Shown piece by piece: positions 1 through 64,000 of a stretch of 64,000 nucleotides of DNA. Below the pieces are notes generated by a model. That model searched no databases and was not told the origin of the DNA. It worked only from the letters and a program-made list of their open reading frames with translations. Position numbers and translations under genes: made by a program. The stretch is from an uncultured Phycisphaerales bacterium. Lineage in GTDB: Bacteria; Planctomycetota; Phycisphaerae; Sedimentisphaerales; Anaerobacaceae. Each line of letters opens with the position of its first letter. The stretch's first letter is position 1. The stretch is from NCBI GenBank assembly GCA_963718665.1, contig OY970359.1, positions 1,984,001-2,048,000 of the forward strand. The letters run 5' to 3'.

Positions 1-1
1 T

Positions 2-622
2 GATACGACGATTGCGGATTTGGCGGCGGATGCGCGGGCATCGACGCCTACGAAGGCGGGGGTGGTCGCGGTGCCGGATGCGAAAGAGGTGCTGGAAAAA
101 TTGTCGGTTGTAGAGAAACGATTGGCGGACGATATCGGCTCAAGATTGGAGCTTGCGGAACTAAGGTTGCAGACGATATGCGCAAGCGCAGCGTTTAGGA
201 ACCCGATTTTGCAGGTGCGGAATCGTCAGCAGCAACTGGATGAAATTGGCGGCAACCTTGAGGGGTTGATGGGGGATATGATAACGGAGGCGAGAGAGCG
301 GCTGAATGGCTATTATGAGCAGGTAGTCCGGCTTGAGCCGAGACGATTATTGGGCAGGAAAACGGTCGAAGTTAATGAACTGCGAAGCAGGGCAAACGCG
401 GCCGTATCAGCATTATTGGGCAGGGCATGGATGCAGCTTACGGCACACGAAAATCGGCTTGAGGGCCTGAACCCGAGAGCAGTATTGAAACGCGGATACT
501 CGATAACGATGCTCAAACAGACGCGTGCAGTATTGAAGAATGCCGCACAAGTACAGATTGGGGATACGCTGGTAACGGAACTGGCGGAAAATTTGATTGA
601 AAGCAAGGTTACAAAAAAGTAA
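2..622 (+). CDS. xseA: Exodeoxyribonuclease VII large subunit, 3' part (5'-truncated by window edge)
   Basis: Frame open from base 2 (DTTIADLAADARASTPT); C-terminal LNPRAVLKRGYSI motif; followed by xseB. Confidence 0.93.
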   Translation, partial: DTTIADLAADARASTPTKAGVVAVPDAKEVLEKLSVVEKRLADDIGSRLELAELRLQTICASAAFRNPILQVRNRQQQLDEIGGNLEGLMGDMITEARERLNGYYEQVVRLEPRRLLGRKTVEVNELRSRANAAVSALLGRAWMQLTAHENRLEGLNPRAVLKRGYSITMLKQTRAVLKNAAQVQIGDTLVTELAENLIESKVTKK

Positions 623-661
623 AAAGAAACCACAGATTAACACAGATTGTTGGGTAGAATA

Positions 662-895
662 ATGGCGAAAGAAGAAGTAAAAAATGACGTTAGCAAGCTG
701 ACGTTCGAGCAGGCGGTAAAGGAGCTGACGGGGATAGTCGGCAAAATTGAGCAGGGAGATATTACGCTTGGCGACAGTTTGCAGCAGTATGAAAAGGGAA
801 TGGCCCTGATTAAGCAATGCAGGAAGATTCTGCAGGACGCGGAAAAACGCATCGAGAAGATTGCATCAGAACAGGATGGCGGTAAACAGCAATGA
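662..895 (+). CDS. xseB: Exodeoxyribonuclease VII small subunit
   Basis: TFEQAVKELTGIVGKIEQGDITLGDSLQQYEKGMAL...L.DAEKRI pattern; ATG at 662; adjacent to xseA. Confidence 0.93.
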   Translation: MAKEEVKNDVSKLTFEQAVKELTGIVGKIEQGDITLGDSLQQYEKGMALIKQCRKILQDAEKRIEKIASEQDGGKQQ

Positions 896-899
896 TTTC

Positions 900-983
900 G
901 CGAGCGTGGCGGAACTGGCATACGCGCAAGGCTTAGGACCTTGTGGGTGAAAGCCCGTGGAGGTTCGACTCCTCTCGCTCGCA
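900..983 (+). tRNA. tRNA-Leu (anticodon TAG), CCA not encoded
   Basis: Acceptor stem GCGAGCG/CGCTCGC, anticodon arm CAAGG-CTTAGGA-CCTTG, long variable arm, GGTTCGACTCC T-arm. Confidence 0.95.
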
Positions 984-996
984 TTTAATTTAGTTA

Positions 997-1063
997 ACCG
1001 CAGAGACCGCAAAGGTCGCAGAGAAAAAAATAAAAACTCTGCGGTTTCAGCGTGCTCAGCGGT
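997..1063. repeat. REP-like palindromic element made of 9-bp units (copy 1)
   Basis: Left arm ccgcagaga-ccgcaaagg-tcgcagag, A-rich spacer, right arm ctctgcggt-ttcagcgtg-ctcagcggt; similar elements at 6996, 32631, 45236. Confidence 0.8.
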
Positions 1064-1104
1064 AGAACAATAAATGATGGCGCTATTGAGACGGGAGGTC
1101 AAAT

Positions 1105-2424
1105 ATGGCGGGCGATTATTTTGAACTCAAGGCGAGGGGGACAAACGTCAGGACGGAGACAATAGCAGGCGTTACGACGTTTCTGACGATGGCCTACATA
1201 ATCTTTGTGAACCCCACGATGTTGAGCAAAACGGGGATGGATAAAGGCGCGCTGGTGGCGGTAACCTGTATCGTTACGGCCATTTCGACGATTATCGCGG
1301 GGGTTTTCGGCAAGGCGCCGATTGCGATGGCGCCGGGGATGGGGCTAAACGCATTTTTCACATATACGCTTGTGCTCGGCAAAGGGATAAGCTGGGAGAC
1401 GGCGCTGGGTGCGGTGTTTGTTTCGGGTGCATTGTTTTTGCTGCTGACATTGATTGGGCTTCGCAAAAAGCTCGTTGAGGCGATACCGCCGGGGATAATC
1501 TCGGCGATATCCGTCGGCATCGGGCTTTTCATTACGTTCATCGGGTTGGTTAATCTTCACGTAATAGTTAAAAACGATTCGACGCTTGTCTCAGCGGGGC
1601 CTCTGGGAGCGACGACACTGATAGGATTGGCGGGATTGTTATTTATGCTGTTTTTTGAAATGAGAGGAATAAAGGGTTCGCTGCTTATCGGCATTGCGTT
1701 TTCGACGCTGCTGGCGATTGCGTTCGGATACGTTGACAGGCCAATGCGATGGGTGTCTTTTGACGTGGATATAAGGCCGATTGCTCTTCATCTGGATATT
1801 TTTGGCGCTTTGAAATGGGGCATTTTAGGCAGCGTGTTCAGCTTAATGTTTATGAGTATGTTCGACGGCATAGGGACATTGGTTGCGTGCTGTCATCACG
1901 CGAAAATGGTCGATAGTCACGGCAAAATAAAAGGCCTGGACCGCTTACTGGCGATTGACGCCCTTGCTGGTATGACCGGGGCGATATTCGGAACATCGAC
2001 GACAACTGCGTATGTCGAATCGGCTGCGGGTATCGAGCAGGGCGGCCGCACAGGGTTGACCTCGGTAGTTACAGGGGTGTTATTTTTGTTGGCGATATTA
2101 TTTGCGCCATTGGTGGGCGTGGTGCCTGAATACGCGACGGCCCCGGCTTTGATTATGGTGGGCCTGTTTATGATGAAGGAAGTTCGGGCGATAAACTTCG
2201 CGGATGTCGAGGAGGCGTTTCCGGCTTTCATTATTATCGTGATGATTGCGCTTAGTTACAGTATCAGCACGGGGCTCGCTTTCGGCTTCATTTCCTTTGT
2301 GCTTATCAAGTCCGCCGCAGGAAAGGCCAGAGAAGTCAAGCCGACGATGTGGATTATCGCTATTTTGTCGCTTGCGTTTTTAGCAGGCGACAAATTAGGC
2401 GACTTGCTGAAATGTATTAAATGA
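1105..2424 (+). CDS. NCS2/AzgA-family purine permease
   Basis: AGVTTFLTMAYIIFVNP, APGMGLNAFF, YVESAAGIEQGGRTGLT motifs; highly hydrophobic. Confidence 0.92.
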   Translation: MAGDYFELKARGTNVRTETIAGVTTFLTMAYIIFVNPTMLSKTGMDKGALVAVTCIVTAISTIIAGVFGKAPIAMAPGMGLNAFFTYTLVLGKGISWETALGAVFVSGALFLLLTLIGLRKKLVEAIPPGIISAISVGIGLFITFIGLVNLHVIVKNDSTLVSAGPLGATTLIGLAGLLFMLFFEMRGIKGSLLIGIAFSTLLAIAFGYVDRPMRWVSFDVDIRPIALHLDIFGALKWGILGSVFSLMFMSMFDGIGTLVACCHHAKMVDSHGKIKGLDRLLAIDALAGMTGAIFGTSTTTAYVESAAGIEQGGRTGLTSVVTGVLFLLAILFAPLVGVVPEYATAPALIMVGLFMMKEVRAINFADVEEAFPAFIIIVMIALSYSISTGLAFGFISFVLIKSAAGKAREVKPTMWIIAILSLAFLAGDKLGDLLKCIK

Positions 2425-2464
2425 GAAAAGGACTCCTGACCACTTTTTTCTACAAAATAAATTT

Positions 2465-2502
2465 AACATAGAACATCGAACTTTGAACATCCAACATTGA
2501 AC
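2465..2502. repeat. Degenerate 7-bp tandem array
   Basis: aacatag-aacatcg-aactttg-aacatcc-aacattg-aac between convergent genes. Confidence 0.75.
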
Positions 2503-2518
2503 GGAGTGTTTTTTTTCG

Positions 2519-3400
2519 TTATGCCGGGAATTTAGCGAGGACGGAGGCGGAGTGTAGGCCTAAGAGCATCAGGTAGTCGAGGTCGCCGAGGTTGTAATGG
2601 TCGTCGCGGAAGGTGTTGTTGGCGTAAATGACGCCGAAGCAGCCTGCGGTGGAGAGGAGGGGGACGATGAGGACTGAGCGAATCTGGATTTCCTTCTGGA
2701 TGTTTAGGTCACGAGTGAAGATAAAGAGCATACACTGTTTTTTGTTGAGGGCCTCGGCGATTTTGTCACCGTATTCGAGGTCTGCCTGCTCGACGGCCAT
2801 ACCGCTTCTGTTTCTGCCCGCGTGGGCAATCATCGGGCCGTCGGCTTTGGAACGCATAGCGCCCCAGACGTGATAGGTTTTGAACTGTTTTGATACCGTT
2901 TCAAGCATGACCAGCAGCGCCTTATCTATGTTGTCTGTCTTTTTCAATTCCTCGATTGCCTGCAGAAAATCAGTAGCGCGTTCGGCCTGGAACCTTACGG
3001 CCGGGGCTTTTTCGGCGCCGAGTTTTCGGATAATTATTTGTGGGCCGGAAGACAAGCTGACAGGCGGCTCTTCAAGCTCGACTGTTTCGCCGGGGTCGGC
3101 GGAAACGGAGGCCGTTTCAAAATTGACCTCGATACTGAAATCGGATATGCGGATGACGTCGCCCGCCTTGATGTCAGATTTGCGAATTTCAGCGTTATTT
3201 AAGTAGGTCTTATTTGCGCTGTCGAGGTCTTCGACGACCCATTGGCCGTCCTTGGTGTTGTAAATTACGGCGTGCTGACGTGAGACGACCTTGTCGGGCA
3301 GGAGTATCTGGCTGTTGGTGTGTCTGCCGATGTAGATAGGCCCCTTGTCGAAATGGAATTCGTTAATGGTGCGCTCACCTTGTTTTACTACGAGGCGCAT
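2519..3400 (-). CDS. FHA domain plus GAF-like domain protein
   Basis: N-terminal IGR..SRQHA..DLDSANKTYLN (FHA); C-terminal IRSVLIVPL..FGVIYAN..DLDYL (GAF-like). Confidence 0.8.
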   Translation of the reverse strand: MRLVVKQGERTINEFHFDKGPIYIGRHTNSQILLPDKVVSRQHAVIYNTKDGQWVVEDLDSANKTYLNNAEIRKSDIKAGDVIRISDFSIEVNFETASVSADPGETVELEEPPVSLSSGPQIIIRKLGAEKAPAVRFQAERATDFLQAIEELKKTDNIDKALLVMLETVSKQFKTYHVWGAMRSKADGPMIAHAGRNRSGMAVEQADLEYGDKIAEALNKKQCMLFIFTRDLNIQKEIQIRSVLIVPLLSTAGCFGVIYANNTFRDDHYNLGDLDYLMLLGLHSASVLAKFPA

Positions 3401-3443
3401 TAAATGTCCTCTCCAAAATGGCCGTTCATATTAGTATCCTTAT

Positions 3444-3472
3444 ATATTAGAGTACTTGCCTGGATTTGTCAA
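3444..3472 (-). promoter_or_regulatory. Putative sigma70 promoter of the FHA gene
   Basis: TTGACA-N17-TAATAT on the minus strand. Confidence 0.6.
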
Positions 3473-3520
3473 GCAAAAGGGAGCGGCAATTTGGGTAATT
3501 TACGCCTGAAGGGTGTTTTT

Positions 3521-3883
3521 TTAGAACTTGAAGCCGTCTTTGAGGGCGGTTTTAAGTTCGAAAACGTTGTTGAAGTCATCGATTGTGTCGGTTGGCTGTG
3601 CTTTCATCCAGTTGTGCCTGATGAGCAGATAGACGATTTCGCCGAGGTCGCGGGTGGTTTTGACCCGCCAGGAATCGAGGACGAGCGGGGCGAGCATACC
3701 CCATTTTTCGAGCGCGAGCTGGCGGAGGCCTTCGCAGAGGGTTTGGCCCGTGATATGTCCGGGCTGACCTGCGGCGAGTTTTCGGATGGTGTAACCGAGG
3801 CCCTCGTAAACGAAACGCACGGCCTTTGGGTCGTATCGGCTGTCTGACTCCGAGATTTCCTCAAGCGATTTTTTTTCGGTCAT
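3521..3883 (-). CDS. Verrucomicrobia/Planctomycete-restricted conserved protein (Minf_1886-like)
   Basis: DSRY..AVRFVYEGL..HITGQTLCEG..WG.LAPLVL..W.V.TTRD.GEIVY.LI..D...DF pattern. Confidence 0.75.
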   Translation of the reverse strand: MTEKKSLEEISESDSRYDPKAVRFVYEGLGYTIRKLAAGQPGHITGQTLCEGLRQLALEKWGMLAPLVLDSWRVKTTRDLGEIVYLLIRHNWMKAQPTDTIDDFNNVFELKTALKDGFKF

Positions 3884-3889
3884 AACTTG

Positions 3890-5896
3890 TCAGCTTACTT
3901 TTGCGCCCGGTTTTGCGCCCGTATCGGCGGTGAGCATAAAGATTTCTTTTCCGCCCGGCCCTGAGGCGAGAATCATACCTTCGGACAGGCCGAATCGCAT
4001 CTGGCGAGGTTTGAGGTTCACGAAAACTATTACGATTTTGCCGATGAGATTTTCGGGCTGATATGCCTGTGCGATGCCGGCGAGGACGTTTTTCTGGATG
4101 CCGCCCACGTCTAATTGAAGCCGCAGGAGTTTGTCGGCTCCTTCGACGCGTTCGGCCTTTACGACCTGTGCGATACGCAGGTCGATTTTGGCGAAGTCCT
4201 CGATTGTGCATTCCGGCTTAATCGGCTCAGCGGTTATCGCCGGTGTTGGTTCGGTTTTATCCCCTGTGTCTTTGCTTTCTTCAATCATAGCGTCAACCTT
4301 TTCTTTATCCACGCGTTCAAATAGACGTTCAAAGTCGTTGATATTGTGTTCCTGGAGTGTAGTGTTGATGTCCGCGAAAGTGAGTTTGCCGATGTTCAGC
4401 AGTCGTTCGACTTTTTCGGCGAAGGCGGGCAGGACCGGTTTGAGGTAAATTGTCAGGATGCGAACGGCGTTGAGAGTTGCGGTCAGCGTTGTGCGTGCCT
4501 TTTCCGGGTCGGTTTTGATTGTAGTCCATGGCTGGTTTTGCTCGACGTAGCGGTTGGCGAGGTCAGCAAGGGCGGTGGCTGTCCGGATTACGGCTGCGTA
4601 ATTTAGATTTTCATAGTTTTGTGTAATCTCGCTGCCCGCGGCGGCGATTTCTTCGATGAGCTTTTTGCCTTCGTCGTCGAGTTTGCCAAGCCGGCCGTTG
4701 AGCTTGCTTTTGAGCATCGGCGCGGCTCGCGAGGCGAGGTTGGTGAATTTGCCCACGAGGTCGGAGTTGATTTTATTTACGAAGTCCTCGAAACTGAGGT
4801 CGAGGTCGTCGATACCTGCTGAAAGTTTACCCGCATAGTAGTAGCGGAGGTATTCCGGGTCAAGGTGATTGGCATAGGTCGCGGCTTTGATGAAGGTTCC
4901 GCGCGACTTGCTCATTTTTTGGCCGTTGACTGTGAGGAAGCCGTGGACGAATAGTTTGTTTGCGGTTTTGAAGCCCGCCCCGACGAGCATCGCGGGCCAG
5001 AACAGTGCGTGGAAATACATAATGTCTTTGCCGATGAAGTGGTAAAGCTCGTAATCGGGGCCGTTCCAGACGGCGTTGAAATCAAGGCCGTTTTTGTCGC
5101 AGTAGTTTTTGGCCGACGCCATATAGCCGATTGGCGCGTCGAGCCAGACGTAAAAGTATTTGTCTTCCTCGCCGGGGATTTTGAAGCCGAAGTATGGGCC
5201 GTCGCGCGAGATGTCCCAGTCCTTTAGCCCGGCGTTGAACCATTCGTCGAGCTTGTTGGAGACGGATTCCTGGATATAGCCCTTTGCGAATATGTCCCGC
5301 AGTTGCTTTTCGTAGTCGGTCAGCTTGAAGAAATAATGCTCGGATTGTTTCAAAACAGGCGTTGAGCCGCAGTTGGAGCAGCGGGGATTGATGAGGTCGG
5401 TGGGTTGATACGTTGCGCTGCAAACCTCGCAGGAATCGCCATACTGGTCTTCGGCTTTGCATTTCGGGCAAGTACCTCGAATGAACCGGTCGGGCAGCGC
5501 CATTTTGCAATTCGGACACCAGGCCTGGTCGATATTTCGCTTTGTAATTGAGCCGGCTGCGTTCAGGCGGTTGAAAATCGTCTCGCTGAAATTGCGGTTT
5601 TCGGACGAATGGGTGGAATAATAATTATCGAACTCAATCAGGAAGCGTTTGAAATCGTTGTAGTGTTCCTCGTGGACACCGTCTATGAGCTGTTCGGGGG
5701 TGATTCCTTTGTTTTTTGCGCTAATCATTATCGCGGTGCCGTGGGTGTCGTCTGCGCAGAAGTAAAAGCATTGATTGCCGGATATTTTCTGGAACCGCAC
5801 CCATACATCGGTCTGGAGATATTCCACGAGGTGGCCTATGTGGATGGGGCCGTTTGCGTAGGGCAGGGCGGATGTAACGACGATTTTACGCGGCAT
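3890..5896 (-). CDS. metG: Methionine--tRNA ligase with C-terminal tRNA-binding domain
   Basis: PYANGPIHIGH (HIGH), KMSKS, Zn knuckles, C-terminal NLKPRQMRFGLSEGMIL. Confidence 0.97.
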   Translation of the reverse strand: MPRKIVVTSALPYANGPIHIGHLVEYLQTDVWVRFQKISGNQCFYFCADDTHGTAIMISAKNKGITPEQLIDGVHEEHYNDFKRFLIEFDNYYSTHSSENRNFSETIFNRLNAAGSITKRNIDQAWCPNCKMALPDRFIRGTCPKCKAEDQYGDSCEVCSATYQPTDLINPRCSNCGSTPVLKQSEHYFFKLTDYEKQLRDIFAKGYIQESVSNKLDEWFNAGLKDWDISRDGPYFGFKIPGEEDKYFYVWLDAPIGYMASAKNYCDKNGLDFNAVWNGPDYELYHFIGKDIMYFHALFWPAMLVGAGFKTANKLFVHGFLTVNGQKMSKSRGTFIKAATYANHLDPEYLRYYYAGKLSAGIDDLDLSFEDFVNKINSDLVGKFTNLASRAAPMLKSKLNGRLGKLDDEGKKLIEEIAAAGSEITQNYENLNYAAVIRTATALADLANRYVEQNQPWTTIKTDPEKARTTLTATLNAVRILTIYLKPVLPAFAEKVERLLNIGKLTFADINTTLQEHNINDFERLFERVDKEKVDAMIEESKDTGDKTEPTPAITAEPIKPECTIEDFAKIDLRIAQVVKAERVEGADKLLRLQLDVGGIQKNVLAGIAQAYQPENLIGKIVIVFVNLKPRQMRFGLSEGMILASGPGGKEIFMLTADTGAKPGAKVS

Positions 5897-5931
5897 AATT
5901 TTCCTTTTTTTACGCCTTGTCGGGCGTCAGT

Positions 5932-6978
5932 TCAACCGTTTGGTTTTTCATCAGTATTGTTGTCTTCTGTAGCATTATCTTCTGTAGTATTATTTTCCTC
6001 AGGAGTACTTTCCTCAGGGATATTTTTCTCAGGGATATTACCCTGTGGAGGTTTTATGTTTGTGTTATTGGGCTGTGACTGGCCGAGTATTTCAATTTTG
6101 TCTCTTGGAACCAACGTCCTTGTGCCGGTTTCAAGCTCGACCATAACCAACTGGGCGAGTACCTGATAGTCGATGATTCTGCCTTTGCCCTCGGGTGTGT
6201 TGACCAGCGTGTTTCGGGGCGGCAGGCGTTTTTTAAGCTCGGTATAGGTGTCGTCCTCGTAGCGCAGGCAGCATTTGAGCCGGCCGCAGTAACCGGAGAT
6301 TTTCGACGGGTCCAGCGTCGCTTTTTGCAGCTTGGCCATTCGCATATTGACGGGCTTGAGGGATTTGAGATACCTGATGCAGCAGCATTTTTGCCCGCAG
6401 CTTTCGACGTCGCCGAGTATTTTTGCCTCGTCGCGTGCGCCGATTTGCCGCATTTCGATTCTGGTCTGATATTCCTGCGCCAGTTTCCTGACGAGGTCGC
6501 GGAAATCGACCCTGCCGTCGGACATAAAGTAAAATACGATGCGCTCCCCGCCGAGGATGTGTTCGGCATCGACGATTTTCATCGGCAGATTCATTTCTTT
6601 GACGAGTTTTTTGCAGAACTTTGTTTCTTCGACGGCTATTTTCTGGAAATGCTTTTCCTCGTTGATGTCTTCGGGCGTTGCATACCTGATGAATCTGCCC
6701 GCCGGCTCAGGGGTGAATGGTATTTCAGAATCGTCGAAGTATTTCTTCAGTTGTTCATCGGACAATTTGAGCTGGCCTGCGCGGTAAGCGCTGATGCCTC
6801 CCACGATAGTGCCAAGCTCCATGCCTTTTTCGGTTTTGATGACGACGCGCGTCGGCGTGGAGGGAATCGTGGCTTCGTTGTGCTCGAACAGGCCCAGTGT
6901 TCTCATCCGGCCGTAACGGACCAGCATAAACCTTTTGGTCCTTGGCGGCTTAGGTTTTGTTGTTGACGTATCTTCCAT
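5932..6978 (-). CDS. ricT: PSP1 domain protein, RicT/YaaT family
   Basis: RVDFRDLVR.LA..YQTRIEMRQIGARDEA, CGQKCCC, KISGYCGRLKCCLRYE; acidic repetitive tail. Confidence 0.88.
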   Translation of the reverse strand: MEDTSTTKPKPPRTKRFMLVRYGRMRTLGLFEHNEATIPSTPTRVVIKTEKGMELGTIVGGISAYRAGQLKLSDEQLKKYFDDSEIPFTPEPAGRFIRYATPEDINEEKHFQKIAVEETKFCKKLVKEMNLPMKIVDAEHILGGERIVFYFMSDGRVDFRDLVRKLAQEYQTRIEMRQIGARDEAKILGDVESCGQKCCCIRYLKSLKPVNMRMAKLQKATLDPSKISGYCGRLKCCLRYEDDTYTELKKRLPPRNTLVNTPEGKGRIIDYQVLAQLVMVELETGTRTLVPRDKIEILGQSQPNNTNIKPPQGNIPEKNIPEESTPEENNTTEDNATEDNNTDEKPNG

Positions 6979-6995
6979 TTGTTTTTCTTGCTTTT

Positions 6996-7065
6996 ACCGC
7001 ATAGGCCGCGGAAAACGCAGAGATTACGATATGATTTTCTCTGCGGTCTCAGCGGGTTCCGCGGT
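6996..7065. repeat. REP-like palindromic element made of 9-bp units (copy 2)
   Basis: ccgcatagg-ccgcggaaa-acgcagaga ... ctctgcggt-ctcagcggg-ttccgcggt. Confidence 0.8.
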
Positions 7066-7072
7066 GAAATCT

Positions 7073-8191
7073 CTAAAGTTCAGAAGTGATTTTATCAGTT
7101 TCTGCCAGATTTAACAACAGTTGCTCTAAAATAAGCCGTTCATTGACGGATGATTCGAGATAGTGGAGGGTTTTGAAGCATTCGGCGATTTTTTGGGCCG
7201 CCTGCTCAGGGTTGAATCGCAAGGCGATTTTTTTGATTTGTTCGGGCTGGTCGAAATTGACTATTTGGTTGCCAGTAGCGACATTTGTGAGCATCGCGTC
7301 GTGAAAGACACTGATTATAATCTGAAGTATGATTACAGTAGATTTGCGTTTTATGTCGTTTGCGCTCGTGGCGGGGGCGAGTTTGGCCCAAATGGACGCA
7401 ATTTCCTTCGATTGCTTTTGAAGGGTCTCGGCCAGTTCAATCGCGTTTTTATATTCGAAATTGGCCAGGGCATTCACGATATCCGTTTTGGTTTTATATA
7501 TGTCTGCTTCGGCTGTTTCGAGCTGTGAATATGTGCCGGCAAGGCCCAGTGAGCCATCGGTCAGGCGGGCGAAAAATTTTATCTGTTTTTCGCTGAGGCC
7601 GGGCTGACGCAGTTTTTCGATTATTTTTTCCTCGTCGATTGGGCCGAATCGCAATATCTGGCATCGGGAGCGGATTGTGGGCAGGAGTTTGTCGGGCCTG
7701 GTGCAAATAAGAATGATGCAGCAATAAGTGGGCGGCTCTTCGAGGACCTTCAAGAGGCAATTTTGCGATTCGTTGTTGAGCTTTTCGGCTTCAGTGAGGA
7801 CAAAGACCCTTCGCGTCGATAAGGCGGGCCTTTGGCTGACTTTATCGAGGACGAATTCACGGACGACGTCAATCGGGAATTCGAAAGGCGGTTCTTTGTT
7901 TTTGCCTTCTTTTGTGAATTCGAGCAGTTCCTTATAGACGTGTTCGAAATCGGGATGTGAGCCGGCGTCGAACGCTCGGCAGGATGCGCAATTGCCGCAA
8001 CTATCAGTAAAGTTGCCCCTTTCCACGGGGTTTTTACAAAGTAATAGCTTTGCGAATTCCTTCGCGGTTGTGAATTTGCCTATGCCATCAGGCCCGGCGA
8101 AAATATAAGCATGTGCGACTTTATCGCCGGCGAAGGAACATTGAATCGCGGAGATAGCTTTTCCCTGGCAGAAAACGTCTTTGAGCGGCAT
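7073..8191 (-). CDS. holB: DNA polymerase III subunit delta'
   Basis: HAYIFAGPDGIGK, CGNCASC..HPD, NCLLKVLEEPP, LPTIRSRCQ; downstream of tmk. Confidence 0.93.
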   Translation of the reverse strand: MPLKDVFCQGKAISAIQCSFAGDKVAHAYIFAGPDGIGKFTTAKEFAKLLLCKNPVERGNFTDSCGNCASCRAFDAGSHPDFEHVYKELLEFTKEGKNKEPPFEFPIDVVREFVLDKVSQRPALSTRRVFVLTEAEKLNNESQNCLLKVLEEPPTYCCIILICTRPDKLLPTIRSRCQILRFGPIDEEKIIEKLRQPGLSEKQIKFFARLTDGSLGLAGTYSQLETAEADIYKTKTDIVNALANFEYKNAIELAETLQKQSKEIASIWAKLAPATSANDIKRKSTVIILQIIISVFHDAMLTNVATGNQIVNFDQPEQIKKIALRFNPEQAAQKIAECFKTLHYLESSVNERLILEQLLLNLAETDKITSEL

Positions 8192-8820
8192 TATTCGGCC
8201 CCGAATTTATCGATGATGTCTGTTACTTTTTTGTGGACGGCGTCGATATTGTCCGCGGCGTTGACCACGACGGAGTTTTTCCGCTGCTTGGCGATTTTCA
8301 GGAAGCCATCGCGGACTTTTTTATGATAATCGTTGCCCTTTTGCTCCATACGGTCGAGATTGCTTTTGAGACGAGTTGCCGCGGTGGCGGACTCGACATC
8401 GAGGATTATTGTCAAATCGGGCCAGGGCTTTTCAAGGCAATCGGCTGCGAGTTTAATTACCTTATCCATTCCGAATCCGCCCGCGTGACCCTGGTAGGCG
8501 CAGGTGCTGGACAGCCAGCGGTCAACGATGACGCATTTATTTTGTTTTAACGCCGGGGCGATTTTCTCATTCCACAGTTGAACTCTCGCCGCCATATAAA
8601 GCATCACTTCGGTTGCGGTATCCATTGCTTTGTGTTCGGGATTGAGAAGGATATCCCTGATTTTCTCGCCTATGGCGGTTGCGCCCGGCTCGCGGAAACT
8701 GATTACATCGATTTGTTGTTTTGCCAGCCAATCGACGAGCAATTTTACCTGCGTGCTTTTCCCGCATCCATCCGGCCCATCAAGGGCGATAAACTTGCCT
8801 GATAATTTTTTCGCGTTCAT
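8191..8820 (-). CDS. tmk: Thymidylate kinase
   Basis: FIALDGPDGCGKSTQ, REPG, DRWLSST.AYQG. Confidence 0.96.
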   Translation of the reverse strand: MNAKKLSGKFIALDGPDGCGKSTQVKLLVDWLAKQQIDVISFREPGATAIGEKIRDILLNPEHKAMDTATEVMLYMAARVQLWNEKIAPALKQNKCVIVDRWLSSTCAYQGHAGGFGMDKVIKLAADCLEKPWPDLTIILDVESATAATRLKSNLDRMEQKGNDYHKKVRDGFLKIAKQRKNSVVVNAADNIDAVHKKVTDIIDKFGAE

Positions 8821-8825
8821 TTCTT

Positions 8826-11800
8826 CTACCTTGTTAATTGCAGGTTTTCAGGGCCAATCAGGTGGCGCATCTTACGGCAGAATTCTGGGTCGGGGTTGAC
8901 GCTTAAGCCCCTGTCGGCGGAGGCGTAAACCCTGCCCTTGTCTGTCCTGATTGCGACGTAAACGCTGCTCTTGCCCCTGTGGTGCATACAAATACTTTTT
9001 ATCTCAGCGATTTTTTCTTTCGTGACATTTTGGGCGTCGAGATTGATTCGCACCTTACCTGCGAGCTTGTCGGTTGCCTCGTCGAGGGTGATTAATTCGG
9101 AGGCGATTATGTTCGGCTTTTCTCTTCTGAAATCCAGCCGGCCTTTGACGAATACGACTGCGTCGGCGGCAAGTTTCGTGGCGAACTGGTTTAAGGTATT
9201 TGGGAACATAACGACCTCAACCTGGCCCTGGAGGTCGAGGAGGGTGAAGACAGCCATTTTCGAGCCGGCGTTTTTGCCTGTCCTGGTCAGGTTGTAGCGG
9301 ATTTTAGTTATCATGCCGCCAATGGTTACTTCCTTTTCCTGTGTGGTCTCGGCAATCTGGGTGGTATTGATATTCGAGAAGATATTGATTGTCTCGGCAC
9401 AGTGACTCAGCGGGTTGCTCGTAACATAAAAGCCGAGGACTTCCTTTTCATACATCAGCATCATTTGTTCTGGCCATGGGTCCGCGTAGGGCAGGCGGTT
9501 ATGGTCTTGTGAGTAATCCGGCGCGGTGGCCTGCGCGAAAAACCGCATCTGGCCGTTGAGTTTGTCCGTTTGTGTATCCGCCCCGTGCTCCATAGCCGCT
9601 GGAAGCCCCGCTATCATTTGAGCGCGGTTGCCCCCAAGGCGGTCGAATGCTCCCGCTTTTATCAGCGATTCCATTAACTGCTTGTTCGTGGCCCGCGTAT
9701 CGACGTTTTCGCAGAAGTGGAACAAGCTCTGGAATTTGCCTGTTTTCTCGCGTGCGACGATGATTTGCTCGACTGCCTTTTCGCCTACGCCTTTGACAGC
9801 GGCCAAACCGAAACGAATCATTCCTTTCTTGCCGTCGCTCTCTTTGTATAAAGGCGTGAAGTCAACGCCGCTTTCATTGATATCCGGTGCGGTAACTTCG
9901 ATACCCATATCATTACATTCGGATATGTATTCCACGACCTTGTCTGTGTTGCCCATTTCGAAGGTGAGAAGTGCCGCCATATATTCCACGGGCCAATAGA
10001 CCTTCATATAAGCGGTTTGATACGCGATGAAGGCGTAGCGGGTCGAGTGGCTTTTATTGAAGCCGTAGCCGGCGAAACGCTCGATTAGCTCGAATATGTC
10101 TTCCGCCTGCTGTTTTTTAAGCCCCTTTGCGACCGAGCCGGCGATGAATCGTTCCTTTTCCTTAAGGATGGTCGAGGCCTTCTTTTTGCTGATTGCCTTA
10201 ATCAGCGTGTATGCCTCACGCAGAGGAATGTCACCGAGGCGGTTGCAGATTTGCATCACCTGTTCCTGATAGACCATAATGCCGTAGGTCTCGTCGAGGA
10301 CTTCTTTCATAATCGGGTGAGGCAGCGACCATTTGCCCCCGTGTTTGCGGTCGTTGTAGTCGGGGATGAGGGTCATCGGGCCGGGGCGATAAAGCGCGTT
10401 TGCCGCGATGAGGTCCTGAATCCTGTCGGGCTTCATCTTCATCAGAAGTTCCTGCATACCGCCCGATTCGAACTGGAATATGCCTTTTGTTTTTCCCGCG
10501 GCGAAAAGAGCGAAGACCTTGGGGTCTTCGAGGTCGATTTTTTCGAGGTCTATTTTTTTGCCGTGAATCTGCTCGACTAATTGCCTTGCGCGCTCGATGA
10601 CGCTAAGGGTCTTTAGACCGAGGAAGTCCATTTTTAACAGGCCCACCTTTTCGACCATAGGTCCTTCGAACTGCGTAACGATATCCTCTGTGCCGGACGG
10701 CTTGTAGAGGGGCACGAAATTAGTCAACGGCTCATCGGCTATTACGACTCCAGCGGCGTGAACCGACGCGTGGCGGGCGAGACCTTCGAGTTTCTTGCTG
10801 ATGTCGATGACCTTTTTTGTCTGCGGGTCCCTGTCGTATGCCTGTTTCAATTGCGGCTCTGTTTCCAGGGCCATATCGAGGGTCATATTAAGCGTTTCGG
10901 GGACAAGTTTTGCCAGCCGGTCCGCTTCGGTCAGCGGGACATTCAACACCCGGCAGATGTCGCGGATTACCGCCTTTGCGCCCATCGTTCCGAAGGTGAT
11001 GATTTGCGCGACGTGGCCGTATTTTTGGCGGACGTAGTCGATGATTTGTCCCCTGCCCGCCTGGCACATATCAATATCGATATCGGGCATCTCGTTGCGG
11101 TGTGGGTCCATAAAACGTTCGAAGAGCAAATCGTATTTGAGCGGGTCAACGTCGCACAGGCCAAGGCAGTAGCCGACTAATGTCCCCACTGCGCTTCCTC
11201 TTGCGCCGACGGGGATATTATTTTTATGGGCGTAATTGCAGAAGTCCCAGACGATTAGAAAGTAACTTGCGAATCCCTTTGACTCGATGACGTGCAGCTC
11301 TCTTTCGAGGCGTTCTTTTACCCTGTCGTCGAGTTTACCGTAGATTTGCTGTGCTTTTTCATAGCATAGTTTTGTCAGGAATTTTTCAGGCGTTGAGCCG
11401 TCTTCGGGGCTGAAATGCGGTGCATGCCTGCTTTTAAGGTCGATTTCGACGTTGCATTGCTTAGCGATTTCCAGCGTGTTATCGAAGGCCTGTGGACAAT
11501 CCGGGAAAAGCTGGCGCATCTGGGCGGGACTTTTGAGAAATACGTCTTTGGGGTAAATCATCCGGTCGGGGTCGTCTGCTTTTTTGCCCGTGCTTATCGC
11601 GCAGAGGCAGTTATGTGCCTCGTGGTCTTCTTCCGCGAGGAAATGTACGTCGTTTGTCGCGACGATGCCCGCTCCGAGTTTGTTCGCCAGGTCAATAAGC
11701 GATTTTGCGATATTGGTGTCGTCGCCTTCGTGGCTCTGAATTTCGATGAAGTATCTTTCGGGGCCGAAGATTTTGAGGTACCCTTCGGCAACCGCCTGCG

Positions 11801-12275
11801 CCGCTTTTATGTCTCCGCCCGACATTTGCATCGCCAGTTCACCTTTCGGGCAGGCGGAAGTTACAATCAGCCCCTCGTTAAGCTCCGCGAGGATTTGCTT
11901 GTCGATTCGGGGGCGGTAGTAAAACCCTTCGGTGTAACCCGTCGATGCGAGCTTGAGCAGGTTTTGATAGCCCGTATTATTCTGGGCAAGAAGGATGAGG
12001 TGATACGCGGCGTCGCTGATAGATGTTTTTGTTCGGTCATGCCGGCTGTTTGGAGCGATGTAGGCCTCGATACCGATTATGGGTTTGATGCCTGCGGCGA
12101 TTGCCTTGGTGTAGAATTCTATCACGCCGAACATATTCCCGTGGTCGGTTACGGCGACCGAGTCCATACCCAGGTCTTTGCACCGCGCAAAGAGATTTTC
12201 GAACCTTATAGCGCCGTCGAGCAGCGAATACTGGCTGTGCAGGTGAAGATGTGTAAAACCTTTGTTCTCCGCCAC
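8826..12275 (-). CDS. dnaE: DNA polymerase III alpha subunit
   Basis: PHP domain HLHLHSQYSLLDG, RGSAVG, MPDIDID, FAGYGFNKSH; GTG start at 12275 with AAGGA RBS. Confidence 0.97.
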   Translation of the reverse strand: MAENKGFTHLHLHSQYSLLDGAIRFENLFARCKDLGMDSVAVTDHGNMFGVIEFYTKAIAAGIKPIIGIEAYIAPNSRHDRTKTSISDAAYHLILLAQNNTGYQNLLKLASTGYTEGFYYRPRIDKQILAELNEGLIVTSACPKGELAMQMSGGDIKAAQAVAEGYLKIFGPERYFIEIQSHEGDDTNIAKSLIDLANKLGAGIVATNDVHFLAEEDHEAHNCLCAISTGKKADDPDRMIYPKDVFLKSPAQMRQLFPDCPQAFDNTLEIAKQCNVEIDLKSRHAPHFSPEDGSTPEKFLTKLCYEKAQQIYGKLDDRVKERLERELHVIESKGFASYFLIVWDFCNYAHKNNIPVGARGSAVGTLVGYCLGLCDVDPLKYDLLFERFMDPHRNEMPDIDIDMCQAGRGQIIDYVRQKYGHVAQIITFGTMGAKAVIRDICRVLNVPLTEADRLAKLVPETLNMTLDMALETEPQLKQAYDRDPQTKKVIDISKKLEGLARHASVHAAGVVIADEPLTNFVPLYKPSGTEDIVTQFEGPMVEKVGLLKMDFLGLKTLSVIERARQLVEQIHGKKIDLEKIDLEDPKVFALFAAGKTKGIFQFESGGMQELLMKMKPDRIQDLIAANALYRPGPMTLIPDYNDRKHGGKWSLPHPIMKEVLDETYGIMVYQEQVMQICNRLGDIPLREAYTLIKAISKKKASTILKEKERFIAGSVAKGLKKQQAEDIFELIERFAGYGFNKSHSTRYAFIAYQTAYMKVYWPVEYMAALLTFEMGNTDKVVEYISECNDMGIEVTAPDINESGVDFTPLYKESDGKKGMIRFGLAAVKGVGEKAVEQIIVAREKTGKFQSLFHFCENVDTRATNKQLMESLIKAGAFDRLGGNRAQMIAGLPAAMEHGADTQTDKLNGQMRFFAQATAPDYSQDHNRLPYADPWPEQMMLMYEKEVLGFYVTSNPLSHCAETINIFSNINTTQIAETTQEKEVTIGGMITKIRYNLTRTGKNAGSKMAVFTLLDLQGQVEVVMFPNTLNQFATKLAADAVVFVKGRLDFRREKPNIIASELITLDEATDKLAGKVRINLDAQNVTKEKIAEIKSICMHHRGKSSVYVAIRTDKGRVYASADRGLSVNPDPEFCRKMRHLIGPENLQLTR

Positions 12276-12295
12276 CGTATAATCCTTTTTCAGTT

Positions 12296-12336
12296 TGTCA
12301 TTGATTATTGCCAATTGATTGCTGATAATTGTAACG
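12296..12336. repeat. Degenerate 7-bp tandem array
   Basis: tgtcat-tgattat-tgccaat-tgattgc-tgataat-tgtaacg in the dnaE/sppA divergent gap. Confidence 0.65.
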
Positions 12337-12394
12337 GTTAGGCGGATGCTAATCAACAAGGGACAGAGTTGATAATCTTATAAGGGGAAAATTT

Positions 12395-13432
12395 ATGGAT
12401 TTTGAAAATATCGGCGATTCTTCACAGCCGCAACTGAACAGTGTTCTTTCGCCGCAACCGGCACCGGCACCCAAAAAGAGCAGTGGATGGCGAATTTTCT
12501 GGGGTATAATCACCGGCTTATCGATGCTCGGAAACGTTATGCTTTTTCTGATGCTCATCGGCGTTGGAATTATAGCGTTTGAGGGAGTGGGCGGAAAGAA
12601 GTACACAGAGGAAGTCATCGAAGACGGCCCACGGAGCGCTAAAATCGCGATAGTGTCGATAGACGGCATTATAGACGAAAAGCAGGCACAGGAGGTTTAC
12701 TGGCAGTTAAAAACGGCCAGAGACGACAAGACCATAAAGGGAGTGATTATCCGCGTCGATTCGCCCGGCGGGACGATTTCGGGCAGCGACCAGATTCATA
12801 ACGAGATAATGAAATACCGCGCCGACACCAACCAGCCGGCGGTCGCGTTTATGCAGGGCGTCGCGGCATCGGGCGGCTATTATTCTTCGGTTGCCTGCGA
12901 TAAGATTATCGCCGAACCCACCGCAATCACCGGCTCAATCGGCGTGATTATGGAATATCTCGTATTGCAGCAGCTTCTGGAGGAGAAACTGGGCATACAG
13001 CCGGTTGTGGTCAAGGCGGGCTCGAAAAAGGACTGGCCCAGTCCATTCCAGACGCCTACCGAAGAACAATTGCAGTATATGCAGCAAAGGATAATCGACC
13101 CGGCTTACAATCGGTTCGTCAAAGTCGTCGTTGACGGCAGAAGTAACCTGACCGAGTCGGACGTCAGACGCCTGGCGGACGGAAGCATATACTGGGCGGA
13201 TAACGCCCTCGAAGAAAAGCTAATTGACAGCGTGGGCTATCTCAAGGACGCAATCGCCGAGGCAAAATCGCTCGCGGGCGTCAAAAAGGCGCAAGTAGTC
13301 GAATACCAAAAGCCGTTTTCAATCGCGGAGATGCTCGGCGCGAAGACGAATATATCGCTGAAGATTGACCGCAGGACGCTTTATGAGGTGGCTGTCCCGC
13401 AGGCGTTGTATCTGTGGACCGGCCCACGGTAA
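12395..13432 (+). CDS. sppA: Signal peptide peptidase SppA (S49), short form
   Basis: DSPGG, AASGGYY, TGSIGV motifs; N-terminal TM. Confidence 0.93.
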   Translation: MDFENIGDSSQPQLNSVLSPQPAPAPKKSSGWRIFWGIITGLSMLGNVMLFLMLIGVGIIAFEGVGGKKYTEEVIEDGPRSAKIAIVSIDGIIDEKQAQEVYWQLKTARDDKTIKGVIIRVDSPGGTISGSDQIHNEIMKYRADTNQPAVAFMQGVAASGGYYSSVACDKIIAEPTAITGSIGVIMEYLVLQQLLEEKLGIQPVVVKAGSKKDWPSPFQTPTEEQLQYMQQRIIDPAYNRFVKVVVDGRSNLTESDVRRLADGSIYWADNALEEKLIDSVGYLKDAIAEAKSLAGVKKAQVVEYQKPFSIAEMLGAKTNISLKIDRRTLYEVAVPQALYLWTGPR

Positions 13433-13460
13433 AATCCCGAAATAACGGTTTAACAGGAAA

Positions 13461-14915
13461 ATGACTAAACTACCCGAATATGTAAATGGTGTGCCGAATA
13501 TTTGCGGCTCGCAGGATATTATCGATGCGGCTATGAACCGCGACCCTGTTTTTTTGCCGCAAAGCAAAATTAACTGGGACAATGTCAAAAGCGCATTCGC
13601 GATAGCGCTTCACATGCACCAGCCAATCATACCGAATCCCGACCAGCCGCTCAAAACTGCGGACGTAATCAGCAATCTGGAACATATGATGAATCATCTG
13701 GGCAGCGGCGACAATCATAACGCCCAGGTTTTTCACCAGTGCTATAAACGGATGGGCGATTTTATACCTGAGCTGCTTAAAGAGGGCAACCAGCCGAGGT
13801 GTATGCTCGATTATTCGGGCACGCTGCTTGACGGTATGTATAAAATGGGTCTTACGGATGTTTTTGAATCGCTCAAAAAAATAACCTGTGATTCCAAATA
13901 TCGCGGCTGCATCGAATGGCTGGGTTCTTCCTGGGGACATGCCGTAGCGCCATCGACGCCGGTTCAGGATTACCGGCTTGGCGTTGGGGCGTGGCAGCAT
14001 TTCTTTGCTGCGCTGTTCGGCCTTGAGGCGGTAGGGCGGGTCAGAGGGTTTTCGCCTGCGGAGATGGCCCTGCCGAATCATCCGGATGTTTTCTACCAGT
14101 TCGTCAAGACGTTAAAGGATTGCGGCTACCGGTGGGTTCTTGTGCAGGAGCATACCGTCGAGCGTGTCGAAAACGGCTGGGGACTGGAATATCCGCATAG
14201 GCCTCATCGGCTGATAGCGAAGAACTCCACCGGCGATACGATTGCCATAACGGCGATTATCAAGACGCAGGGCAGCGATACAAAGCTTGTCGGGCAGATG
14301 CAGCCATATTACGAGGCGTGCGGCCTGGGACGGATAAAGCTGGGGACAAAATCGGTTCCGTCTCTGGTAACTCAGATTGCCGACGGCGAAAACGGCGGCG
14401 TTATGATGAATGAATTTCCCGGCAAATACAAACAAGCGATGGCTGAATGCAACAACAGCCCGACGCCTGCTGTTAATGTCACGGAGTATCTTGAATACTT
14501 AGACAGTTTGGGCGTGAAGGAAGAGAATTTCCCGGCGATTGAACCCATATTCCAGCATTGGATATGGCAAAAGTTTAAGGACGGCTCCGGCCCCGAGGCG
14601 ATGGAAAAAATTATACAGCAGTTAGGCAAAGAAGACCATCGGTTTCATATGGAAGGCGGCAGCTGGACAAACAATATCTCCTGGGTACATGGTTACGAAA
14701 AACTGCTTGGGCCGATGGAGCAGGCGAGCGTTTTGTTCAACGAGAAAGTTCTCGCTAAGAATGTTGCTCCGTCGGAACCGCGTTTTCGCAACGCCCTTTA
14801 CCATTTGCTTTTGACACAGACGAGCTGTTACCGTTACTGGGGCGAAGGTGTATGGGCCGATTATGGTCGTGAGCTTTGCCGGCGCACTATCGAAATACTC
14901 AAACGCGATTTCTAA
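13461..14915 (+). CDS. Glycoside hydrolase family 57 protein
   Basis: LHMHQP, GFSPAEMA, ADGENGG, TSCYRYWG motifs. Confidence 0.85.
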   Translation: MTKLPEYVNGVPNICGSQDIIDAAMNRDPVFLPQSKINWDNVKSAFAIALHMHQPIIPNPDQPLKTADVISNLEHMMNHLGSGDNHNAQVFHQCYKRMGDFIPELLKEGNQPRCMLDYSGTLLDGMYKMGLTDVFESLKKITCDSKYRGCIEWLGSSWGHAVAPSTPVQDYRLGVGAWQHFFAALFGLEAVGRVRGFSPAEMALPNHPDVFYQFVKTLKDCGYRWVLVQEHTVERVENGWGLEYPHRPHRLIAKNSTGDTIAITAIIKTQGSDTKLVGQMQPYYEACGLGRIKLGTKSVPSLVTQIADGENGGVMMNEFPGKYKQAMAECNNSPTPAVNVTEYLEYLDSLGVKEENFPAIEPIFQHWIWQKFKDGSGPEAMEKIIQQLGKEDHRFHMEGGSWTNNISWVHGYEKLLGPMEQASVLFNEKVLAKNVAPSEPRFRNALYHLLLTQTSCYRYWGEGVWADYGRELCRRTIEILKRDF

Positions 14916-15278
14916 ATAACTTTTATCTTGAACCCTGACGGTGTTATTGCGGCAAGTGCTTTCTTTATAAACACTTATGATAGATAGTTTCCCCTCGTGT
15001 TCACACATACAATATTTTGTTTTTTCCGGCATAATAAGTTGCTGGAAATAAACAAAATATGTTATCATATACTTTTTGTATTTTCAGGATATTTTGTTCG
15101 GGAGAATGTCACGCACGCAGGATAAACACCAATTCTTGAGCGAATAAATCAAGGGAAGGTTTGCGGATTTGAAGCAGATTAAGGCCGAAAAGGGCGGTTT
15201 AGACAGAATATCGGGGGGATTTCTGTCTTGCCGAAGTATTATTGGTCTCAATATATGATACGGGAAAGGAAGAGCGTT

Positions 15279-16439
15279 ATGAGAAATCGGTTTATGAAAG
15301 TTATTGGACTCCTGGTTGTGGCGGTTGTCCTGTGTGTTTCGGGGCTTGCCAGGGCAGCCGATGCGCCGACAATCAAAGTTGGCGCCATCTTCGCGGTAAC
15401 AGGAGACGCAGTGAATCTCGGAGGACCAGAAGCGAAAACCGCTGAAATGTTTGTTGAAAAGATAAACAAAGAAGGCGGCGTCAACGGCAGGAAGATTGAG
15501 CTAATCCTGAAGGACTCGCGCAGCAAGCCGGAGAATGCGGTTTCGTTCGCAAAGCAGCTCATTAAAGAAGATAAGGTCCTCGCGATAATTGGGCCATCGA
15601 CCAGTGGCGAGACGATGGCAATCAAGAATATCTGTCAGGACAGCAATACCATTCTTATTTCCTGCGCAGCAGCCGAGGATATTGTCAACCCGGTCGCCAG
15701 TTATGTTTTCAAAACCCCGCAGAAAGACAGTGACGCCGTGAGGCGCATTTTTCAGGTTATGAGAGCAAAAAGTATCAAGAAGATAGGTGTAATAACAAGC
15801 AACGACGGTTTTGGAATGGCCGGAGGCAAACAACTCGCCAATCTTGCCGAACTTGCCGGCGTTACAATCGCCATTTCCGAGGTGTATGACGAAAACGAAA
15901 CAGACCTGACAGGAATTCTGACCAAGGTGAAAAGCCAGGATGTTCAGGCGGTGGTCAACTGGTCAACAGTTCCGGCACAGAGTTTGGTCGCTAGGAATAT
16001 GAAGCAGATTGATTTGAACGTGCCCCTGTTCCAGAGTCACGGCTTTGGCAATATCAAGTACGCCCAGGCAGGCGGCGAGGCGTCAAACGGCACTATATTC
16101 CCCTGCGGACGCCTGCTGATTGCTGAGCAACTACCTGATAATGATCCCCAGAAAAAGTTCCTCATAGAATACAAGAAGGATTACGAAAGCCGGTACAAAG
16201 AGGACGTGAGTGCCTTCGGCGGCCATGCATACGACGCATTGCTGATTCTTGTCGAGGGACTCAAAAAGGCAGATAGCTTCGACAAGGGAAAGGTTCGCGA
16301 AGCTATTGAGAACATCAGAGGTTTCGTCGGAACAGCCGGCGTCTTTAACTTCTCGTCCCAGGACCACAACGGTCTGGGTCTGGATTCCTTTGAGATGCTC
16401 ACCGTTAAAGACGGTAATTTCGCAATATATAAGAACTAA
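15279..16439 (+). CDS. ABC transporter substrate-binding protein, branched-chain amino acid (LivJ-like) family
   Basis: Signal peptide; IKVGAIFAVTG, INKEGGVNGRKIEL..D, AIIGPSTSG, AYDAL; ATG 15279 with AAGGA RBS. Confidence 0.9.
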   Translation: MRNRFMKVIGLLVVAVVLCVSGLARAADAPTIKVGAIFAVTGDAVNLGGPEAKTAEMFVEKINKEGGVNGRKIELILKDSRSKPENAVSFAKQLIKEDKVLAIIGPSTSGETMAIKNICQDSNTILISCAAAEDIVNPVASYVFKTPQKDSDAVRRIFQVMRAKSIKKIGVITSNDGFGMAGGKQLANLAELAGVTIAISEVYDENETDLTGILTKVKSQDVQAVVNWSTVPAQSLVARNMKQIDLNVPLFQSHGFGNIKYAQAGGEASNGTIFPCGRLLIAEQLPDNDPQKKFLIEYKKDYESRYKEDVSAFGGHAYDALLILVEGLKKADSFDKGKVREAIENIRGFVGTAGVFNFSSQDHNGLGLDSFEMLTVKDGNFAIYKN

Positions 16440-16521
16440 TATTGCCACACCGGTTCCTTTGGCGATGGTTTTTCCTTAAATAGCATCGTCGAGATATTAT
16501 CCGCTGATGCGGGGCGAATCT

Positions 16522-16670
16522 CGGAGAACGCGGTTTCGCTCGCCAAACAGCTTATTGATGAAGAGAATGTTCTGGCGATAATCGGGCCATCGACCAGCGG
16601 CGAGACAATGGCCATAAAGAATATCTGCCAGGAGGGCAGGACCATTCTTCTTTCCTGTTGCGTAAAGTAA
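16522..16670 (+). pseudogene. Fragment of a paralogous LivJ-like binding-protein gene
   Basis: About 140 bp similar to 15529-15667; translates ENAVSLAKQLIDEENVLAIIGPSTSGETMAIKNICQEGRTILLSC then stop; no start or signal peptide. Confidence 0.8.
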
Positions 16671-16851
16671 TCTGAAAAACCGGGCAATAGGGTCGAACCC
16701 CGATAATTTACCCACAATCTTTGGGACGGTTCCTGCCGGAGTCGCCGGTTGATTTTTGCTTATAGTTAAATTAGAATGCTGGCCTACGGTTGACGGTAAC
16801 AATATTGTTGTAAACGAAAAAGTATAATATGTGGAAGGTGCAGGTATAAAA

Positions 16852-18036
16852 ATGGCAAAACATAAGGAAAATTATCCGCATAAGGCAAAGTATTTATCAG
16901 GCAAGCGTATTCTCCCGGAGCCGATTTCGAAATCGACGGATATAGCGAAGCTGATAGACAATCTGGACGCGTACAACGGCGGAAGATTAAGGGCTGCCTG
17001 CCAGTTATTGAAAGATAAATATTCCCAGGAGGACGTTACGATAGGAATGAGCTTGGCAGGAGCGTTAACGCCCGCGGGACTCGGACCATCGGCGGTAATT
17101 CCTCTGATGAACCACGGCTTTGTTGACTGGCTTGTCGCTACCGGCGCGAATATGTATCACGACATACATTACGCGTTCAATCTGCCTATGTTCCGCGGCA
17201 GCCATACGGTCGATGACGTTGATTTGAGAGACAAGGGCGTAACGAGAATTTACGACATCCTGTTTGATTACGAAGACGTCCTGATGGAAACCGACAGACA
17301 GCTCAGAGAGATACTTATAAGGCCTGAATTCCAGAAGGAAATGGGCACACGGGAATTTTATCATTATCTCGGCAAAATTCTCAGCGACCTCGAAGAAAAG
17401 CATAAACTCGGCCAGGTGAGCATATTGGCGGCTGCTTACAGGAACGGCATTCCCGTCTTTACATCGTCACCGGGGGATTCGACAATCGGTATGAACGTTG
17501 CCGGCCTTGAACTTCTGGCGGAGGCATCGGGCTTGCAGGACGCCTTCAAACTGAAAATAAATCCGAGCATCGACGTTAATGATTCGACGGCGATAATACT
17601 GAACGCCAAAAAATATGAAAACGGCAAGACGGGCGTCATCCTGATTGGGGGCGGTAGTCCCAAGAATTTTATGCTCCAGACCGAACCACAGATTCAGGAA
17701 GTCCTGATGATACCGGAAGCGGGTCAGGATTATGATATAAACGTAACGGATGCCAGGCCCGATACGGGCGGCTTATCGGGAGCGCCCCCGAGCGAGGCGG
17801 CAAGCTGGGGCAAAATTGACCCGACCAAATTAGAGGAAACTGTTACCGCTTATCTCGACGTTACCGTCGCCCTGCCTATTATGGTTGCATACACCATTCA
17901 GACCACCAGCCCCAAGAAACTGAAAAAATTATATTACCGCGGCGAAGAACTGCGCAAGAAGCTGATAAAGTCCTATCTTGAAAACAACAAAGAAGTCGAA
18001 AAACTCAGGAAGCTAATCAGGAAATTAATGGCCTGA
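16852..18036 (+). CDS. Deoxyhypusine synthase-like protein (probable homospermidine synthase, SpeY-like)
   Basis: ATGANMYHD, IGGGSPKNF, DARPDTGGLSGAPPSEAASWGK with catalytic Lys. Confidence 0.88.
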   Translation: MAKHKENYPHKAKYLSGKRILPEPISKSTDIAKLIDNLDAYNGGRLRAACQLLKDKYSQEDVTIGMSLAGALTPAGLGPSAVIPLMNHGFVDWLVATGANMYHDIHYAFNLPMFRGSHTVDDVDLRDKGVTRIYDILFDYEDVLMETDRQLREILIRPEFQKEMGTREFYHYLGKILSDLEEKHKLGQVSILAAAYRNGIPVFTSSPGDSTIGMNVAGLELLAEASGLQDAFKLKINPSIDVNDSTAIILNAKKYENGKTGVILIGGGSPKNFMLQTEPQIQEVLMIPEAGQDYDINVTDARPDTGGLSGAPPSEAASWGKIDPTKLEETVTAYLDVTVALPIMVAYTIQTTSPKKLKKLYYRGEELRKKLIKSYLENNKEVEKLRKLIRKLMA

Positions 18037-18051
18037 TAAAACAGGATTGAT

Positions 18052-19185
18052 ATGAAAAAAGAGCTTTTAAAATTGGCCCAAAAGCACGGGACTCCTTTAT
18101 TTATTATCGACCACAACGTGATAAGGAAGAATTACCGCACTTTCAAGAAGCATCTGCCGAGGGTGCAGGCCTATTACGCGGTCAAAGCCAACTCGAACCA
18201 GGAGATAATCAAGACGCTGTTTGACGAAGGCGCCAGCTTCGACGTCGCTTCATACAACGAGTTTATGCAGATTTACAAATACATCAGCCATTTCGAGGAG
18301 AAAGACAAGGATTTTTATATCTGGGACAAGATAATTTTTTCCAACACTATAAAAGACAGACCGACTCTGAAGAACATAAAACGATACCGGCCCCTTGTTA
18401 CCTTTGACAGTGAAGACGAGTTGAAGAAAATACGGGAATACTGTGAGACGGCGGGTCTGGTTTTGCGATTGAAAGTTCCCGATACCGGCTCGCAGGTGGA
18501 GATGAGCTCGAAATTCGGTGCAGAACCGGGAGATGCATATAACCTTATAAAACAGGCTTTTGACCTGGGGCTGGTGGTCGAGGGATTAAGTTTTCACGTC
18601 GGCAGCCAGTGCACCAATTTCGATAATTACACGGCCGCGCTGACAATAACATCTCAGATTTTCAATCATTCACGCCAAAATGGTTACAATCTTAAAATCG
18701 TCGATATCGGTGGCGGGTTTCCTGTGCCCTACGACTCTCAGGTCCCCAAGTTTGGAAAGCTCACGGCGGTGATAAATGCGGAATGTGAACGCCTGTTTCC
18801 CGGTGACATCGAGATTATAGCCGAGCCGGGAAGATTTATGGTGGCGACTTCAGCCGTGCTGGTCTCGGAAATAATCGGCAAAGCCAGAAGAGACGGCAAA
18901 ATCTTCTACCATATAAACGACGGGGTTTATCACACGTTTTCCGGCGTGGTGTATGACCACTGGATTCCAAATTTCCGCGCATTTCGGCAGGGTAAAAAAG
19001 AGGTATGTGCCGTTGTAGGTCCCACCTGCGATAGTTTCGACAAGATTTCTGTTTCGGAACAACTGCCGGGCAATCTTGAAATCGGCGACTGCCTTTTCAC
19101 GGAAAATATAGGAGCATACAGTACCGCTTCTTCGACGAAATTCAATGGCTTCGATGGCGCCAAAATCCTGCATCTGAATAATTAA
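18052..19185 (+). CDS. Type III PLP (alanine-racemase fold) ornithine/lysine decarboxylase
   Basis: YAVKAN (PLP Lys), SFHVGSQC, DIGGGF, AEPGRF, GPTCDSFD, GAY. Confidence 0.9.
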   Translation: MKKELLKLAQKHGTPLFIIDHNVIRKNYRTFKKHLPRVQAYYAVKANSNQEIIKTLFDEGASFDVASYNEFMQIYKYISHFEEKDKDFYIWDKIIFSNTIKDRPTLKNIKRYRPLVTFDSEDELKKIREYCETAGLVLRLKVPDTGSQVEMSSKFGAEPGDAYNLIKQAFDLGLVVEGLSFHVGSQCTNFDNYTAALTITSQIFNHSRQNGYNLKIVDIGGGFPVPYDSQVPKFGKLTAVINAECERLFPGDIEIIAEPGRFMVATSAVLVSEIIGKARRDGKIFYHINDGVYHTFSGVVYDHWIPNFRAFRQGKKEVCAVVGPTCDSFDKISVSEQLPGNLEIGDCLFTENIGAYSTASSTKFNGFDGAKILHLNN

Positions 19186-19283
19186 CCCTGTTCCTTTCGC
19201 TCTAAAAGTGCCAATTTTATAGGTCTTTAGCTGTTCGTCCCGGCGTATTTGATGGCCTCGCAGCGCCTTCCTGTCTTTGTCTT

Positions 19284-19310
19284 TAAGTTGCCTGGTGGTG
19301 GTGTCGATAA
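19284..19310 (+). promoter_or_regulatory. Putative sigma28 (FliA/WhiG)-type promoter
   Basis: TAAG-N15-GTCGATAA versus consensus TAAA-N15-GCCGATAA, about 40 bp before the ATPase gene. Confidence 0.65.
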
Positions 19311-19352
19311 ACACTGCTGTTGGAGAAACTATTGTCAGGATGAAGGGCTATT

Positions 19353-21077
19353 ATGGAAGAAAAAGACCCGATAATTTCGTTTATTACGAAAGAAAATATC
19401 CTTGATGAAGCCACTTTGCAGACGGCTATCGCCCAGCAGCGGCAAACCGGACAGAGCTTAATAAGTGTGCTCAAAAAGGGCAATCTCGTGAATGAGGAAC
19501 AGCTCACGAGGGTTATTGCTGCTGCCCACAATATCGAGTTTGTAAATCTTTCGCCGGATATGATAGACCCGATGGCGGCCCATTTGCTTTCGTATGAAAT
19601 GGTTAACCACAGTAACGTCATCCCAATTAAAAAGGAAGGTAAGCGTCTGTTTGTCGCGATGAGTTCTCCGTTGAATCTATCGGTTCGTGACCAGATAGAG
19701 ATGAAGACGGGCTATGAGGTATCGCCGGTTGCCGCTTCGCTGAACGCGATAAAGCAGGCAATTAACTATCATTTCAGCGTCCGCGACGTAACCAAGCAGA
19801 CAATCGTCTCGATGCGGCTTAAACAGGAGCCGGGACAGGGCACTGAAGACGACGGGATGCTTGAAAGCAAGCTCACCGAGGTCGAGCGGGAATCCACAAA
19901 GGTTGCCGATTCGCCGATTACCCGGCTGGTTTCGTCTATAATCAACGGTGCGATTGACGCTCGTGCCAGTGACATACATCTTGAGCCGAGAGAATCGGAT
20001 ATGAGGGTGCGATATCGCATCGACGGCATTCTGCTCGATACGCTAAACGTGCCGGTTTCGGCCCAGCTCGAGGTTATATCGCATATCAAGATTATGTCGG
20101 ATATGGATATTTCCGAGAAAAGGGCGCCCCAGGACGGCCACATGTCGGTGCAACATGACGGCAAAGATTATGACCTGCGTGTTTCGTCTCTGCCGGCGAC
20201 CGGCGGGGAAAAAATTGTGATGAGAATCTTAGACAAGCATTCTTTGCGGTGGTCGCTCGATTCGGTTGTGGCTTCGGTGGAGGATAATCAGAAATTCAAA
20301 CGGCTTGCGGCAAATCCATACGGGATGATTCTGCTGGCTGGCCCCACCGGCTGCGGCAAGACCACTACGTTGTATGCCTTATTGCAAATGCTTAATGTCC
20401 CCGAAAAGAACATCGTTACAGTCGAAGACCCCGTTGAGTACCGGCTTGAGGGTATTACGCAGTTGCAGATCAGGTCTGTTGCGGGATTGACTTTCGCGTC
20501 GGCGCTGCGAAGTATTGTTAGACAGGACCCGAATGTAATTCTTGTCGGCGAAATACGCGACCCTGAGACCGCGGAAATAGCAGTCAGCGCCGCGTTGACG
20601 GGACACCTGGTTCTAAGCACACTGCATACCAATGATGCGGCAGGTGCGGTGTCACGTTTGATAAACCTGGGTGTGGCTCCCTTCCTTGTCGCCTCAGCGT
20701 TGCTGGGCGCAGTTGCACAACGACTGGTGAGAACTACCTGCGACAAATGCAAACAGCCATATACCCCGTCGGCGGAAGAACTGGCGATGATTTTCGGCAA
20801 GTCCCTGCCCGATAAGGATATACAGATTTATAAGGGTACTGGCTGCAATAGCTGTAGAAACACCGGCTATCGCGGACGACGTGGCATTTTTGAGATTCTT
20901 ACCGTTAGTCCGCAGATTCGCAAGATGATAACCGATGGCTGCAGCGACGGGCAAATAAAACAGCAGGCGATACAGGAAGGAATGAGGACACTGACGAAAG
21001 CCGCAATTGCCGATATGCTTGCCGGCAATACCACAATTGATGAGCTGATGCGGGTTGTGGATTTGAGGGTGGATTAA
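19353..21077 (+). CDS. GspE/PilB-family assembly ATPase
   Basis: ASDIHLEP, RYRIDG, GPTGCGKTTTLY, TVEDPVEY, RQDPNVILVGEIRD, LSTLHTND, CxxC Zn site. Confidence 0.95.
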   Translation: MEEKDPIISFITKENILDEATLQTAIAQQRQTGQSLISVLKKGNLVNEEQLTRVIAAAHNIEFVNLSPDMIDPMAAHLLSYEMVNHSNVIPIKKEGKRLFVAMSSPLNLSVRDQIEMKTGYEVSPVAASLNAIKQAINYHFSVRDVTKQTIVSMRLKQEPGQGTEDDGMLESKLTEVERESTKVADSPITRLVSSIINGAIDARASDIHLEPRESDMRVRYRIDGILLDTLNVPVSAQLEVISHIKIMSDMDISEKRAPQDGHMSVQHDGKDYDLRVSSLPATGGEKIVMRILDKHSLRWSLDSVVASVEDNQKFKRLAANPYGMILLAGPTGCGKTTTLYALLQMLNVPEKNIVTVEDPVEYRLEGITQLQIRSVAGLTFASALRSIVRQDPNVILVGEIRDPETAEIAVSAALTGHLVLSTLHTNDAAGAVSRLINLGVAPFLVASALLGAVAQRLVRTTCDKCKQPYTPSAEELAMIFGKSLPDKDIQIYKGTGCNSCRNTGYRGRRGIFEILTVSPQIRKMITDGCSDGQIKQQAIQEGMRTLTKAAIADMLAGNTTIDELMRVVDLRVD

Positions 21078-22282
21078 TGGCTGTCTATACATACGTAGCC
21101 AAAGACGACAAAGGCGTGATGCTGACGGGTACCTATACCGATGTAGAGAGCCAATCTGCGCTTCGCGACGAATTGGAAAAAATAGGGTATGTCTTGGTCA
21201 AAGCCAGGCGTGGAAAACAGGACGTTAAAAAACGTCGCGCAGCATGCAGAGTAAAGCAATCGGACGTCGCTACTTTCGCGTATAAGTTTGCGGGTATGTA
21301 CTCGGCTGGTTTGCCGATTCTAAGGTGTCTTGAAACGCTGGAACAGCAGGTGGATAACCCGGCCTTTAAAAGTATATTGACAGAGGTCAAAGATGACGTG
21401 GGGGCAGGGACAAGTTTGAAGGCCGCCTTCGCCAAACACAAGGGCGTATTCTCGGATTTCTTCCTTGGAATGGTGGAAGCGGGTGAATTAGGCGGCAAGC
21501 TAGGCGAGACCCTTGAAATGACTGCATCTTACCTTGAAAAGCAGGTTGCGCTGAGGCAGAAAGTCAAGGCCGCATTTGCTTACCCGGTAATGGTTACGGT
21601 TATGTGCCTGTTAGTTGTTATTTTCCTGCTTGCTTTCGTTATACCGGTTTTCTCGAAGCTGTATTCCCAGGTTCACGCGCCGATGCCGGACCCCACGCTC
21701 ATCCTTGTGGCGGCAAGCGCGCTTGTAAGGCACTGGTGGTGGGCGATAATTATTGTTATTGGAATATCTGTGCTCGTCATTAAAAAATTGCTTGCCAACC
21801 CCTTGTTCAGGGCTAAGTGGGACAATTTCAAACTTAATGTGCCCGTGTTTGGCAAGCTTAACAGGATGCTGGTTGCGTCGCACTTCATGCGGACATTCGC
21901 GATGCTTTCCTCGGTCGGCGTATCAGTGGTTAAGTCGCTGGATATGGCAAGTTTAGTTGCTCATAATCACAAAATAACCGAAATTACGGCGGAAATGAGG
22001 AAGGCGATACAGGCGGGCACTCCAATGTCTGTGTCATTAAAAAGGTATGATGTTTTTCCGCCGGTGATAATACAGATGGCTTCCTCAGGCGAAGAGGTTG
22101 GTATGCTGCCTGAGATGCTGAACAAAGGAGTGGAGATTCTTGATAAAGATATCGAGCGGGCAGTAAACGCGTTGCTTGTCAAACTCGAGCCGATTTTGAC
22201 GCTTACTATGGGCGCCGTTGTCGGATTGATTCTTATGGGCGCGTATCTGCCGATGTTCGATTATATGGGGCATTTGAAGTAG
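21077..22282 (+). CDS. GspF/PilC-family inner-membrane platform protein
   Basis: AGLPILRCL, MVEAGELGGKL, AYP, GEEVGML, LEP..YLPMF. Confidence 0.93.
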   Translation: MAVYTYVAKDDKGVMLTGTYTDVESQSALRDELEKIGYVLVKARRGKQDVKKRRAACRVKQSDVATFAYKFAGMYSAGLPILRCLETLEQQVDNPAFKSILTEVKDDVGAGTSLKAAFAKHKGVFSDFFLGMVEAGELGGKLGETLEMTASYLEKQVALRQKVKAAFAYPVMVTVMCLLVVIFLLAFVIPVFSKLYSQVHAPMPDPTLILVAASALVRHWWWAIIIVIGISVLVIKKLLANPLFRAKWDNFKLNVPVFGKLNRMLVASHFMRTFAMLSSVGVSVVKSLDMASLVAHNHKITEITAEMRKAIQAGTPMSVSLKRYDVFPPVIIQMASSGEEVGMLPEMLNKGVEILDKDIERAVNALLVKLEPILTLTMGAVVGLILMGAYLPMFDYMGHLK

Positions 22283-22365
22283 GACATAACAGCGAAATAG
22301 TCCCATAATCGGAGGGCGAGGGAATATTATCGGCGGAGATTTGTTGATTTGCAGCGGTTTTTGAT

Positions 22366-22392
22366 TAAGTCAGAGGCGTTTTATGTCGAGGA
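22366..22392 (+). promoter_or_regulatory. Putative sigma28-type promoter of the major pilin
   Basis: TAAG-N15-GTCGAGGA. Confidence 0.5.
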
Positions 22393-22456
22393 CAAATCAG
22401 TTAGTTGAGCCGAGTTTGTGTGCTTTTAATTAGCGAGATTATTTAAGGAGAAATAA

Positions 22457-22774
22457 ATGCGGAGCAGGAAAGGTTTAACATTAATTGAACTGTTGATTGT
22501 GGTCATCATTCTTGGCGCCTTGGCGGCGATTGCGATTCCGAGAATCACCACCAGCGCCACCACGGCCAAACAAAACGCGTGCAATACCAATGTAGATACG
22601 CTCAATACATCTATCGAGATGTATAAGATGGATAATGGTGCGTATCCGGCATCGCTGGCCACGCTAACGTCCGACGTGAATTACTTCCCGGATGGTGCGC
22701 CGGTCTGTCCCTATGGAACTCCATACGTGTTAAAGTCGGATGGTTCGAACAGGGTTCAACCCCACTCTCATTAA
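22457..22774 (+). CDS. Major pilin/pseudopilin (GspG-like)
   Basis: Class III signal RKG|LTLIELLIVVIILGALAAIAIP; strong RBS; followed by a hairpin. Confidence 0.9.
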   Translation: MRSRKGLTLIELLIVVIILGALAAIAIPRITTSATTAKQNACNTNVDTLNTSIEMYKMDNGAYPASLATLTSDVNYFPDGAPVCPYGTPYVLKSDGSNRVQPHSH

Positions 22775-22817
22775 TCCGCTGGCCGGACGAGTTTTTGACT
22801 TTAAGCAGAGATTATCT

Positions 22818-22858
22818 GGGATGGCTGCGAATCGCTAAGCAGCTATCCCGTTTGTTTG
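22818..22858 (+). terminator. Hairpin/partial terminator after the major pilin
   Basis: GGGATGGCTGC...GCAGCTATCCC followed by GTTTGTTTG. Confidence 0.55.
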
Positions 22859-22880
22859 ATTGTATGGGCAGGCCTTTACT

Positions 22881-23342
22881 ATGACCGGAAAAAGGACAGC
22901 ATATAGCTTGGCAGAAATGATTGTTGTGGTCCTGATTTTGGGGGCCTTGGCGTTTATCGCGATACCACAGCTTAATTTAACCGCCCTTCATCATAAACAG
23001 GCAAATACAATTGCCAAACAAATTATTACCGACCTTCGCCGGACTCGCACGCTGGCCATTTCTTACGCCGCGAACAATACCAAGGGATATAATCTGCAAA
23101 TGGTCGGCTCTTCGCCTTACACCAGTTATCAGATAGTGGATGCCAATTCCGGGGCGATTGTGGATACTCTTACCATTGATTCGCCGATAAGTTGCACGGG
23201 CGGCTCCATTTTTAAATTCGGGCCTTTGGGAAACCTGCTTACCGGCAGCAGCGCGACGCCGATTACGGTTTCCTCTGAAAGCAAAACTTATACAATCACT
23301 GTCATATCCGCTACGGGTATTGTGGAATGCACGGGAGGTTAA
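22881..23342 (+). CDS. Minor pilin (GspH/FimT-like)
   Basis: RTA|YSLAEMIVVVLILGALAFIAIP; F.FGPLG..TITV..TG C-terminus. Confidence 0.85.
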   Translation: MTGKRTAYSLAEMIVVVLILGALAFIAIPQLNLTALHHKQANTIAKQIITDLRRTRTLAISYAANNTKGYNLQMVGSSPYTSYQIVDANSGAIVDTLTIDSPISCTGGSIFKFGPLGNLLTGSSATPITVSSESKTYTITVISATGIVECTGG

Positions 23343-23348
23343 GCGGCA

Positions 23349-23765
23349 ATGTGCCTGAAACATTCAAAAGCAAATCGACGGCACAAGGGGCTTAGCATCA
23401 TCGAAGTTGCGATGGCTTCAGTTTTGTTGATTCTCGCGATGGTTCCCATTCTCAGGTCACTGACAAAGGCCAATATGATGTCAACGGATATAGAGAGAAA
23501 GACACAGTCCCTGGTTTTAGCCCAGGGTAAGCTCGATACAATAAGGGCTATTTCTGTTTACAATTTTGGCTCATCTGGTTCTTTTACGGCCAGTAATGTT
23601 GTTCTTAGCGGTTCGTATCTTTGCAATATCACCGATGCTGCTACGTCCGACCCGAATTTGAAACAGATAACCGTCTCTGTCGGCTACGATGACAGCGGTA
23701 ACGGCACACTGTCTTCCAATGAGGTCGACGTTACTCTGACCACCTATATCGCCAACCGATGGTAA
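23349..23765 (+). CDS. Minor pilin (PilV/GspI-like)
   Basis: HKG|LSIIEVAMASVLL; LKQITVSV..TLTTYIA. Confidence 0.8.
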   Translation: MCLKHSKANRRHKGLSIIEVAMASVLLILAMVPILRSLTKANMMSTDIERKTQSLVLAQGKLDTIRAISVYNFGSSGSFTASNVVLSGSYLCNITDAATSDPNLKQITVSVGYDDSGNGTLSSNEVDVTLTTYIANRW

Positions 23766-23977
23766 GCTTATAGGACTTTTTCTCGAAACCTCTAAATTAT
23801 ATTTCCTTCCCCATTTGACTGTCTCATAAAAACGTCGTTTTATAAGCGGCAAAGGGGGATTTTATATGTTTTCTCGTTTTTTTCTTTTGCGTTTATCATC
23901 ACGCCTTGCCGCAAACACTGCTCCCTTTTTATGCCGAAAAATACCAATGGTAAACCGGTCCTTATGCGCTAAAAAAG

Positions 23978-26350
23978 ATGATTAAAAAAAACGGCAAAAT
24001 ACGATTTCACAGAGCTATGACTTTGCTCGAGCTGGTATTGGCGATGGTTATGATAACCATTATCTTCGCCGCTGTTTTTCCGCAGTTTGCGGCCATAGGG
24101 CACAATTGGGACATCAAGCAGGGTTCCGCAGAGGCGCTCCAAAACGGCAGGGTGCTTATGGACCATATAAGCCGAAATCTCTCGAAGGCCAAGAGAATAA
24201 CTGCCGTCAGCGCTTCTACGGTTACCAATGGCTATATCCAGTTCGTTGATAACAACGATGTGAACGACAGATACGATATTGCTTCCTCTGACAGCTATGT
24301 TGAGTATGGCCCCGTCGGCACTCTTTCGGATTTAGCCGGCCCTGTAAGCTCATTCCAGTTTACCTGTTACGATGTCTGCGATAATCCTTTATCGCCTGTT
24401 ACCGATGCCAACGCCGTCCGCGTTGTAAAGATTAATGCCACCTTTACCAATTCGGCTTCCCTCGGTCAGCCTAAAACCTTCACCACCTGGGCTTATCTGC
24501 GGACGAACGGCCAGAATCAGGGATGTTGGCAGGACCAGGATATCGGGTCTGTTGCTGCCGCCGGCAGCGCAACTTCTGCGAATTCCAACTGGACCGTCGT
24601 TGGTTCGGGCGCTGACATTTGGAATACCTCTGATGGATTTCACTATGTCTATCAGTCGCTTAGCGGCAACGGACAAATTGTCGCCCGAGTTAGCAGTATC
24701 ACAAATACAAATTCCTGGGCAAAGGCGGGTGTGATGATTCGCGAGACACTGACTGGCGGCTCAGAACACGCTATAATGCTCATTACGCCCGGCCAGGGCA
24801 CGGATTTTCAATATCGAACCAGCACTAACGGCAGCAGCGTCAGTGCAACCACAACCGGAACCGGTAGCAGTATCGCGGCTCCCTACTGGGTCAAGTTAAC
24901 CCGAGTAGGAAATACTTTTACCGGCTATCACTCCCCGGACGACTCAAATTGGACACAGATTGGCAGCGTTTCAATCACTATGGCGACCAACGCTTATATT
25001 GGTCTGGCGGTCACCAGCCACAGCGATGGCGCCCTCTGCACTGCCAATTTCGATAATATCAGCTTTTTAACGTATGAAGGGTTTAGCGAGGCCAAGAACC
25101 CATCTGATAGTAATACGTCTGTTACTATTCCAACGCCTGCTACGAATGTGGGCGACCTGCTCATCGCGGCAGTCGCCACCGACGGCAGCACAACTATTTC
25201 ATCACCTTCCGGATGGACAGTAATTAACCAAGGCAGCGATCCCAACAGTCAGGTAACTCTGGGCGTCTGGTGGAGATTTGCGGTTGTCTCAGAGCCGGCA
25301 AGTCATCAATTCACCTGGACAGGAGGTCAGAAGGCATACGGCTGGATGATGCGGTTTAAGGGCCAAAACCTCGCCAGTCCAATTAATACTTTCTCGTCCG
25401 CCAGCAGTTCCGGCAGTGCCACGCCAACCAGTCCCGCAGTTACGACAACAACCAATTGCTGCCTGATTCTTCGTCTGGGGGCGTTTGACGATTCCGATAT
25501 TAACGTTGACAGCCCCGGCTTAAGCGGTAATACCCCCATTACGATGGATGCGAGTGGCGGCAGTCCCATAGCGGTTACAATACTTGGCTCGTGGCTAACA
25601 GGTACAACCCATGCGATAGCGTCGGGCACCAACCGTGCTCTGGTCTTCATTGCACATGCAAAGAGCAGCAGCAGCACATCGAGCTTAACCGCTGTTACCT
25701 ATGGCGGGCGAGCGATGACAAAAATTACCGATAAGCTTACAGGGAGCGGTTCCAGCCGGGCATACGTTGCGGCGTTTATCCTCAATGACGCCAATATTAC
25801 TGCGGCAACTACCACCACCTTCACTCCGACTTGGACTTCGGCGCCAGGCAGTATCACATACACAAGTGTATTCCTTCAGAACGTCAACCAGACGACCCTT
25901 GTCAGGGCCACTGCCAGTGCCGGTGCCACAAGCAGCAGTACGGTATCGACTTCTGCACTTGCCAACAGCAACGGCGATATGGTGCTTGAGTGCGCCGCCA
26001 GCTCCGTCGCGGGCACATACACAGTAACGAGCGGCTGGACTAAAGACATTGACCTTTCGGTAACAGGTTACGATGGTATGGGTGGACACAAACCCGCAAC
26101 AGGCGCCAGCGAAACGCCGAGTATAACCCAATCGAACGGCAACCATTCGCTTATTGGGTTCGTAGTGCAGGGTACAGGGCTTGGTACGGTTTCTGGCGGC
26201 GCCGGATACGTCAGGCAATCGCTTGCTGGCAATAGCGGAACTTCGACCTTCTCAATTGGCTCGGCAAATGAGGCGAGGATGCTTACCATAGCGATAGCGC
26301 CGAGCGACCCTAACCGTAACGCCTGTTGCCAGAGCAATATATTACCTTGA
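23978..26350 (+). CDS. Giant minor pilin (PilW/GspJ position) with ConA/lectin-like and further beta-rich domains
   Basis: HRA|MTLLELVLAMVMITII; GSGADIW..SDGFHYVYQ.LSG.GQIVARV..WAKAGVMIRE..PYWVKLTRVGNTFTGY domain; Ser/Thr-rich. Confidence 0.8.
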   Translation: MIKKNGKIRFHRAMTLLELVLAMVMITIIFAAVFPQFAAIGHNWDIKQGSAEALQNGRVLMDHISRNLSKAKRITAVSASTVTNGYIQFVDNNDVNDRYDIASSDSYVEYGPVGTLSDLAGPVSSFQFTCYDVCDNPLSPVTDANAVRVVKINATFTNSASLGQPKTFTTWAYLRTNGQNQGCWQDQDIGSVAAAGSATSANSNWTVVGSGADIWNTSDGFHYVYQSLSGNGQIVARVSSITNTNSWAKAGVMIRETLTGGSEHAIMLITPGQGTDFQYRTSTNGSSVSATTTGTGSSIAAPYWVKLTRVGNTFTGYHSPDDSNWTQIGSVSITMATNAYIGLAVTSHSDGALCTANFDNISFLTYEGFSEAKNPSDSNTSVTIPTPATNVGDLLIAAVATDGSTTISSPSGWTVINQGSDPNSQVTLGVWWRFAVVSEPASHQFTWTGGQKAYGWMMRFKGQNLASPINTFSSASSSGSATPTSPAVTTTTNCCLILRLGAFDDSDINVDSPGLSGNTPITMDASGGSPIAVTILGSWLTGTTHAIASGTNRALVFIAHAKSSSSTSSLTAVTYGGRAMTKITDKLTGSGSSRAYVAAFILNDANITAATTTTFTPTWTSAPGSITYTSVFLQNVNQTTLVRATASAGATSSSTVSTSALANSNGDMVLECAASSVAGTYTVTSGWTKDIDLSVTGYDGMGGHKPATGASETPSITQSNGNHSLIGFVVQGTGLGTVSGGAGYVRQSLAGNSGTSTFSIGSANEARMLTIAIAPSDPNRNACCQSNILP

Positions 26351-26358
26351 GCCATAAT

Positions 26359-26751
26359 ATGAAAATGAGGATGAAAAATAACGGTGTCGTGTTTTTGATA
26401 GTCGTTTTTGCGATTGCGCTTATAGCGACAATCACAATGGGCATTCTGGTAATGACCACGGAAGAATTGCAGCTTATGCAAAACCAGTTGTATGCAGCAA
26501 ACGCGATGTGCACCGCTGAGGCAGGGCTTAACGCTGCGTTTGTGCAGATAAGGTCAAACTCGAGTTGGACAACCGGCTTTACCAATACGTCGTTCAACGG
26601 CGGCAGCTACACCGTGACTGTTACGGGGACAACAATTACCTCTACCGGCACCTCGTCGCAGGGGTATATGGCCAGGATGGCGGCTGACGTAACGATTGGC
26701 ACGAGTTCGCCATACAAAATCAGAATCGATAAGTTGAGGGTCAACGAATGA
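26359..26751 (+). CDS. PilX/GspK-like minor pilin
   Basis: NNG|VVFLIVVFAIALIA without Glu5; A...AEAGL..A motif. Confidence 0.75.
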   Translation: MKMRMKNNGVVFLIVVFAIALIATITMGILVMTTEELQLMQNQLYAANAMCTAEAGLNAAFVQIRSNSSWTTGFTNTSFNGGSYTVTVTGTTITSTGTSSQGYMARMAADVTIGTSSPYKIRIDKLRVNE

Positions 26752-28283
26752 GATTTGTCGAAAAGACAGTGACAGGGATAGATATCTCACAGGAAAGCAT
26801 CAGTATCGTTTTGCTCAAAAATGGCAAGAATGGCCCGAAGCTGGTCAAGTCGGTTTTCGCAGCTGTTCCCGCAGGTGCGATTAAAGACGGTAATATCGCA
26901 GATGCCGTGTTGCTTGCCAAGGCGATAAGAGAGATGAAGGTTCGCAACAGGATATGGACAAACCGTGCGGCCGTTTCACTTTTTGCCAAACCTGTTGTTA
27001 CACAGATGATAGAGATGCCAAAACAGATGCCGCCCAACCTGACCCAGTTTGTCCATGGGGAGATGAAGCACTGTGCCGCTATGCCCAGCGGAGATATCGT
27101 GCTTGATTACTGCTCTGTCGGTTCAAACAAGCGTTCGGCGGATAAAAAGGTTTTGGCGGCTGCCGCTGAGACGAAAAAAGTTACCGAGCTTGTTCAAATT
27201 TTAGGTCGTGCCGGTTTTTCCGCGGAGCTGGTTGAGCCGGCGATATTATCTTATTTGCGGGCCGTCAGTGGCAAAAAAATCGCGGGCAGGTCCGGTTGTA
27301 ATGTGCTTGTGGCTATTTTCAGAGATAACATCCTGACACTGTGTGTTTTAAGAAATGGAGTCGTTGATTTCATACGGACAAAGGAAGTCAGACAGAAATC
27401 GACTCCCGGTGATTTGTGCGGCTGGCTGGCCGAGGAGCTTGCCGAGATACAAAAATTTTACAGTGTTGAGGTTATGGACAATACAGGCAAATGGGAAATA
27501 GCCGTGTTTGCTGATATCGCCCAGTTGCCGCAGGATGCAGAAGCGATTCTGAAATCAAAAATTCAGGCCGGCTCACTGCAGGTCAGGACTTCGAAAGACG
27601 CGTATTTGGATACTATTGTTGGCGACCGACCGGCAGGCGATAAAAATGCGCAGTTATCACCGGTGGCTTTAGGTCTTGCTGTGAATCTTTTGGAGGCGCA
27701 GCAAGATGACGTGAGATTGAACCTGATGCCGCCGCAGATAGTCCAGATAAAGGAGGCCAAAAGGGACGTCGTGGTTGCCACTACCGTTGTTGCAGCGCTG
27801 CTGTTGCTTATGGTGCTGGCTGTCGCGGCGCCTGCGTATATGATTAAGAAGGTATCCGGCAATACCGCTGGAAAAACGGCGCGAGTATCGGTACGCAACA
27901 CGGACAAAATATTTGAGAAGAATCGGCATCTCGACGCCAGGTTGCAGGCCTTGTCGGATCGCCTCGACAGCATCGCAAAAATATCGGCCTCGTATAGCGA
28001 CGTAAACTGGGTGCAGTTATTCGCGAGCATACGCGATGCCGTCCCCGCCTCGGTTCGCATCGTCAGTTTGTCCTGTTCCGATGGCCAGAGGATACAGATT
28101 GAAGGACTGGCGCTGTCGAACGACGCCGTCAATTTATTCGTCAGTTTGCTTGAGAAATCGCCCGGTATCTCGACGGTAACGCTGCTTGAGTCCAGTAAAC
28201 AGGAGGGGCAAAAGGGATTTATAAACTACCAGATTAGTTGCAAGCTGGGTGTTAAGAAAGGCAAGGAAGATGATGTCGGTTGA
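26748..28283 (+). CDS. PilM-PilN fusion protein
   Basis: N-terminal GIDISQESI..VPAGAIKDGNI (PilM); ALGLA..LNLMP, TM, coiled coil and IEGLA (PilN). Confidence 0.75.
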   Translation: MRFVEKTVTGIDISQESISIVLLKNGKNGPKLVKSVFAAVPAGAIKDGNIADAVLLAKAIREMKVRNRIWTNRAAVSLFAKPVVTQMIEMPKQMPPNLTQFVHGEMKHCAAMPSGDIVLDYCSVGSNKRSADKKVLAAAAETKKVTELVQILGRAGFSAELVEPAILSYLRAVSGKKIAGRSGCNVLVAIFRDNILTLCVLRNGVVDFIRTKEVRQKSTPGDLCGWLAEELAEIQKFYSVEVMDNTGKWEIAVFADIAQLPQDAEAILKSKIQAGSLQVRTSKDAYLDTIVGDRPAGDKNAQLSPVALGLAVNLLEAQQDDVRLNLMPPQIVQIKEAKRDVVVATTVVAALLLLMVLAVAAPAYMIKKVSGNTAGKTARVSVRNTDKIFEKNRHLDARLQALSDRLDSIAKISASYSDVNWVQLFASIRDAVPASVRIVSLSCSDGQRIQIEGLALSNDAVNLFVSLLEKSPGISTVTLLESSKQEGQKGFINYQISCKLGVKKGKEDDVG

Positions 28284-28860
28284 AAAATTTATCCAGATTG
28301 AGCGTTCACACAGGCGTGTTTTACTGATAGCGCTGGCGGCGATTGTGGTTTTTGCGCTGTACCGGTGGATACTGGCGCCGCACACCAATCAGCTTCTGGC
28401 TGCGCAAAGATACAATTCCTCGCTTGATGCGGCTATACGCAAAGCCGATTTTATGCGCACGGCTATGGAAAATAAGAAGACCAAAATCGAGGAACTGACT
28501 AAGGAATCCGACCGGTTGCGAAATCAGTTATTTACGCAAAATGAAGCGCATCGGTTTTTCGCGTCTTTGCCGTCCGTTGTAGCCCAGTCCGGCTGTGCCG
28601 TTCTGTCTGTAAGCGCAGTGCCGGATGCGCAGCGGAATACGCAGAATGACACTCCAGCCATAGCTCCGAAAAAGGCAATGGTTACCATTATTGGCGGATA
28701 CAACAGCATAACTAAATTTCTTGGTGCGTTACAGAACTACGAACGCAAAGTATGGATAGAGTCCGTGAGAATAGATGCCGGCGGCGCCGGAAAACTCAAA
28801 TGTCAGGTGCTCCTGACGGTTTATTGCATCGAACGTGTGGAGAATTCTTTATATGAATAA
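28270..28860 (+). CDS. PilO-like alignment protein
   Basis: N-terminal TM, coiled coil, GGYNSITKFL..L...ERKV.I. Confidence 0.7.
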   Translation: MMSVEKFIQIERSHRRVLLIALAAIVVFALYRWILAPHTNQLLAAQRYNSSLDAAIRKADFMRTAMENKKTKIEELTKESDRLRNQLFTQNEAHRFFASLPSVVAQSGCAVLSVSAVPDAQRNTQNDTPAIAPKKAMVTIIGGYNSITKFLGALQNYERKVWIESVRIDAGGAGKLKCQVLLTVYCIERVENSLYE

Positions 28861-30145
28861 GCTGATAGCAAAAATAGCGGTGTGTGCCTTTCTCGTTCTG
28901 GCAACGAGTATTTGTAACAGCGCAGGTTCGACAAGCTCAGGGCAGGTCGGCCAGACGCAGCCCGGAAACGCCGCAGTTACGCCCGTTAATGATAAAAAAG
29001 TTGAAGCTGTTGGGGCGGGCGTCGGTCGCGACGACCCGTTTGGAGGCGGTTTCGGCGATACTGCTTCTGAGCCGCAGTCGAATACCATCACAGGGATAGA
29101 TTCGACGGATGCAAAGCCGCCGTTGGTTGTTCGCACGGTTAGTTTGAAGTTTCTTAACGCGGCTAATCTGAAAACCGCGATAGATAAGATGTTAACGACG
29201 CACGGCAGTATCAGCGTCAATGAAAACACCAACTCGCTGATTGTTTGTGATACAGAAGAGAATGTACATAAAATTATTGTCGAGATACAGAAGGCGGACC
29301 AGACGCCAAAGCAGATAATGATTGAGGTTGTTATTATTGACGTTCAGCTTCAAAACGATACCGAAATCGGTGTTGACTGGGATATTTTGAACACCAATAA
29401 CAAGGCCTTAAGTTATCGTCAGAGTATGGTTTTTCCAAATCGCTTGGGTATTATAGAGCCGACGGTCGACAACATTGCTTCTGAAACTGCCTATCAGGCC
29501 ACCGGGCTGGGTAGCGAGGTGGCGATTGTTACCGACGATATTCGTAACGTGCTTCACCTGTTGCAGGAAAAGACAAATGTGGACATCCTTGCCAGTCCTC
29601 GTGTGATGGTCGTCAGCGGCCAGAAAGCCAGCATCAAGACCGTTGAGGAAATCCCGTATCAGGAAATTACGCAATCAAGCTCCGGCGGCGGAGGCAACAA
29701 CGCGATAACCTCGACGGAATTTAAAGACGTCGGTGTTACTATGGAGGTCAAGGCGACCGTAACTGATGAAGGGAAAATTTTATTGATAGTCAGTCCCAGT
29801 CAAAGCGTGACCACAGGAACATCAATCGGAGGGGTTCCGGTTATCGATAAACGCGAGGCCACTACGACACTGCTTATGGATGATGGCCAGGTGGTTGTGA
29901 TGGGTGGATTGAGAAGCCAGAATACGCAAATTACGAAGACTCAGGTGCCTTTGCTGGGCGATTTGCCGCTCATTGGTTTTATCTTTGCGAATAACCACAA
30001 GGTTGTCCAGAATAGTGAGTTGCTTGTGCTTTTATCGCCGCATATTAATGAAAATGAACCAGTGCCGGCGGAGGCAATGAAAAGATTTAACGAGATAAAA
30101 AACAGGCCTGTATTATCGCTGCCTGCTGAGCCGAATTTGCCATAG
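28853..30145 (+). CDS. Short secretin (PilQ/GspD family)
   Basis: Signal peptide; TNSLIV.D, QIMIEVVII, ILASPRV, DGQVVVMGGL, VPLLGDLPLIG..ELLVLLSPHI. Confidence 0.9.
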   Translation: MNKLIAKIAVCAFLVLATSICNSAGSTSSGQVGQTQPGNAAVTPVNDKKVEAVGAGVGRDDPFGGGFGDTASEPQSNTITGIDSTDAKPPLVVRTVSLKFLNAANLKTAIDKMLTTHGSISVNENTNSLIVCDTEENVHKIIVEIQKADQTPKQIMIEVVIIDVQLQNDTEIGVDWDILNTNNKALSYRQSMVFPNRLGIIEPTVDNIASETAYQATGLGSEVAIVTDDIRNVLHLLQEKTNVDILASPRVMVVSGQKASIKTVEEIPYQEITQSSSGGGGNNAITSTEFKDVGVTMEVKATVTDEGKILLIVSPSQSVTTGTSIGGVPVIDKREATTTLLMDDGQVVVMGGLRSQNTQITKTQVPLLGDLPLIGFIFANNHKVVQNSELLVLLSPHINENEPVPAEAMKRFNEIKNRPVLSLPAEPNLP

Positions 30146-30279
30146 CCGGGCAATGTGTTGGGATTGGCGTCATGAGTTTTGCTAACCCTAAAGGCGTTTT
30201 GGGTCGATAAAATGTAGGAAATGGATTAAATAAATGGCGGGGGCCACCAATCCCTAAGGGATAAAAAGGAGAATTAGCA

Positions 30280-30702
30280 ATGTTTGGATTATTTAAATCG
30301 GACAAAAAATCGGGTAAACCGAAGATACTTATCGTGGATGATGAGCCGGATTATGTGACTACAATCCAGCAGCATCTTGAATGGAGCAACTACCAGACGA
30401 CAGTGGCCGTCAACGGTCAGGAAGGGTTGGAGAAAGCAGCAAGCGAAAAGCCGGACCTTATTCTGCTTGATACAAACATGCCCATTATGAACGGCCACGA
30501 GACCCTTGAGCATTTGAGCAAGGACCCCCAGTTGAAGAACATACCGGTTATTATGGTTACCGCCGCCTGCGAAATGGACGACATTGCCACCGCCTCATCT
30601 TTTGGTGTCGTTGACTACATCGCAAAGCCGTTTGATTTTACTGAACTCAAAGAGAAGATTGCCAATGCGCTTGCGGGCAAAAAAGCCCTTAGTGGCGTGT
30701 AA
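30280..30702 (+). CDS. Single-domain response regulator
   Basis: ILIVDDE, PDLILLDTNMP, IPVIMVTA, YIAKPF. Confidence 0.93.
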   Translation: MFGLFKSDKKSGKPKILIVDDEPDYVTTIQQHLEWSNYQTTVAVNGQEGLEKAASEKPDLILLDTNMPIMNGHETLEHLSKDPQLKNIPVIMVTAACEMDDIATASSFGVVDYIAKPFDFTELKEKIANALAGKKALSGV

Positions 30703-30726
30703 GGGCGATTTTTAATTCGCTGTTTT

Positions 30727-32628
30727 TCAGCTTTGCGTCTGCTGCAGTTGCTGAGCGGGTTCTGGTTCACAGGCAGATGTTCTAATTGGCAGCAGGAAGT
30801 GCATTGTTGTTCCCTTGCCGAATTCTGATTCCACCCAAATTCTCCCGCCGTGCTTTTCGACGATATCTTTTGATATGGCCAGACCCAGACCAGTTCCTCC
30901 CGTTTTGCGGTTGCCGCTGCCGAGTTGCTGAAATTGCTGGAACAGCTTGGGCATGTCCTCCTGTTTCATTCCGCAGCCGGTGTCGATAACAGAAACGCGA
31001 ATTGAGTTTTCAATCCTGCGGGTTGCGATTGTAATATTACCTTTATCAGTAAATTTCATTGCGTTGCTGACTAAGTTGGTTAGAACCTGAATCATCTTGT
31101 CGCTGTCGAAAATCACCTTGGGCAGGTTGTTATCAACTGCCAGCCGCAGCTCAATACCTTTCTTCTTTACGGCGCCTGCCATCGTGTTATAAACATTTTC
31201 GATGACGCTGTTGATATGCTTGTCCTGCATATTGAATTTAGCCCTGCCCGACTGGAGTTTCTGGAAGTCCAGGACGTCGTTGATAAGCCGGGCGAGGCGG
31301 TCAATATTGCGCTGGGCAATCTCTAATAGCTCCCGTTGTTTGCTTTTGATGCGTCCCGCGGCCCCATCCATTATCAGGGCGATGTCTTCCTTTATTATTG
31401 TCAGCGGCGTCCGCAGCTCGTGAGACACGGTTGAAATGAACTGCGATTTCAGGTCCATCGCCTCTTTGATTTTTTTGTCTGCTTCTTTGCGTTCGGTGAT
31501 ATCACGGATAACGCCGATTGAACCGGTTATACGGCCGTCAGGGTCTTTCAAAATGCTCAGTGATACGTCAACTTCGATTACCTCTCCGTTCTTTTTGAGC
31601 ATCTGTGTCTCGATATGTTGCTGTATTCCTTTCTGTCTTACCTCGTGCGTTCTGATTTTATCCCACGCATCCTCCGGATAAAGCGACTGGACGGGTTTGA
31701 GATACAGGTCGTCTTTGGTCATTCCGAGTAATTGCTCTGTGAATTTGTTCCAGGAAATGAGCTGTTCCTGGTCATCCGCCATCATAATCGCTACCGCGGA
31801 GTTCTCGAATATGGTTCGGTATCTCTCTTCGGCAATTTGCAGCGCACGTTCGGCCTGCCTTCGCTCGGTAACATCCTCGTAGGTCCCCAGGACTCCGATT
31901 ACGTTTCCCTCTGAATCGTGAAGCGGGATTTTGTTTGTATCCAGCCATGCCTGTTTGCCGTCGGCCTGAAGCTGAGGTTCCGAGATGTGGTATTCTGCCG
32001 AGTTGTTTTCCATTACCCGCCTGTCACATTGAGAATAAAATTCTATTTCCTCTTTTCGCCATGGCATGTCTTGGTTCGTTTTGCCCACAACCTCCTGTGG
32101 CGAAGACAGGCCAGCGTGTTTTGCGAAGACCGCGTTACAACCCAGATGAACCAGGTTGCGGTCTTTCCAGAAAATTGCCTGTGGAATGCTGTTCATCACA
32201 AGCTGAAGCATTTGCTGTGATTCGTGCAGTTTTTCGGCGACTTTCTTTCGCTCTATTGCGTAAAGAGCGGTTCTCACCAGCGAGATTTCTATCGCCGGGC
32301 CTTTGACGAGATAATCTGAGGCGCCGTTCTTTATCGCCTCAAGCCCCGTTTCTTCGCTCTCAAGTCCGGTGAGCACGACAATAGGGATATTGGCGTTGAC
32401 TTTGCTGACACTCTTGACTGTTTCGATGCCGTTGCTGTCCGGGAGCCCCAGGTCCAAAAGCAAGACATCGTATTGTTTGGTTTTGAGCAGATTAAGCCCA
32501 TCGGCCAGACAGGAGGCGGATTCCACGACGAATTTGGCGGATTTGGTGGATTTAGCCAAAGCGCGTTTGACTAATCGAACATCGATTTCGTCGTCGTCTA
32601 TTTGTAAAACCCGTATCTCGCCGTTCAT
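30727..32628 (-). CDS. Sensor histidine kinase, REC-PAS-PAS-HisKA-HATPase
   Basis: LLDLGLPDS receiver, two PAS/PAC, VSHELRTPL, NAMKF, DTGCG, GTGLGL; ATG at 32628. Confidence 0.92.
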   Translation of the reverse strand: MNGEIRVLQIDDDEIDVRLVKRALAKSTKSAKFVVESASCLADGLNLLKTKQYDVLLLDLGLPDSNGIETVKSVSKVNANIPIVVLTGLESEETGLEAIKNGASDYLVKGPAIEISLVRTALYAIERKKVAEKLHESQQMLQLVMNSIPQAIFWKDRNLVHLGCNAVFAKHAGLSSPQEVVGKTNQDMPWRKEEIEFYSQCDRRVMENNSAEYHISEPQLQADGKQAWLDTNKIPLHDSEGNVIGVLGTYEDVTERRQAERALQIAEERYRTIFENSAVAIMMADDQEQLISWNKFTEQLLGMTKDDLYLKPVQSLYPEDAWDKIRTHEVRQKGIQQHIETQMLKKNGEVIEVDVSLSILKDPDGRITGSIGVIRDITERKEADKKIKEAMDLKSQFISTVSHELRTPLTIIKEDIALIMDGAAGRIKSKQRELLEIAQRNIDRLARLINDVLDFQKLQSGRAKFNMQDKHINSVIENVYNTMAGAVKKKGIELRLAVDNNLPKVIFDSDKMIQVLTNLVSNAMKFTDKGNITIATRRIENSIRVSVIDTGCGMKQEDMPKLFQQFQQLGSGNRKTGGTGLGLAISKDIVEKHGGRIWVESEFGKGTTMHFLLPIRTSACEPEPAQQLQQTQS

Positions 32629-32630
32629 AG

Positions 32631-32700
32631 ATTCACCACAGAAACTGCGGAGGTTATTTTCTTTTTTTTCTCCGCGGCCTCTGCGAACTCCGCGGTGAAT
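32631..32700. repeat. REP-like palindromic element made of 9-bp units (copy 3)
   Basis: attcaccacagaaactgcggag ... ctccgcggc-ctctgcgaa-ctccgcggtgaat. Confidence 0.75.
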
Positions 32701-32763
32701 GCTGGTATGCAAGTCCCATAACTAAGGCATTTTGTTTATAGTCCATTTGTCTTGCCGATGAAA

Positions 32764-32790
32764 TTATCGGCAAATTAAACGCGTGATTTC
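32764..32790 (-). promoter_or_regulatory. Putative sigma28-type promoter of the histidine kinase
   Basis: GAAA-N15-GCCGATAA on minus; the -10 box is part of the palindrome ttgccgat-gaaatt-atcggcaa. Confidence 0.45.
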
Positions 32791-32877
32791 AGAAGAAAAA
32801 GGCGTTTTAGCGAACGAAAAAACACACTATGGGCCGATAATAACCGGCTAATTTGTGGTTTGGAATACGGGGGGCGG

Positions 32878-34011
32878 TTATTTGGATTTGGCCTTTTTGC
32901 GTTGCGACATCAGGTCGGTGAATGTTCGGAAAAGATATTGTGAATCGTGTGGGCCTGGTGAGGCCTCGGGGTGATACTGCACGCAGAAGGCCGACAAGCG
33001 TTTGCAGCGGAATCCTTCGAGGGTTTTGTCGTTCAGGTTGATATGTGTCAGCTCAACGCCTTTATCTTTTAGTGAGTCGATATCGACGCAGAATCCGTGG
33101 TTTTGTGAGGTGATTTCGACCTGTTTGGTTTCGAGATTTTTAACGGGGTGATTTGCGCCTCTGTGCCCGAATTTAAGTTTGTATGTTTTTCCGCCCAGCG
33201 CAAGGCCCAGAATCTGATGGCCGAGGCATATTCCGAAGATTGGAACTTTGCCTAAAAGTTGCCGTGTGCTTTCGATCGCGTAAGTTACTGCTGCCGGGTC
33301 ACCCGGGCCGTTGCTCAGGAATACGCCGTCCGGCTTTTTTGCCAAAACGTCCTTTGCGGTTGTAAACGCGGGCACAACATGGACATCGCATCCGTGGCTT
33401 ATGAGCAGTCGAAGAATGTTTTGCTTCATACCGAAATCATACGCGACCACTTTGTATTTCGGTTTGGGTTTTGTGACTGATGGCTTAAGAACGTCAACTA
33501 CCGGCTTATCCCATTTGTACGGCTTTTTCGATGTTACATCCTTAACTATGTCTCTGCCTACAAGCCCCGGGTATTCGCTGAGAGCTTTTGTCAGCGATGA
33601 TATTTTGAGTTCCGTTGAAGATATAATGCCCCGCATCGCGCCTTGTGTGCGGATGTACTTGACGAGTTTTCTGGTGTCGATACCCTCCAGCCCCACAACG
33701 TTATTGGCCTTGAGATATTCGCTTAACGACTGCTCATTTCTCCAGTTGCTGGGGTATTCGCAATTCTCTTTTACGATGAAGCCGGCCGCGTAAACCTTTT
33801 TGGATTCCACGTCGAGCGCGTTGGTCCCGTAGTTGCCGATAAGAGGATACGTCATCGTGATTATCTGCTCGTAATACGACGGGTCGGTCGTGATTTCCTG
33901 GTAGCCGGTCATACTCGTATTAAAAACCACTTCCCCGCACTTCTGGCCTTTTGCGCCGAAGCTGGTCCCTTCAAATACCGTTCCGTCTTCAAGTAACAAT
34001 ACCGCCTTCAT
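32878..34011 (-). CDS. carA: Carbamoyl-phosphate synthase small subunit
   Basis: [42 protein letters not shown]. Confidence 0.97.
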
Positions 34012-37000
34012 ATTTTTGCTTTTTCCTTTTTGCTTTTTTCTTTTGTCTTATGGTACAACTGAATACACTTTACGTCGATTCGCTCTTTTTTCAGCGCCTC
34101 GATTGCCTTGGCGACCGCCATTGCGCCCCTGATTGTTGTTACGTAGGGCACCTGCTTGTCGAGGGCGGTTCTTCTTATCAGGAAAGAGTCGCTTACCGTC
34201 TGTTTGCCTACGGTTGTATTGACGATGAGTTCAACTTTTCGGTTGATAATTGCGTCGAGTATGTTTGGTCTGCCCTCGTTTACTTTCAGCACAAATTCCG
34301 CTGGGACGTTGTTATTGATAAACGCGATGTATGTTCCTTTGGTTGCGGTGATTTTGAAGCCCATCTGGCTTAATTTGCGTGCGGCTTCTACGGCTCTCGG
34401 TTTGTCGGCGTCTTTGACGCTGAACAGCACCGTTCCGCTGGTGGGTAGCGCGTTTCCCGCGGCTATCTGGCTCTTGGCGTATGCGATGCCCGCCTCGTCT
34501 GCGATTCCCATTACCTCGCCCGTCGAAAGCATCTCAGGGCCGAGTATAGTGTCAACGCCGGGAAATTTAAGGAATGGGAATACCGCTTCTTTGACCGAAT
34601 AATGTTTTGGCCAGACCTCTTTTGTGAAGCCAAGCTCATCTAAGGTCATTCCCGCCATAATTTTCGCCGCTAATTTCGCTAAAGGCACGCCGATGGCCTT
34701 GCTGACGAACGGCACGGTTCGTGATGCCCGCGGATTGACCTCCAGCACGTAAATTTCGCCGTCCTTGATTGCGTATTGTATGTTTATCAGGCCCAGGACT
34801 TTCAGCTCCATTGCCAGCATTTTGGTCTGACGCATCACTTCATTGATGGTTTCCTGGCTCAGTGACACCGGGGGCAGTGTGCAGGCGCTGTCGCCCGAAT
34901 GTACGCCTGCTTCTTCGATGTGCTCCATTATTCCGCCTATGACCACACGTTTGCCGTCGCATATCGCATCGACGTCCAGTTCGGTGGCGTCGTCTAAGAA
35001 TTTGTCTATTAAAACAGGATGCTCGCCCGAAACCTCGATGGCTCTTTCGACGCAGCTTTTCAATGCCTGCTCGTCGTAAACAACTTCCATCGCCCGCCCG
35101 CCAAGCACAAACGAAGGCCGAATCAAAAGCGGATAGCCCAGCTTGTCGGCGATTTTCACCGTCTCATCATAAGACATCGCCGTGCCCGACATCGGCTGGA
35201 GAAGCTGAAGTTTCTCAACAACCTTGTTGAATCGCTTGCGGTCTTCTGCCTTATCGATGCTGTCCGGGCTTGTCCCGATGATTTTAACGCCCGCCTGCTC
35301 AAGAGGCACTGCCAGCTTCAAAGGCGTCTGCCCGCCGAACTGAACAATCACCCCGTCCGGGTTTTCCTTTTCGACTATCGACATAATATCTTCGAATGTC
35401 AACGGCTCAAAATACAGCCGGTCCGATGTGTCGTAGTCGGTAGAGACCGTTTCGGGATTGCAGTTGACCATTATCGACTCTACGCCGATTTCTTTCAGCG
35501 CAAACGCCGCGTGAACACAGCAGTAATCGAACTCGATACCCTGGCCTATGCGGTTTGGCCCGCCGCCCAGGATGATAATTTTTCGCTTTTTGGTCGGGTT
35601 CGCTTCGCATTCGCTTTCATAGGTCGAATACAGGTAGGGCGTTGTCGCCTCGAATTCCGCGCCGCAGGTATCGACCCGCTTATATACCGGGTTTACGCCG
35701 GCGTCTTTTCTGAGTTTGTGGAATTCAAGTTCGCTCATTCCCGTCAAATGTGCCATATATCTGTCGGCGAAGCCGTATTCTTTTGCCTGCCGAATAAGTT
35801 CGGGAGTTAATTTGGCGGCGCCGATAGATTTTACCTTTGCCTCAAGCTGCACAATATCTTTTATGTTGTTCAAAAACCACGGGTCGATTTTCGTGATTTT
35901 GAAGATTTCGTCGACGCTCACTTTTCTGCGAATCGCCTCTGCTACGTACCAGATTCTGTCCCAGTAGGGCACTCGCAGCTTTTCTTTCAATTGCGGAAGC
36001 GAAATCGTGTTGTCGATGAATTTGTTGTCCAATGAATGACGGTCTATTTCCAGCGACCGCACCGCCTTGCCTAAGGCCTCTTTGAAGGTTCTGCCTATGG
36101 CCATCGCCTCGCCCACGGATTTCATTTGCACCGTCAGCGTCGGGTCGGTCCCGCGGAATTTCTCGAATGTAAACCGGGGCCATTTCACCACGCAGTAGTC
36201 AATGGTCGGCTCAAAGCACGCTGGCGTCTTTTTTGTAATATCGTTTGGTATCTCATCCAGCGTGTATCCCACCGCCAAAAGCGACGCTATTTTCGCTATC
36301 GGGAAGCCCGTCGCCTTTGAGGCCAATGCCGAGCTTCGCGACACACGCGGGTTCATTTCAATTACGTAAAGTTTGCCGTTTTCAGGACTCACCGCGAACT
36401 GGATATTCGAGCCGCCCGTCTCGACGCCTATCGCGCGGATAATCTTGATTGAGGCGTCTCGCATTATCTGGTATTCCTTGTCGGTCAGCGTTTGTGCCGG
36501 GGCGACCGTGATGCTGTCGCCCGTGTGGATGCCCATCGGGTCAAGATTTTCAATGGGGCAGACGATGACGACGTTATCTTTGCGGTCTCTCATCACCTCA
36601 AGCTCGAATTCCTTCCACCCGATTACGGATTGTTCGATGAGGATTTCGTGTCTTGGGCTGAAGTTCAGTCCCCATTCGACGCACTTACGGTATTCTTCCT
36701 TGTTGTTGGCGATATTGCCGCCTGTGCCGCCGAGGGTGAAGGATGGCCGGATAATCGCCGGTAGCCCGATATCATCGAGCAGCGCCTCCGCCTCCTCCCA
36801 GTTGTGGACGTAGCCGCTTTTGGGAACGTCGAGACCGCAGTCCTGAATTGTCTTTTTAAAGAGGTTTCTGTCTTCCGCCCGCTTGATACTTGCCAGGTTC
36901 GCGCCAAGCATCTTGACGTTATATTTCTTTAAAATACCCCGTTCCGCCAGCGCAACCGCGGTGTTAAGGCCCGTTTGACCGCCGAGTGTAGGCAACAAGC

Positions 37001-37253
37001 TGTCGGGCCGTTCAAGCTGAATGATTTTTTCGACGATTTCCGGCGTTATCGGCTCAATATACGTCCGGTCGGCAAAATCAGGATCCGTCATTATCGTCGC
37101 GGGGTTGCTGTTGACCAAGACAACCTTATAACCCTCGCGTCGAAGCACCTTGCACGCCTGTGCGCCTGAGTAATCGAACTCGCACGCCTGACCTATGACT
37201 ATCGGCCCTGAGCCGATGATTAGTATTTTGTGTATGTCTTTACGTTTTGGCAC
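34008..37253 (-). CDS. carB: Carbamoyl-phosphate synthase large subunit
   Basis: GTG start ([29 protein letters not shown]), [31 protein letters not shown]. Confidence 0.97.
34013..34047. repeat. 7-bp tandem array encoding the Lys-rich C-terminal tail of CarB
   Basis: tttttgc-tttttcc-tttttgc-ttttttc-ttttgtc. Confidence 0.6.
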
Positions 37254-37269
37254 CGCATTATTCCATAAT

Positions 37270-37360
37270 ACACTGAAGGACACTGACTGTAACACGGACG
37301 TACACGGACTTTGATATTGATTAAATTGTCTGTCCGCTGTTCGCTACCCGCTAAACGCTG
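37270..37360. repeat. Left-arm-like acac(t/g)ga repeats plus a 7-bp array
   Basis: acactgaagg-acactgactgta-acacggacgt-acacggact (37270-37310); ctgtccg-ctgttcg-ctacccg-ctaaacg (37330-37357). Confidence 0.65.
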
Positions 37361-37485
37361 TTTTAGATGCAGTTTTTTACAGCAAAAATTGCTCCTTGTC
37401 AAGCAATTATCCTTAATCGCTTGCCTGTCTTCTTGAGAAGTGCCGATAAGTACTAGGTGCATCAGGGAATCGCATGCCTTTTGAG

Positions 37486-37514
37486 TTGACGATGATGTGG
37501 TAGTTGCCTACAAT
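37486..37514 (+). promoter_or_regulatory. Putative sigma70 promoter of the Sel1-repeat gene
   Basis: TTGACG-N17-TACAAT. Confidence 0.65.
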
Positions 37515-37553
37515 TCACACAAGAATAAACTGAAACGTTGGAGGCAAGAAAAT

Positions 37554-38256
37554 ATGAAACCAACCCAAACTCTGCGATTATTCTTTTTCTCATGGGTTTT
37601 GGTTATACTTATTTCTGCGAGGCAGGTTGCATATGTGTGGAAATGAGGACTTCAACGATGTACTCAAATTGGCTGAACAGGGCAATGTGATTTCGCAATC
37701 CTTTGTTGGCTGGAAGTATGCGACTGGCAAAGGTGTTACACAGGATTATCAGGAGGCATTTAAATGGTACAAAAAAGCCGCTGAACAAGGCATGGCCGAA
37801 GCGCAATACTGCATGGCATGTATGTACGCCAATGGCAAGGGAGTTGCACAGGATTATCAGGAAGCGGCCAATTGGTGTAAAAAAGCTGCTGAACAACATC
37901 ATGCGTCCGCGCAATTAATGCTGGCCGAAATGTATCAGACCGGCCAAGGTGTTGCTACAAATCATATTGCAGCTTGTAAATGGGCGACACTTTCGACGAT
38001 ACAAACAATCCAGAACAATGTCGGGCTATGGCTTAATAGAAGTAATGTTTGGCTAATCGTTTTATTTGTTATCGCTTGGTTTATCTTCCATAATATCTGG
38101 TGGGGTAAAATGCTTTGGTATGTTCTGCTTGGTGTTCAAATACTTTGGGTGCTTGGAGGAATTAGTTTTTTCTTGATGCTAATAGGACTACCATTATTTT
38201 ACTTAGCCACCTTTTATGTTTTTATTAAACGACGAATTTTTCGAAAACCGAATTAG
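37554..38256 (+). pseudogene. Sel1-repeat membrane protein, apparently frameshifted after its signal peptide
   Basis: ATG 37554 (GGAGG upstream) encodes MKPTQTLRLFFFSWVLVILISARQVAY then stops; Sel1 repeats (G.GV.QDYQEA..W.KKAAEQ) and C-terminal TMs lie in another frame (37627-38256). Confidence 0.65.
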
Positions 38257-38367
38257 ATTTGAACGAACAATAACAGGGCCAGCCGCCCATAAATGGCTGG
38301 GGACGGTTTTATGCAGGTTGTATAATCACTGTTAGATATGAGGACAGAAACAGAAAAGAGGTGAATT

Positions 38368-38868
38368 ATGTGTGACCCAACATGGGTTCTGGGTGGTGCC
38401 ACTGTGGCACTCGCAGGTGCTACTGTTTGGCTTGCAGTTGAATCGCGTCGAGGGTCTCTGCGTCAAATTGGCGTGCAAACATGGCTCGTCTTGGAACCAC
38501 GTTTCGATTCGAAGGAAATGAAGCTGGCGAGAAAGAAGTTAGCGAAACAGTTGGATCCATATGACCCAACTAAACACGACCAGATTACCGAAGAGGTATT
38601 GGAATTGTTTGAGTCTATCGGCACTGCTTACAACCTCGGGCTGCTCCACAAAGGACTGGTAATCTCCTCCTTTAGTTACTATGCGAATTACTGGTGGGAA
38701 GCAGCGAAATCTTATGTTTACAACGAACGCAGAATGAGGGGGGATGATGATTCACTTTTTAGCGAGTTTGAGAAATTCGCCGGAGCGATGCGAAAAGAGG
38801 ACCCCAAGATCGACAGTAATGCATTAAAGGATTTTCTCGACAACGAGAAACGACTCAGAACCGACTAA
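38368..38868 (+). CDS. Hypothetical protein with N-terminal TM, DUF4760-like
   Basis: GAGG RBS; N-terminal hydrophobic helix; LELFESIG..YNLG.L..WW...YV..ER..FSEFE.FA pattern. Confidence 0.6.
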   Translation: MCDPTWVLGGATVALAGATVWLAVESRRGSLRQIGVQTWLVLEPRFDSKEMKLARKKLAKQLDPYDPTKHDQITEEVLELFESIGTAYNLGLLHKGLVISSFSYYANYWWEAAKSYVYNERRMRGDDDSLFSEFEKFAGAMRKEDPKIDSNALKDFLDNEKRLRTD

Positions 38869-38920
38869 CTGGCGACCGACTACATGAAACACTACGCGTG
38901 CCGGAGGATGGCCTCTTTAC

Positions 38921-38972
38921 CTCAGCGAAATCCGCGAAATCAGCGTCTGAAATTATAGTGTTAATCAGTGTC
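38921..38972. repeat. Right-arm-like 9-bp repeats
   Basis: ctcagcgaa-atccgcgaa-atcagcgtc and atagtgtta-atcagtgtc. Confidence 0.6.
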
Positions 38973-40387
38973 TAATGACTTAACCATTTGTCGATTGCTA
39001 TTGCCGCGGCTCTGCCGCTGTCGATTGCACGCACGACAAGTGAAGCGCCATTGATTGTATCGCCTGCTGCGAATATCCACGGCTGGCTCGTTTGGAAGTT
39101 CTTTACTGCTACGTCGCCTCGCTTGTTCAGCTCTAATCCAAGCTCGGTAATCAGCCCATTGTGAACGACGTGAACAAACCCCATTGCCAGCAGCACAAGG
39201 TCGGCGTCCAGAACGACCTCTGTGCCGGGAATCTCTTTTAGCTTCCAGGAGCCATCCTGCTGCACCCAGTCAACTTTGCAGCAGTGAATTTTGCTGACTT
39301 TTGTGTCTGTTCCGGTGAATTTGGTCGTCATCACGCTCCAGAGCCGCTCGCAGCCCTCCTCGTGAGAGGTGCTTGTCCGCATTATTCGAGGCCAGTTGGG
39401 CCAGGGGGTGTCATCCGGCCTGTCGATTGACGGCTTGGGCAGAATCTCTATTTGAACAATCTGTTTTGCTCCCTGCCTGCGAGCCGTGCCAACGCAGTCG
39501 CTTCCTGTATCGCCGCCGCCTATTACCACAACTTTTTTATCTTTAGCGTTAATTGTCCGACTGCCAATTACCTCTCCTGCGTTAATCCTGTTCTGCGACG
39601 TCAGGTAGTCCATTGCGTAAACGATGTTTTCGTAATCGCTTCCCTGCACCGGGATTCCCCTCGGTTCGCCCGCGCCCATCGTCAGGCAGATGCAGTCGAA
39701 TTGTTTTCGCAGGTAATGTGCGGATATATCTTTGCCCACGGTTATATCGGTCCGTAACTGCACGCCCTCAGCCGACAACTGTTTTAGCCGGCGGTCGATT
39801 ACTGATTTACTCAGCTTGAAATCGGGGATGCCGTATCGCAGGATTCCGCCGATTTTCTGGTCTTTTTCAAAGACCACAACATCGTGTCCTGCCCGCGCAA
39901 GCTGCTGCGCCGCCGCTAACCCGGCCGGGCCTGAGCCGATTATGCCGACTCTTTTGCCTGTCTTTTTCGCCGCCGGCATCGGCTTTATCCAGCCCTCGGC
40001 GAATCCGCGTTCTACTATCTGGAACTCGATGTGCCTGATGAGAACGGGCTGGTCGCTTATCGCAAGTGTGCAGGCCGTTTCACAGGGCGCGGGGCAAACC
40101 CGGCCCGTGATTTCAGGAAAATTGTTTGTCGAATGTAAAAGCTCACACGCCTCGCGCCAGTTTCCCTGGTAAACAAGTTCGTTGAAATCAGGTATGTAAT
40201 TGTAAAGCGGGCAGCCCATGCCGTGACAAAACGGTATGCCGCAATCCATACATCGTGCCGCCTGCTGCTGAAGCTGTTCCGGCGTCAATGGCAGGTCGAG
40301 TTCTTTAAAATCATGAATTCGTTCTTCTATCGGACGGTGGCCTGTATCCTGACGTTTATATTTAAGAAACCCTTTTATCTCACCCAT
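38972..40387 (-). CDS. gltD: Glutamate synthase small subunit
   Basis: QAARCMDCGIPFCH, TGRVCPAPCE, IGSGPAGL, IGGGDTGSDC. Confidence 0.97.
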   Translation of the reverse strand: MGEIKGFLKYKRQDTGHRPIEERIHDFKELDLPLTPEQLQQQAARCMDCGIPFCHGMGCPLYNYIPDFNELVYQGNWREACELLHSTNNFPEITGRVCPAPCETACTLAISDQPVLIRHIEFQIVERGFAEGWIKPMPAAKKTGKRVGIIGSGPAGLAAAQQLARAGHDVVVFEKDQKIGGILRYGIPDFKLSKSVIDRRLKQLSAEGVQLRTDITVGKDISAHYLRKQFDCICLTMGAGEPRGIPVQGSDYENIVYAMDYLTSQNRINAGEVIGSRTINAKDKKVVVIGGGDTGSDCVGTARRQGAKQIVQIEILPKPSIDRPDDTPWPNWPRIMRTSTSHEEGCERLWSVMTTKFTGTDTKVSKIHCCKVDWVQQDGSWKLKEIPGTEVVLDADLVLLAMGFVHVVHNGLITELGLELNKRGDVAVKNFQTSQPWIFAAGDTINGASLVVRAIDSGRAAAIAIDKWLSH

Positions 40388-43300
40388 AGAACACCTCCTC
40401 TGTGGCAGGCGTTGTTTCTGTGTCGCGTTGTTCTGCCGCTCGCATCTTCTCCAGCGACTTGCGGTAATCGAACGGGACGACCTTCACGAATTTGCCGACC
40501 ATATCCTGCCAGTTGCTGAGGATTTGGTGTGCCCTTGCACTGCCGGTCCAGTCGAAATGCTTCTGGATGAGGTCCATGAGTATTTTTACGTCTTCTTTTT
40601 GCCAGACGCTTTCAAGCTCGACCATATCGAGGTTGCAAAGCGTATCGAAATTGCTCGTTTCGTCGAGGACGTACGCGATGCCGCCGCTCATACCTGCCGC
40701 GAAGTTGCAGCCCGTTCTGCCAAGCACAACAACTGTGCCGCCCGTCATATATTCGCAGCAGTGGTCGCCCACGCCTTCTGCTATCGCGATTGCGCCGCTG
40801 TTTCGCACGGCGAATCGCTCGCCCGCCATCCCGTTTATAAACACCTCGCCGCTGGTCGCGCCGTAAAGAAGCGTGTTGCCAGCGATGATGTTTTCTTTAG
40901 CCGCGAACGGGGCGCCCGCCGGCGTAATAACGGCGATTCTGCCGCCGCTAAGGCTCTTGCCGAGGTAGTCGTTACTCTCGCCCGTGAGTTTAAAAGTAAC
41001 CCCCGGCGCAAGGAACGCGCCGAAGCTTTGCCCCGCCGAGCCGTTGAAAAGCACCTCAAGTGTGTTATCGGGCAGTCCCTCGGGGCCGTTTTTGGTTACG
41101 ATGCGATTGCTCAATATCGTCCCGACCGCCCTGTTAAGATTGCGGATGTTCATTTCGATAACGGTGTGCTTTTTGTTTTCGATTGCCGGTTTTGCCTTTT
41201 CGATAATCTGCCAGTCGAGATGGTCAGCTAATTTATCCGGCTGGCTGACGATTTGCCGGGTCGCTCTGCCGTCAGAGACATCCGGTTTATGGAAAATCAT
41301 CGAAAAGTCCAGTCCCTTTGACTTCCAGTGCTCGATTGCCTTGTTTGTTCCCAGCCGGTCCGCGCGGCCAATCATATCCTCGAATTTTTTGAAGCCCAGT
41401 TGCGACATAATCTGCCGCACCTCTTCGGCCACAAAAAACATATATCGTTCAAGATATTCGGGTTTACCCCTGAAACGCTTTCGCAGTTCCGGGTCCTGCG
41501 TCGCTATGCCGAACGGGCATGCCCCTTCGTGGCATTTGCGAAGCAGCGTGCAGCCGAGTGTTACCAGCGCAGCCGTTCCAAACCCGAAACGCTCCGCGCC
41601 GAGTAAGGCGCCAACGACAACATCTCGCCCGGTTTTCATTTGCCCGTCCGCCTGCACCCTGATTCTGTCCCGCAGCCGGTTCATCACGAGCACCTGCTGT
41701 GTTTCCGCCAAGCCAAGTTCCCACGGGATGCCCGCGTGCTTTATGGAAGAAAGCGGGCTTGCCCCTGTTCCGCCATCGTGCCCGCTGATGAGAACCTCGT
41801 CGGCATTTGCTTTTGCGACGCCCGCGGCGATTGTCCCCACGCCGACTTCCGCAACCAATTTTACCGACACCCGCACGCCGGGGTTGCTGCATTTGAGGTC
41901 GTAAATAAGCTGCGCCAAATCCTCAATCGAATAAATATCGTGGTGAGGGGGAGGGCTTATCAGCGTAACTCCGACAGTTGAGTAACGCAGCCGGGCGATT
42001 TCTTCGGTAACTTTATGCCCCGGCAGTTGCCCGCCCTCGCCCGGTTTCGCCCCCTGGGCAATTTTTATCTGCAATTCTTTTGCGTGCGATAAATAATTTA
42101 TCGTTACGCCGAACCTTCCGCTTGCCACCTGTTTAATCCCGCAGTTTTTCGAATCGCCGTTTGGCTCAGGTGTGTATCTCGCCGGGTCTTCGCCGCCTTC
42201 GCCCGTGTTGCTCATCGCGCCGATGCGGTTCATCGCTATTGCCAAACACTCGTGCGTTTCTTTGCTTATTGAGCCGTGACTCATCGCGCCTGTGCAGAAT
42301 CTTTTTACGATTTCACTTGCCGGCTCAACTTCCTCAATCGGCACTGATTTTCCCGGCTCAAACTCAAACAGTCCCCGCAGCGTGCATAGTTTTTCCGCCT
42401 GCTCGTTGACCGCCTGCGCAAATTCGCCGTATAACTTCGGATTATTGCTCCGCACCGCCTGTTGTAAACGCGAAACGGTAACGGGGTTCCACGTATGCCT
42501 TTCGCCGGTATGCCTGAACAGATATTCTCCGCCAAGCTCCAGTGCTGGCGTCCCGGCAGGATGCTCTTCGAAAGCCGCTTTATGGCGAGATATCGCCTCG
42601 CTGGCAATCTCATCAAGCCCTATGCCGCCGACGCGGGAGCTTGTCCCTGTGAGATATTTATCTATTACGTCGCGGTTCAACCCGATTGCCTCGAATAATT
42701 GGGCGCCTGTGTAGCTTCGCAGCGTCGATATTCCCATTTTGCTCATTACTTTGAGAATGCCTTTTTTGACCGCGGCAATGTAATTATCCGCAATTTGCGT
42801 CAGCTCCATTTTCGCTGGCAGGTGTCCCTGTCGCCTGAGTTCGAATAGTGTTTCGAACGCCAGATAAGGATTTATCGCGTTTGCGCCGTAGCCGCATAAC
42901 AGGCAAAAATGCATTACCTCTCTTGGTTCACCTGTCTCGATAATCAATCCTGCTTCGCCTCGCAGACCCCGGCCAAGCAGCCCGTGATGAACCGCCCCGG
43001 TTGCCAGAAGCGACGGTATCGCCGCCTTATCCTGCGAGATATTGCGGTCGCTTATGATTACCAGCGATACCCCATTACGAATCGCCTTCTCGGCGTCATC
43101 CACCAGCGTATCGAGCGCCTTTCGCAAGCTCTCACCTGCGTCCGGCTCGTCTATGTCAAATACGGCGTGTATTGTCGCGACGCGGAAGTCCTCTCTTTTT
43201 ACCGCCCGCAACCGTTCGATGTCCTCGTTGGTAAGAATCGGGTGCGGCAGTTTCAACTGCCGGCAGTGTTCAGGGCTTTCTTCGAGGAAGTTTTGCTTTT

Positions 43301-44945
43301 TGCCGACGAACGACATTAAGCTCATCACAAGCCCTTCCCGAAGGGGGTCTATCGCGGGGTTTGTAACCTGGGCGAATAACTGCTTGAAATAGTTGAACAG
43401 CAGTTTCGGTTTGTCCGACAACACCGCCAGTGGTGTGTCGTTACCCATCGAGCCGACCGGCTCCTGCCCGTTTACCGCCATCGGCGTCAAAATCATCTTC
43501 AGCTCTTCGCTGGTGTAGCCGAACGCCCGCATCTTTCGCAGCGTTTTTTCTGTGTCGCTGCTGATAAGCTCAGGAGTATCGAACAGCCCTCGCAGCTCAA
43601 TCCGGTTTTCCTCAAGCCATCGCCGGTATGGTCTGCGTCTCGCGATTTTGCTCTTTATTTCGTTGTCGGTGATTATCCGGCCTTCGACCGTATCGACTAA
43701 GAACATATTTCCCGGTCGCAACCGGCCCTTCCTGATTATCTTTTCCGGCGGGAACTCTACCACGCCCGCTTCGCTTGCTATTACCGCCAGGCCGTCGGTT
43801 GTAACTAAATACCTGCATGGTCTTAACCCATTGCGGTCCAGTGTGCCTCCTATGAACCTTCCATCGGTAAATACCATTGCCGCGGGGCCATCCCACGGCT
43901 CCATTATCGAGGAGTGATATTCGTAGAACGCACGCTTGTCGGTGCTGATGTGATATTTTGGCCCGAACGCCTCCGGTATCATCATCATCATCGCGTGCGG
44001 CATACTTCGCCCGGCACGCACTAAAAGCTCCAGTGCCGCGTCAAAACATCCCGAATCGCTCGTATCCTCAGGCAGAACAGGCAGCAGGTCGCCTATTTCG
44101 TCGCCAAATGCCTCGCTTGCCATTGTCGTTTCGCGGGCGCGCATATAATTACGGTTTCCGCTGAGCGTATTGATTTCGCCGTTATGTGCTACGCAACGAA
44201 ATGGCTGCGCCAATCGCCAATTAGGGAAAGTATTTGTGCTGTATCGCTGGTGAACTATCGCAAGGGCGGATTTAACTCGTTTGTCGGCTAGGTCCGGATA
44301 ATACGCGAACAACTGCTTCGCCATAAACATACCTTTGTAGCAGATTGTCCTGCCGGATAACGAGGTTATGTAAAAATCCTCACTCGCCTTGCCCAGTTTC
44401 TCACGCACAATCCGTTCGGCCCTGCGTCTGGCCATATAAAGCCGGCGTTCAAACAGGTCGCTCTGCGAATCTACTCCGTAAACGAATACCTGTCTTATCG
44501 ATGGCTCCGCGGCAATCGCGATTTCACCGAGGCAGTTGTTGACAGTTGGAACATTCCGCCAACCTATCACTTTCATACAGTGGTGACTAATGGCTGATTC
44601 GAGAATCTGGTCGCATTGTTTGCGGATTTCGGCGTTTTTCGAGCCGAAGACCATTCCCACTGCGTAGAATGCCGGCTCAGGCAAAGTAAAACCGAGTTGG
44701 GAGCATTCTTCCGCGAAAAACTCGTGCGGAATCTGAAACATAATACCCGCTCCGTCGCCTGTCATTTCGTCTGCGCCTGCTGCGCCGCGATGATGCAGGT
44801 TTATCAGTATTTCTTTGCCGTATTCGATTATCGAATGGTCTTTTGCTCCGTCTATGTTAACGACGGCCCCTATGCCGCAGGCATCGTGCTCACGCCGGAC
44901 TTCGTAAAGTCCCTGGTCTTTTTGTCTCATTATTTCCTTATGCAT
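40380..44945 (-). CDS. gltB: Glutamate synthase large subunit
   Basis: EHDACG, HQRYSTNTFP, EPWDGPA, QGAKPGEGGQLPG, ISPPPHHDIYSIEDL. Confidence 0.98.
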   Translation of the reverse strand: MHKEIMRQKDQGLYEVRREHDACGIGAVVNIDGAKDHSIIEYGKEILINLHHRGAAGADEMTGDGAGIMFQIPHEFFAEECSQLGFTLPEPAFYAVGMVFGSKNAEIRKQCDQILESAISHHCMKVIGWRNVPTVNNCLGEIAIAAEPSIRQVFVYGVDSQSDLFERRLYMARRRAERIVREKLGKASEDFYITSLSGRTICYKGMFMAKQLFAYYPDLADKRVKSALAIVHQRYSTNTFPNWRLAQPFRCVAHNGEINTLSGNRNYMRARETTMASEAFGDEIGDLLPVLPEDTSDSGCFDAALELLVRAGRSMPHAMMMMIPEAFGPKYHISTDKRAFYEYHSSIMEPWDGPAAMVFTDGRFIGGTLDRNGLRPCRYLVTTDGLAVIASEAGVVEFPPEKIIRKGRLRPGNMFLVDTVEGRIITDNEIKSKIARRRPYRRWLEENRIELRGLFDTPELISSDTEKTLRKMRAFGYTSEELKMILTPMAVNGQEPVGSMGNDTPLAVLSDKPKLLFNYFKQLFAQVTNPAIDPLREGLVMSLMSFVGKKQNFLEESPEHCRQLKLPHPILTNEDIERLRAVKREDFRVATIHAVFDIDEPDAGESLRKALDTLVDDAEKAIRNGVSLVIISDRNISQDKAAIPSLLATGAVHHGLLGRGLRGEAGLIIETGEPREVMHFCLLCGYGANAINPYLAFETLFELRRQGHLPAKMELTQIADNYIAAVKKGILKVMSKMGISTLRSYTGAQLFEAIGLNRDVIDKYLTGTSSRVGGIGLDEIASEAISRHKAAFEEHPAGTPALELGGEYLFRHTGERHTWNPVTVSRLQQAVRSNNPKLYGEFAQAVNEQAEKLCTLRGLFEFEPGKSVPIEEVEPASEIVKRFCTGAMSHGSISKETHECLAIAMNRIGAMSNTGEGGEDPARYTPEPNGDSKNCGIKQVASGRFGVTINYLSHAKELQIKIAQGAKPGEGGQLPGHKVTEEIARLRYSTVGVTLISPPPHHDIYSIEDLAQLIYDLKCSNPGVRVSVKLVAEVGVGTIAAGVAKANADEVLISGHDGGTGASPLSSIKHAGIPWELGLAETQQVLVMNRLRDRIRVQADGQMKTGRDVVVGALLGAERFGFGTAALVTLGCTLLRKCHEGACPFGIATQDPELRKRFRGKPEYLERYMFFVAEEVRQIMSQLGFKKFEDMIGRADRLGTNKAIEHWKSKGLDFSMIFHKPDVSDGRATRQIVSQPDKLADHLDWQIIEKAKPAIENKKHTVIEMNIRNLNRAVGTILSNRIVTKNGPEGLPDNTLEVLFNGSAGQSFGAFLAPGVTFKLTGESNDYLGKSLSGGRIAVITPAGAPFAAKENIIAGNTLLYGATSGEVFINGMAGERFAVRNSGAIAIAEGVGDHCCEYMTGGTVVVLGRTGCNFAAGMSGGIAYVLDETSNFDTLCNLDMVELESVWQKEDVKILMDLIQKHFDWTGSARAHQILSNWQDMVGKFVKVVPFDYRKSLEKMRAAEQRDTETTPATEEVFYG

Positions 44946-45113
44946 TGTCTGTCTCGCTGTATGTTTGCCGGCTCACTAATCCTTCTCGCACAAGTGAAGA
45001 ATGCACATCTTATTATACGTCCGGCGAGATTGCAAATCCTCTCTATTCGGGTAATATAACCCATAAGAGATATTGATATTACTTCCAGAATATCTTATGC
45101 TTGTTTACATAAA

Positions 45114-45172
45114 ATGGGGTGAGGCCCGACTCGTTTGGTCCCTAAGGGATTACATGAGCAGGCCTCACCCGC
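45114..45172. other. Long hairpin between glnA and gltB
   Basis: gggtgaggcc...ggcctcaccc outer stem with inner tccc-taa-ggga; possible terminator or processing stem. Confidence 0.5.
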
Positions 45173-45235
45173 AACCCAATGCCCACTGCACGACCATTCG
45201 TGCAGCTTCGCCCAAAAATGAAACTAACATCATTC

Positions 45236-45306
45236 ACCGCTGAGCACGCTGAGACCGCTGAGAAAAAACATAATTCAATCTCTGCGTGCTCCGCGTTCTC
45301 TGCGGT
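45236..45306. repeat. REP-like palindromic element made of 9-bp units (copy 4)
   Basis: ccgctgagc-acgctgaga-ccgctgaga ... ctctgcgtg-ctccgcgtt-ctctgcggt. Confidence 0.8.
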
Positions 45307-45324
45307 AAAAATTAACAGTGACTA

Positions 45325-46737
45325 CTACGCATCGTAATAGAGATGGAACTCATGCGGATGCGGTCTCAATGCTATCTCGTCTATCTCCTTTTCCCGTTTC
45401 CACTGAATCCATGTCTCGATAAGGTCTTCGGTAAAGACATCGCCCTCGGTGAGGAACTTATGGTCCTTTTCGAGCGCATTCATCGCTTCTTCGAGGGAGC
45501 CTGGCGCCTGCTTGGTTTTGGACAACTCTTCCGAGGAAAGCTCGTACACGTCCACGTCCATCGGTTTGCCGGGGTCGAGCTTGCGTTTGATGCCGTCGTT
45601 GGCTGCCATAAGCATCGCGGCGAAAGTGAGATAGCCGTTGCAGCTCGGGTCCGGGCAACGGAACTCAACGCGTTTTGCCTTCGGATTCGGTGAGTACATC
45701 GGGATACGGCAGGCGGCTGACCTGTTGCGTGCCGACATACAAAGATTTACCGGCGCCTCAAAGCCCGGAACGAGCCGGCGATATGAATTTGTAGTCGGTG
45801 CCCCGAAAGCTATGATGGCCGGAGCATGGGTGATAAGCCCGGCAATTGCGTGTAAAGCAAGGTCAGACAGACCCGCATAGCCTTTTCCGGCGAAGAGGTT
45901 GACGCCTTTCTTCCAGAGCGAGAAGTGCGTGTGCATCCCGGAACCGTTGTCCTGGAATATCGGTTTGGGCATAAACGTCGCCGTCTTGCCGTGGCGTTTG
46001 GCTACGTTCTTGACGATGTATTTATACCACATAAGCTGGTCGGCCTGTTTGACTAATGGTGCGTAAAGCATGTCAATTTCGGCCTGGCCCCCTGTTGCGA
46101 CTTCATGGTGGTGTTTCTCGACCACAATACCGACCTTCTGCATTTCCTCGACCATTTCGCCACGGATATCCTGCTGGGTGTCGGTCGGGCTTACAGGGAA
46201 ATAGCCGCCTTTATACGACGGTTTGTATCCGAGGTTGGGTTCTTCGAAACGGGCAGTGTTCCAGTTACCTTCCACCGAATCGATTGAATACATTCCGGTA
46301 TGCTGATTCTGCTCATATCGAACTTCGTCGAAGATAAAGAATTCCGGCTCAGGGCCGTAATATGCGGTATCCGCCAAACCGGTCTTTTTCGCGAATTCAG
46401 CCGCTTTCTTAGCTATATTTCGCGGGTCACGATTGTATTCTTCGCGTGTGATGGGGTCGATGATGTCCGTAAGGACGCTCACCGTCGGCTTAGCGAAGAA
46501 GGAGTCCATAACCACGGTATCCAGGTCCGGAACCGCCATCATATCCGACTGATGAATTGGTTTCCAGCCGCGGATTGATGAACCGTCGAAACCAAGCCCT
46601 TCCTCAAATGCCTTTTCATCCAGGAACTCGATTGGGAAGGTACAGTGCTGCCAGGTGCCAAGAAGATCGACGAACTTCAAGTCCGCCATCTTGGCATTGT
46701 TCTTTTTTGCAAAATCAAAGAATTCTTTTGGAGTCAT
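45325..46737 (-). CDS. glnA: Glutamine synthetase type I
   Basis: [45 protein letters not shown]; Tyr in DVDVYEL at the adenylylation-loop position. Confidence 0.97.
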
Positions 46738-46799
46738 TTTTCCACCTCTCTAATAAAATTGGGTTGCTAATATTTTTCCCGCTACGAGCGGATTGTTTT

Positions 46800-47141
46800 T
46801 TATCCTATTGCCGAATTTCCTTTTTCACCCGTTCTGATACGAATACATTCGGGCAGGTCGAGCACGAATATCTTGCCGTCGCCGATTTGCCCTGTTCTTG
46901 CGCCATCAATGACTGCTTTTATCGTCGGCTCGACAAAGGTATCGTTTACTGCTACCTCCAACTTTACCTTTCTCAATAAACTGCCCTGTTCTTTATGGCC
47001 TCGGTAGACCTCTGCTACGCCTTTTTGTCTGCCTCGGCCCACAACATTCGACACCGTTACAAGGTGGATTTCTTTTTCCTCTAATCTTTTAAGCACTTCA
47101 TCAAGTCGGTCCGGCTGAATCACAGCGATTATGTATTTCAT
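46800..47141 (-). CDS. glnK: P-II nitrogen regulator (amtB-linked)
   Basis: [32 protein letters not shown]. Confidence 0.93.
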
Positions 47142-47160
47142 TTACCTCGTCCTTTCTCGC

Positions 47161-48501
47161 TTAATCGATTAAAGTATAGGCGGCCTCTCGATGTTGTGTC
47201 AAGTCCAGGCCGACGCGTTCTTCGTGCTCACTTACTCTCAGTTTGATTACCACGTCCACAAACTTCAGAAGCACAAAACCAATTACGAAGGAGTAAACCG
47301 CCGTGACAAGCACGACCTTTAACTGAATCCATAATTGTACCGGGTTGCCGTAAAATAAACCATCGGCTCCGTCGGGATTGATTGTTTTTGTGGCCCACAG
47401 CCCCGTTGCAATCACGCCCCAGATTCCGCCGATTCCGTGAACGCCAAAGGCGTCCAGTGAGTCGTCGTAACCGAGTTTGGTTTTAAGACAGGTTACTACC
47501 AGCCACGGAAATACCCCGGCCCCTATACCGATACAGATTGCTCCGATGGGTGTGACGTATCCGGATGCCGGCGTTACAGCCGCCAGACCCGCCACCGCAC
47601 CGGTTATCATTCCCAGGGTCGTGGGTTTTTTATACCTGAGCCAGTCAAGCACGGACCACGTTACGCCCGCGACTGCGCCTGCTATATGCGTAACGGCAAA
47701 AGCGTTGCCCGCAAGTCCCGATGCCTTCAGTGCGCTGCCCGCGTTAAAGCCGAACCACCCGAACCAAAGCAATCCCGCGCCAAGCGCCGCAAACGGCAAA
47801 TTGTGCGGAGGAGATATACCGGCGGGATAACCCTGTCGTTTCCCCAGTATCAGGGCAGCCGCCAGTGCCGTCATGCCTGCGTTAATGTGAACCACTGCGC
47901 CGCCGGCAAAGTCCAGTGCGCCCATGTTCTTCAGGAAACCGCCGTTGCCCCAGAGCCAGTGCGTAATCGGGTTATACACGATTGTCGCCCAGAGCAGGAT
48001 GAAAATCACAAACGCCGAGAATTTCATTCTTTCCGCGAATGCCCCGATGATTAACGCAGGCGTTATCACCGCGAACATCATCTGGAACATCATAAACACC
48101 TCGTGCGGGATAGTTGGTGCATAAGCGGCATTTGGCGTCATACCAACGCCATTCAGAAAACTCCAGTCCAGCCCGCCTATTATGCCGTGCTTGTCCGGCC
48201 CGAACGACAAGCTGTATCCGCATACGACCCATTGGATGCTTATTATGCACAGGGCCATGAAGCACTGCATCAGGACCGACAGCATATTCTTGCGTCGGAC
48301 AAGTCCGCCGTAGAAAAACGCCAGTCCCGGCGTCATAAGCATAACAAGCGCTGCGCTTATCAATACCCATGCCGTATCACCTGTGTCGATTGTCGAATTT
48401 TGACTTGTCAAAGAACCAGCGTTAACTAACTGCTGTGTCTCACAAATCCCTGTCCCGGCAGTCAATAAAATGACCACCGCTATAGCCAGAGTTGTTCTCA
48501 T
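47161..48501 (-). CDS. amtB: Ammonium transporter (copy 1)
   Basis: LMTPGLAFFYGG, DFAGG.VVH, WFGWFGFNAGS, DDSLDAFGVHG. Confidence 0.96.
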   Translation of the reverse strand: MRTTLAIAVVILLTAGTGICETQQLVNAGSLTSQNSTIDTGDTAWVLISAALVMLMTPGLAFFYGGLVRRKNMLSVLMQCFMALCIISIQWVVCGYSLSFGPDKHGIIGGLDWSFLNGVGMTPNAAYAPTIPHEVFMMFQMMFAVITPALIIGAFAERMKFSAFVIFILLWATIVYNPITHWLWGNGGFLKNMGALDFAGGAVVHINAGMTALAAALILGKRQGYPAGISPPHNLPFAALGAGLLWFGWFGFNAGSALKASGLAGNAFAVTHIAGAVAGVTWSVLDWLRYKKPTTLGMITGAVAGLAAVTPASGYVTPIGAICIGIGAGVFPWLVVTCLKTKLGYDDSLDAFGVHGIGGIWGVIATGLWATKTINPDGADGLFYGNPVQLWIQLKVVLVTAVYSFVIGFVLLKFVDVVIKLRVSEHEERVGLDLTQHREAAYTLID

Positions 48502-48686
48502 TTCTCTTTGCTCCTTTTGTGTCGGTTCGTAATCACACCCGGCTTCTGTATGCGGTAAGCCAGAAAAAAACCGACAGCCGGCGAGCTCCGCGGGAAACTA
48601 ATCCTGCGGTTTCACACTCGTTCGGTGCTCTTAAATGAACACAAACTTCAAATTTGTTGACATACTACGGCTGCGCTCAACCTTAC

Positions 48687-48702
48687 GCAAACCTTATGCC
48701 AG
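48687..48702 (-). promoter_or_regulatory. Sigma54 -24/-12 promoter of amtB1-glnK-glnA
   Basis: CTGGCATAAGGTTTGC on minus. Confidence 0.85.
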
Positions 48703-48790
48703 CACACCTCTTAAGGGTCTTTTTTCACGTAACGTCTTGTAATAACAACAGTTATGCTCATTAAAAGCAGGGAGTTATCAAAGAGCAAAT

Positions 48791-48834
48791 TTACATTATT
48801 GTAATTTTCCAAAATATTTTTTACATTTTTGTCA
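48791..48834. promoter_or_regulatory. Paired upstream activator sites TACA-N4-TGT, 30 bp apart
   Basis: ttacattattgtaa (48791) and ttacatttttgtca (48821). Confidence 0.75.
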
Positions 48835-48852
48835 CTTTTGATGTTAAAATGG

Positions 48853-48879
48853 GGGCTCTGGCAGCCGTGCACAGAGCCC
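48853..48879 (-). terminator. 3' hairpin after PII copy 2 with CGGC apical loop
   Basis: Minus strand GGGCTCTG-T-GCA-CGGC-TGC-CAGAGCCC followed by CCATTTT. Confidence 0.6.
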
Positions 48880-48927
48880 TCTCAGGCAAGGGCGCCCTGT
48901 GGGCACCCCGTCTTTTCGTTTACCCTG

Positions 48928-49269
48928 TTACCCGATTGCCTCATTGCCTTTTTCGCCCGTTCTAATACGGATACATTCAGGCAGGTCGAGCACGAATATC
49001 TTGCCGTCGCCGATTTGTTCTGTTCTTGCGCCGCCGATGACTGCTTCGATTGCCGGCTGGACGAACGCCTCGTTCACCGCTATCTCAATTTTAACCTTTC
49101 TCAGCAAGCTGCCCTGTTCCTTGTGGCCCCGGTAAACTTCCGCTATACCTTTTTGTCTGCCCCGGCCGACAACGTTCGATACTGTGACTAAGTGAATCTC
49201 TTTTTCCGTCAGGCGTTTGAGCACTTCGTCAAGTCGGTCCGGCTGAATTACCGCGATTATGTATTTCAT
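48928..49269 (-). CDS. glnK: P-II nitrogen regulator (amtB-linked, copy 2)
   Basis: Near-identical to 46800-47141. Confidence 0.93.
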   Translation of the reverse strand: MKYIIAVIQPDRLDEVLKRLTEKEIHLVTVSNVVGRGRQKGIAEVYRGHKEQGSLLRKVKIEIAVNEAFVQPAIEAVIGGARTEQIGDGKIFVLDLPECIRIRTGEKGNEAIG

Positions 49270-49286
49270 TGGTTTATTCCTTTCTC

Positions 49287-50639
49287 TTAGTCAATAATGG
49301 TATATGCTGCTTCACGGTGTTGCGTTAAGTCCAGACCGACCCGTTCTTCGTGTTCGGTTACACGCAATTTCATTACGATATCCACAGCTTTAAGCAGCAC
49401 TATTCCAACAACAAAAGAATAAACTGCTGTAACAAGCACGGCTTTGACTTGTATCAGGAATTGAGCGGGATTCCCGTAGAGCAAACCGTCGGCCCCGGCG
49501 GGATTTACCGTTTTTGTGGCAAAGATGCCGGTTGCTATTGCTCCCCACATACCGCCTACGCCGTGGACGCCGAAGGCATCGAGCGTATCGTCATAGCCAA
49601 GCAGGTTTTTGAAATACGTCACGGCAAACCATGGAATTACCCCGGCGCCTATACCAATCCATATTGCGCCCATCGGATTGACGAATCCGGAAGCGGGAGT
49701 TATTGCTACAAGGCCGGCCACTGCGCCGGTAATCAGACCAAGCGTCGTGGGCTTTTTGTGTTTAAACCAGTCAAGAATTGCCCAGGACACGCCTGCTGCC
49801 GCGGTGGCAACATGGGTCGCGGTAAATGCGCTGACTGCCAGACCACCAGCTCCCAATGCGCTGCCGGCATTGAAGCCGAACCAGCCAAACCACAGTAACG
49901 CCGCTCCCAGCACTGCAAAGGGCAGATTATGAGGAGGAGATATTCCATTTGGATATCCTTGACGTCGGCCAAGAACAAGTGCCGCCGCAAGAGCGGTCAT
50001 ACCCGCGTTGATATGCACCACGGTTCCGCCGGCAAAATCAAGCGCGCCCCAGTTTCTTATGAATCCGCCAACTCCCCATACCCAGTGTGCAACGGGGTCA
50101 TATACGATTGTCGCCCATAACAGCATAAAAACACACAACGCCGAGAATTTCATCCGTTCCGCGAACGCGCCGACAATCAAAGCCGGCGTTATCACGGCGA
50201 ACATCATTTGGAACATCATAAATAGTTGGTGCGGAATTGTCGGTGCGTAATCGGCGTTTGGAGCAAGCCCCACGTTCTTCAGGAAAGACCAGTCAAGCCC
50301 GCCTATAAGTGAACGGTGGTCGGGGCCAAAAGACAAGCTGTAACCGAAGAGCACCCATTGCAAACTAATCAGGCACAGTATCATCAGGCATTGCATCAGT
50401 ACGGAGAGCATATTTTTACGTCGGACCAGCCCGCCGTAGAAAAACGCTAGGCCCGGTGTCATAAGCATTACAAGTGCAGTGCTTATAAGCACCCACGAGG
50501 TGTCTCCCGTGTCAATTTTCGGCACCGGAGCCGCAACTGCCGCGGTTAGCGTCGCGCTCGACGCGGGCGCTGCAGTATCACAAAATGCAGTTCCCGCACT
50601 CAGCAAGATGAGTATTGTTGATATAAGTATTCTTTTCAC
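49287..50639 (-). CDS. amtB: Ammonium transporter (copy 2)
   Basis: Same Amt motifs including both conserved His; GTG start with AAGGAG RBS. Confidence 0.96.
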   Translation of the reverse strand: MKRILISTILILLSAGTAFCDTAAPASSATLTAAVAAPVPKIDTGDTSWVLISTALVMLMTPGLAFFYGGLVRRKNMLSVLMQCLMILCLISLQWVLFGYSLSFGPDHRSLIGGLDWSFLKNVGLAPNADYAPTIPHQLFMMFQMMFAVITPALIVGAFAERMKFSALCVFMLLWATIVYDPVAHWVWGVGGFIRNWGALDFAGGTVVHINAGMTALAAALVLGRRQGYPNGISPPHNLPFAVLGAALLWFGWFGFNAGSALGAGGLAVSAFTATHVATAAAGVSWAILDWFKHKKPTTLGLITGAVAGLVAITPASGFVNPMGAIWIGIGAGVIPWFAVTYFKNLLGYDDTLDAFGVHGVGGMWGAIATGIFATKTVNPAGADGLLYGNPAQFLIQVKAVLVTAVYSFVVGIVLLKAVDIVMKLRVTEHEERVGLDLTQHREAAYTIID

Positions 50640-50683
50640 GGCTTTTTACTCCTTGTAAAAATTGATAATTAGTTGTCCACCAA

Positions 50684-50730
50684 TACGGCTGTCTATAGTA
50701 TTCTTAATTACGGCTGTCTATAGTATTCTT
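50684..50730. repeat. Exact 22-bp direct repeat (25-bp period) in the amtB2 leader
   Basis: tacggctgtctatagtattctt at 50684 and 50709. Confidence 0.9.
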
Positions 50731-50731
50731 C

Positions 50732-50747
50732 GCAAACCTTGTGCCAG
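50732..50747 (-). promoter_or_regulatory. Sigma54 -24/-12 promoter of amtB2-glnK
   Basis: CTGGCACAAGGTTTGC on minus (full TGGCAC-N5-TTGC). Confidence 0.9.
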
Positions 50748-50835
50748 AATGCCTTTTTGGTGGCCGTTTTTACATAAGGCCTTGTAAAAGCCGCGGTTAC
50801 GCTTGCTGAAAGTATTAAATTGCCAAAGAGCACAG

Positions 50836-50879
50836 TTACATTTTTGTATATCTAACTTGATATTTTTACATTTATGTCA
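50836..50879. promoter_or_regulatory. Paired upstream activator sites TACA-N4-TGT, 30 bp apart
   Basis: ttacatttttgtat (50836) and ttacatttatgtca (50866). Confidence 0.75.
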
Positions 50880-50896
50880 TTTTAGGCGTTAAAAGT

Positions 50897-50928
50897 ATGG
50901 GCTCCGCCAGCCGTGGAACGAAGCCCAT
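50897..50928 (-). terminator. 3' hairpin after PII copy 3 with CGGC apical loop
   Basis: Minus strand ATGGGCTTCG-TT-CCA-CGGC-TGG-CGGAGCCCAT followed by ACTTTT. Confidence 0.6.
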
Positions 50929-50958
50929 TTATACCAGGACGGTCCTTATGGGGTCCTG

Positions 50959-51300
50959 TTATTTTATCGCGGAGTCGCCGCGTTCTCCCGTGCGAATTCT
51001 TACGGCATCATCAACGGGCGAGATAAATATCTTGCCATCGCCTGGCTTGCCGGTAAAAGCCGTGTCTTGTATGGCCTTGACAATTTTCTCGGTATCGCTG
51101 TCTTTGACCACCACTTCGATTCTTGCCTTGGTCATCAGCCCGACTTTATAAGTTTTACCACGGACTTCCTGTTGGAGGCCTTTTTGTTTACCGTGCCCTT
51201 CGATTTCAGTAATCATAAGGCCCGGATATTCAACTTTTTCCAGAACGGCACATATTTCAGCGACCTTGGCGGGTCGAACTATAGCTTCAATTCTCTTCAT
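50959..51300 (-). CDS. P-II nitrogen regulator (divergent copy 3)
   Basis: MKRIEAIVRP, GHGKQKG..VRGKTY, TGKPGDGKIFI, VRIRTGE. Confidence 0.92.
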   Translation of the reverse strand: MKRIEAIVRPAKVAEICAVLEKVEYPGLMITEIEGHGKQKGLQQEVRGKTYKVGLMTKARIEVVVKDSDTEKIVKAIQDTAFTGKPGDGKIFISPVDDAVRIRTGERGDSAIK

Positions 51301-51366
51301 TTTTATGTTCCTTTCTTAACGGCTCTATACAAAAACCTTCAATATTCAGAGCGGTATCAATCTTTG

Positions 51367-53307
51367 CTAAATCGCAGACACGCCTTTTTCTCCGGTTCGA
51401 ATTCGCATTGCTTCCGACGCGTCCATCACAAAGATTTTTCCATCGCCGGCTTCGCCGGTGTATAAAACTTCTCTTATTATTTTCATTACGTACGGCACAT
51501 CCCACTTTTTGACTAATATATCGACCCGGTCTTTCGGAACAAAATACGTCATATTTATGTCGGAGTTCTCATCATCCACATCTATATGACCTCTTTGTCT
51601 GCCGAAACCTTTGACTTTAGTTACCGTCATTCCCATAAGAAGCTCTTCGTCTTTAAGGACCTCGGCGAGGATGTTAAGCCGTTCAGGACGGATGACGACC
51701 GATATCATCTTCAAGTCGTAGGTTTTGCTCACTGTGCCGACGGCGACGTACAGAAAGCTCGCAATGGCCCAGGCGCCGCACATATAGAAGCAAATCTTTG
51801 CCTCCGTTTTCGAATCGGCGTTGCCGATGGCATACAGGTAAATTATCGCCGCCAGCATAATGAGGTTTGCAATCACCCCGAGGACTGGAATAATCCAGTG
51901 TTTCGGGAGTTTGAAATCGGCTCTCTTTTTGAAAGCGACAATTGTCCATACACAGGTCAAACCATAGAGGACAAAAGTGCCGAAGTTCGAGGCGAGCGTA
52001 ATTCCCGTAAGACCGACTACTGAACGGACCCCTATGGCGGCGATTATGCAGGAAACAATTACCAGCGTCCACAAAGCTGTATGAGGGGTGCCGTGTTTGC
52101 TTATAAAGCTGAGGAATTTCGGTAATTCAAGGTCTTCTCCCATTCCGCAGGTGACGCGGACGGCCGTGTTCATACAGCTTAAAGTCGTGCCGATTACGGC
52201 GATTGCCACGGTTACGGCCATAGTAATCATCAGGCCAAAGCCGAGACCATGAAACAAACTGTTGCCGAGGATTTGCGCGAGGTCCCCGATAGGAGCGCTT
52301 GAGCCGGCGGCGGCAGCCATTCCGGTTACTGCTGCTGTTTGCCCGGCAGCGGTAAACGTTAGCTTTTCATTTATCATATAACCTGCGCCGAAATACTCCA
52401 GCAGATACGCAAACAATCCCTGAATTACCAAGGACAGGATAATGGCCTTTGGAATCGTGGATTTAGGGTTCTTTACCTCAGCGGCCAGGGCGGTGCAGCT
52501 TTCAAAACCGACCAGTATCAAAATAGCGAGGGTCGATTGAATCAGGACGCCGTTAAGCGTATGTGGACGGATGACGTCCCAGGCGCCGCTGAAAGACCAT
52601 GTTGTTGCCGCCTGGGGATTCGAGAAACGGTAATAAATGGCCAGGGCGGTGAAAACAACCAGGGTAACGAGCTGTATGATGTTAATCCAGATTGCGGTTA
52701 TCGTTGAGCCGGTTACGCCGCGATATGCTATGTATCCTGTGGCGAAAGCAAATACCGCGGCAATTATAACCAGCATCTCTACTGACAGCGTATTTCCGCT
52801 GAACGCCGTGTAGAGATAACCAATCAGGTTGGCCATCATAGCCACCATAACGCCTGGATATACCCAGTAGAAAAGGTGGGCGGCCCATCCGGTAACTATT
52901 TTTGACATACGGGCCAGGGAGGTAGGCGTTCCTCTTTTCAGGTTCTGGCTGTCAAGAAATGCCTTCTCCGCGAAATAGGTAACGCTTGCAAAACCCGCTT
53001 CGGGATATATCTTGGCAAGCTCCGAGTAGGAAATAGCGGTAAGAAAGCAAAGGCCTAATGCAACCACTATCCCCGACCAGATATCGCTTGCAACCGAAGC
53101 CCCGCTTGGGGAGGTGGCGGCGGCCTGGAGCTGATATGTAATCCACAGGAACGCCCCCGGGGCAATTAGCGCCATAGCGTTTGCGGTGGCGCCAAACAAG
53201 CCCAGCGTGGCTTTTATTTGGGGTTCGGCTGCTATTTTCCCGACCCCGGCGCTCGCAGTAGCCGCACCAGTTTCAATCCCATTTTCAATCGTTATGCTTG
53301 TAGACAT
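51367..53307 (-). CDS. APC-family amino acid/amine permease fused to a C-terminal P-II domain
   Basis: About 12 TMs with ANAMALIAPG and LVGFESCTALAAEVKNPK..IPKAI; last ~113 aa KMISVVIRPE..GMTVTKVKGFGRQRG..TGEAGDGKIFV..MRIRTGE in the same frame. Confidence 0.88.
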   Translation of the reverse strand: MSTSITIENGIETGAATASAGVGKIAAEPQIKATLGLFGATANAMALIAPGAFLWITYQLQAAATSPSGASVASDIWSGIVVALGLCFLTAISYSELAKIYPEAGFASVTYFAEKAFLDSQNLKRGTPTSLARMSKIVTGWAAHLFYWVYPGVMVAMMANLIGYLYTAFSGNTLSVEMLVIIAAVFAFATGYIAYRGVTGSTITAIWINIIQLVTLVVFTALAIYYRFSNPQAATTWSFSGAWDVIRPHTLNGVLIQSTLAILILVGFESCTALAAEVKNPKSTIPKAIILSLVIQGLFAYLLEYFGAGYMINEKLTFTAAGQTAAVTGMAAAAGSSAPIGDLAQILGNSLFHGLGFGLMITMAVTVAIAVIGTTLSCMNTAVRVTCGMGEDLELPKFLSFISKHGTPHTALWTLVIVSCIIAAIGVRSVVGLTGITLASNFGTFVLYGLTCVWTIVAFKKRADFKLPKHWIIPVLGVIANLIMLAAIIYLYAIGNADSKTEAKICFYMCGAWAIASFLYVAVGTVSKTYDLKMISVVIRPERLNILAEVLKDEELLMGMTVTKVKGFGRQRGHIDVDDENSDINMTYFVPKDRVDILVKKWDVPYVMKIIREVLYTGEAGDGKIFVMDASEAMRIRTGEKGVSAI

Positions 53308-53417
53308 AATTTGTTTCTCCTTTAGTAAACACTACGGATAGTCAATATTCAAAACACATCGACAATTTCCACAAATCGCATTTTTGCCTTTAATAATTCA
53401 ATCGGTTTTATTCCGTT

Positions 53418-54197
53418 TTAAAACGAAGTTGATATTCCTAATCCTGCCCAGAAGTTGTCGCTCTTGTTCGTGGCTTCCCGTATCGAGTTGCCGAGCATTG
53501 TCGAGTAGTTGAGGCTTGGTTTAATCGTCCACGTATAGACATTGAAGGGCAGTCCCGCCGTAAGCGTAAGGTCGTTTGACTGGCCGCTGTTTACGCCGAA
53601 GTAGCCCCTGTCATAAGCCGCGTTGGCCCAGCCATAGCTTGCGCCTAAAAGTAAGCCGCAATAGCAATTCTCGTTCATTACGTAAATCTTATCGAAGGTT
53701 TGCCCGATGCTGTACTGGAAATAACTGCCGTGGATTTCCTGGATGTCGCGAAACCACTTGAACGAAGGCGTCAAAGGTACTTTGGGCAAACTGAAGCCGC
53801 CGTAAATTTCAGTTGTTGGATGAAGCTCAGTGCTCGGGAACTGATAGTAAATTGTGCCAACCGAGCCGCTTAACCAATCAATACCCGGAATCGTATTGGT
53901 GTAATCGAGTGTCAAGTCGTATTCGCTGAACCCCCCGGCGTTGTCGGGGGCGGTCTTGGACCTGTTTGTCATGTCAAGGTTGCCCCAGATTGAGCCGGTA
54001 AAGCCATAGGCACTTGCGGAGATGGTTGGCTGCAGCACGCTGCTGTTGTCAACGTTCTGGCCTCGCCAGATATACTTGCTGAAGTAATCCAAGGAAACCC
54101 CATATGTAACAACCTTGTCGTCGGCTGCCGCTGTTCCCGCCGCAAATGTAATCAACGCGAGCCCCAATACAACACTACCAGTTCTTAACGACTTCAC
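53418..54197 (-). CDS. Outer-membrane beta-barrel, TorF/Gcw_chp-like putative porin
   Basis: Signal peptide, SKYIWRG, QPTI..YGF..IWG, EYDL..DY, TTEIY, C-terminal Phe (GLGISTSF). Confidence 0.75.
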   Translation of the reverse strand: MKSLRTGSVVLGLALITFAAGTAAADDKVVTYGVSLDYFSKYIWRGQNVDNSSVLQPTISASAYGFTGSIWGNLDMTNRSKTAPDNAGGFSEYDLTLDYTNTIPGIDWLSGSVGTIYYQFPSTELHPTTEIYGGFSLPKVPLTPSFKWFRDIQEIHGSYFQYSIGQTFDKIYVMNENCYCGLLLGASYGWANAAYDRGYFGVNSGQSNDLTLTAGLPFNVYTWTIKPSLNYSTMLGNSIREATNKSDNFWAGLGISTSF

Positions 54198-54276
54198 TTT
54201 TTTCTCCTTTCAAAAACCACCTAAAATAATGTTCGTTAGTTTTTCGCACAGTGGGCTTGGGCCGCATATCAGATAA

Positions 54277-54292
54277 GCAATAACTGTGCCAG
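54277..54292 (-). promoter_or_regulatory. Sigma54 -24/-12 promoter of porin-APC/PII-PII
   Basis: CTGGCACAGTTATTGC on minus. Confidence 0.9.
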
Positions 54293-54383
54293 AAACAGGA
54301 AGAGTTGCTTGCGCATTACATAACTCCTTTATTTTGCTGTCGTTACGATTGTTTTGTCGCGGGGTCTATCGTAGGGGTGATTT

Positions 54384-54427
54384 ATACAAAAATGTAAATG
54401 TGCCTAATATCGACTACAAAAATGTAG
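54384..54427. promoter_or_regulatory. Paired upstream activator sites TACA-N4-TGTA, 30 bp apart
   Basis: atacaaaaatgtaa (54384) and ctacaaaaatgtag (54414). Confidence 0.75.
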
Positions 54428-54439
54428 CCAAATGGCGTA

Positions 54440-55969
54440 TCAGGAAAGCAGTTTCGGGTAAATGGCGTACGTCTTTATTTTGTAGCCGAGGATTCGTTCG
54501 GTTAGGCCAAGCTCCTGGGCGGCCTTTCTCTGCTGGCCGCCGGATTTCTTCAGCGCGTCGATGATAAGCTCTCGCTCTTTGTTGGCGATTATCTCGGCCA
54601 AAGAGTGCCCGGCGACTTGCTCGCTCTTTTTTATCATTTGAAGCGAAGGAGGCAGATGCTCCGAGCGTATTACATCTTCATCGCAGAGCAGCACCGCTCT
54701 CTCGATGCAATTTTCCAGCTCCCTGATGTTGCCCGGCCAGTGGTAGCTCGTCAGCATTTCTATTGCAGGTGTTGAAATGCGGGTTATGTTCTTTTTGTTC
54801 TCCGCGGCGTATTTCTCAAGGAAATGGTCCGCCAACTGCATTATATCATCTTTGCGTTCTCTCAAAGGCGGCAGGTAAATCGGGAAAACGTTTACCCGGT
54901 AATACAAGTCCTCGCGGAAGATGCCTTCTTTTATCTGCTGTTCAAGGTTTTTGTTTGTGGCGACGATAATCCGAACGTTTGATTTGATTGTTTCGTTGCC
55001 GCCAAGCCGCTCGAATTCCTTGAATTGAATCACCCGCAATAATTTGATCTGCAGATTGATGGGGAAATCGCCTATTTCATCTAAGAATATAGTACCGCCG
55101 TGCGCCCTTTCGAATCTGCCTGTTTTGAGTTCCGTCGCGCCTGTAAAAGCTCCTTTTTCGTGCCCGAACAATTCGCTTTCGAGCAGTGTTTCTGGCAGGG
55201 CGGTGCAGTTGACCTTGATAAAGGGCTTTTCCGCCCTCGGGCTGTTATAGTGAATGGCGTGGGCCACGAGGTCCTTGCCTGTGCCGCTCTCGCCGCGAAT
55301 CAGAACGGTCGCGTTGCTGTCGGCCACCTGTTCGACGAGCCGGTACACCTGCTGCATTGCGTTGGAGCTTCCTACCATATTTTGAACGTTGAATCGCGTC
55401 TTTAATTCCTGTCGAAGCCGGACGTTTTCGTCGCGGAGCTGTCTTTGTTCGGATTCCACCAGCTTGTTCAGCTTTACCGCCTGGGCAATCATAGTGGAAA
55501 TGATATTGAGCAGCCGGATGTGGCTTTCAAAATCATTATTTTTTTCGGTCTGGCGGTCCACGCTGAGAGCTCCGATGGTTTTGCCTTCGAGCTTGATGGG
55601 AACACAGAAGAACGTTATCGGCCTGCCTTTTGTTGTGTCTCTTGCCCCTGTTTTGTGGACGAAGCGCGGGTCTTTGGATATATCAGGCACGATGATTTCT
55701 TTGCCGGTTTGCACAACTGTTCCGGTTATACCCTCGCCCATCCGGTATATTCCCTTTTTTTTCGACTTTTCGCTCAGGCCGTGGGCTATCTCGATATTTA
55801 TGGTTTCGGTGTCCGGGTTCAGCAGGGTGATTGTCCCGCGTTGCAGCTTCAGGTAAGTGTCCAGCGACTGCAGAATCGAGCGCAGCGTCTGCTTCAGGTC
55901 CAATGATTCCGCAAGCCCCTTTGCTATATCGCTTAAAAGCTGCACTTCCTTGGCTGGATTGGCTTTCAT
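54440..55969 (-). CDS. NifA-like sigma54-dependent activator (GAF-AAA+-HTH)
   Basis: GAF (GEGITG.V..G..P.F..FFCVPI..GALSVD), [33 protein letters not shown]-terminal HTH; no receiver domain. Confidence 0.92.
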
Positions 55970-56004
55970 TTTTGATTCCTAAACAATAACGGCTGTCGGC
56001 GGAT

Positions 56005-56033
56005 ATGATAACAAGATTGTAGGCAAAATGCAA
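56005..56033 (-). promoter_or_regulatory. Putative sigma70 promoter of the activator, with an ACA-N4-TGT site in its spacer
   Basis: TTGCAT-N17-TATCAT on minus; acaagattgt at 56011-56020. Confidence 0.6.
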
Positions 56034-56073
56034 TAAACAACAATTTCGTATTTTTGACAATCGGCGCCCATAG

Positions 56074-56109
56074 AAAAAGCGACCCCGCCTCGTGAAGAGG
56101 CGGGGTCGC
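56074..56109 (-). terminator. Rho-independent terminator of the surface-protein gene
   Basis: 13-bp perfect stem GCGACCCCGCCTC/GAGGCGGGGTCGC followed by a T-run on minus. Confidence 0.85.
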
Positions 56110-56140
56110 CTGAAAAACTTCTAATCAAGAGTTGTTACAA

Positions 56141-58645
56141 CTAAGGAGCCGGGCAATTGGCGTCAATCGTCATAGCAGCATTTGTCCAGAACGGGTTAGC
56201 GTTAGCATCGGCAACTAATACCGAAGCGCCGGTGGTGCCGCAAAGAACAGAACCAACACCAATTGGACCAGTGGCATCGCCCCAATAGTTATGCTGGGCG
56301 TTCAAAGTTGTTGATCCGATGTTGTTATAGACGGTAGCGATGGCGCCGCCCGGGGTCCGCAGGATTGTGTTACCTCTAAACAGTAAACCAGGCCAATTGA
56401 CGTCAGTGGTTCTGCCGATAGCGTCAATCGCGAGTGCGGCATCCTGGCTTCCAGCCGAGAACGTATTGCCGCTGATGGTCATGCTCTGCAGACGGTAATT
56501 GTCATTACCGTCGGTGCCGAGAGCGGGAGCGATTTCAGATACAAGAATTCCACCGCGACTGAAGGTGTTGTTGGAGATAGTCACGTTAATCAAATTGGTC
56601 TCATTAGGTCCGACCACAACAGACATGCCGTGGTCCGCAGTGTTACCGGAGATAGTTACGCTGCAGGCATCGGACTGTGCGAATTTCACGAAGTTGACAT
56701 CCGCTGTTACCACCTTGGTGAACGTGTTGTTGGTGATAGATATGTTCCTGACTGTTGCTACTGTTGTTCCGTTTGCGAATCCAGGACCAAGATAAACACC
56801 ATTAGCGTCATTCTCAAAGGTGTTATTCGCAATTGTAACCCCATTGGCAGCGTCTATTCTCACACCCATTCTCGCAATACCGACGTTGTTGAGGTCGCAG
56901 TAAGAGACCACCGTGTTATTTTGATTTGCGCCGATTAGGGCGACGGTGCCGGTAGTGGTGCTGCCCTTAATGGCGAAGCCCTGTCCTGCCGAGCCACCGA
57001 TTGTGCAGCCAGGGGAAAGGATGCTTATACCATTAGCTTCAGGAGGTACAAGTTGAATAATCGTAGAAGCAGAGCCGCTCGCCGAGTTAAGCGTAATATT
57101 GGGCTCAGGGAGACAAGGGTCTTCGTTATACGTTCCTGCCGGGATGGTAACAGTTGTAGGTGCGTAAGGAGAACCACCACGGGTGGCAACGGCGATGTTT
57201 ATCTGTGTCTGGATGGTTAGCGGAGTTGTTGCTCCTAAAGCAGCGGACCAGGCGGTTGTATTGCTACAGGCATCTTCTGCCTGGACCTGGTAGCTATATG
57301 TGTTATTTTGAGTGCAATTTCCATCCGTGAAGTTTCCATCGGCGAGCCAACCCCTGCACACAACTAATCCACCTGTGCTGTACCGGAATCGATACATGAC
57401 ACCACAAGGATCGGTCGCGTGTGCCTGCATAGTAATTGAGGTGGGGCTTGTGGCATAAGGGGGTATCGAGAAAACCAGCCCTGCCGGTGGGGTTGTATCC
57501 ACTAGAGTAGTTGCGTTTGCCTCGACTGATGCAGCCGTTACATTCGGCACCAAAGCGTCATCCCGGGCCATTACATTGTAGTCATACCTCTTACTAGGAG
57601 TAAGGTTGCTGTCTACGTAGGTCGGTGTGAGTATCCAGCCGCTGTTGTGATTATTGGGATCCTGCATATTTGTAAAGTAGTACTGTACAGGAGGAGCGTT
57701 GGGCTCAGTTGCGGTTGTCGCGGTCATTGTAATTTGAGTGCTACTTATCGCCGCAGGTACACTTGCCCACGTCATTGGATTTGGAGTAGGCGAGGTGGTG
57801 GTCGCTGTTTTGTTGGTTCTTGCGGTTGCACTGGCTGATGGGTCGGTTAAATTCGGCACAGCCGCGCTATCCTCGGCCGTTACAGTGTATGTGTAATTAG
57901 TATCAGGAGTAAGGCCGCTGTCTGTCCAGGTCGCAGAGGTTATCCAGCCGCTGTTGTGACTGGTATTGGTACTATTTACAAAGGAGTATTGTACAGGAGG
58001 AGAGGCAGCATCGGTTGCGGTTGTTGCGGTCATTGTAATTTGAGTGTCGCTTAGTGCCGCAGGTACACTTGCCCACGTCATTGGGTTTGGTGTAGGTGGA
58101 GTGGTATCTGCGATAACGGTGTATTTTGTCAGAGACTCGGAGATGTCATTAACGGCATCGGGAACATCCTTGCCCGCTTCAGATTTCGTCCACTTAGGGT
58201 CCAATGTCGCAGTCATAGCGCCAAAGCCCAATTCGCCGACAAGTATGGAGCCGTTCAGGGTTTTCGCGACAGTTTTACCGGTGAGACCAACAGCTCCTCC
58301 ATCAGCAGTTTTTCCAGCCAGCACTGCTTCGTTATTGCCGCTCACATAATGAGCAACTAAGTAGCCGGTCTCGGAAGTAAAATCAAACGTTACGTTTACT
58401 GTTGTTTGCGTTTTATCCGCGGCCTTAACACCCTGATAGGTCAACTGTTGTGCATCGCAGACGTCTTGAGTATCAGTGACAACGAGCACTAAGTAGCCGT
58501 TCAGTGTTTGCGCCACAATTGCGCCGCTGCTAAAATCCGAGGTCTTTTGGGTAGTTTTGTAAACAAGAGTGTTGTTGCCATAACTGGGGACACACATCAT
58601 CGCCACAAAAACTGCCACAAAAACTAATACTAACAACTTTCTCAT
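56141..58645 (-). CDS. Large secreted/surface protein: three FN3-like repeats and a right-handed beta-helix region
   Basis: Signal peptide MRKLLVLVFVAVF with AAGGAG RBS; repeated PTPNPMTWASVP..ITMTATTAT..VQY.F..SGW..D..LTP; repeated I.NNTF/ISGNTF and NAQHNYWG. Confidence 0.8.
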   Translation of the reverse strand: MRKLLVLVFVAVFVAMMCVPSYGNNTLVYKTTQKTSDFSSGAIVAQTLNGYLVLVVTDTQDVCDAQQLTYQGVKAADKTQTTVNVTFDFTSETGYLVAHYVSGNNEAVLAGKTADGGAVGLTGKTVAKTLNGSILVGELGFGAMTATLDPKWTKSEAGKDVPDAVNDISESLTKYTVIADTTPPTPNPMTWASVPAALSDTQITMTATTATDAASPPVQYSFVNSTNTSHNSGWITSATWTDSGLTPDTNYTYTVTAEDSAAVPNLTDPSASATARTNKTATTTSPTPNPMTWASVPAAISSTQITMTATTATEPNAPPVQYYFTNMQDPNNHNSGWILTPTYVDSNLTPSKRYDYNVMARDDALVPNVTAASVEANATTLVDTTPPAGLVFSIPPYATSPTSITMQAHATDPCGVMYRFRYSTGGLVVCRGWLADGNFTDGNCTQNNTYSYQVQAEDACSNTTAWSAALGATTPLTIQTQINIAVATRGGSPYAPTTVTIPAGTYNEDPCLPEPNITLNSASGSASTIIQLVPPEANGISILSPGCTIGGSAGQGFAIKGSTTTGTVALIGANQNNTVVSYCDLNNVGIARMGVRIDAANGVTIANNTFENDANGVYLGPGFANGTTVATVRNISITNNTFTKVVTADVNFVKFAQSDACSVTISGNTADHGMSVVVGPNETNLINVTISNNTFSRGGILVSEIAPALGTDGNDNYRLQSMTISGNTFSAGSQDAALAIDAIGRTTDVNWPGLLFRGNTILRTPGGAIATVYNNIGSTTLNAQHNYWGDATGPIGVGSVLCGTTGASVLVADANANPFWTNAAMTIDANCPAP

Positions 58646-59135
58646 CTTAATTCTCCTTTCGAATAACTTTTCCATCTTGAATACGTTTTTAATTCCTAAA
58701 ATATCCTCTTCGAATTTCTAATGGCCGTCTAATGGCTTTTCCATCCGCAAATCTCCTTTCTTATAACACCTTTAATACCTTCCCATCCTTTATTTCCTTT
58801 TTGCGTATAATAACCTTTTTCCGCCGACCGAAAAAAGGAAATTATACGCAAACATTTATATCCACAATATAAGAGTTATTCTCCAATCTTAATCACAACC
58901 CTAACTTGTTGTGCAATTTCAAAGGAAACGCCCTTATCAGTATTATCACCTTGTCTATAAAACTTCTTCGCGGTATATAATGACCGAGCTTTACGGCACA
59001 ATCAACAAAATTTTATTATTTTTTTGCAAAATTTTCAAAAGCGCCTATACTTTGTCTCAGCGTTCTTAAAACAAAGCATAAAGCTCGTTGATTGAAACCT
59101 AATTTAAAACCGGTTAATTATCAAGGAATATTTTT

Positions 59136-60035
59136 ATGGTCGAAGCAAAAAAGCAGTATGGATTTTCCGTTTCAGCAGTTTGCATCCTTCTTGTTTCTCT
59201 TTCCATTATATGTATTATTATCGGCTGTTCGTCAAAAAAAGGTAAACCAAGTGCCGGGAAATCTCATCCTGCCAAGAATGACGCTAACACCTCTTCATCA
59301 GTAGATAAGTTGCCTCAATCACCCAAATCCCCCATTTTGCCATCGCCGGATACAAATCAGACCGCTGCGCCCCGTGAAGGCGGAATATCCACAGTTGTTC
59401 TGCGGAAAGAATATAACATAGCAAGCAGCAGTGAGAAAAAAATTGAGATTTTGCAGTTTCTGCCCGACGGCGAGATTGACCGTGACCCCTGCGCAATTGA
59501 AATAGTTCAGACGGCGGTGGCGGATGAGGATAACGATGTGGCTCTGGCAGGGATTGAGTTAGTACGGGGATGTAAAAGTCCGGAGGTTCTGCCTGTGGTA
59601 GCTAAGGCGATGTCGCATCCTGATGAGGAGGTCAGGCAAACGGCGGTAACCATTCTTTCAGATATTAACGACCCGCAGACAGGCGACTTGCTCGCTACGG
59701 CGGTGTCGGATGAATCGGAAAATATACGGAATGTTGCTCTTGACATAGCCAGATATAAAGACGAACAGGTTCGATTCAAGGTACTCGAAAAGGGGATTTC
59801 GTGCCCATACGGCGATACAAAGGAAGATTCAATTGCTATGCTGGAAAATATGGGGGGGCACCGTGCCGTGGATATTTTGATAGAAGCCCTGCAGGACAAA
59901 GACGCCGAATTCCGTGAAAAAGTCACTTCCGCCATTAGTATGCTAATCGATAAGGAATTTGGGTCATACGAAGAAGCCAAAACCTGGTGGGAGAATAACA
60001 AAGGTAAATATGATGAAGATTTATCCCTGAAGTAG
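59136..60035 (+). CDS. HEAT-repeat lipoprotein
   Basis: Lipobox-like IIIGC; Pro/Ser linker; repeated A..D.D..VR..A HEAT units. Confidence 0.75.
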   Translation: MVEAKKQYGFSVSAVCILLVSLSIICIIIGCSSKKGKPSAGKSHPAKNDANTSSSVDKLPQSPKSPILPSPDTNQTAAPREGGISTVVLRKEYNIASSSEKKIEILQFLPDGEIDRDPCAIEIVQTAVADEDNDVALAGIELVRGCKSPEVLPVVAKAMSHPDEEVRQTAVTILSDINDPQTGDLLATAVSDESENIRNVALDIARYKDEQVRFKVLEKGISCPYGDTKEDSIAMLENMGGHRAVDILIEALQDKDAEFREKVTSAISMLIDKEFGSYEEAKTWWENNKGKYDEDLSLK

Positions 60036-60140
60036 TGTTTTCCAGGCAATAAAAAACTTAGAGAATTTTTCAAGACGTATCCTTAATTATATGAGATTGG
60101 TATTGATGCCTTGTCTTATTGTCTAAAGGGCTCGATTTTT

Positions 60141-61148
60141 ATGAAGAAAGCTTTAGTTACGGGTATTACAGGCCAGGATGGCTCCTATCTTACCGAACTT
60201 CTCCTTAAAAAGGGCTACGAGGTCTGGGGTATCATCCGCAGAAGTTCATCATTCCACACGGGCAGAATCGACCATTTGTATAAAGACCCCCACGAAAAAC
60301 CACATCTTCGTCTTGTTTATGGCGACCTTACCGATGGTGGCAATCTCGCCACCATAGTCAATGAGCTTCAGCCCGATGAAATATACAACCTCGGTGCGCA
60401 AAGCCACGTCAAGGTAAGCTTTGAAACGCCGGTTTATACCGTCAATACGGATGCTCTCGGGACACTTCGCCTGCTCGAAGCCCTTCGTTCAATGAAAAAT
60501 CCTCCCAGGTTCTATCAGGCATCCAGCAGCGAAATGTATGGCAAGGTAGTCGAAACCCCGCAGAGCGAAAAAACTCCCTTTTACCCCAGAAGTCCCTACG
60601 GTTGTGCCAAGGTATATAGTTTCTGGCAGACGGTCAACTACCGCGAAGCTTATGGTCTTTTCGCCTGCAATGGCATCCTCTTCAACCACGAATCTCCTCG
60701 TCGGGGTGAAACTTTCGTCACTCGAAAAATTACCCGTGCCGCAACTCGCATAAAACTTGGTCTTCAGGAAAAGCTCTACCTCGGTAATCTTGACGCTAAG
60801 CGCGACTGGGGCTATGCGGGCGATTATGTCGAGGCGATGTGGCTTATCCTCCAGCAGAATAAACCCGATGATTTCGTCATTGCTACCGGTGAAACCCACT
60901 CTGTCCGTGAGTTCGTCGAAGAGGTCTTCGGCTGTCTCGATATGGACTGGCAGAAATACATCGAGGTTGACCCCGCGTATTTCAGGCCTGCCGAAGTGGA
61001 CATGCTCCAAGGCGATGCGACAAAAGCAGCCAAAGTCCTCAGCTGGAAACCGAAGGTATCTTTCAAAGAGCTTGCGAAAATGATGACCGAGGCCGATTTG
61101 AAAATCGCGCAGCAGGAAAAAATCATCGCGGAGCACGACAGAAAATAA
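60141..61148 (+). CDS. gmd: GDP-mannose 4,6-dehydratase
   Basis: [50 protein letters not shown]. Confidence 0.97.
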
Positions 61149-62098
61149 TGAGCGACTTTTTCAAAAACAAGCGAATTGTGATTACAGGCGGCGCCGGCTT
61201 TCTCGGCGGCTACATTATTGACGGTCTTCAGAAACGCGGCTGCGAAAATATCCTCATCCCCAAAATCGAGGACTATAATTTCGTCAATCTCCCCGATTGT
61301 TTCCGGATGTATGACGATATGAAACCAGATATTGTAATCCACCTCGCTGCCGTAGTAGGGGGTATTGGCGCCAATCGTCAGCACCCCGGCAAATTCTTCT
61401 ACGAAAACCTTATGATGGGCGTACAGCTCATCGACCAGGCGCGCCTTCGTAAAATCGAAAAATTCGTCGCTCTCGGCACCGTTTGCTCATATCCCAAATT
61501 TACCCCTGTCCCGTTCAAAGAAGACGATATCTGGAATGGCTACCCCGAGGAAACAAACGCACCTTACGGTCTCGCCAAGAAAATGCTCCTCGTCCAGTCC
61601 CAGTCCTATCGTGCAGAATATGGTTTCAACAGTATTTTCCTTGTCCCCGTCAATCTCTACGGCCCGCGGGATAATTTCGACCCCGCCAGTTCCCACGTCA
61701 TTCCGGCCCTTATAAAGAAATGCGTCGATGCAATCGACGCGGGTGATGACCATATCGTCTGCTGGGGAACGGGCTCCGCATCGCGTGAATTCATTTACGC
61801 CAGCGATGCCGCGGAAGGTATTCTGCTTGCCGCCGAACGCTACAACGGTCCCGAACCTGTCAATATCGGCGCCGGCTTCGAAATAACAATTAAAGATCTT
61901 GTCGAAAAAATTGTAAAACTCACCGGCTTCAAAGGCCAAATCCGCTGGGATTCATCTAAACCCGACGGCCAGCCACGACGCCGGCTCGACGTCTCGCGTG
62001 CCAAAAAACTCTTCGGCTTCGAGGCACAAATGGCCTTCGACGAAGGTTTGAAAAGAACCATCGACTGGTTCTGCGAAAACCGGCCCCGCACGCGTTAA
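61148..62098 (+). CDS. fcl: GDP-L-fucose synthase
   Basis: [54 protein letters not shown]. Confidence 0.95.
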
Positions 62099-62237
62099 CT
62101 ATTCCCTTAATAAACGCCAATTACACCAAAACGCCGCCCCCGGATTTTGCTTGGTTTTAGGCCCGTTTGACGATATAATATAGGGGCAGCAATAATGGGC
62201 TGCACCCATATTTTACCGTATTGATGAGGGTTCAACG

Positions 62238-62861
62238 ATGAGAAGTTTGGTAATCGGCATTTTGGTTCTGGCGATGTTTGGCGTTTGTTGGGCGGCGCCG
62301 ACCCCGGCTGTTGTCCAGAAACCGGGCGACTGGACGCTCGACATCCGCTTTGAAAACCCCCAGCAGATTACCCTTGAGGGCTCTGTCCCACAGCGTTACT
62401 GGTACACAATTCTTACCCTTACCAATAAGTCAGGTAAAGACGTCGATTTTTATCCCGCCGCCGAGCTTGTTACCGATACCCTTCAGGTTGTTCCCGCCAT
62501 AAAGGGAACATCCGCTGTTCTCTTTGATAAAATTAAAACTCGTCACCAGGGCAAATACCAGTTCCTTCAGCTTATGGAAAACGCTGGCAATAAAATCCTC
62601 CAGGGCCAGGACAACACCGTTGATATCGCAATCTGCTGGCCTGATTTTGACCCCAACGCCAAAAGCGTGAGCATATTCATTACGGGCCTCAGCAACGAAA
62701 CCGTGGCCGTTGACCATCCCTCCGACAAAGACAAAGATGGCAATCCCGTAAAAGTTTACCTCCGCAAAACCCTTGAGCTGAACTACTCGATCGCCGGTGA
62801 CCCCAAATTTCGTCCCGACCAGAAGCTCAAATTCGAAAACAAAACTTGGGTAATGCGTTGA
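62238..62861 (+). CDS. Secreted hypothetical protein
   Basis: Signal peptide, GAGG RBS, 207-aa beta-rich ORF with the local codon style. Confidence 0.7.
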   Translation: MRSLVIGILVLAMFGVCWAAPTPAVVQKPGDWTLDIRFENPQQITLEGSVPQRYWYTILTLTNKSGKDVDFYPAAELVTDTLQVVPAIKGTSAVLFDKIKTRHQGKYQFLQLMENAGNKILQGQDNTVDIAICWPDFDPNAKSVSIFITGLSNETVAVDHPSDKDKDGNPVKVYLRKTLELNYSIAGDPKFRPDQKLKFENKTWVMR

Positions 62862-62917
62862 TTTGGCTGATCGCCTGTTCGCTGATTTATCAAGGGTTAG
62901 CCGGGAGATTCGGCTTT

Positions 62918-63721
62918 TTATTCCTGCTGGGGATTCGCCGCCTTCTGCATCAGCTCGTGAACCCACTCCTCAAAAAATACCGGGTACAGGTTCATCTTTT
63001 CGCTTCCCAGTTGTGCCCCGTTTTTGGATAAAAGCCCGCGCAGAAGGTCTTTGTGCCGGGGGAATTGTTCGCTGATACGTTTCAGATATAAAGCAGCGAG
63101 AGTTTTAAGCCGCTGTTTTTTTACCGCCACACTTTGTTCTGCCGCTCTAAAGAACCGCCTCACCGAGTCCACCGTTACGCCTGCCTCGGGGAAATAAGAC
63201 ACCAGTCGTCGAGGCGGCTTGCTCGGCAGCATAAACTCTTCGTTCATAGACGATTCCGTCTCTTCCGGCTCATAATGAATGAACGGGTCAAAGAAAAATA
63301 CCGCCGGGTTATAATCCATCCTCAGACGGGCAAGATAAGGCACAAAAACATCCGGCGATTTCCCCGGCTGGAATAAATTCAAAGGCCCATCCCCGATAAG
63401 CACCGTAAAACAGAACCGATTCAAATCCTTGCGGTTGTACCCGACAATTTTGTTGTATGCCTGCTGAATCTTGTGCAGCGTTGCTCTCCGAACGTCCATT
63501 ATCAGCATCCTCGCGTAAACCGTCCGGTCAACTATTGCCTCTATTTCTTCGAGTCGATGCTTCCAATCTGCCTGTTTGGGCACAACTAATTCGTAGAATC
63601 TTGTCCTGCTATCGTTATGCAGCCGGTCGTAAATGTCCCAGCCCAGGACCCTGTCCAAAGTCAGGATATGAATCCTCGGCTCTCGCTGCTGATAGCTCAA
63701 TACGTCAAATTCTTCGCCCAT
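62918..63721 (-). CDS. Hypothetical cytoplasmic protein
   Basis: 267-aa ORF with GAGGA upstream; no family recognised. Confidence 0.65.
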   Translation of the reverse strand: MGEEFDVLSYQQREPRIHILTLDRVLGWDIYDRLHNDSRTRFYELVVPKQADWKHRLEEIEAIVDRTVYARMLIMDVRRATLHKIQQAYNKIVGYNRKDLNRFCFTVLIGDGPLNLFQPGKSPDVFVPYLARLRMDYNPAVFFFDPFIHYEPEETESSMNEEFMLPSKPPRRLVSYFPEAGVTVDSVRRFFRAAEQSVAVKKQRLKTLAALYLKRISEQFPRHKDLLRGLLSKNGAQLGSEKMNLYPVFFEEWVHELMQKAANPQQE

Positions 63722-63948
63722 TTTTCGGCTGTTTCCTCAAACGGATAAATCCCGCTGTCTGATGGTTCGCCCCCAGGTTACAACTTCTTTATTATACTCA
63801 ATTTATCGCTTAATTGCAAGCCGTTCACACCCGTTTCGCCGGCGGCGAAAAGGCCTTTAATTAGATTTGACGCCGGGAGCGTATTGAGGTATTTTGCTCG
63901 TAATATCGATGGGTTTTGATTGAGAAAAATGTTTTTAAGGAGATTGCT

Positions 63949-64000
63949 ATGAGAACGCGAATTTCACTAATTGCATTCACAGCTATTATCAGCATTGTTT
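63949..64000 (+). CDS. 5' end of a probable secreted protein (truncated by window edge)
   Basis: AAGGAG RBS, MRTRISLIAFTAIISIV; TTGACG-N17-TATTTT at 63867-63895. Confidence 0.6.
   Translation, partial: MRTRISLIAFTAIISIV

Follow-up and report, generated by a model that had tools for sequence, protein, structure and literature searches.

The nitrogen locus

The locus described here lies in a 64,000-nucleotide stretch of DNA (the window) on contig OY970359.1 of an uncultured Phycisphaerales bacterium (GCA_963718665.1). The genome is 2.6 Mb in size and 94.6% complete, and absences from it are therefore to be read as 'not found'. Gene identities are supported by Pfam and NCBIfam profile matches.

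38972..44945, minus: glutamate synthase large subunit and presumed small subunit (38972-40387), directly 3' of the locus
45325..46737, minus: type I glutamine synthetase, glnA (Pfam/NCBIfam)
46800..47141, minus: GlnK-type PII protein downstream of amtB1, Glu at position 51
47161..48501, minus: ammonium transporter amtB1, 75% identical to amtB2 (Pfam/NCBIfam)
48928..49269, minus: GlnK-type PII protein downstream of amtB2, Glu at position 51, Gln39 and Lys58 retained
49287..50639, minus: ammonium transporter amtB2 (Pfam/NCBIfam)
50959..51300, minus: free PII protein, the sole PII in the locus with Tyr51 (Pfam)
51367..53307, minus: APC-family permease with a degenerate PII domain fused at its C-terminus (Pfam)
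53418..54197, minus: putative outer-membrane porin
54440..55969, minus: GAF-AAA+-HTH sigma54 activator, 509 aa, GAFTGA intact, without receiver domain (Pfam/NCBIfam)
56077..56111, minus: intrinsic-terminator-like hairpin of 15 pairs with a T tail, which ends the upstream gene and insulates the activator promoter

The product of the porin gene has no Pfam or NCBIfam match, and its likeness to TorF/Gcw_chp putative porins comes from embedding only. The glutamate synthase genes, at most candidate members of the regulon, carry no operator pair of their own in a matrix scan of the genome.

Paired operators at sigma54 promoters

Three minus-strand sigma54 promoters of the form TGGCA(C/T)-N5-TTGC lie where the original prediction located them, at 48687, 50732 and 54277, and each is preceded by two ACA-N4-TGT sites at a spacing of exactly 30 bp (minus strand: 54425/54395, 50877/50847 and 48832/48802).

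54277..54291, minus: sigma54 -24/-12 promoter 1 (porin unit)
50732..50746, minus: sigma54 -24/-12 promoter 2 (amtB2 unit)
48687..48701, minus: sigma54 -24/-12 promoter 3 (amtB1 unit)
54415..54426, minus: distal putative enhancer site of the porin promoter, TACA-N4-TGTA
54385..54396, minus: proximal putative enhancer site of the porin promoter
50867..50877, minus: distal putative enhancer site of the amtB2 promoter, GACA-N4-TGTA
50837..50848, minus: proximal putative enhancer site of the amtB2 promoter
48822..48832, minus: distal putative enhancer site of the amtB1 promoter, GACA-N4-TGTA
48792..48803, minus: proximal putative enhancer site of the amtB1 promoter
54321..54333, minus: weak IHF-like site between porin enhancer and promoter, with one mismatch to what we take to be the IHF consensus

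The predicted distances of 94, 91 and 91 bp (porin, amtB2, amtB1) hold if the count runs between the T of TGG and the nearer end of the 12-bp proximal site; counting from ACA instead gives 104, 101 and 101 bp. The proposed (T)ACA-N4-TGT(A) form describes the sites apart from the distal ones of both amtB promoters, where G replaces the leading T. A single gene for an HU/IHF protein is present in the genome.

Single ACA-N4-TGT sequences occur 457 times genome-wide, whereas exact pairs with a gap of 18-22 occur three times in 2.6 Mb, all at this locus; once the gap is relaxed to 17-23, two matches to the reversed pattern stand against three to the true one, so that the bare pair count is weak alone. 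When the genome is scanned with matrices trained on relatives' sites, a phased pair is found at three of 158 sigma54-like sites (threshold at least 11 bits), all three of them here, in agreement with the proposal of a self-contained regulon confined to the locus. The four best-scoring pairs in the genome are these three and the pair at the activator's own promoter. The strength of the pair evidence is its placement at sigma54 promoters rather than its raw count. Over about 170 bp the promoters of amtB1 and amtB2 share 69% identity and represent a duplication, and each shares 49% with the porin promoter; independent activating promoters in the window thus number about two rather than three.

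The activator and its own promoter

The activator carries an AAA+ domain (PF00158, E 1e-73) with GAFTGA in its translation and a C-terminal Fis-type HTH (PF02954), and the genome has rpoN; together with the -24/-12 promoters these features mark it as a sigma54 enhancer-binding protein. As had been proposed, a GAF domain stands in place of a receiver domain. The protein scores 554.7 bits against the NifA profile TIGR01817, over the cut-off of 528.85, and 356.8 bits against the NtrC profile TIGR01818, under the cut-off of 558.6. Assignment as NtrC is rejected on that score and on the GAF domain, and assignment as NifA proper is rejected by targets, operator and tree despite the profile match. 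The upstream activator sequence of NifA is TGT-N10-ACA, of which there is none in the four upstream regions, and the HTH recognition helix reads TERILGYK here versus TPRQIAYR in NifA. Trees from a quick IQ-TREE run on 49 rows and FastTree on 119 rows place the activator apart from proteobacterial NifA, with deep forks weakly resolved.

The degenerate pair predicted over the activator's putative sigma70 promoter is present at 56049-56040 and 56020-56011, 29 bp apart.

56040..56049, minus: distal candidate self-regulation operator, degenerate ACG-N4-TGT, just 5' of the putative -35
56028..56033, minus: putative sigma70 -35 hexamer TTGCAT, 17 nt from the -10
56011..56020, minus: proximal candidate self-regulation operator within the -35/-10 spacer, providing the TG of an extended -10
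56005..56010, minus: putative sigma70 -10 hexamer TATCAT

This promoter scores only 8/12 and is absent from the consensus-scan listing. In relatives, the -35 TTG and the -10 TAnnnT are each found at 51 of 66 activator promoters, with the proximal site between both, and a pair precedes the activator gene in 72 of 80 loci (L088-L167), spaced 29 bp in 60. Such operator geometry is typical of self-repression and would fit the suggestion that the activator represses its own gene.

Conservation of the design

Sixty-one genomes were compared, the relatives being mostly labelled Sedimentisphaerales. Fifty-two sigma54-pattern matches lie before porin, amt or glnA homologues in loci L031-L087, and 49 retain a pair 29-31 bp apart, against one for the reversed motif and a mean of 0.43 (maximum 2) over 30 shuffles; the promoters are kin and were chosen by sigma54 pattern near target genes, so these counts overstate independence. 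Proximal-site distances cluster at 79-80, 88-93, 98-104 and 111-112 bp, whole helical turns apart (R 0.65-0.68), and 83 sites yield the consensus CTACA-W4-TGTAG. The paired-operator design is real and well conserved. The IHF-like signal is weak (20 of 52 promoters; shuffle mean 10.4, maximum 19).

Homologues of the activator occur in 53 of the 61 genomes and adjoin target genes in tandem or divergent orientation. Where the activator is unlinked, pairs nevertheless precede amt operons (L070, L071, L073, L074, L076, L079) or the activator gene itself (L043, L044, L066); in L070 and L073 the pair is present without a pattern-matching sigma54 box, and the exact pair is missing at several amt operons (L069, L072, L077, L078). 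Six of the eight relatives without an activator match also have no Amt over cut-off, and the glnA genes, found in three of five such relatives, are of a different type with neither sigma54 box nor pair upstream. Two same-genus genomes (G012, G021) keep pairs without an activator match, their contigs ending at the expected activator position, and a further genome (G054) retains the pair before amtB though its activator gene has an internal stop.

Nitrogen-control genes and the proposed mechanism

The genome contains no PF00148 match for nifDK, no nifH over cut-off, nothing above the TIGR01818 cut-off for NtrC, and neither glnD nor glnE was found; the original proposal is supported in that nif genes, NtrC and GlnD were not found, to the extent of a 94.6% complete genome. 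Across the genomes compared, glnD is found in 0 of 61, and Tyr51 in 0 of 48 GlnK-type proteins from relatives' loci. Since GlnD was not found and GlnK is without Tyr51, the relay of nitrogen status cannot be the enterobacterial glutamine-uridylylation route.

We consider it highly probable (roughly 0.85) that the GAF-AAA-HTH protein is a nitrogen activator limited by its own feedback and acting via the paired sites. It is read as the operator's reader because it adjoins the targets, the pairs persist when it is unlinked, it is mostly lost together with Amt, alternatives are few and there is precedent. The protein likely binds as dimers to paired TACA-W4-TGTA sites about 100 and 130 bp upstream of the three sigma54 promoters, where two dimers three helical turns apart would seed the AAA+ ring, and looping of the DNA, perhaps with the help of HU/IHF, would bring it to sigma54. 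Scarcity of fixed nitrogen would then switch on the porin/permease/PII, amtB2-glnK and amtB1-glnK-glnA units, while the pair that covers the activator's sigma70 promoter likely lets the protein repress its own gene. In the least certain step, the GAF domain would keep the ATPase inactive until a signal of nitrogen starvation arrives; our best guess, held with moderate confidence for both routes taken together, is that the signal is 2-oxoglutarate, read by GAF directly or via unmodified GlnK.

Alternative explanations

Lys58 and Gln39 of GlnK have roles in effector binding. In the GlnK-type proteins the former never varies and the latter hardly does, which is consistent with effector binding and counts against the tentative, less favoured alternative of the same wiring with another signal, in which GAF reads glutamine, ammonium, an APC-carried amine or redox, or the Tyr51 PII or permease-fused PII sequesters the activator. 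That alternative touches the signal step only and overlaps the best explanation. It draws on variation at position 51 of the GlnK T-loop (E, F, V, M or I), in contrast to a conserved activator, and on the GAF domain, whose best sequence match among solved structures is Aquifex Nlh1 (E 7e-29, 104 bits), far ahead of the 66 and 60 bits reached by the two NifA entries; a review describes the ligand of Nlh1 as unknown (PMC9866876). The permease-PII fusion and the Tyr51 PII are found in only three of loci L031-L087 (L035, L037, L049) and so cannot be a general sensor.

It is improbable that another factor reads the palindromes and leaves the GAF protein a co-regulated passenger, be it one of the two receiver-type enhancer-binding proteins in the role of an NtrC not recognised as such, or a regulator of the OmpR type with the same core in its box. 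The HTH recognition helix is indeed non-uniform across activator subfamilies that have the motif in common, and two 19-bit intergenic sites, which resemble a CusR/CopR-type box, lie on either side of an unrelated kinase-regulator pair at another place in the genome; those sites, however, are single, are embedded in longer inverted repeats and lack a phased sigma54 promoter. Sigma54 promoters require an AAA+ activator, and of the four enhancer-binding proteins in the genome none, the two receiver-type ones included, exceeds the NtrC cut-off, the three besides the GAF protein have no nitrogen genes nearby, and the pairs track the GAF gene through relocation or orientation change. A true NifA stranded by nif gene loss, with the sites as relics or secondary targets, is less probable still: it would account for the TIGR01817 match, but homologues far outnumber nifH (3 of 61 genomes), nitrogen-fixing relatives use a separate paralogue, TGT-N10-ACA is missing before the three promoters, and the trees do not nest the activator in nif-linked ones. 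It is hardly credible that the pattern arose artefactually from AT-rich intergenic DNA and duplicated promoters, as the likeness of the amtB promoters, the abundance of single sites and the zero to three reversed pairs per genome might suggest; this reading is largely refuted by the shuffled and reversed controls, and spacing stays at 29-31 while the intervening DNA varies, distances shift in helical steps, and the pair also occurs on a sigma70-type promoter of separate origin.

Candidate nif activators in nitrogen-fixing relatives

In the nitrogen-fixing relatives, a related activator paralogue adjoins nifH. Of 18 nifH promoters, 13 carry a one-sided variant, ACA-W4-TTTC, against a mean of 0.23 in shuffles and one on the opposite strand; in nine of the 18 it forms pairs 29-31 bp apart. 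TGT-N10-ACA occurs in two of 18, which is chance level. The adjoining activator and the variant suggest a locally recruited 'NifA'. On a broader reading, to which we give slightly less than even odds, this activator family is a stock for repeated 'NifA' recruitment: one GAF protein would be the entire transcriptional nitrogen control across the order, without NtrC, GlnD or a uridylylatable GlnK, and fixers would have duplicated an amt regulator of the family, set the copy beside nifH and altered one half-site to give the ACA-W4-TTTC nif operator. Recruitment of a nif activator from an amt regulator in this order was not found in the literature searched.

Comparison with known systems

Enterobacterial NtrB/NtrC controls glnAp2 and glnK-amtB from tandem enhancers about 100-140 bp upstream of the sigma54 promoter, and NtrC represses a sigma70 promoter through overlapping sites. 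The system described here resembles it in target type, enhancer distance and probable overlapping-site repression, and differs in the missing receiver, GlnD and GlnE not being found, GlnK without Tyr51 and another operator. With proteobacterial NifA it shares the GAF-AAA+-HTH layout, the profile match and the intact GAFTGA, whereas nif genes and TGT-N10-ACA were not found here, and the recognition helix and clade are separate. The GAF domain has the same fold as that of Aquifex aeolicus Nlh1 (PDB 4G3K/4G3W; about 32% identity in structural alignment), with Nlh2 and a NifA GAF ranking slightly higher by fold. The targets of a further counterpart, Desulfovibrio DVU1949, bear locus tags that we take to be amt-glnB, glnA and glt. 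Nlh1, for its part, is described in a review as NifA-like, with the speculation that it governs nitrogen assimilation and not fixation (PMC9866876).

The novelty implied by the original prediction is not supported, for the regulon is not new in kind: its core motif and a single-component nitrogen regulon were predicted computationally in sulfate-reducing bacteria in 2015 (Kazakov et al., PMC4641369). The portions of that paper and supplement available present DVU1949 as a predicted single-component sigma54 activator of Desulfovibrionales, with nine target operons of nitrogen metabolism and transport and proposed autoregulation; the gel shift there concerns DVU2956 only, the DVU1949 regulon is a prediction, and those portions contain no direct binding or nitrogen-dependent activation for DVU1949. 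The consensus found here was compared by eye with the motifs of DVU1949 and DVUA0143 in supplement rows, of which 56 were covered. For orthology of the activator to DVU1949, the supplement row bearing that label was left out, since its match is to the C-terminal end of the plasmid protein. Both nitrogen regulons combine a single-component activator and ACA-W4-TGT-core operators with sigma54 nitrogen operons and the activator's own gene. The 16-bp DVU1949 sites are more degenerate (core CA-W4-TG in 25 of the first 30 rows, exact ACA-N4-TGT in 9 of 30), with neighbours often 32 or 41-42 bp apart versus 29-31 here, and in D. vulgaris the response regulator DVU3220 also acts on the same amt operon, whereas here a single protein seems to act without a partner, on a regulon that consists of this locus.

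DVUA0143, probably WP_011176720.1, is encoded on the plasmid of D. vulgaris and is predicted to regulate nif, with nitrogenase operons as its targets (PMC4641369), and its protein provides the window activator's top-ranked plasmid matches (44%). Its predicted 14-bp sites in the supplement rows, C(T/G)ACA-W4-TGT(A/C)G, match the consensus found here (exact ACA-N4-TGT in 12 of 22 rows), and the distal porin site of the window recurs unchanged among those listed; its pairs, however, are 18-23 bp apart, and it groups on a long branch with NifA-side sequences, not with the window clade. Desulfovibrio holds a parallel pair of predicted regulators, DVU1949 for nitrogen and DVUA0143 for nif.

Architecture of the locus

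The sigma54 nitrogen regulon at the locus is real, compact and strongly conserved, and it is very likely (probability about 0.85) run, and self-limited, by the adjoining GAF-AAA+-HTH activator (54440-55969, minus strand). All elements of the original prediction are present, namely three sigma54 promoters, an ACA-N4-TGT operator pair with 30-bp spacing at each, and a degenerate pair before the activator gene.

Features of the locus (window positions; boxes and operators from the sequence, activator -35 and -10 putative)
56049/56020, minus: degenerate operator pair, 29 bp apart, before the activator gene
56033-56028, minus: putative -35 (TTGCAT) of the activator promoter
56010-56005, minus: putative extended -10 (TATCAT) of the activator promoter
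54425/54395, minus: ACA-N4-TGT pair, 30 bp apart, porin promoter
54291-54277, minus: sigma54 box, porin unit
51367-53307, minus: fusion of an APC permease with a degenerate PII domain, altered at the Gln39 and Lys58 positions
50959-51300, minus: sole PII with Tyr51 at the locus, 3' of the permease fusion
50877/50847, minus: ACA-N4-TGT pair, 30 bp apart, amtB2 promoter
50746-50732, minus: sigma54 box, amtB2 unit
48832/48802, minus: ACA-N4-TGT pair, 30 bp apart, amtB1 promoter
48701-48687, minus: sigma54 box, amtB1 unit

Pfam and NCBIfam confirm the GAF-AAA+-HTH protein, the APC permease-PII fusion, three free PII proteins, two Amt proteins and a type I glutamine synthetase, which a glutamate synthase large subunit adjoins; the presumed porin matches no family in either database and is TorF/Gcw_chp-like by embedding alone. 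The permease-PII fusion and the Tyr51 PII, found in just 3 relatives' loci, may form a carrier of amines or ammonium whose gate is a mixed trimer of PII subunits; the same fusion occurs in one Atlas cluster (80 members), and the cluster after it carries the automatic name dimethylamine permease. The amtB1 and amtB2 promoters are duplicates (69% identical), and a 20-bp direct duplication with a 25-bp period lies immediately 3' of the amtB2 box (50685-50729, minus). The amtB1 leader is about 170 nt long (48502-48675, minus) and includes, at 48582-48570, a small hairpin with a T run; an Rfam scan of 40000-60000 returned zero matches up to E 1, and the leader therefore contains no known riboswitch. 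The 380-bp gap between glnA and glutamate synthase (44946-45324) has an inverted repeat visible by eye and no operator pair, and glutamate synthase may be controlled by read-through or separately. In three promoters (55989-55995, 50710-50716 and 48667-48673, minus) the motif CAGCCGT starts between predicted positions +3 and +5; CAGCCG was rejected as a general element, being unenriched genome-wide (62 sense vs 84 antisense) and rare among relatives, at 8 of 53 promoter rows (one duplicated). Also on the minus strand are genes for an 844-aa secreted-looking repeat protein (56141-58675) and a 267-aa protein without a Pfam match (62918-63721). Nine RNA runs had small shares, four of them aligned at 88% likeness, and RNA contigs of relatives touch every target gene; as these contigs carry no start, strand or level information, no conclusion is based on them.

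Extent of the regulon

Single ACA-N4-TGT palindromes number 457 in the 2.61-Mb genome, and the exact pair occurs three times, always within the locus. Since a looser reversed pattern yields 2 genome matches against 3 for the true one, the bare count is weak alone and it is placement that counts. With scoring matrices trained on operator sites from relatives, a phased pair was found at 3 of 158 sigma54-like sites, and the genome's top four operator pairs are the four at the locus; the regulon is therefore confined to it. Two single 19-bit sites, at genome 820361 and 822824, were not accepted as members. At G000:C1:820330-822870 of this genome, two long inverted repeats with an operator-resembling core lie on either side of the genes for a sensor kinase and its paired response regulator; they are probably a CusR/CopR-like box belonging to that response regulator.

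The genome (completeness 94.6%) contains rpoN and four enhancer-binding proteins: the activator, two with receiver-like N-termini and a short one. None of the four passes the NtrC cut-off, and the three others have no neighbouring nitrogen genes. The locus accounts for the genome's four PII domains and its two Amt genes, and glnD, glnE, nifD/K and nifH were not found in the 94.6% covered, which agrees with the proposal of a nif-less regulon operating without NtrC. The locus exemplifies nitrogen control by a minimal circuit, in a lineage that yielded no NtrBC/GlnD cascade.

Conservation among relatives

Of 61 genomes from the order, 53 contain an activator homologue, the named relatives being labelled mostly Sedimentisphaerales or Phycisphaerae. 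Across loci L031-L087, 52 sigma54 boxes were found upstream of porin, amt or glnA homologues, and 49 of them have an operator pair at 29-31 bp with one mismatch permitted (reversed motif, 1; mean of 30 shuffles, 0.43); these counts are non-independent, as they come from related genomes and from promoters chosen by pattern. Distances from the box to the proximal site are 79-80, 88-93, 98-104 or 111-112 bp, stepping by one helical turn, and 83 exact sites give the consensus CTACA-W4-TGTAG. This arrangement is kept when the activator gene is inverted or parted from its targets, and a similar promoter precedes a type III glutamine synthetase standing in place of glnA at two loci (L036, L040). The exact pair is absent from four loci (L069, L072, L077, L078), and two more (L070, L073) have the pair and no sigma54 box matching the search pattern. 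The same layout of operators and targets occurs on contigs labelled Calditrichia/Calditrichota (L101, L104) and delta proteobacterium (L130), with activators 77-87% identical, L101 and L130 being on long contigs; in a tree, the proteins from the Calditrichia contigs nest next to the window's activator, which suggests that the module probably reached these contigs by horizontal transfer.

The original prediction ties the pairs to the activator. Six of the eight genomes without an activator match are also without an Amt over the cut-off. A search for glnA in five of these six turned up a distant type in three, with neither sigma54 box nor operator pair upstream, and no glnA in the other two. G012 and G021, with no activator match, retain pairs, but their contigs end where the activator would sit; the closed genome G054 retains the pair before amtB alongside a stop-interrupted activator homologue (G054:C1:1317195-1317920).

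Control of the activator gene

Before the activator gene, the proximal operator fills the 17-nt spacer between -35 and -10, and the distal operator lies directly above the -35. Operators placed in this way have the geometry of a repressor site. A pair precedes the activator start in 72 of 80 relatives' loci (L088-L167; 60 at 29 bp), and 51 of 66 relatives retain TTG, as do 51 of 66 for TAnnnT. A consensus promoter scan left the activator promoter unlisted. From the geometry we infer that the activator represses its own gene.

The nitrogen signal

No glnD was found in any of the 61 genomes and Tyr51 occurs in 0 of 48 GlnK-type proteins of relatives' loci, which makes the enterobacterial uridylylation route an unlikely signal relay; Lys58 is invariant in these proteins. 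Our best guess for the signal is 2-oxoglutarate, acting via the GAF domain or unmodified GlnK. In Azotobacter vinelandii NifA, the GAF domain binds 2-oxoglutarate (PMC12998190, in the part available, which gives no contact residues for comparison), and the ligand of Nlh1, a NifA-like protein of Aquifex, is described as unknown in the accessible part of PMC9866876. The activator's GAF is nearer to Nlh1 (104 bits) than to NifA entries (66 and 60), and its confident model (pLDDT 90) matches the predicted fold to Nlh2, NifA and Nlh1. The locus should also be useful for identifying the ligand of Nlh1-type GAF domains.

Related activators in nitrogen-fixing genomes

Within the order, nifH occurs in 20 of 301 genomes, and at 9 of the 20 loci it has a related activator no more than 1.5 kb away. 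Three paralogues from nitrogen-fixing genomes, each with operator pairs before its own gene, group with divergently arranged amt regulators (support 100) in a tree that covers these three and not the nifH-adjacent proteins of the nine loci; the two paralogues tested fall below the NifA cut-off. A sigma54 box is present at 18 of the nifH loci; 13 of these carry a sense-strand ACA-W4-TTTC (0.23 on average in shuffles, 1 on the opposite strand), 9 of the 18 have it as pairs 29-31 bp apart, and TGT-N10-ACA is at chance level (2 of 18). The variant sits 210-340 bp before the nifH sigma54 boxes, and searches of literature listings found nothing about this arrangement. The pattern suggests that a nif activator may have arisen by local recruitment out of this family, one half-site being altered. 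The unpublished genome G258 (locus L186) was excluded from later analyses and supports none of the claims.

Comparison with known systems

The activator passes the NifA HMM cut-off, yet nif genes were not found in its genome, TGT-N10-ACA is absent from its target promoters, its recognition helix differs from that of NifA, and it stands apart from NifA in two trees (one a quick tree, both with weak deep forks). The label misleads both ways, given the paralogues of nitrogen fixers below the cut-off, and a metagenomic 'nifA' is therefore no marker of nitrogen fixation. The activator works like NtrC but is not NtrC. A Nitrospira 'NifA-like' lead concerned nxrAB, not amtB (PMC6606698, in the part available).

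The nearest precedents are Desulfovibrio activators with predicted regulons (Kazakov et al. 2015, PMC4641369, available in part). For the single-component activator DVU1949, nine nitrogen operons are predicted, including its own; by-eye counting of the first 30 rows of its sites, which 26 further rows follow, gave 9 exact ACA-N4-TGT and 25 CA-N4-TG. It shares the operator core, a likeness of description and sites. A supplement DNA-binding-domain row headed DVU1949 was dropped as a match, its sequence being that of the C-terminus of the plasmid-borne protein WP_011176720.1; labels in additional file 2, as available, appear shifted. In the literature searched (preprint supplements and primary Aquifex papers lying outside it), no other paper naming DVU1949 and no bench test of such a regulon were found. 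For the nif regulator DVUA0143, C(T/G)ACA-W4-TGT(A/C)G is predicted, with 12 of 22 sites exact. Pair spacing is 29-31 bp here, often 32 or 41-42 for DVU1949 and 18-23 for DVUA0143, and this difference may allow related activators with a common core to distinguish their targets. The regulon belongs to a kind predicted in 2015, its concept and motif already in print, and the compact locus, sharp operator and fixed geometry offer a clean substrate for its first bench test.

Follow-up and report, generated by a model that had tools for sequence, protein, structure and literature searches.

The window analysed here, 64,000 nucleotides in all, carries a cluster of nitrogen genes around a transporter gene whose product ends in a PII domain:

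54440..55969, minus strand: NifA-like sigma-54 activator with GAF, AAA+ and HTH domains (Pfam; TIGR01817 at 554.7 bits, cut-off 528.85)
54385..54426, no strand assigned: pair of palindromic sites ([TG]ACA-W4-TGT[AC]) 30 bp apart, a candidate enhancer for the activator
54277..54291, minus strand: sigma-54 (-24/-12) box in front of the genes for porin, permease and PII, an exact match to TGGCAC-N5-TTGC
53418..54197, minus strand: putative outer-membrane protein of a Gcw_chp-like family, 259 aa, a companion of the cluster and not specific to the permease
51720..53307, minus strand: APC-fold transporter domain of the fusion, residues 1-529, with a TM1 motif containing the invariant Pro50 (Pfam, model, alignment)
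51367..51719, minus strand: fused PII domain, residues about 530-646 (Pfam, alignment)
50959..51300, minus strand: dedicated free partner PII, 113 aa, with a 22-residue T-loop holding Arg47, Gly48 and Tyr51 and with acidic residues at positions 32 and 34
50732..50746, minus strand: sigma-54 box upstream of amt1-glnK1, the second in the cluster; a further palindrome pair belongs to it, at 50837 and 50867
49287-50639, minus strand: amt1 (profile match), in the unit 48928..50639
48928-49269, minus strand: glnK1 (profile match)
48687-48701, minus strand: third sigma-54 box, one mismatch, before amt2 and within the unit 46800..48701
47161-48501, minus strand: amt2 (profile match)
46800-47141, minus strand: glnK2 (profile match)
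45325-46737, minus strand: glnA (profile match), in the unit 38972..46737
40380-44945, minus strand: gltB (recognised from sequence)
38972-40387, minus strand: gltD (recognised from sequence)

The transporter gene is a single 646-residue frame (51367-53307, minus strand) that reads without a stop. Pfam assigns residues 67-504 to AA_permease_2 (86.1 bits, cut-off 27) and residues 533-640 to P-II (67.7 bits, cut-off 25), confirming the initial annotation of one ORF that joins an APC transporter to PII. An assembly artefact was rejected as the source of the fusion on the basis of contigs crossing the domain junction at about 51717. A contig from run X1, possibly the source sample, covers 50700-52077 with 0 differing letters and 0 gaps; a contig from RNA run X8 crosses 51618-51804 with 4 differences, such contigs covering genes but giving no reading of strand, level or shared transcript. 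Both domains are also present in all of the best 120 homologues. The AlphaFold2 model of the fusion (pLDDT 86.9, pTM 0.85, from an input of 145 rows; an earlier 26-row input gave pLDDT 58.8) superposes on MjApcT with Z 38.6 and rmsd 2.6 over 413 residues, and in it the last helix of the carrier (497-530) continues straight into PII strand 1. Profile match and fold place the protein in the APC superfamily and, with no PF00909 match in the Pfam scan, outside Amt/Mep/Rh. A single-sequence search of solved structures with the APC domain returned 0 matches.

The fused domain belongs to the PII family by its P-II profile match and its ligand residues, and it has the GFGRQ, TGxxGDGKIF and RIRTGE motifs and the acidic T-loop first described for it. 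Among 74 fused PII domains, R9, G37, K58, G87 and K90 occur in 74, R101 in 73 and Q39 in 68; R9, Q39, K58 and G87 line the 2-oxoglutarate pocket of PII (PMC4282546). Judged by these alignments, the 2-oxoglutarate and nucleotide residues of the fused domain are intact and its T-loop is degenerate: between G37 and K58 it runs to 17-35 residues, is acidic and variable, and lacks the fixed length, Arg47 and Tyr51 of a canonical GlnB/GlnK T-loop. These are kept in the free PII that, as the annotation had it, lies immediately downstream (50959-51300, Pfam), and the downstream T-loop is 22 residues long in 74 of 77 cases.

The two PIIs also differ at positions 32 and 34. The window's fused domain is basic at both; across 71 loci, a fused KK, KR or RK accompanies a partner EE in 61, and a fused DR accompanies a partner QE in 6. 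Obligate charge complementarity at these positions is weakened as an explanation by the Amt-linked PII of congener G413, which has E32/E34 although a search of that genome returned no fusion. A mirror-tree test gave no controlled support for co-evolution of the two PIIs: the rank correlation is 0.53 over 67 loci, but in the 28 loci that permit a GlnK control it is 0.15 for the partner and 0.14 for GlnK. In the tree, fused PII domains form one branch (support 100) and partner PIIs form two.

A complex model of one fusion with two partner PIIs scored 0.67, against 0.00 for the best of three controls; the score mark used is attained by 116 of 157 solved pairs and by 2 of 215 that were mismatched. 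Runs share 88% or more of their contacts, partner pLDDT is at least 74, and positions 32 and 34 of both PIIs lie inside the modelled interface. The confident contacts are PII to PII throughout. None is named between partner and APC domain, and residues that the model leaves unnamed are uncertain, so this is neutral. The 1:2 model probably passes the mark through its likeness to solved PII trimers. Together with gene pairing and residues, it supports the option, raised in the annotation, of a heterotrimer with the downstream PII.

The NifA-like protein is, from its sequence, the likely activator of the cluster. The palindrome pattern, derived from the window itself, has 19 matches genome-wide, 6 of which make up three 30-bp pairs before the cluster's three sigma-54 boxes. 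A one-mismatch sigma-54 pattern gave 4 matches in the window alone vs 5.2 expected, which is not above chance; support for the boxes comes from their placement, from the genome-wide count (3 of 7 matches to a relaxed pattern lie within the cluster) and from the family loci, 23 of 69 of which have a box on the sense strand (12 of the 23 being close kin of the window genome), compared with 1 antisense and 0.1 in shuffles. The genome contains rpoN; at 94.6% completeness it yielded no full-length NifH, only short partial Fer4_NifH matches. An Rfam scan of 44000-57000 gave nothing credible.

Fused forms are one clade within a larger APC family, their APC domains forming a single branch (SH-aLRT 100) among kinase/phosphatase-linked forms. 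The pairing of fusion and free PII is fixed: a free PII is the next gene in 75 of 78 fused vs 2 of 61 unfused loci, and a PP2C phosphatase and/or Ser/Thr kinase lies downstream in 0 of 70 fused vs 39 of 49 unfused loci. Of the loci of 8 kb or more, 45 of the 72 fused ones and 24 of the 33 unfused ones have Amt, GS or GOGAT; the 27 fused loci without them in the fetched DNA weigh against the carrier reading proposed below. No catabolic enzyme recurs among the family's neighbours. Neighbouring GS proteins (36 rows) carry FD(G/S)S in 35 and EAP in 36, motifs that we take to be canonical and unlike PuuA; a gamma-glutamyl-amine pathway was rejected on these motifs, no PuuA-type ligase appearing in the 36 rows, although 4 of 11 GS proteins scored fell short of the GlnA cut-off. 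The carriers occur in wetland bacteria, from peat and sediment, in at least nine named lineages; the plasmid collection held distant APCs only. The literature searched, which excludes subscription journals and TCDB, held no published description of an APC-PII family.

GkApcT binds the substrate carboxylate through the main-chain amides at Thr43 and Gly44 (PMC5803215). A profile alignment at ~17% identity, a level that tempers any pocket mapping, puts Pro50 of the fusion at Thr43 and Tyr150 at the pocket residue Ala119, and each is present in 145 of 145 aligned family members; His144, Tyr147, Trp148 and Gln212 are invariant as well. The TM1 Pro-Gly pair recurs in 15 of 15 distant representatives chosen independently of that motif. 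Escherichia coli PlaP and PuuP also have Pro at this TM1 position, and the 'amino-acid permease' label is doubtful because the carboxylate-binding position is an invariant Pro, as in these putrescine importers. Of six carriers scored against the family profile, PlaP and PuuP came out best (59.1 and 55.5 bits), with CAT-type at 38.1 and AdiC at 15.5. The proton-coupling residues Glu115 (TM3) and Lys191 (TM5) of GkApcT correspond to Phe/Tyr146 and Gln212, so that the fusion departs from CAT/ApcT carriers here and at the carboxylate-amide position. The Atlas clusters nearest to the APC part are labelled 'dimethylamine permease' and 'putrescine transporter' by automatic annotation, which gives leads only. 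A potassium carrier was rejected, as the family profile gives the KimA-like protein no more than 9.1 bits; KimA-like genes are present in 13 of 72 fused loci.

From these observations we infer, with a probability of about one in two, an APC carrier of a small carboxylate-free nitrogen cation that is switched by a heterotrimer of the tethered PII and two partner subunits. The likely cargo is ammonium or, in second place, a short amine, and not an amino acid; within this reading we would give ammonium about 55% and a methylamine-sized amine about 45%. Against this reading, two Amt channels are encoded in the genome, so that some advantage would have to account for a third ammonium route. When nitrogen runs short, the NifA-like activator would switch on the sigma-54 promoter in front of the porin, permease and partner genes. 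The tethered PII, with its degenerate T-loop, would serve as an anchor on which two partner subunits complete the trimer, allowing a probably non-trimeric APC carrier to hold a full PII trimer. Binding of 2-oxoglutarate and ATP/ADP would then move the partner T-loops, or the helix joining TM12 to the PII sheet, and close the carrier when nitrogen is plentiful. The fusion may have arisen once, replacing the PP2C/kinase control of unfused relatives.

APC carriers can act as co-sensors, as LysP does with CadC, and a rather unlikely alternative is a sensor whose APC domain, on binding ammonium, amine or glutamine from outside, signals to the PII trimer, which would control the NifA-like activator or GS; the sensor of unfused relatives would act on the kinase/phosphatase pair. 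Loss of the GkApcT coupling residues fits such a non-transporting sensor and counts against the heterotrimer-gated carrier. The family is accompanied by two kinds of signalling partner, the genome has no GlnD match, the four PII domains found in it all sit in this cluster, and a NifA-like activator is present in 23 of 72 fused loci. However, the gene shares a sigma-54 box with a porin gene, an arrangement typical of uptake genes, and in G413 an Amt with a partner-like PII fills the permease slot. Nor is the protein a required sensor, because 13 of 23 congeners searched have no match and the activator and GS are kept in 5 of 5 examined.

A PII-gated importer of amino acids, for example glutamine, glutamate or alanine, the version first proposed, is distinctly unlikely. 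In its favour, the solved structures closest in fold are those of amino-acid carriers (MjApcT Z 38.6, mCAT1 37.2, GkApcT 36.9), TM6 has an acidic residue at the Asp237 position (E269 in 144 of 145 members), and glutamine or glutamate as cargo would need no catabolic neighbour. Yet the carboxylate-amide position is an invariant Pro, a bulky Tyr fills the side-chain pocket, putrescine importers score higher on the profile, and the genome also encodes a distinct CAT-type APC protein, whose TM1 shows the usual glycine motif. Of the proposal of a nitrogen-gated amino-acid carrier, nitrogen regulation and an intact 2-oxoglutarate- and nucleotide-binding PII domain are supported; amino-acid uptake loses ground to the TM1 Pro, the ammonium-assimilation neighbours and the lack of a recurrent catabolic enzyme.

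It is highly unlikely that the tethered PII homotrimerises three carriers and leaves the free PII to act on other targets or merely to compete: a complete fused domain could provide all three subunits and most transporters so far found under PII control are trimeric (PMC10710835), but most fused domains are basic at both 32 and 34, their T-loop is degenerate and a dedicated partner is present in 75 of 78 loci.

The heterotrimer-gated carrier has precedents in part. In AmtB-GlnK gating, the PII T-loop inserts into the cytoplasmic exit of the transporter and inhibits transport in a ligand-dependent manner. AmtB-GlnK of E. coli and Amt1-PII of cyanobacteria share with our locus a PII gene that immediately follows the gene of a membrane protein for nitrogen uptake, a nitrogen-starvation promoter and the partner T-loop Arg47, and in one congener the slot itself is taken by an Amt-PII pair. 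They differ in that the carrier here has an APC fold with one PII subunit covalently joined, the PII trimer is predicted to be heteromeric and the genome lacks a GlnD match. SbtA-SbtB and the PIIs acting on NrtABCD and UrtABCDE are likewise PII-family regulators of non-Amt transporters, but free proteins, whereas PII here is fused to the carrier; according to a review, PII use seems restricted to trimer-capable transporters (PMC10710835). NifI1/NifI2 of Methanosarcina (10.1101/2025.09.09.675011) target nitrogenase, whereas no nifH was found here, one subunit is membrane-tethered and the heterotrimer is predicted only. PlaP and PuuP share the APC fold, the TM1 Pro and similar TM3 and TM10 patterns; they differ in sequence (about 20% identity), in their TM3 Asp, which is Phe/Tyr in the fusion family, and in their setting, as there are no puu catabolic genes here and the neighbouring GS is not PuuA-like. 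GkApcT, MjApcT, CAT and KimA have the same fold (Z 36-39) at 11-20% identity, the carboxylate and proton-coupling residues of GkApcT not being kept, and PII takes the place of KimA's cytoplasmic c-di-AMP domain.

Transport systems known to be under PII control are Amt, SbtA and two ABC systems, and a trimeric target has been regarded as a requirement. If our reading is true, recruitment of two free subunits by a fused PII would be a way for a non-trimeric carrier to use a trimeric sensor, and an ammonium or small-amine cargo would make this an unstudied kind of regulated nitrogen uptake. Were the cargo ammonium, at least nine named lineages of bacteria from peat and sediment would have a nitrogen uptake route now annotated as 'amino acid permease'. 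Fusion and partner form a small two-gene system for direct tests of tethered PII control, and phosphorylation vs PII control inside one transporter family offers a clean natural comparison of regulatory modes.

The 259-residue companion has no Pfam or NCBIfam match of its own; Gcw_chp (PF09694) is matched by 5 of 16 members of its family (best E 2.9e-8), the window's protein not among them, and the family profile had 0 matches in the PDB. A signal-peptide-like start and a terminal Phe, both read from the sequence, suggest a porin. The same protein stands directly before Amt in 5 of 5 examined congeners without the permease, so it is not specific to the carrier, which weakens the porin-plus-permease route for organic nitrogen that was first suggested.

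A minus-strand cluster of the window runs from a NifA-like activator through a 259-aa putative outer-membrane protein (the porin), a 646-aa ORF (the fusion) and a free PII (the partner), and continues with two amt-glnK pairs, glnA and glutamate synthase genes:

54440-55969, minus strand, NifA-like activator
53418-54197, minus strand, porin
51367-53307, minus strand, fusion, APC domain with C-terminal PII domain
50959-51300, minus strand, partner PII
48928-50639, minus strand, amt1-glnK1
46800-48501, minus strand, amt2-glnK2

The initial annotation read the 646-aa ORF as one frame joining an APC transporter to PII, and this reading stands: there are no internal stops, and AA_permease_2 (residues 67-504) and P-II (533-640) match far above cut-off. 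Sequencing contigs from a DNA run (X1, 0 differences) and an RNA run (X8, 4 differences) span the junction, as that annotation had asked. Elsewhere, 56141-58675 encodes a protein of 844 aa that looks secreted and has internal repeats rich in Thr and Pro; at E 0.01 it matches nothing in Pfam.

Homologues were likewise two-domain rather than split in 120 of the 120 best-scoring cases, drawn only from proteins of 355-1131 aa, and the nearest are labelled Sedimentisphaerales or Phycisphaerales. Species-representative genomes, when scanned, held 248 confirmed stretches; the 79 loci returned are titled Planctomycetota, Elusimicrobiota, Smithella, Desulfomonilia, Nitrospirota, Omnitrophota, Spirochaetota, Fibrobacterota, Firestonebacteria and FCPU426. 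These comprise 73 fused loci (counting L069, whose gene is split in the APC part; its contig has further broken genes), 3 unfused and 3 ending at a contig edge. The module is patchy, matching 2 of 401 genomes in a phylum sample, the window's being one, and 10 of 23 congeners.

A full-library search yielded 132 representatives of the wider family at E up to 1e-30; the PII domain was absent from all 38 of those scanned, some of them fragments. Five distant members (P0129, P0131, P0133, P0139 and P0153) have long low-complexity ends of eukaryotic appearance. Scanning metagenomes with an alignment headed by an unfused member gave 80 loci, and pooling both scans with one phylum-sample locus gave 81 fused and 66 unfused, 13 truncated loci being excluded. 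A quick, unrooted maximum-likelihood tree built from 82 dereplicated APC domains puts the fused ones on one branch (SH-aLRT 100) adjoining kinase/phosphatase-linked forms; the single 'unfused' row inside it is a contig-truncated gene. Because unfused forms are spread much more widely, these data suggest that fusion is the derived state.

Neighbouring genes, counted across loci that include many kin and so are not independent, separate the two forms. Where the sequence left room to test, a free PII came directly after 75 of 78 fused versus 2 of 61 unfused genes, and a PP2C phosphatase and/or a Ser/Thr kinase came after 0 of 70 versus 39 of 49; among loci spanning 8 kb or more, Amt, GS or GOGAT is present in 45/72 fused and 24/33 unfused ones. 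No recurring catabolic enzyme was found among neighbours of the surveyed loci, and a class I glutamine amidotransferase occurs in 6. The widespread unfused module (L084, L085, L088, L095-L098 and others) runs APC permease, PP2C phosphatase, Ser/Thr kinase, then GS, Amt or GOGAT, and is itself apparently undescribed. A second APC gene, which we take to be KimA-like from a motif, often lies inside the nitrogen cluster (L014:10568-12559 and 12 other fused loci). In Smithella-type clusters, stand-alone Fis-type HTH genes of ~75 aa sit right after PII genes (L021:3083-3295, L026:4756-4980 and 7 more loci).

The proposed route through porin and permease is weakened: five congeners lacking the fusion keep the order activator, porin, Amt. 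In G411 the porin is followed straight by amt1; in G413 the exact position of permease and partner is taken by a divergent Amt and by a PII that shares 64% identity with the window's partner; divergent Amt-GlnK pairs are present in G408, G414 and G427. From this slot order, the porin belongs to the nitrogen cluster, and an ammonium channel can stand in for the permease. Excerpts on the Herbaspirillum glnK-amtB operon describe a membrane-protein gene upstream, nlmA (PMC3023670), alike in position, with no kinship implied. At least three other outer-membrane-like families fill the porin's place beside the permease; one matches BBP2 (PF07642) and two have no Pfam match:

L007:3728-4498, porin replacement
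L022:6795-7958, porin replacement
L036:10692-12116, porin replacement

Sigma-54 boxes lie before the porin, amt1 and amt2. Taken by itself, the window shows no excess of the pattern over chance; genome-wide, 3 of 7 relaxed matches fall in this cluster, and a strict box lies within 1.8 kb on the sense strand at 23 of 69 loci versus 1 on the antisense strand. One pair of palindromes precedes each of the three boxes:

48792/48822, paired palindromes 30 bp apart
50837/50867, paired palindromes 30 bp apart
54385/54415, paired palindromes 30 bp apart

The palindrome pattern was derived from the window itself; 6 of its 19 genome-wide matches are these three pairs, and it recurs in 17 of 39 box-bearing loci versus 0.4 expected, 6 outside close kin. 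The pairs are candidate binding sites of a NifA-like activator. Searching the genome gave rpoN but no GlnD match and no full-length NifH, so direct sensing of 2-OG and nucleotides by PII would be expected, with the activator serving assimilation rather than fixation. The amt1 leader (50683-50730) contains a 26-bp tandem duplication; its core, CAGCCGT on the minus strand, is found again in the amt2 (48667-48677) and activator (55990-56000) leaders; the repeats have no Rfam match.

Our preferred reading, given a probability of about one half, is an importer of ammonium or a small amine that nitrogen starvation would induce and that the tethered PII heterotrimer would close when 2-OG falls. It would work like AmtB-GlnK, but with another transporter fold, a covalent PII and a predicted heteromeric trimer, and it is not a member of that kind. 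The transporters that a 2023 review names as PII-controlled are Amt, NrtABCD, UrtABCDE and SbtA; its accessible text calls such control apparently confined to trimer-capable transporters and does not contain 'APC' (PMC10710835). Openly accessible literature listings held no prior description of an APC-PII family. A transceptor feeding the activator or GS is a distinctly weaker candidate, with the family's two kinds of signalling partner on its side and the exchange for Amt against it.

An AlphaFold2 model of the fusion from a 145-row alignment (pLDDT 86.9, pTM 0.85) matches MjApcT, CAT1, GkApcT and KimA in its carrier part at Z 36-39 and 11-20% identity, a likeness compatible with amino-acid import. 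Excerpts on GkApcT describe a carboxylate held by amides of Thr43 and Gly44, a side-chain pocket shaped by Ala119 and Met321, and Glu115 as the proton-coupling residue (PMC5803215). Profile alignment places Pro50 at Thr43, Tyr150 at Ala119, Phe146 at Glu115, Gln212 at Lys191 and Glu269 at Asp237. Pro50 and Tyr150 are invariant across the 145 rows, ~40 of which were collected using patterns containing these residues; the Pro-Gly pair recurs in 15 of 15 independent distant representatives. As proline has no backbone NH, one carboxylate contact would be lost. The putrescine importers PlaP and PuuP share this TM1-site proline and scored highest among six carriers tested, and glutamine synthetases near family genes keep canonical motifs that PuuA lacks. 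Together, these sequence features favour a small carboxylate-free cation, ammonium or a short amine, that would pass straight to GS. Amino-acid uptake, as initially proposed, is disfavoured by Pro50 and the putrescine-importer likeness and now seems unlikely, slightly more so than the transceptor.

As first described for the window, fused PII domains keep their pocket residues and have acidic, divergent T-loops (17 to 35 residues). The T-loop of downstream PIIs is 22 residues long in 74 of 77 rows and carries Arg47 in 65 and Tyr51 in 67, although 6 rows are further PII genes rather than true partners; Glu34 is invariant in 55 curated partners. Positions 32/34 are basic in the fused domain and acidic in the partner at 61 of 71 loci, and both PIIs shift together in one 6-locus branch, a single event. 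That the PII next to Amt in G413 likewise carries E32/E34 speaks against obligate charge pairing, and distances of fused and partner PII correlate no better than a GlnK control where one was possible. When one fusion was modelled with two partners, the complex scored 0.67 versus 0.00 for the best control, passing a mark reached by 116/157 solved and 2/215 mismatched pairs, with contact agreement of at least 88% and partner pLDDT of at least 74; all confident contacts join PII domain to PII domain. The model shows that a 1:2 fusion:partner assembly fits, although likeness to solved PII trimers may explain its score. A homotrimer driven by the tethered PII is improbable, given the basic residues at 32/34, the degenerate T-loop and the recurrent partner gene. 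Excerpts of one report call NifI1/NifI2, a 2:1 PII heterotrimer, the only heteromeric case (10.1101/2025.09.09.675011). The Amt-linked GlnKs of the window (48928-49269 and 46800-47141) belong to an unusual PII subfamily without Tyr51 (Glu in 53 of 62 rows), with N/E at 32 and L/V at 34.
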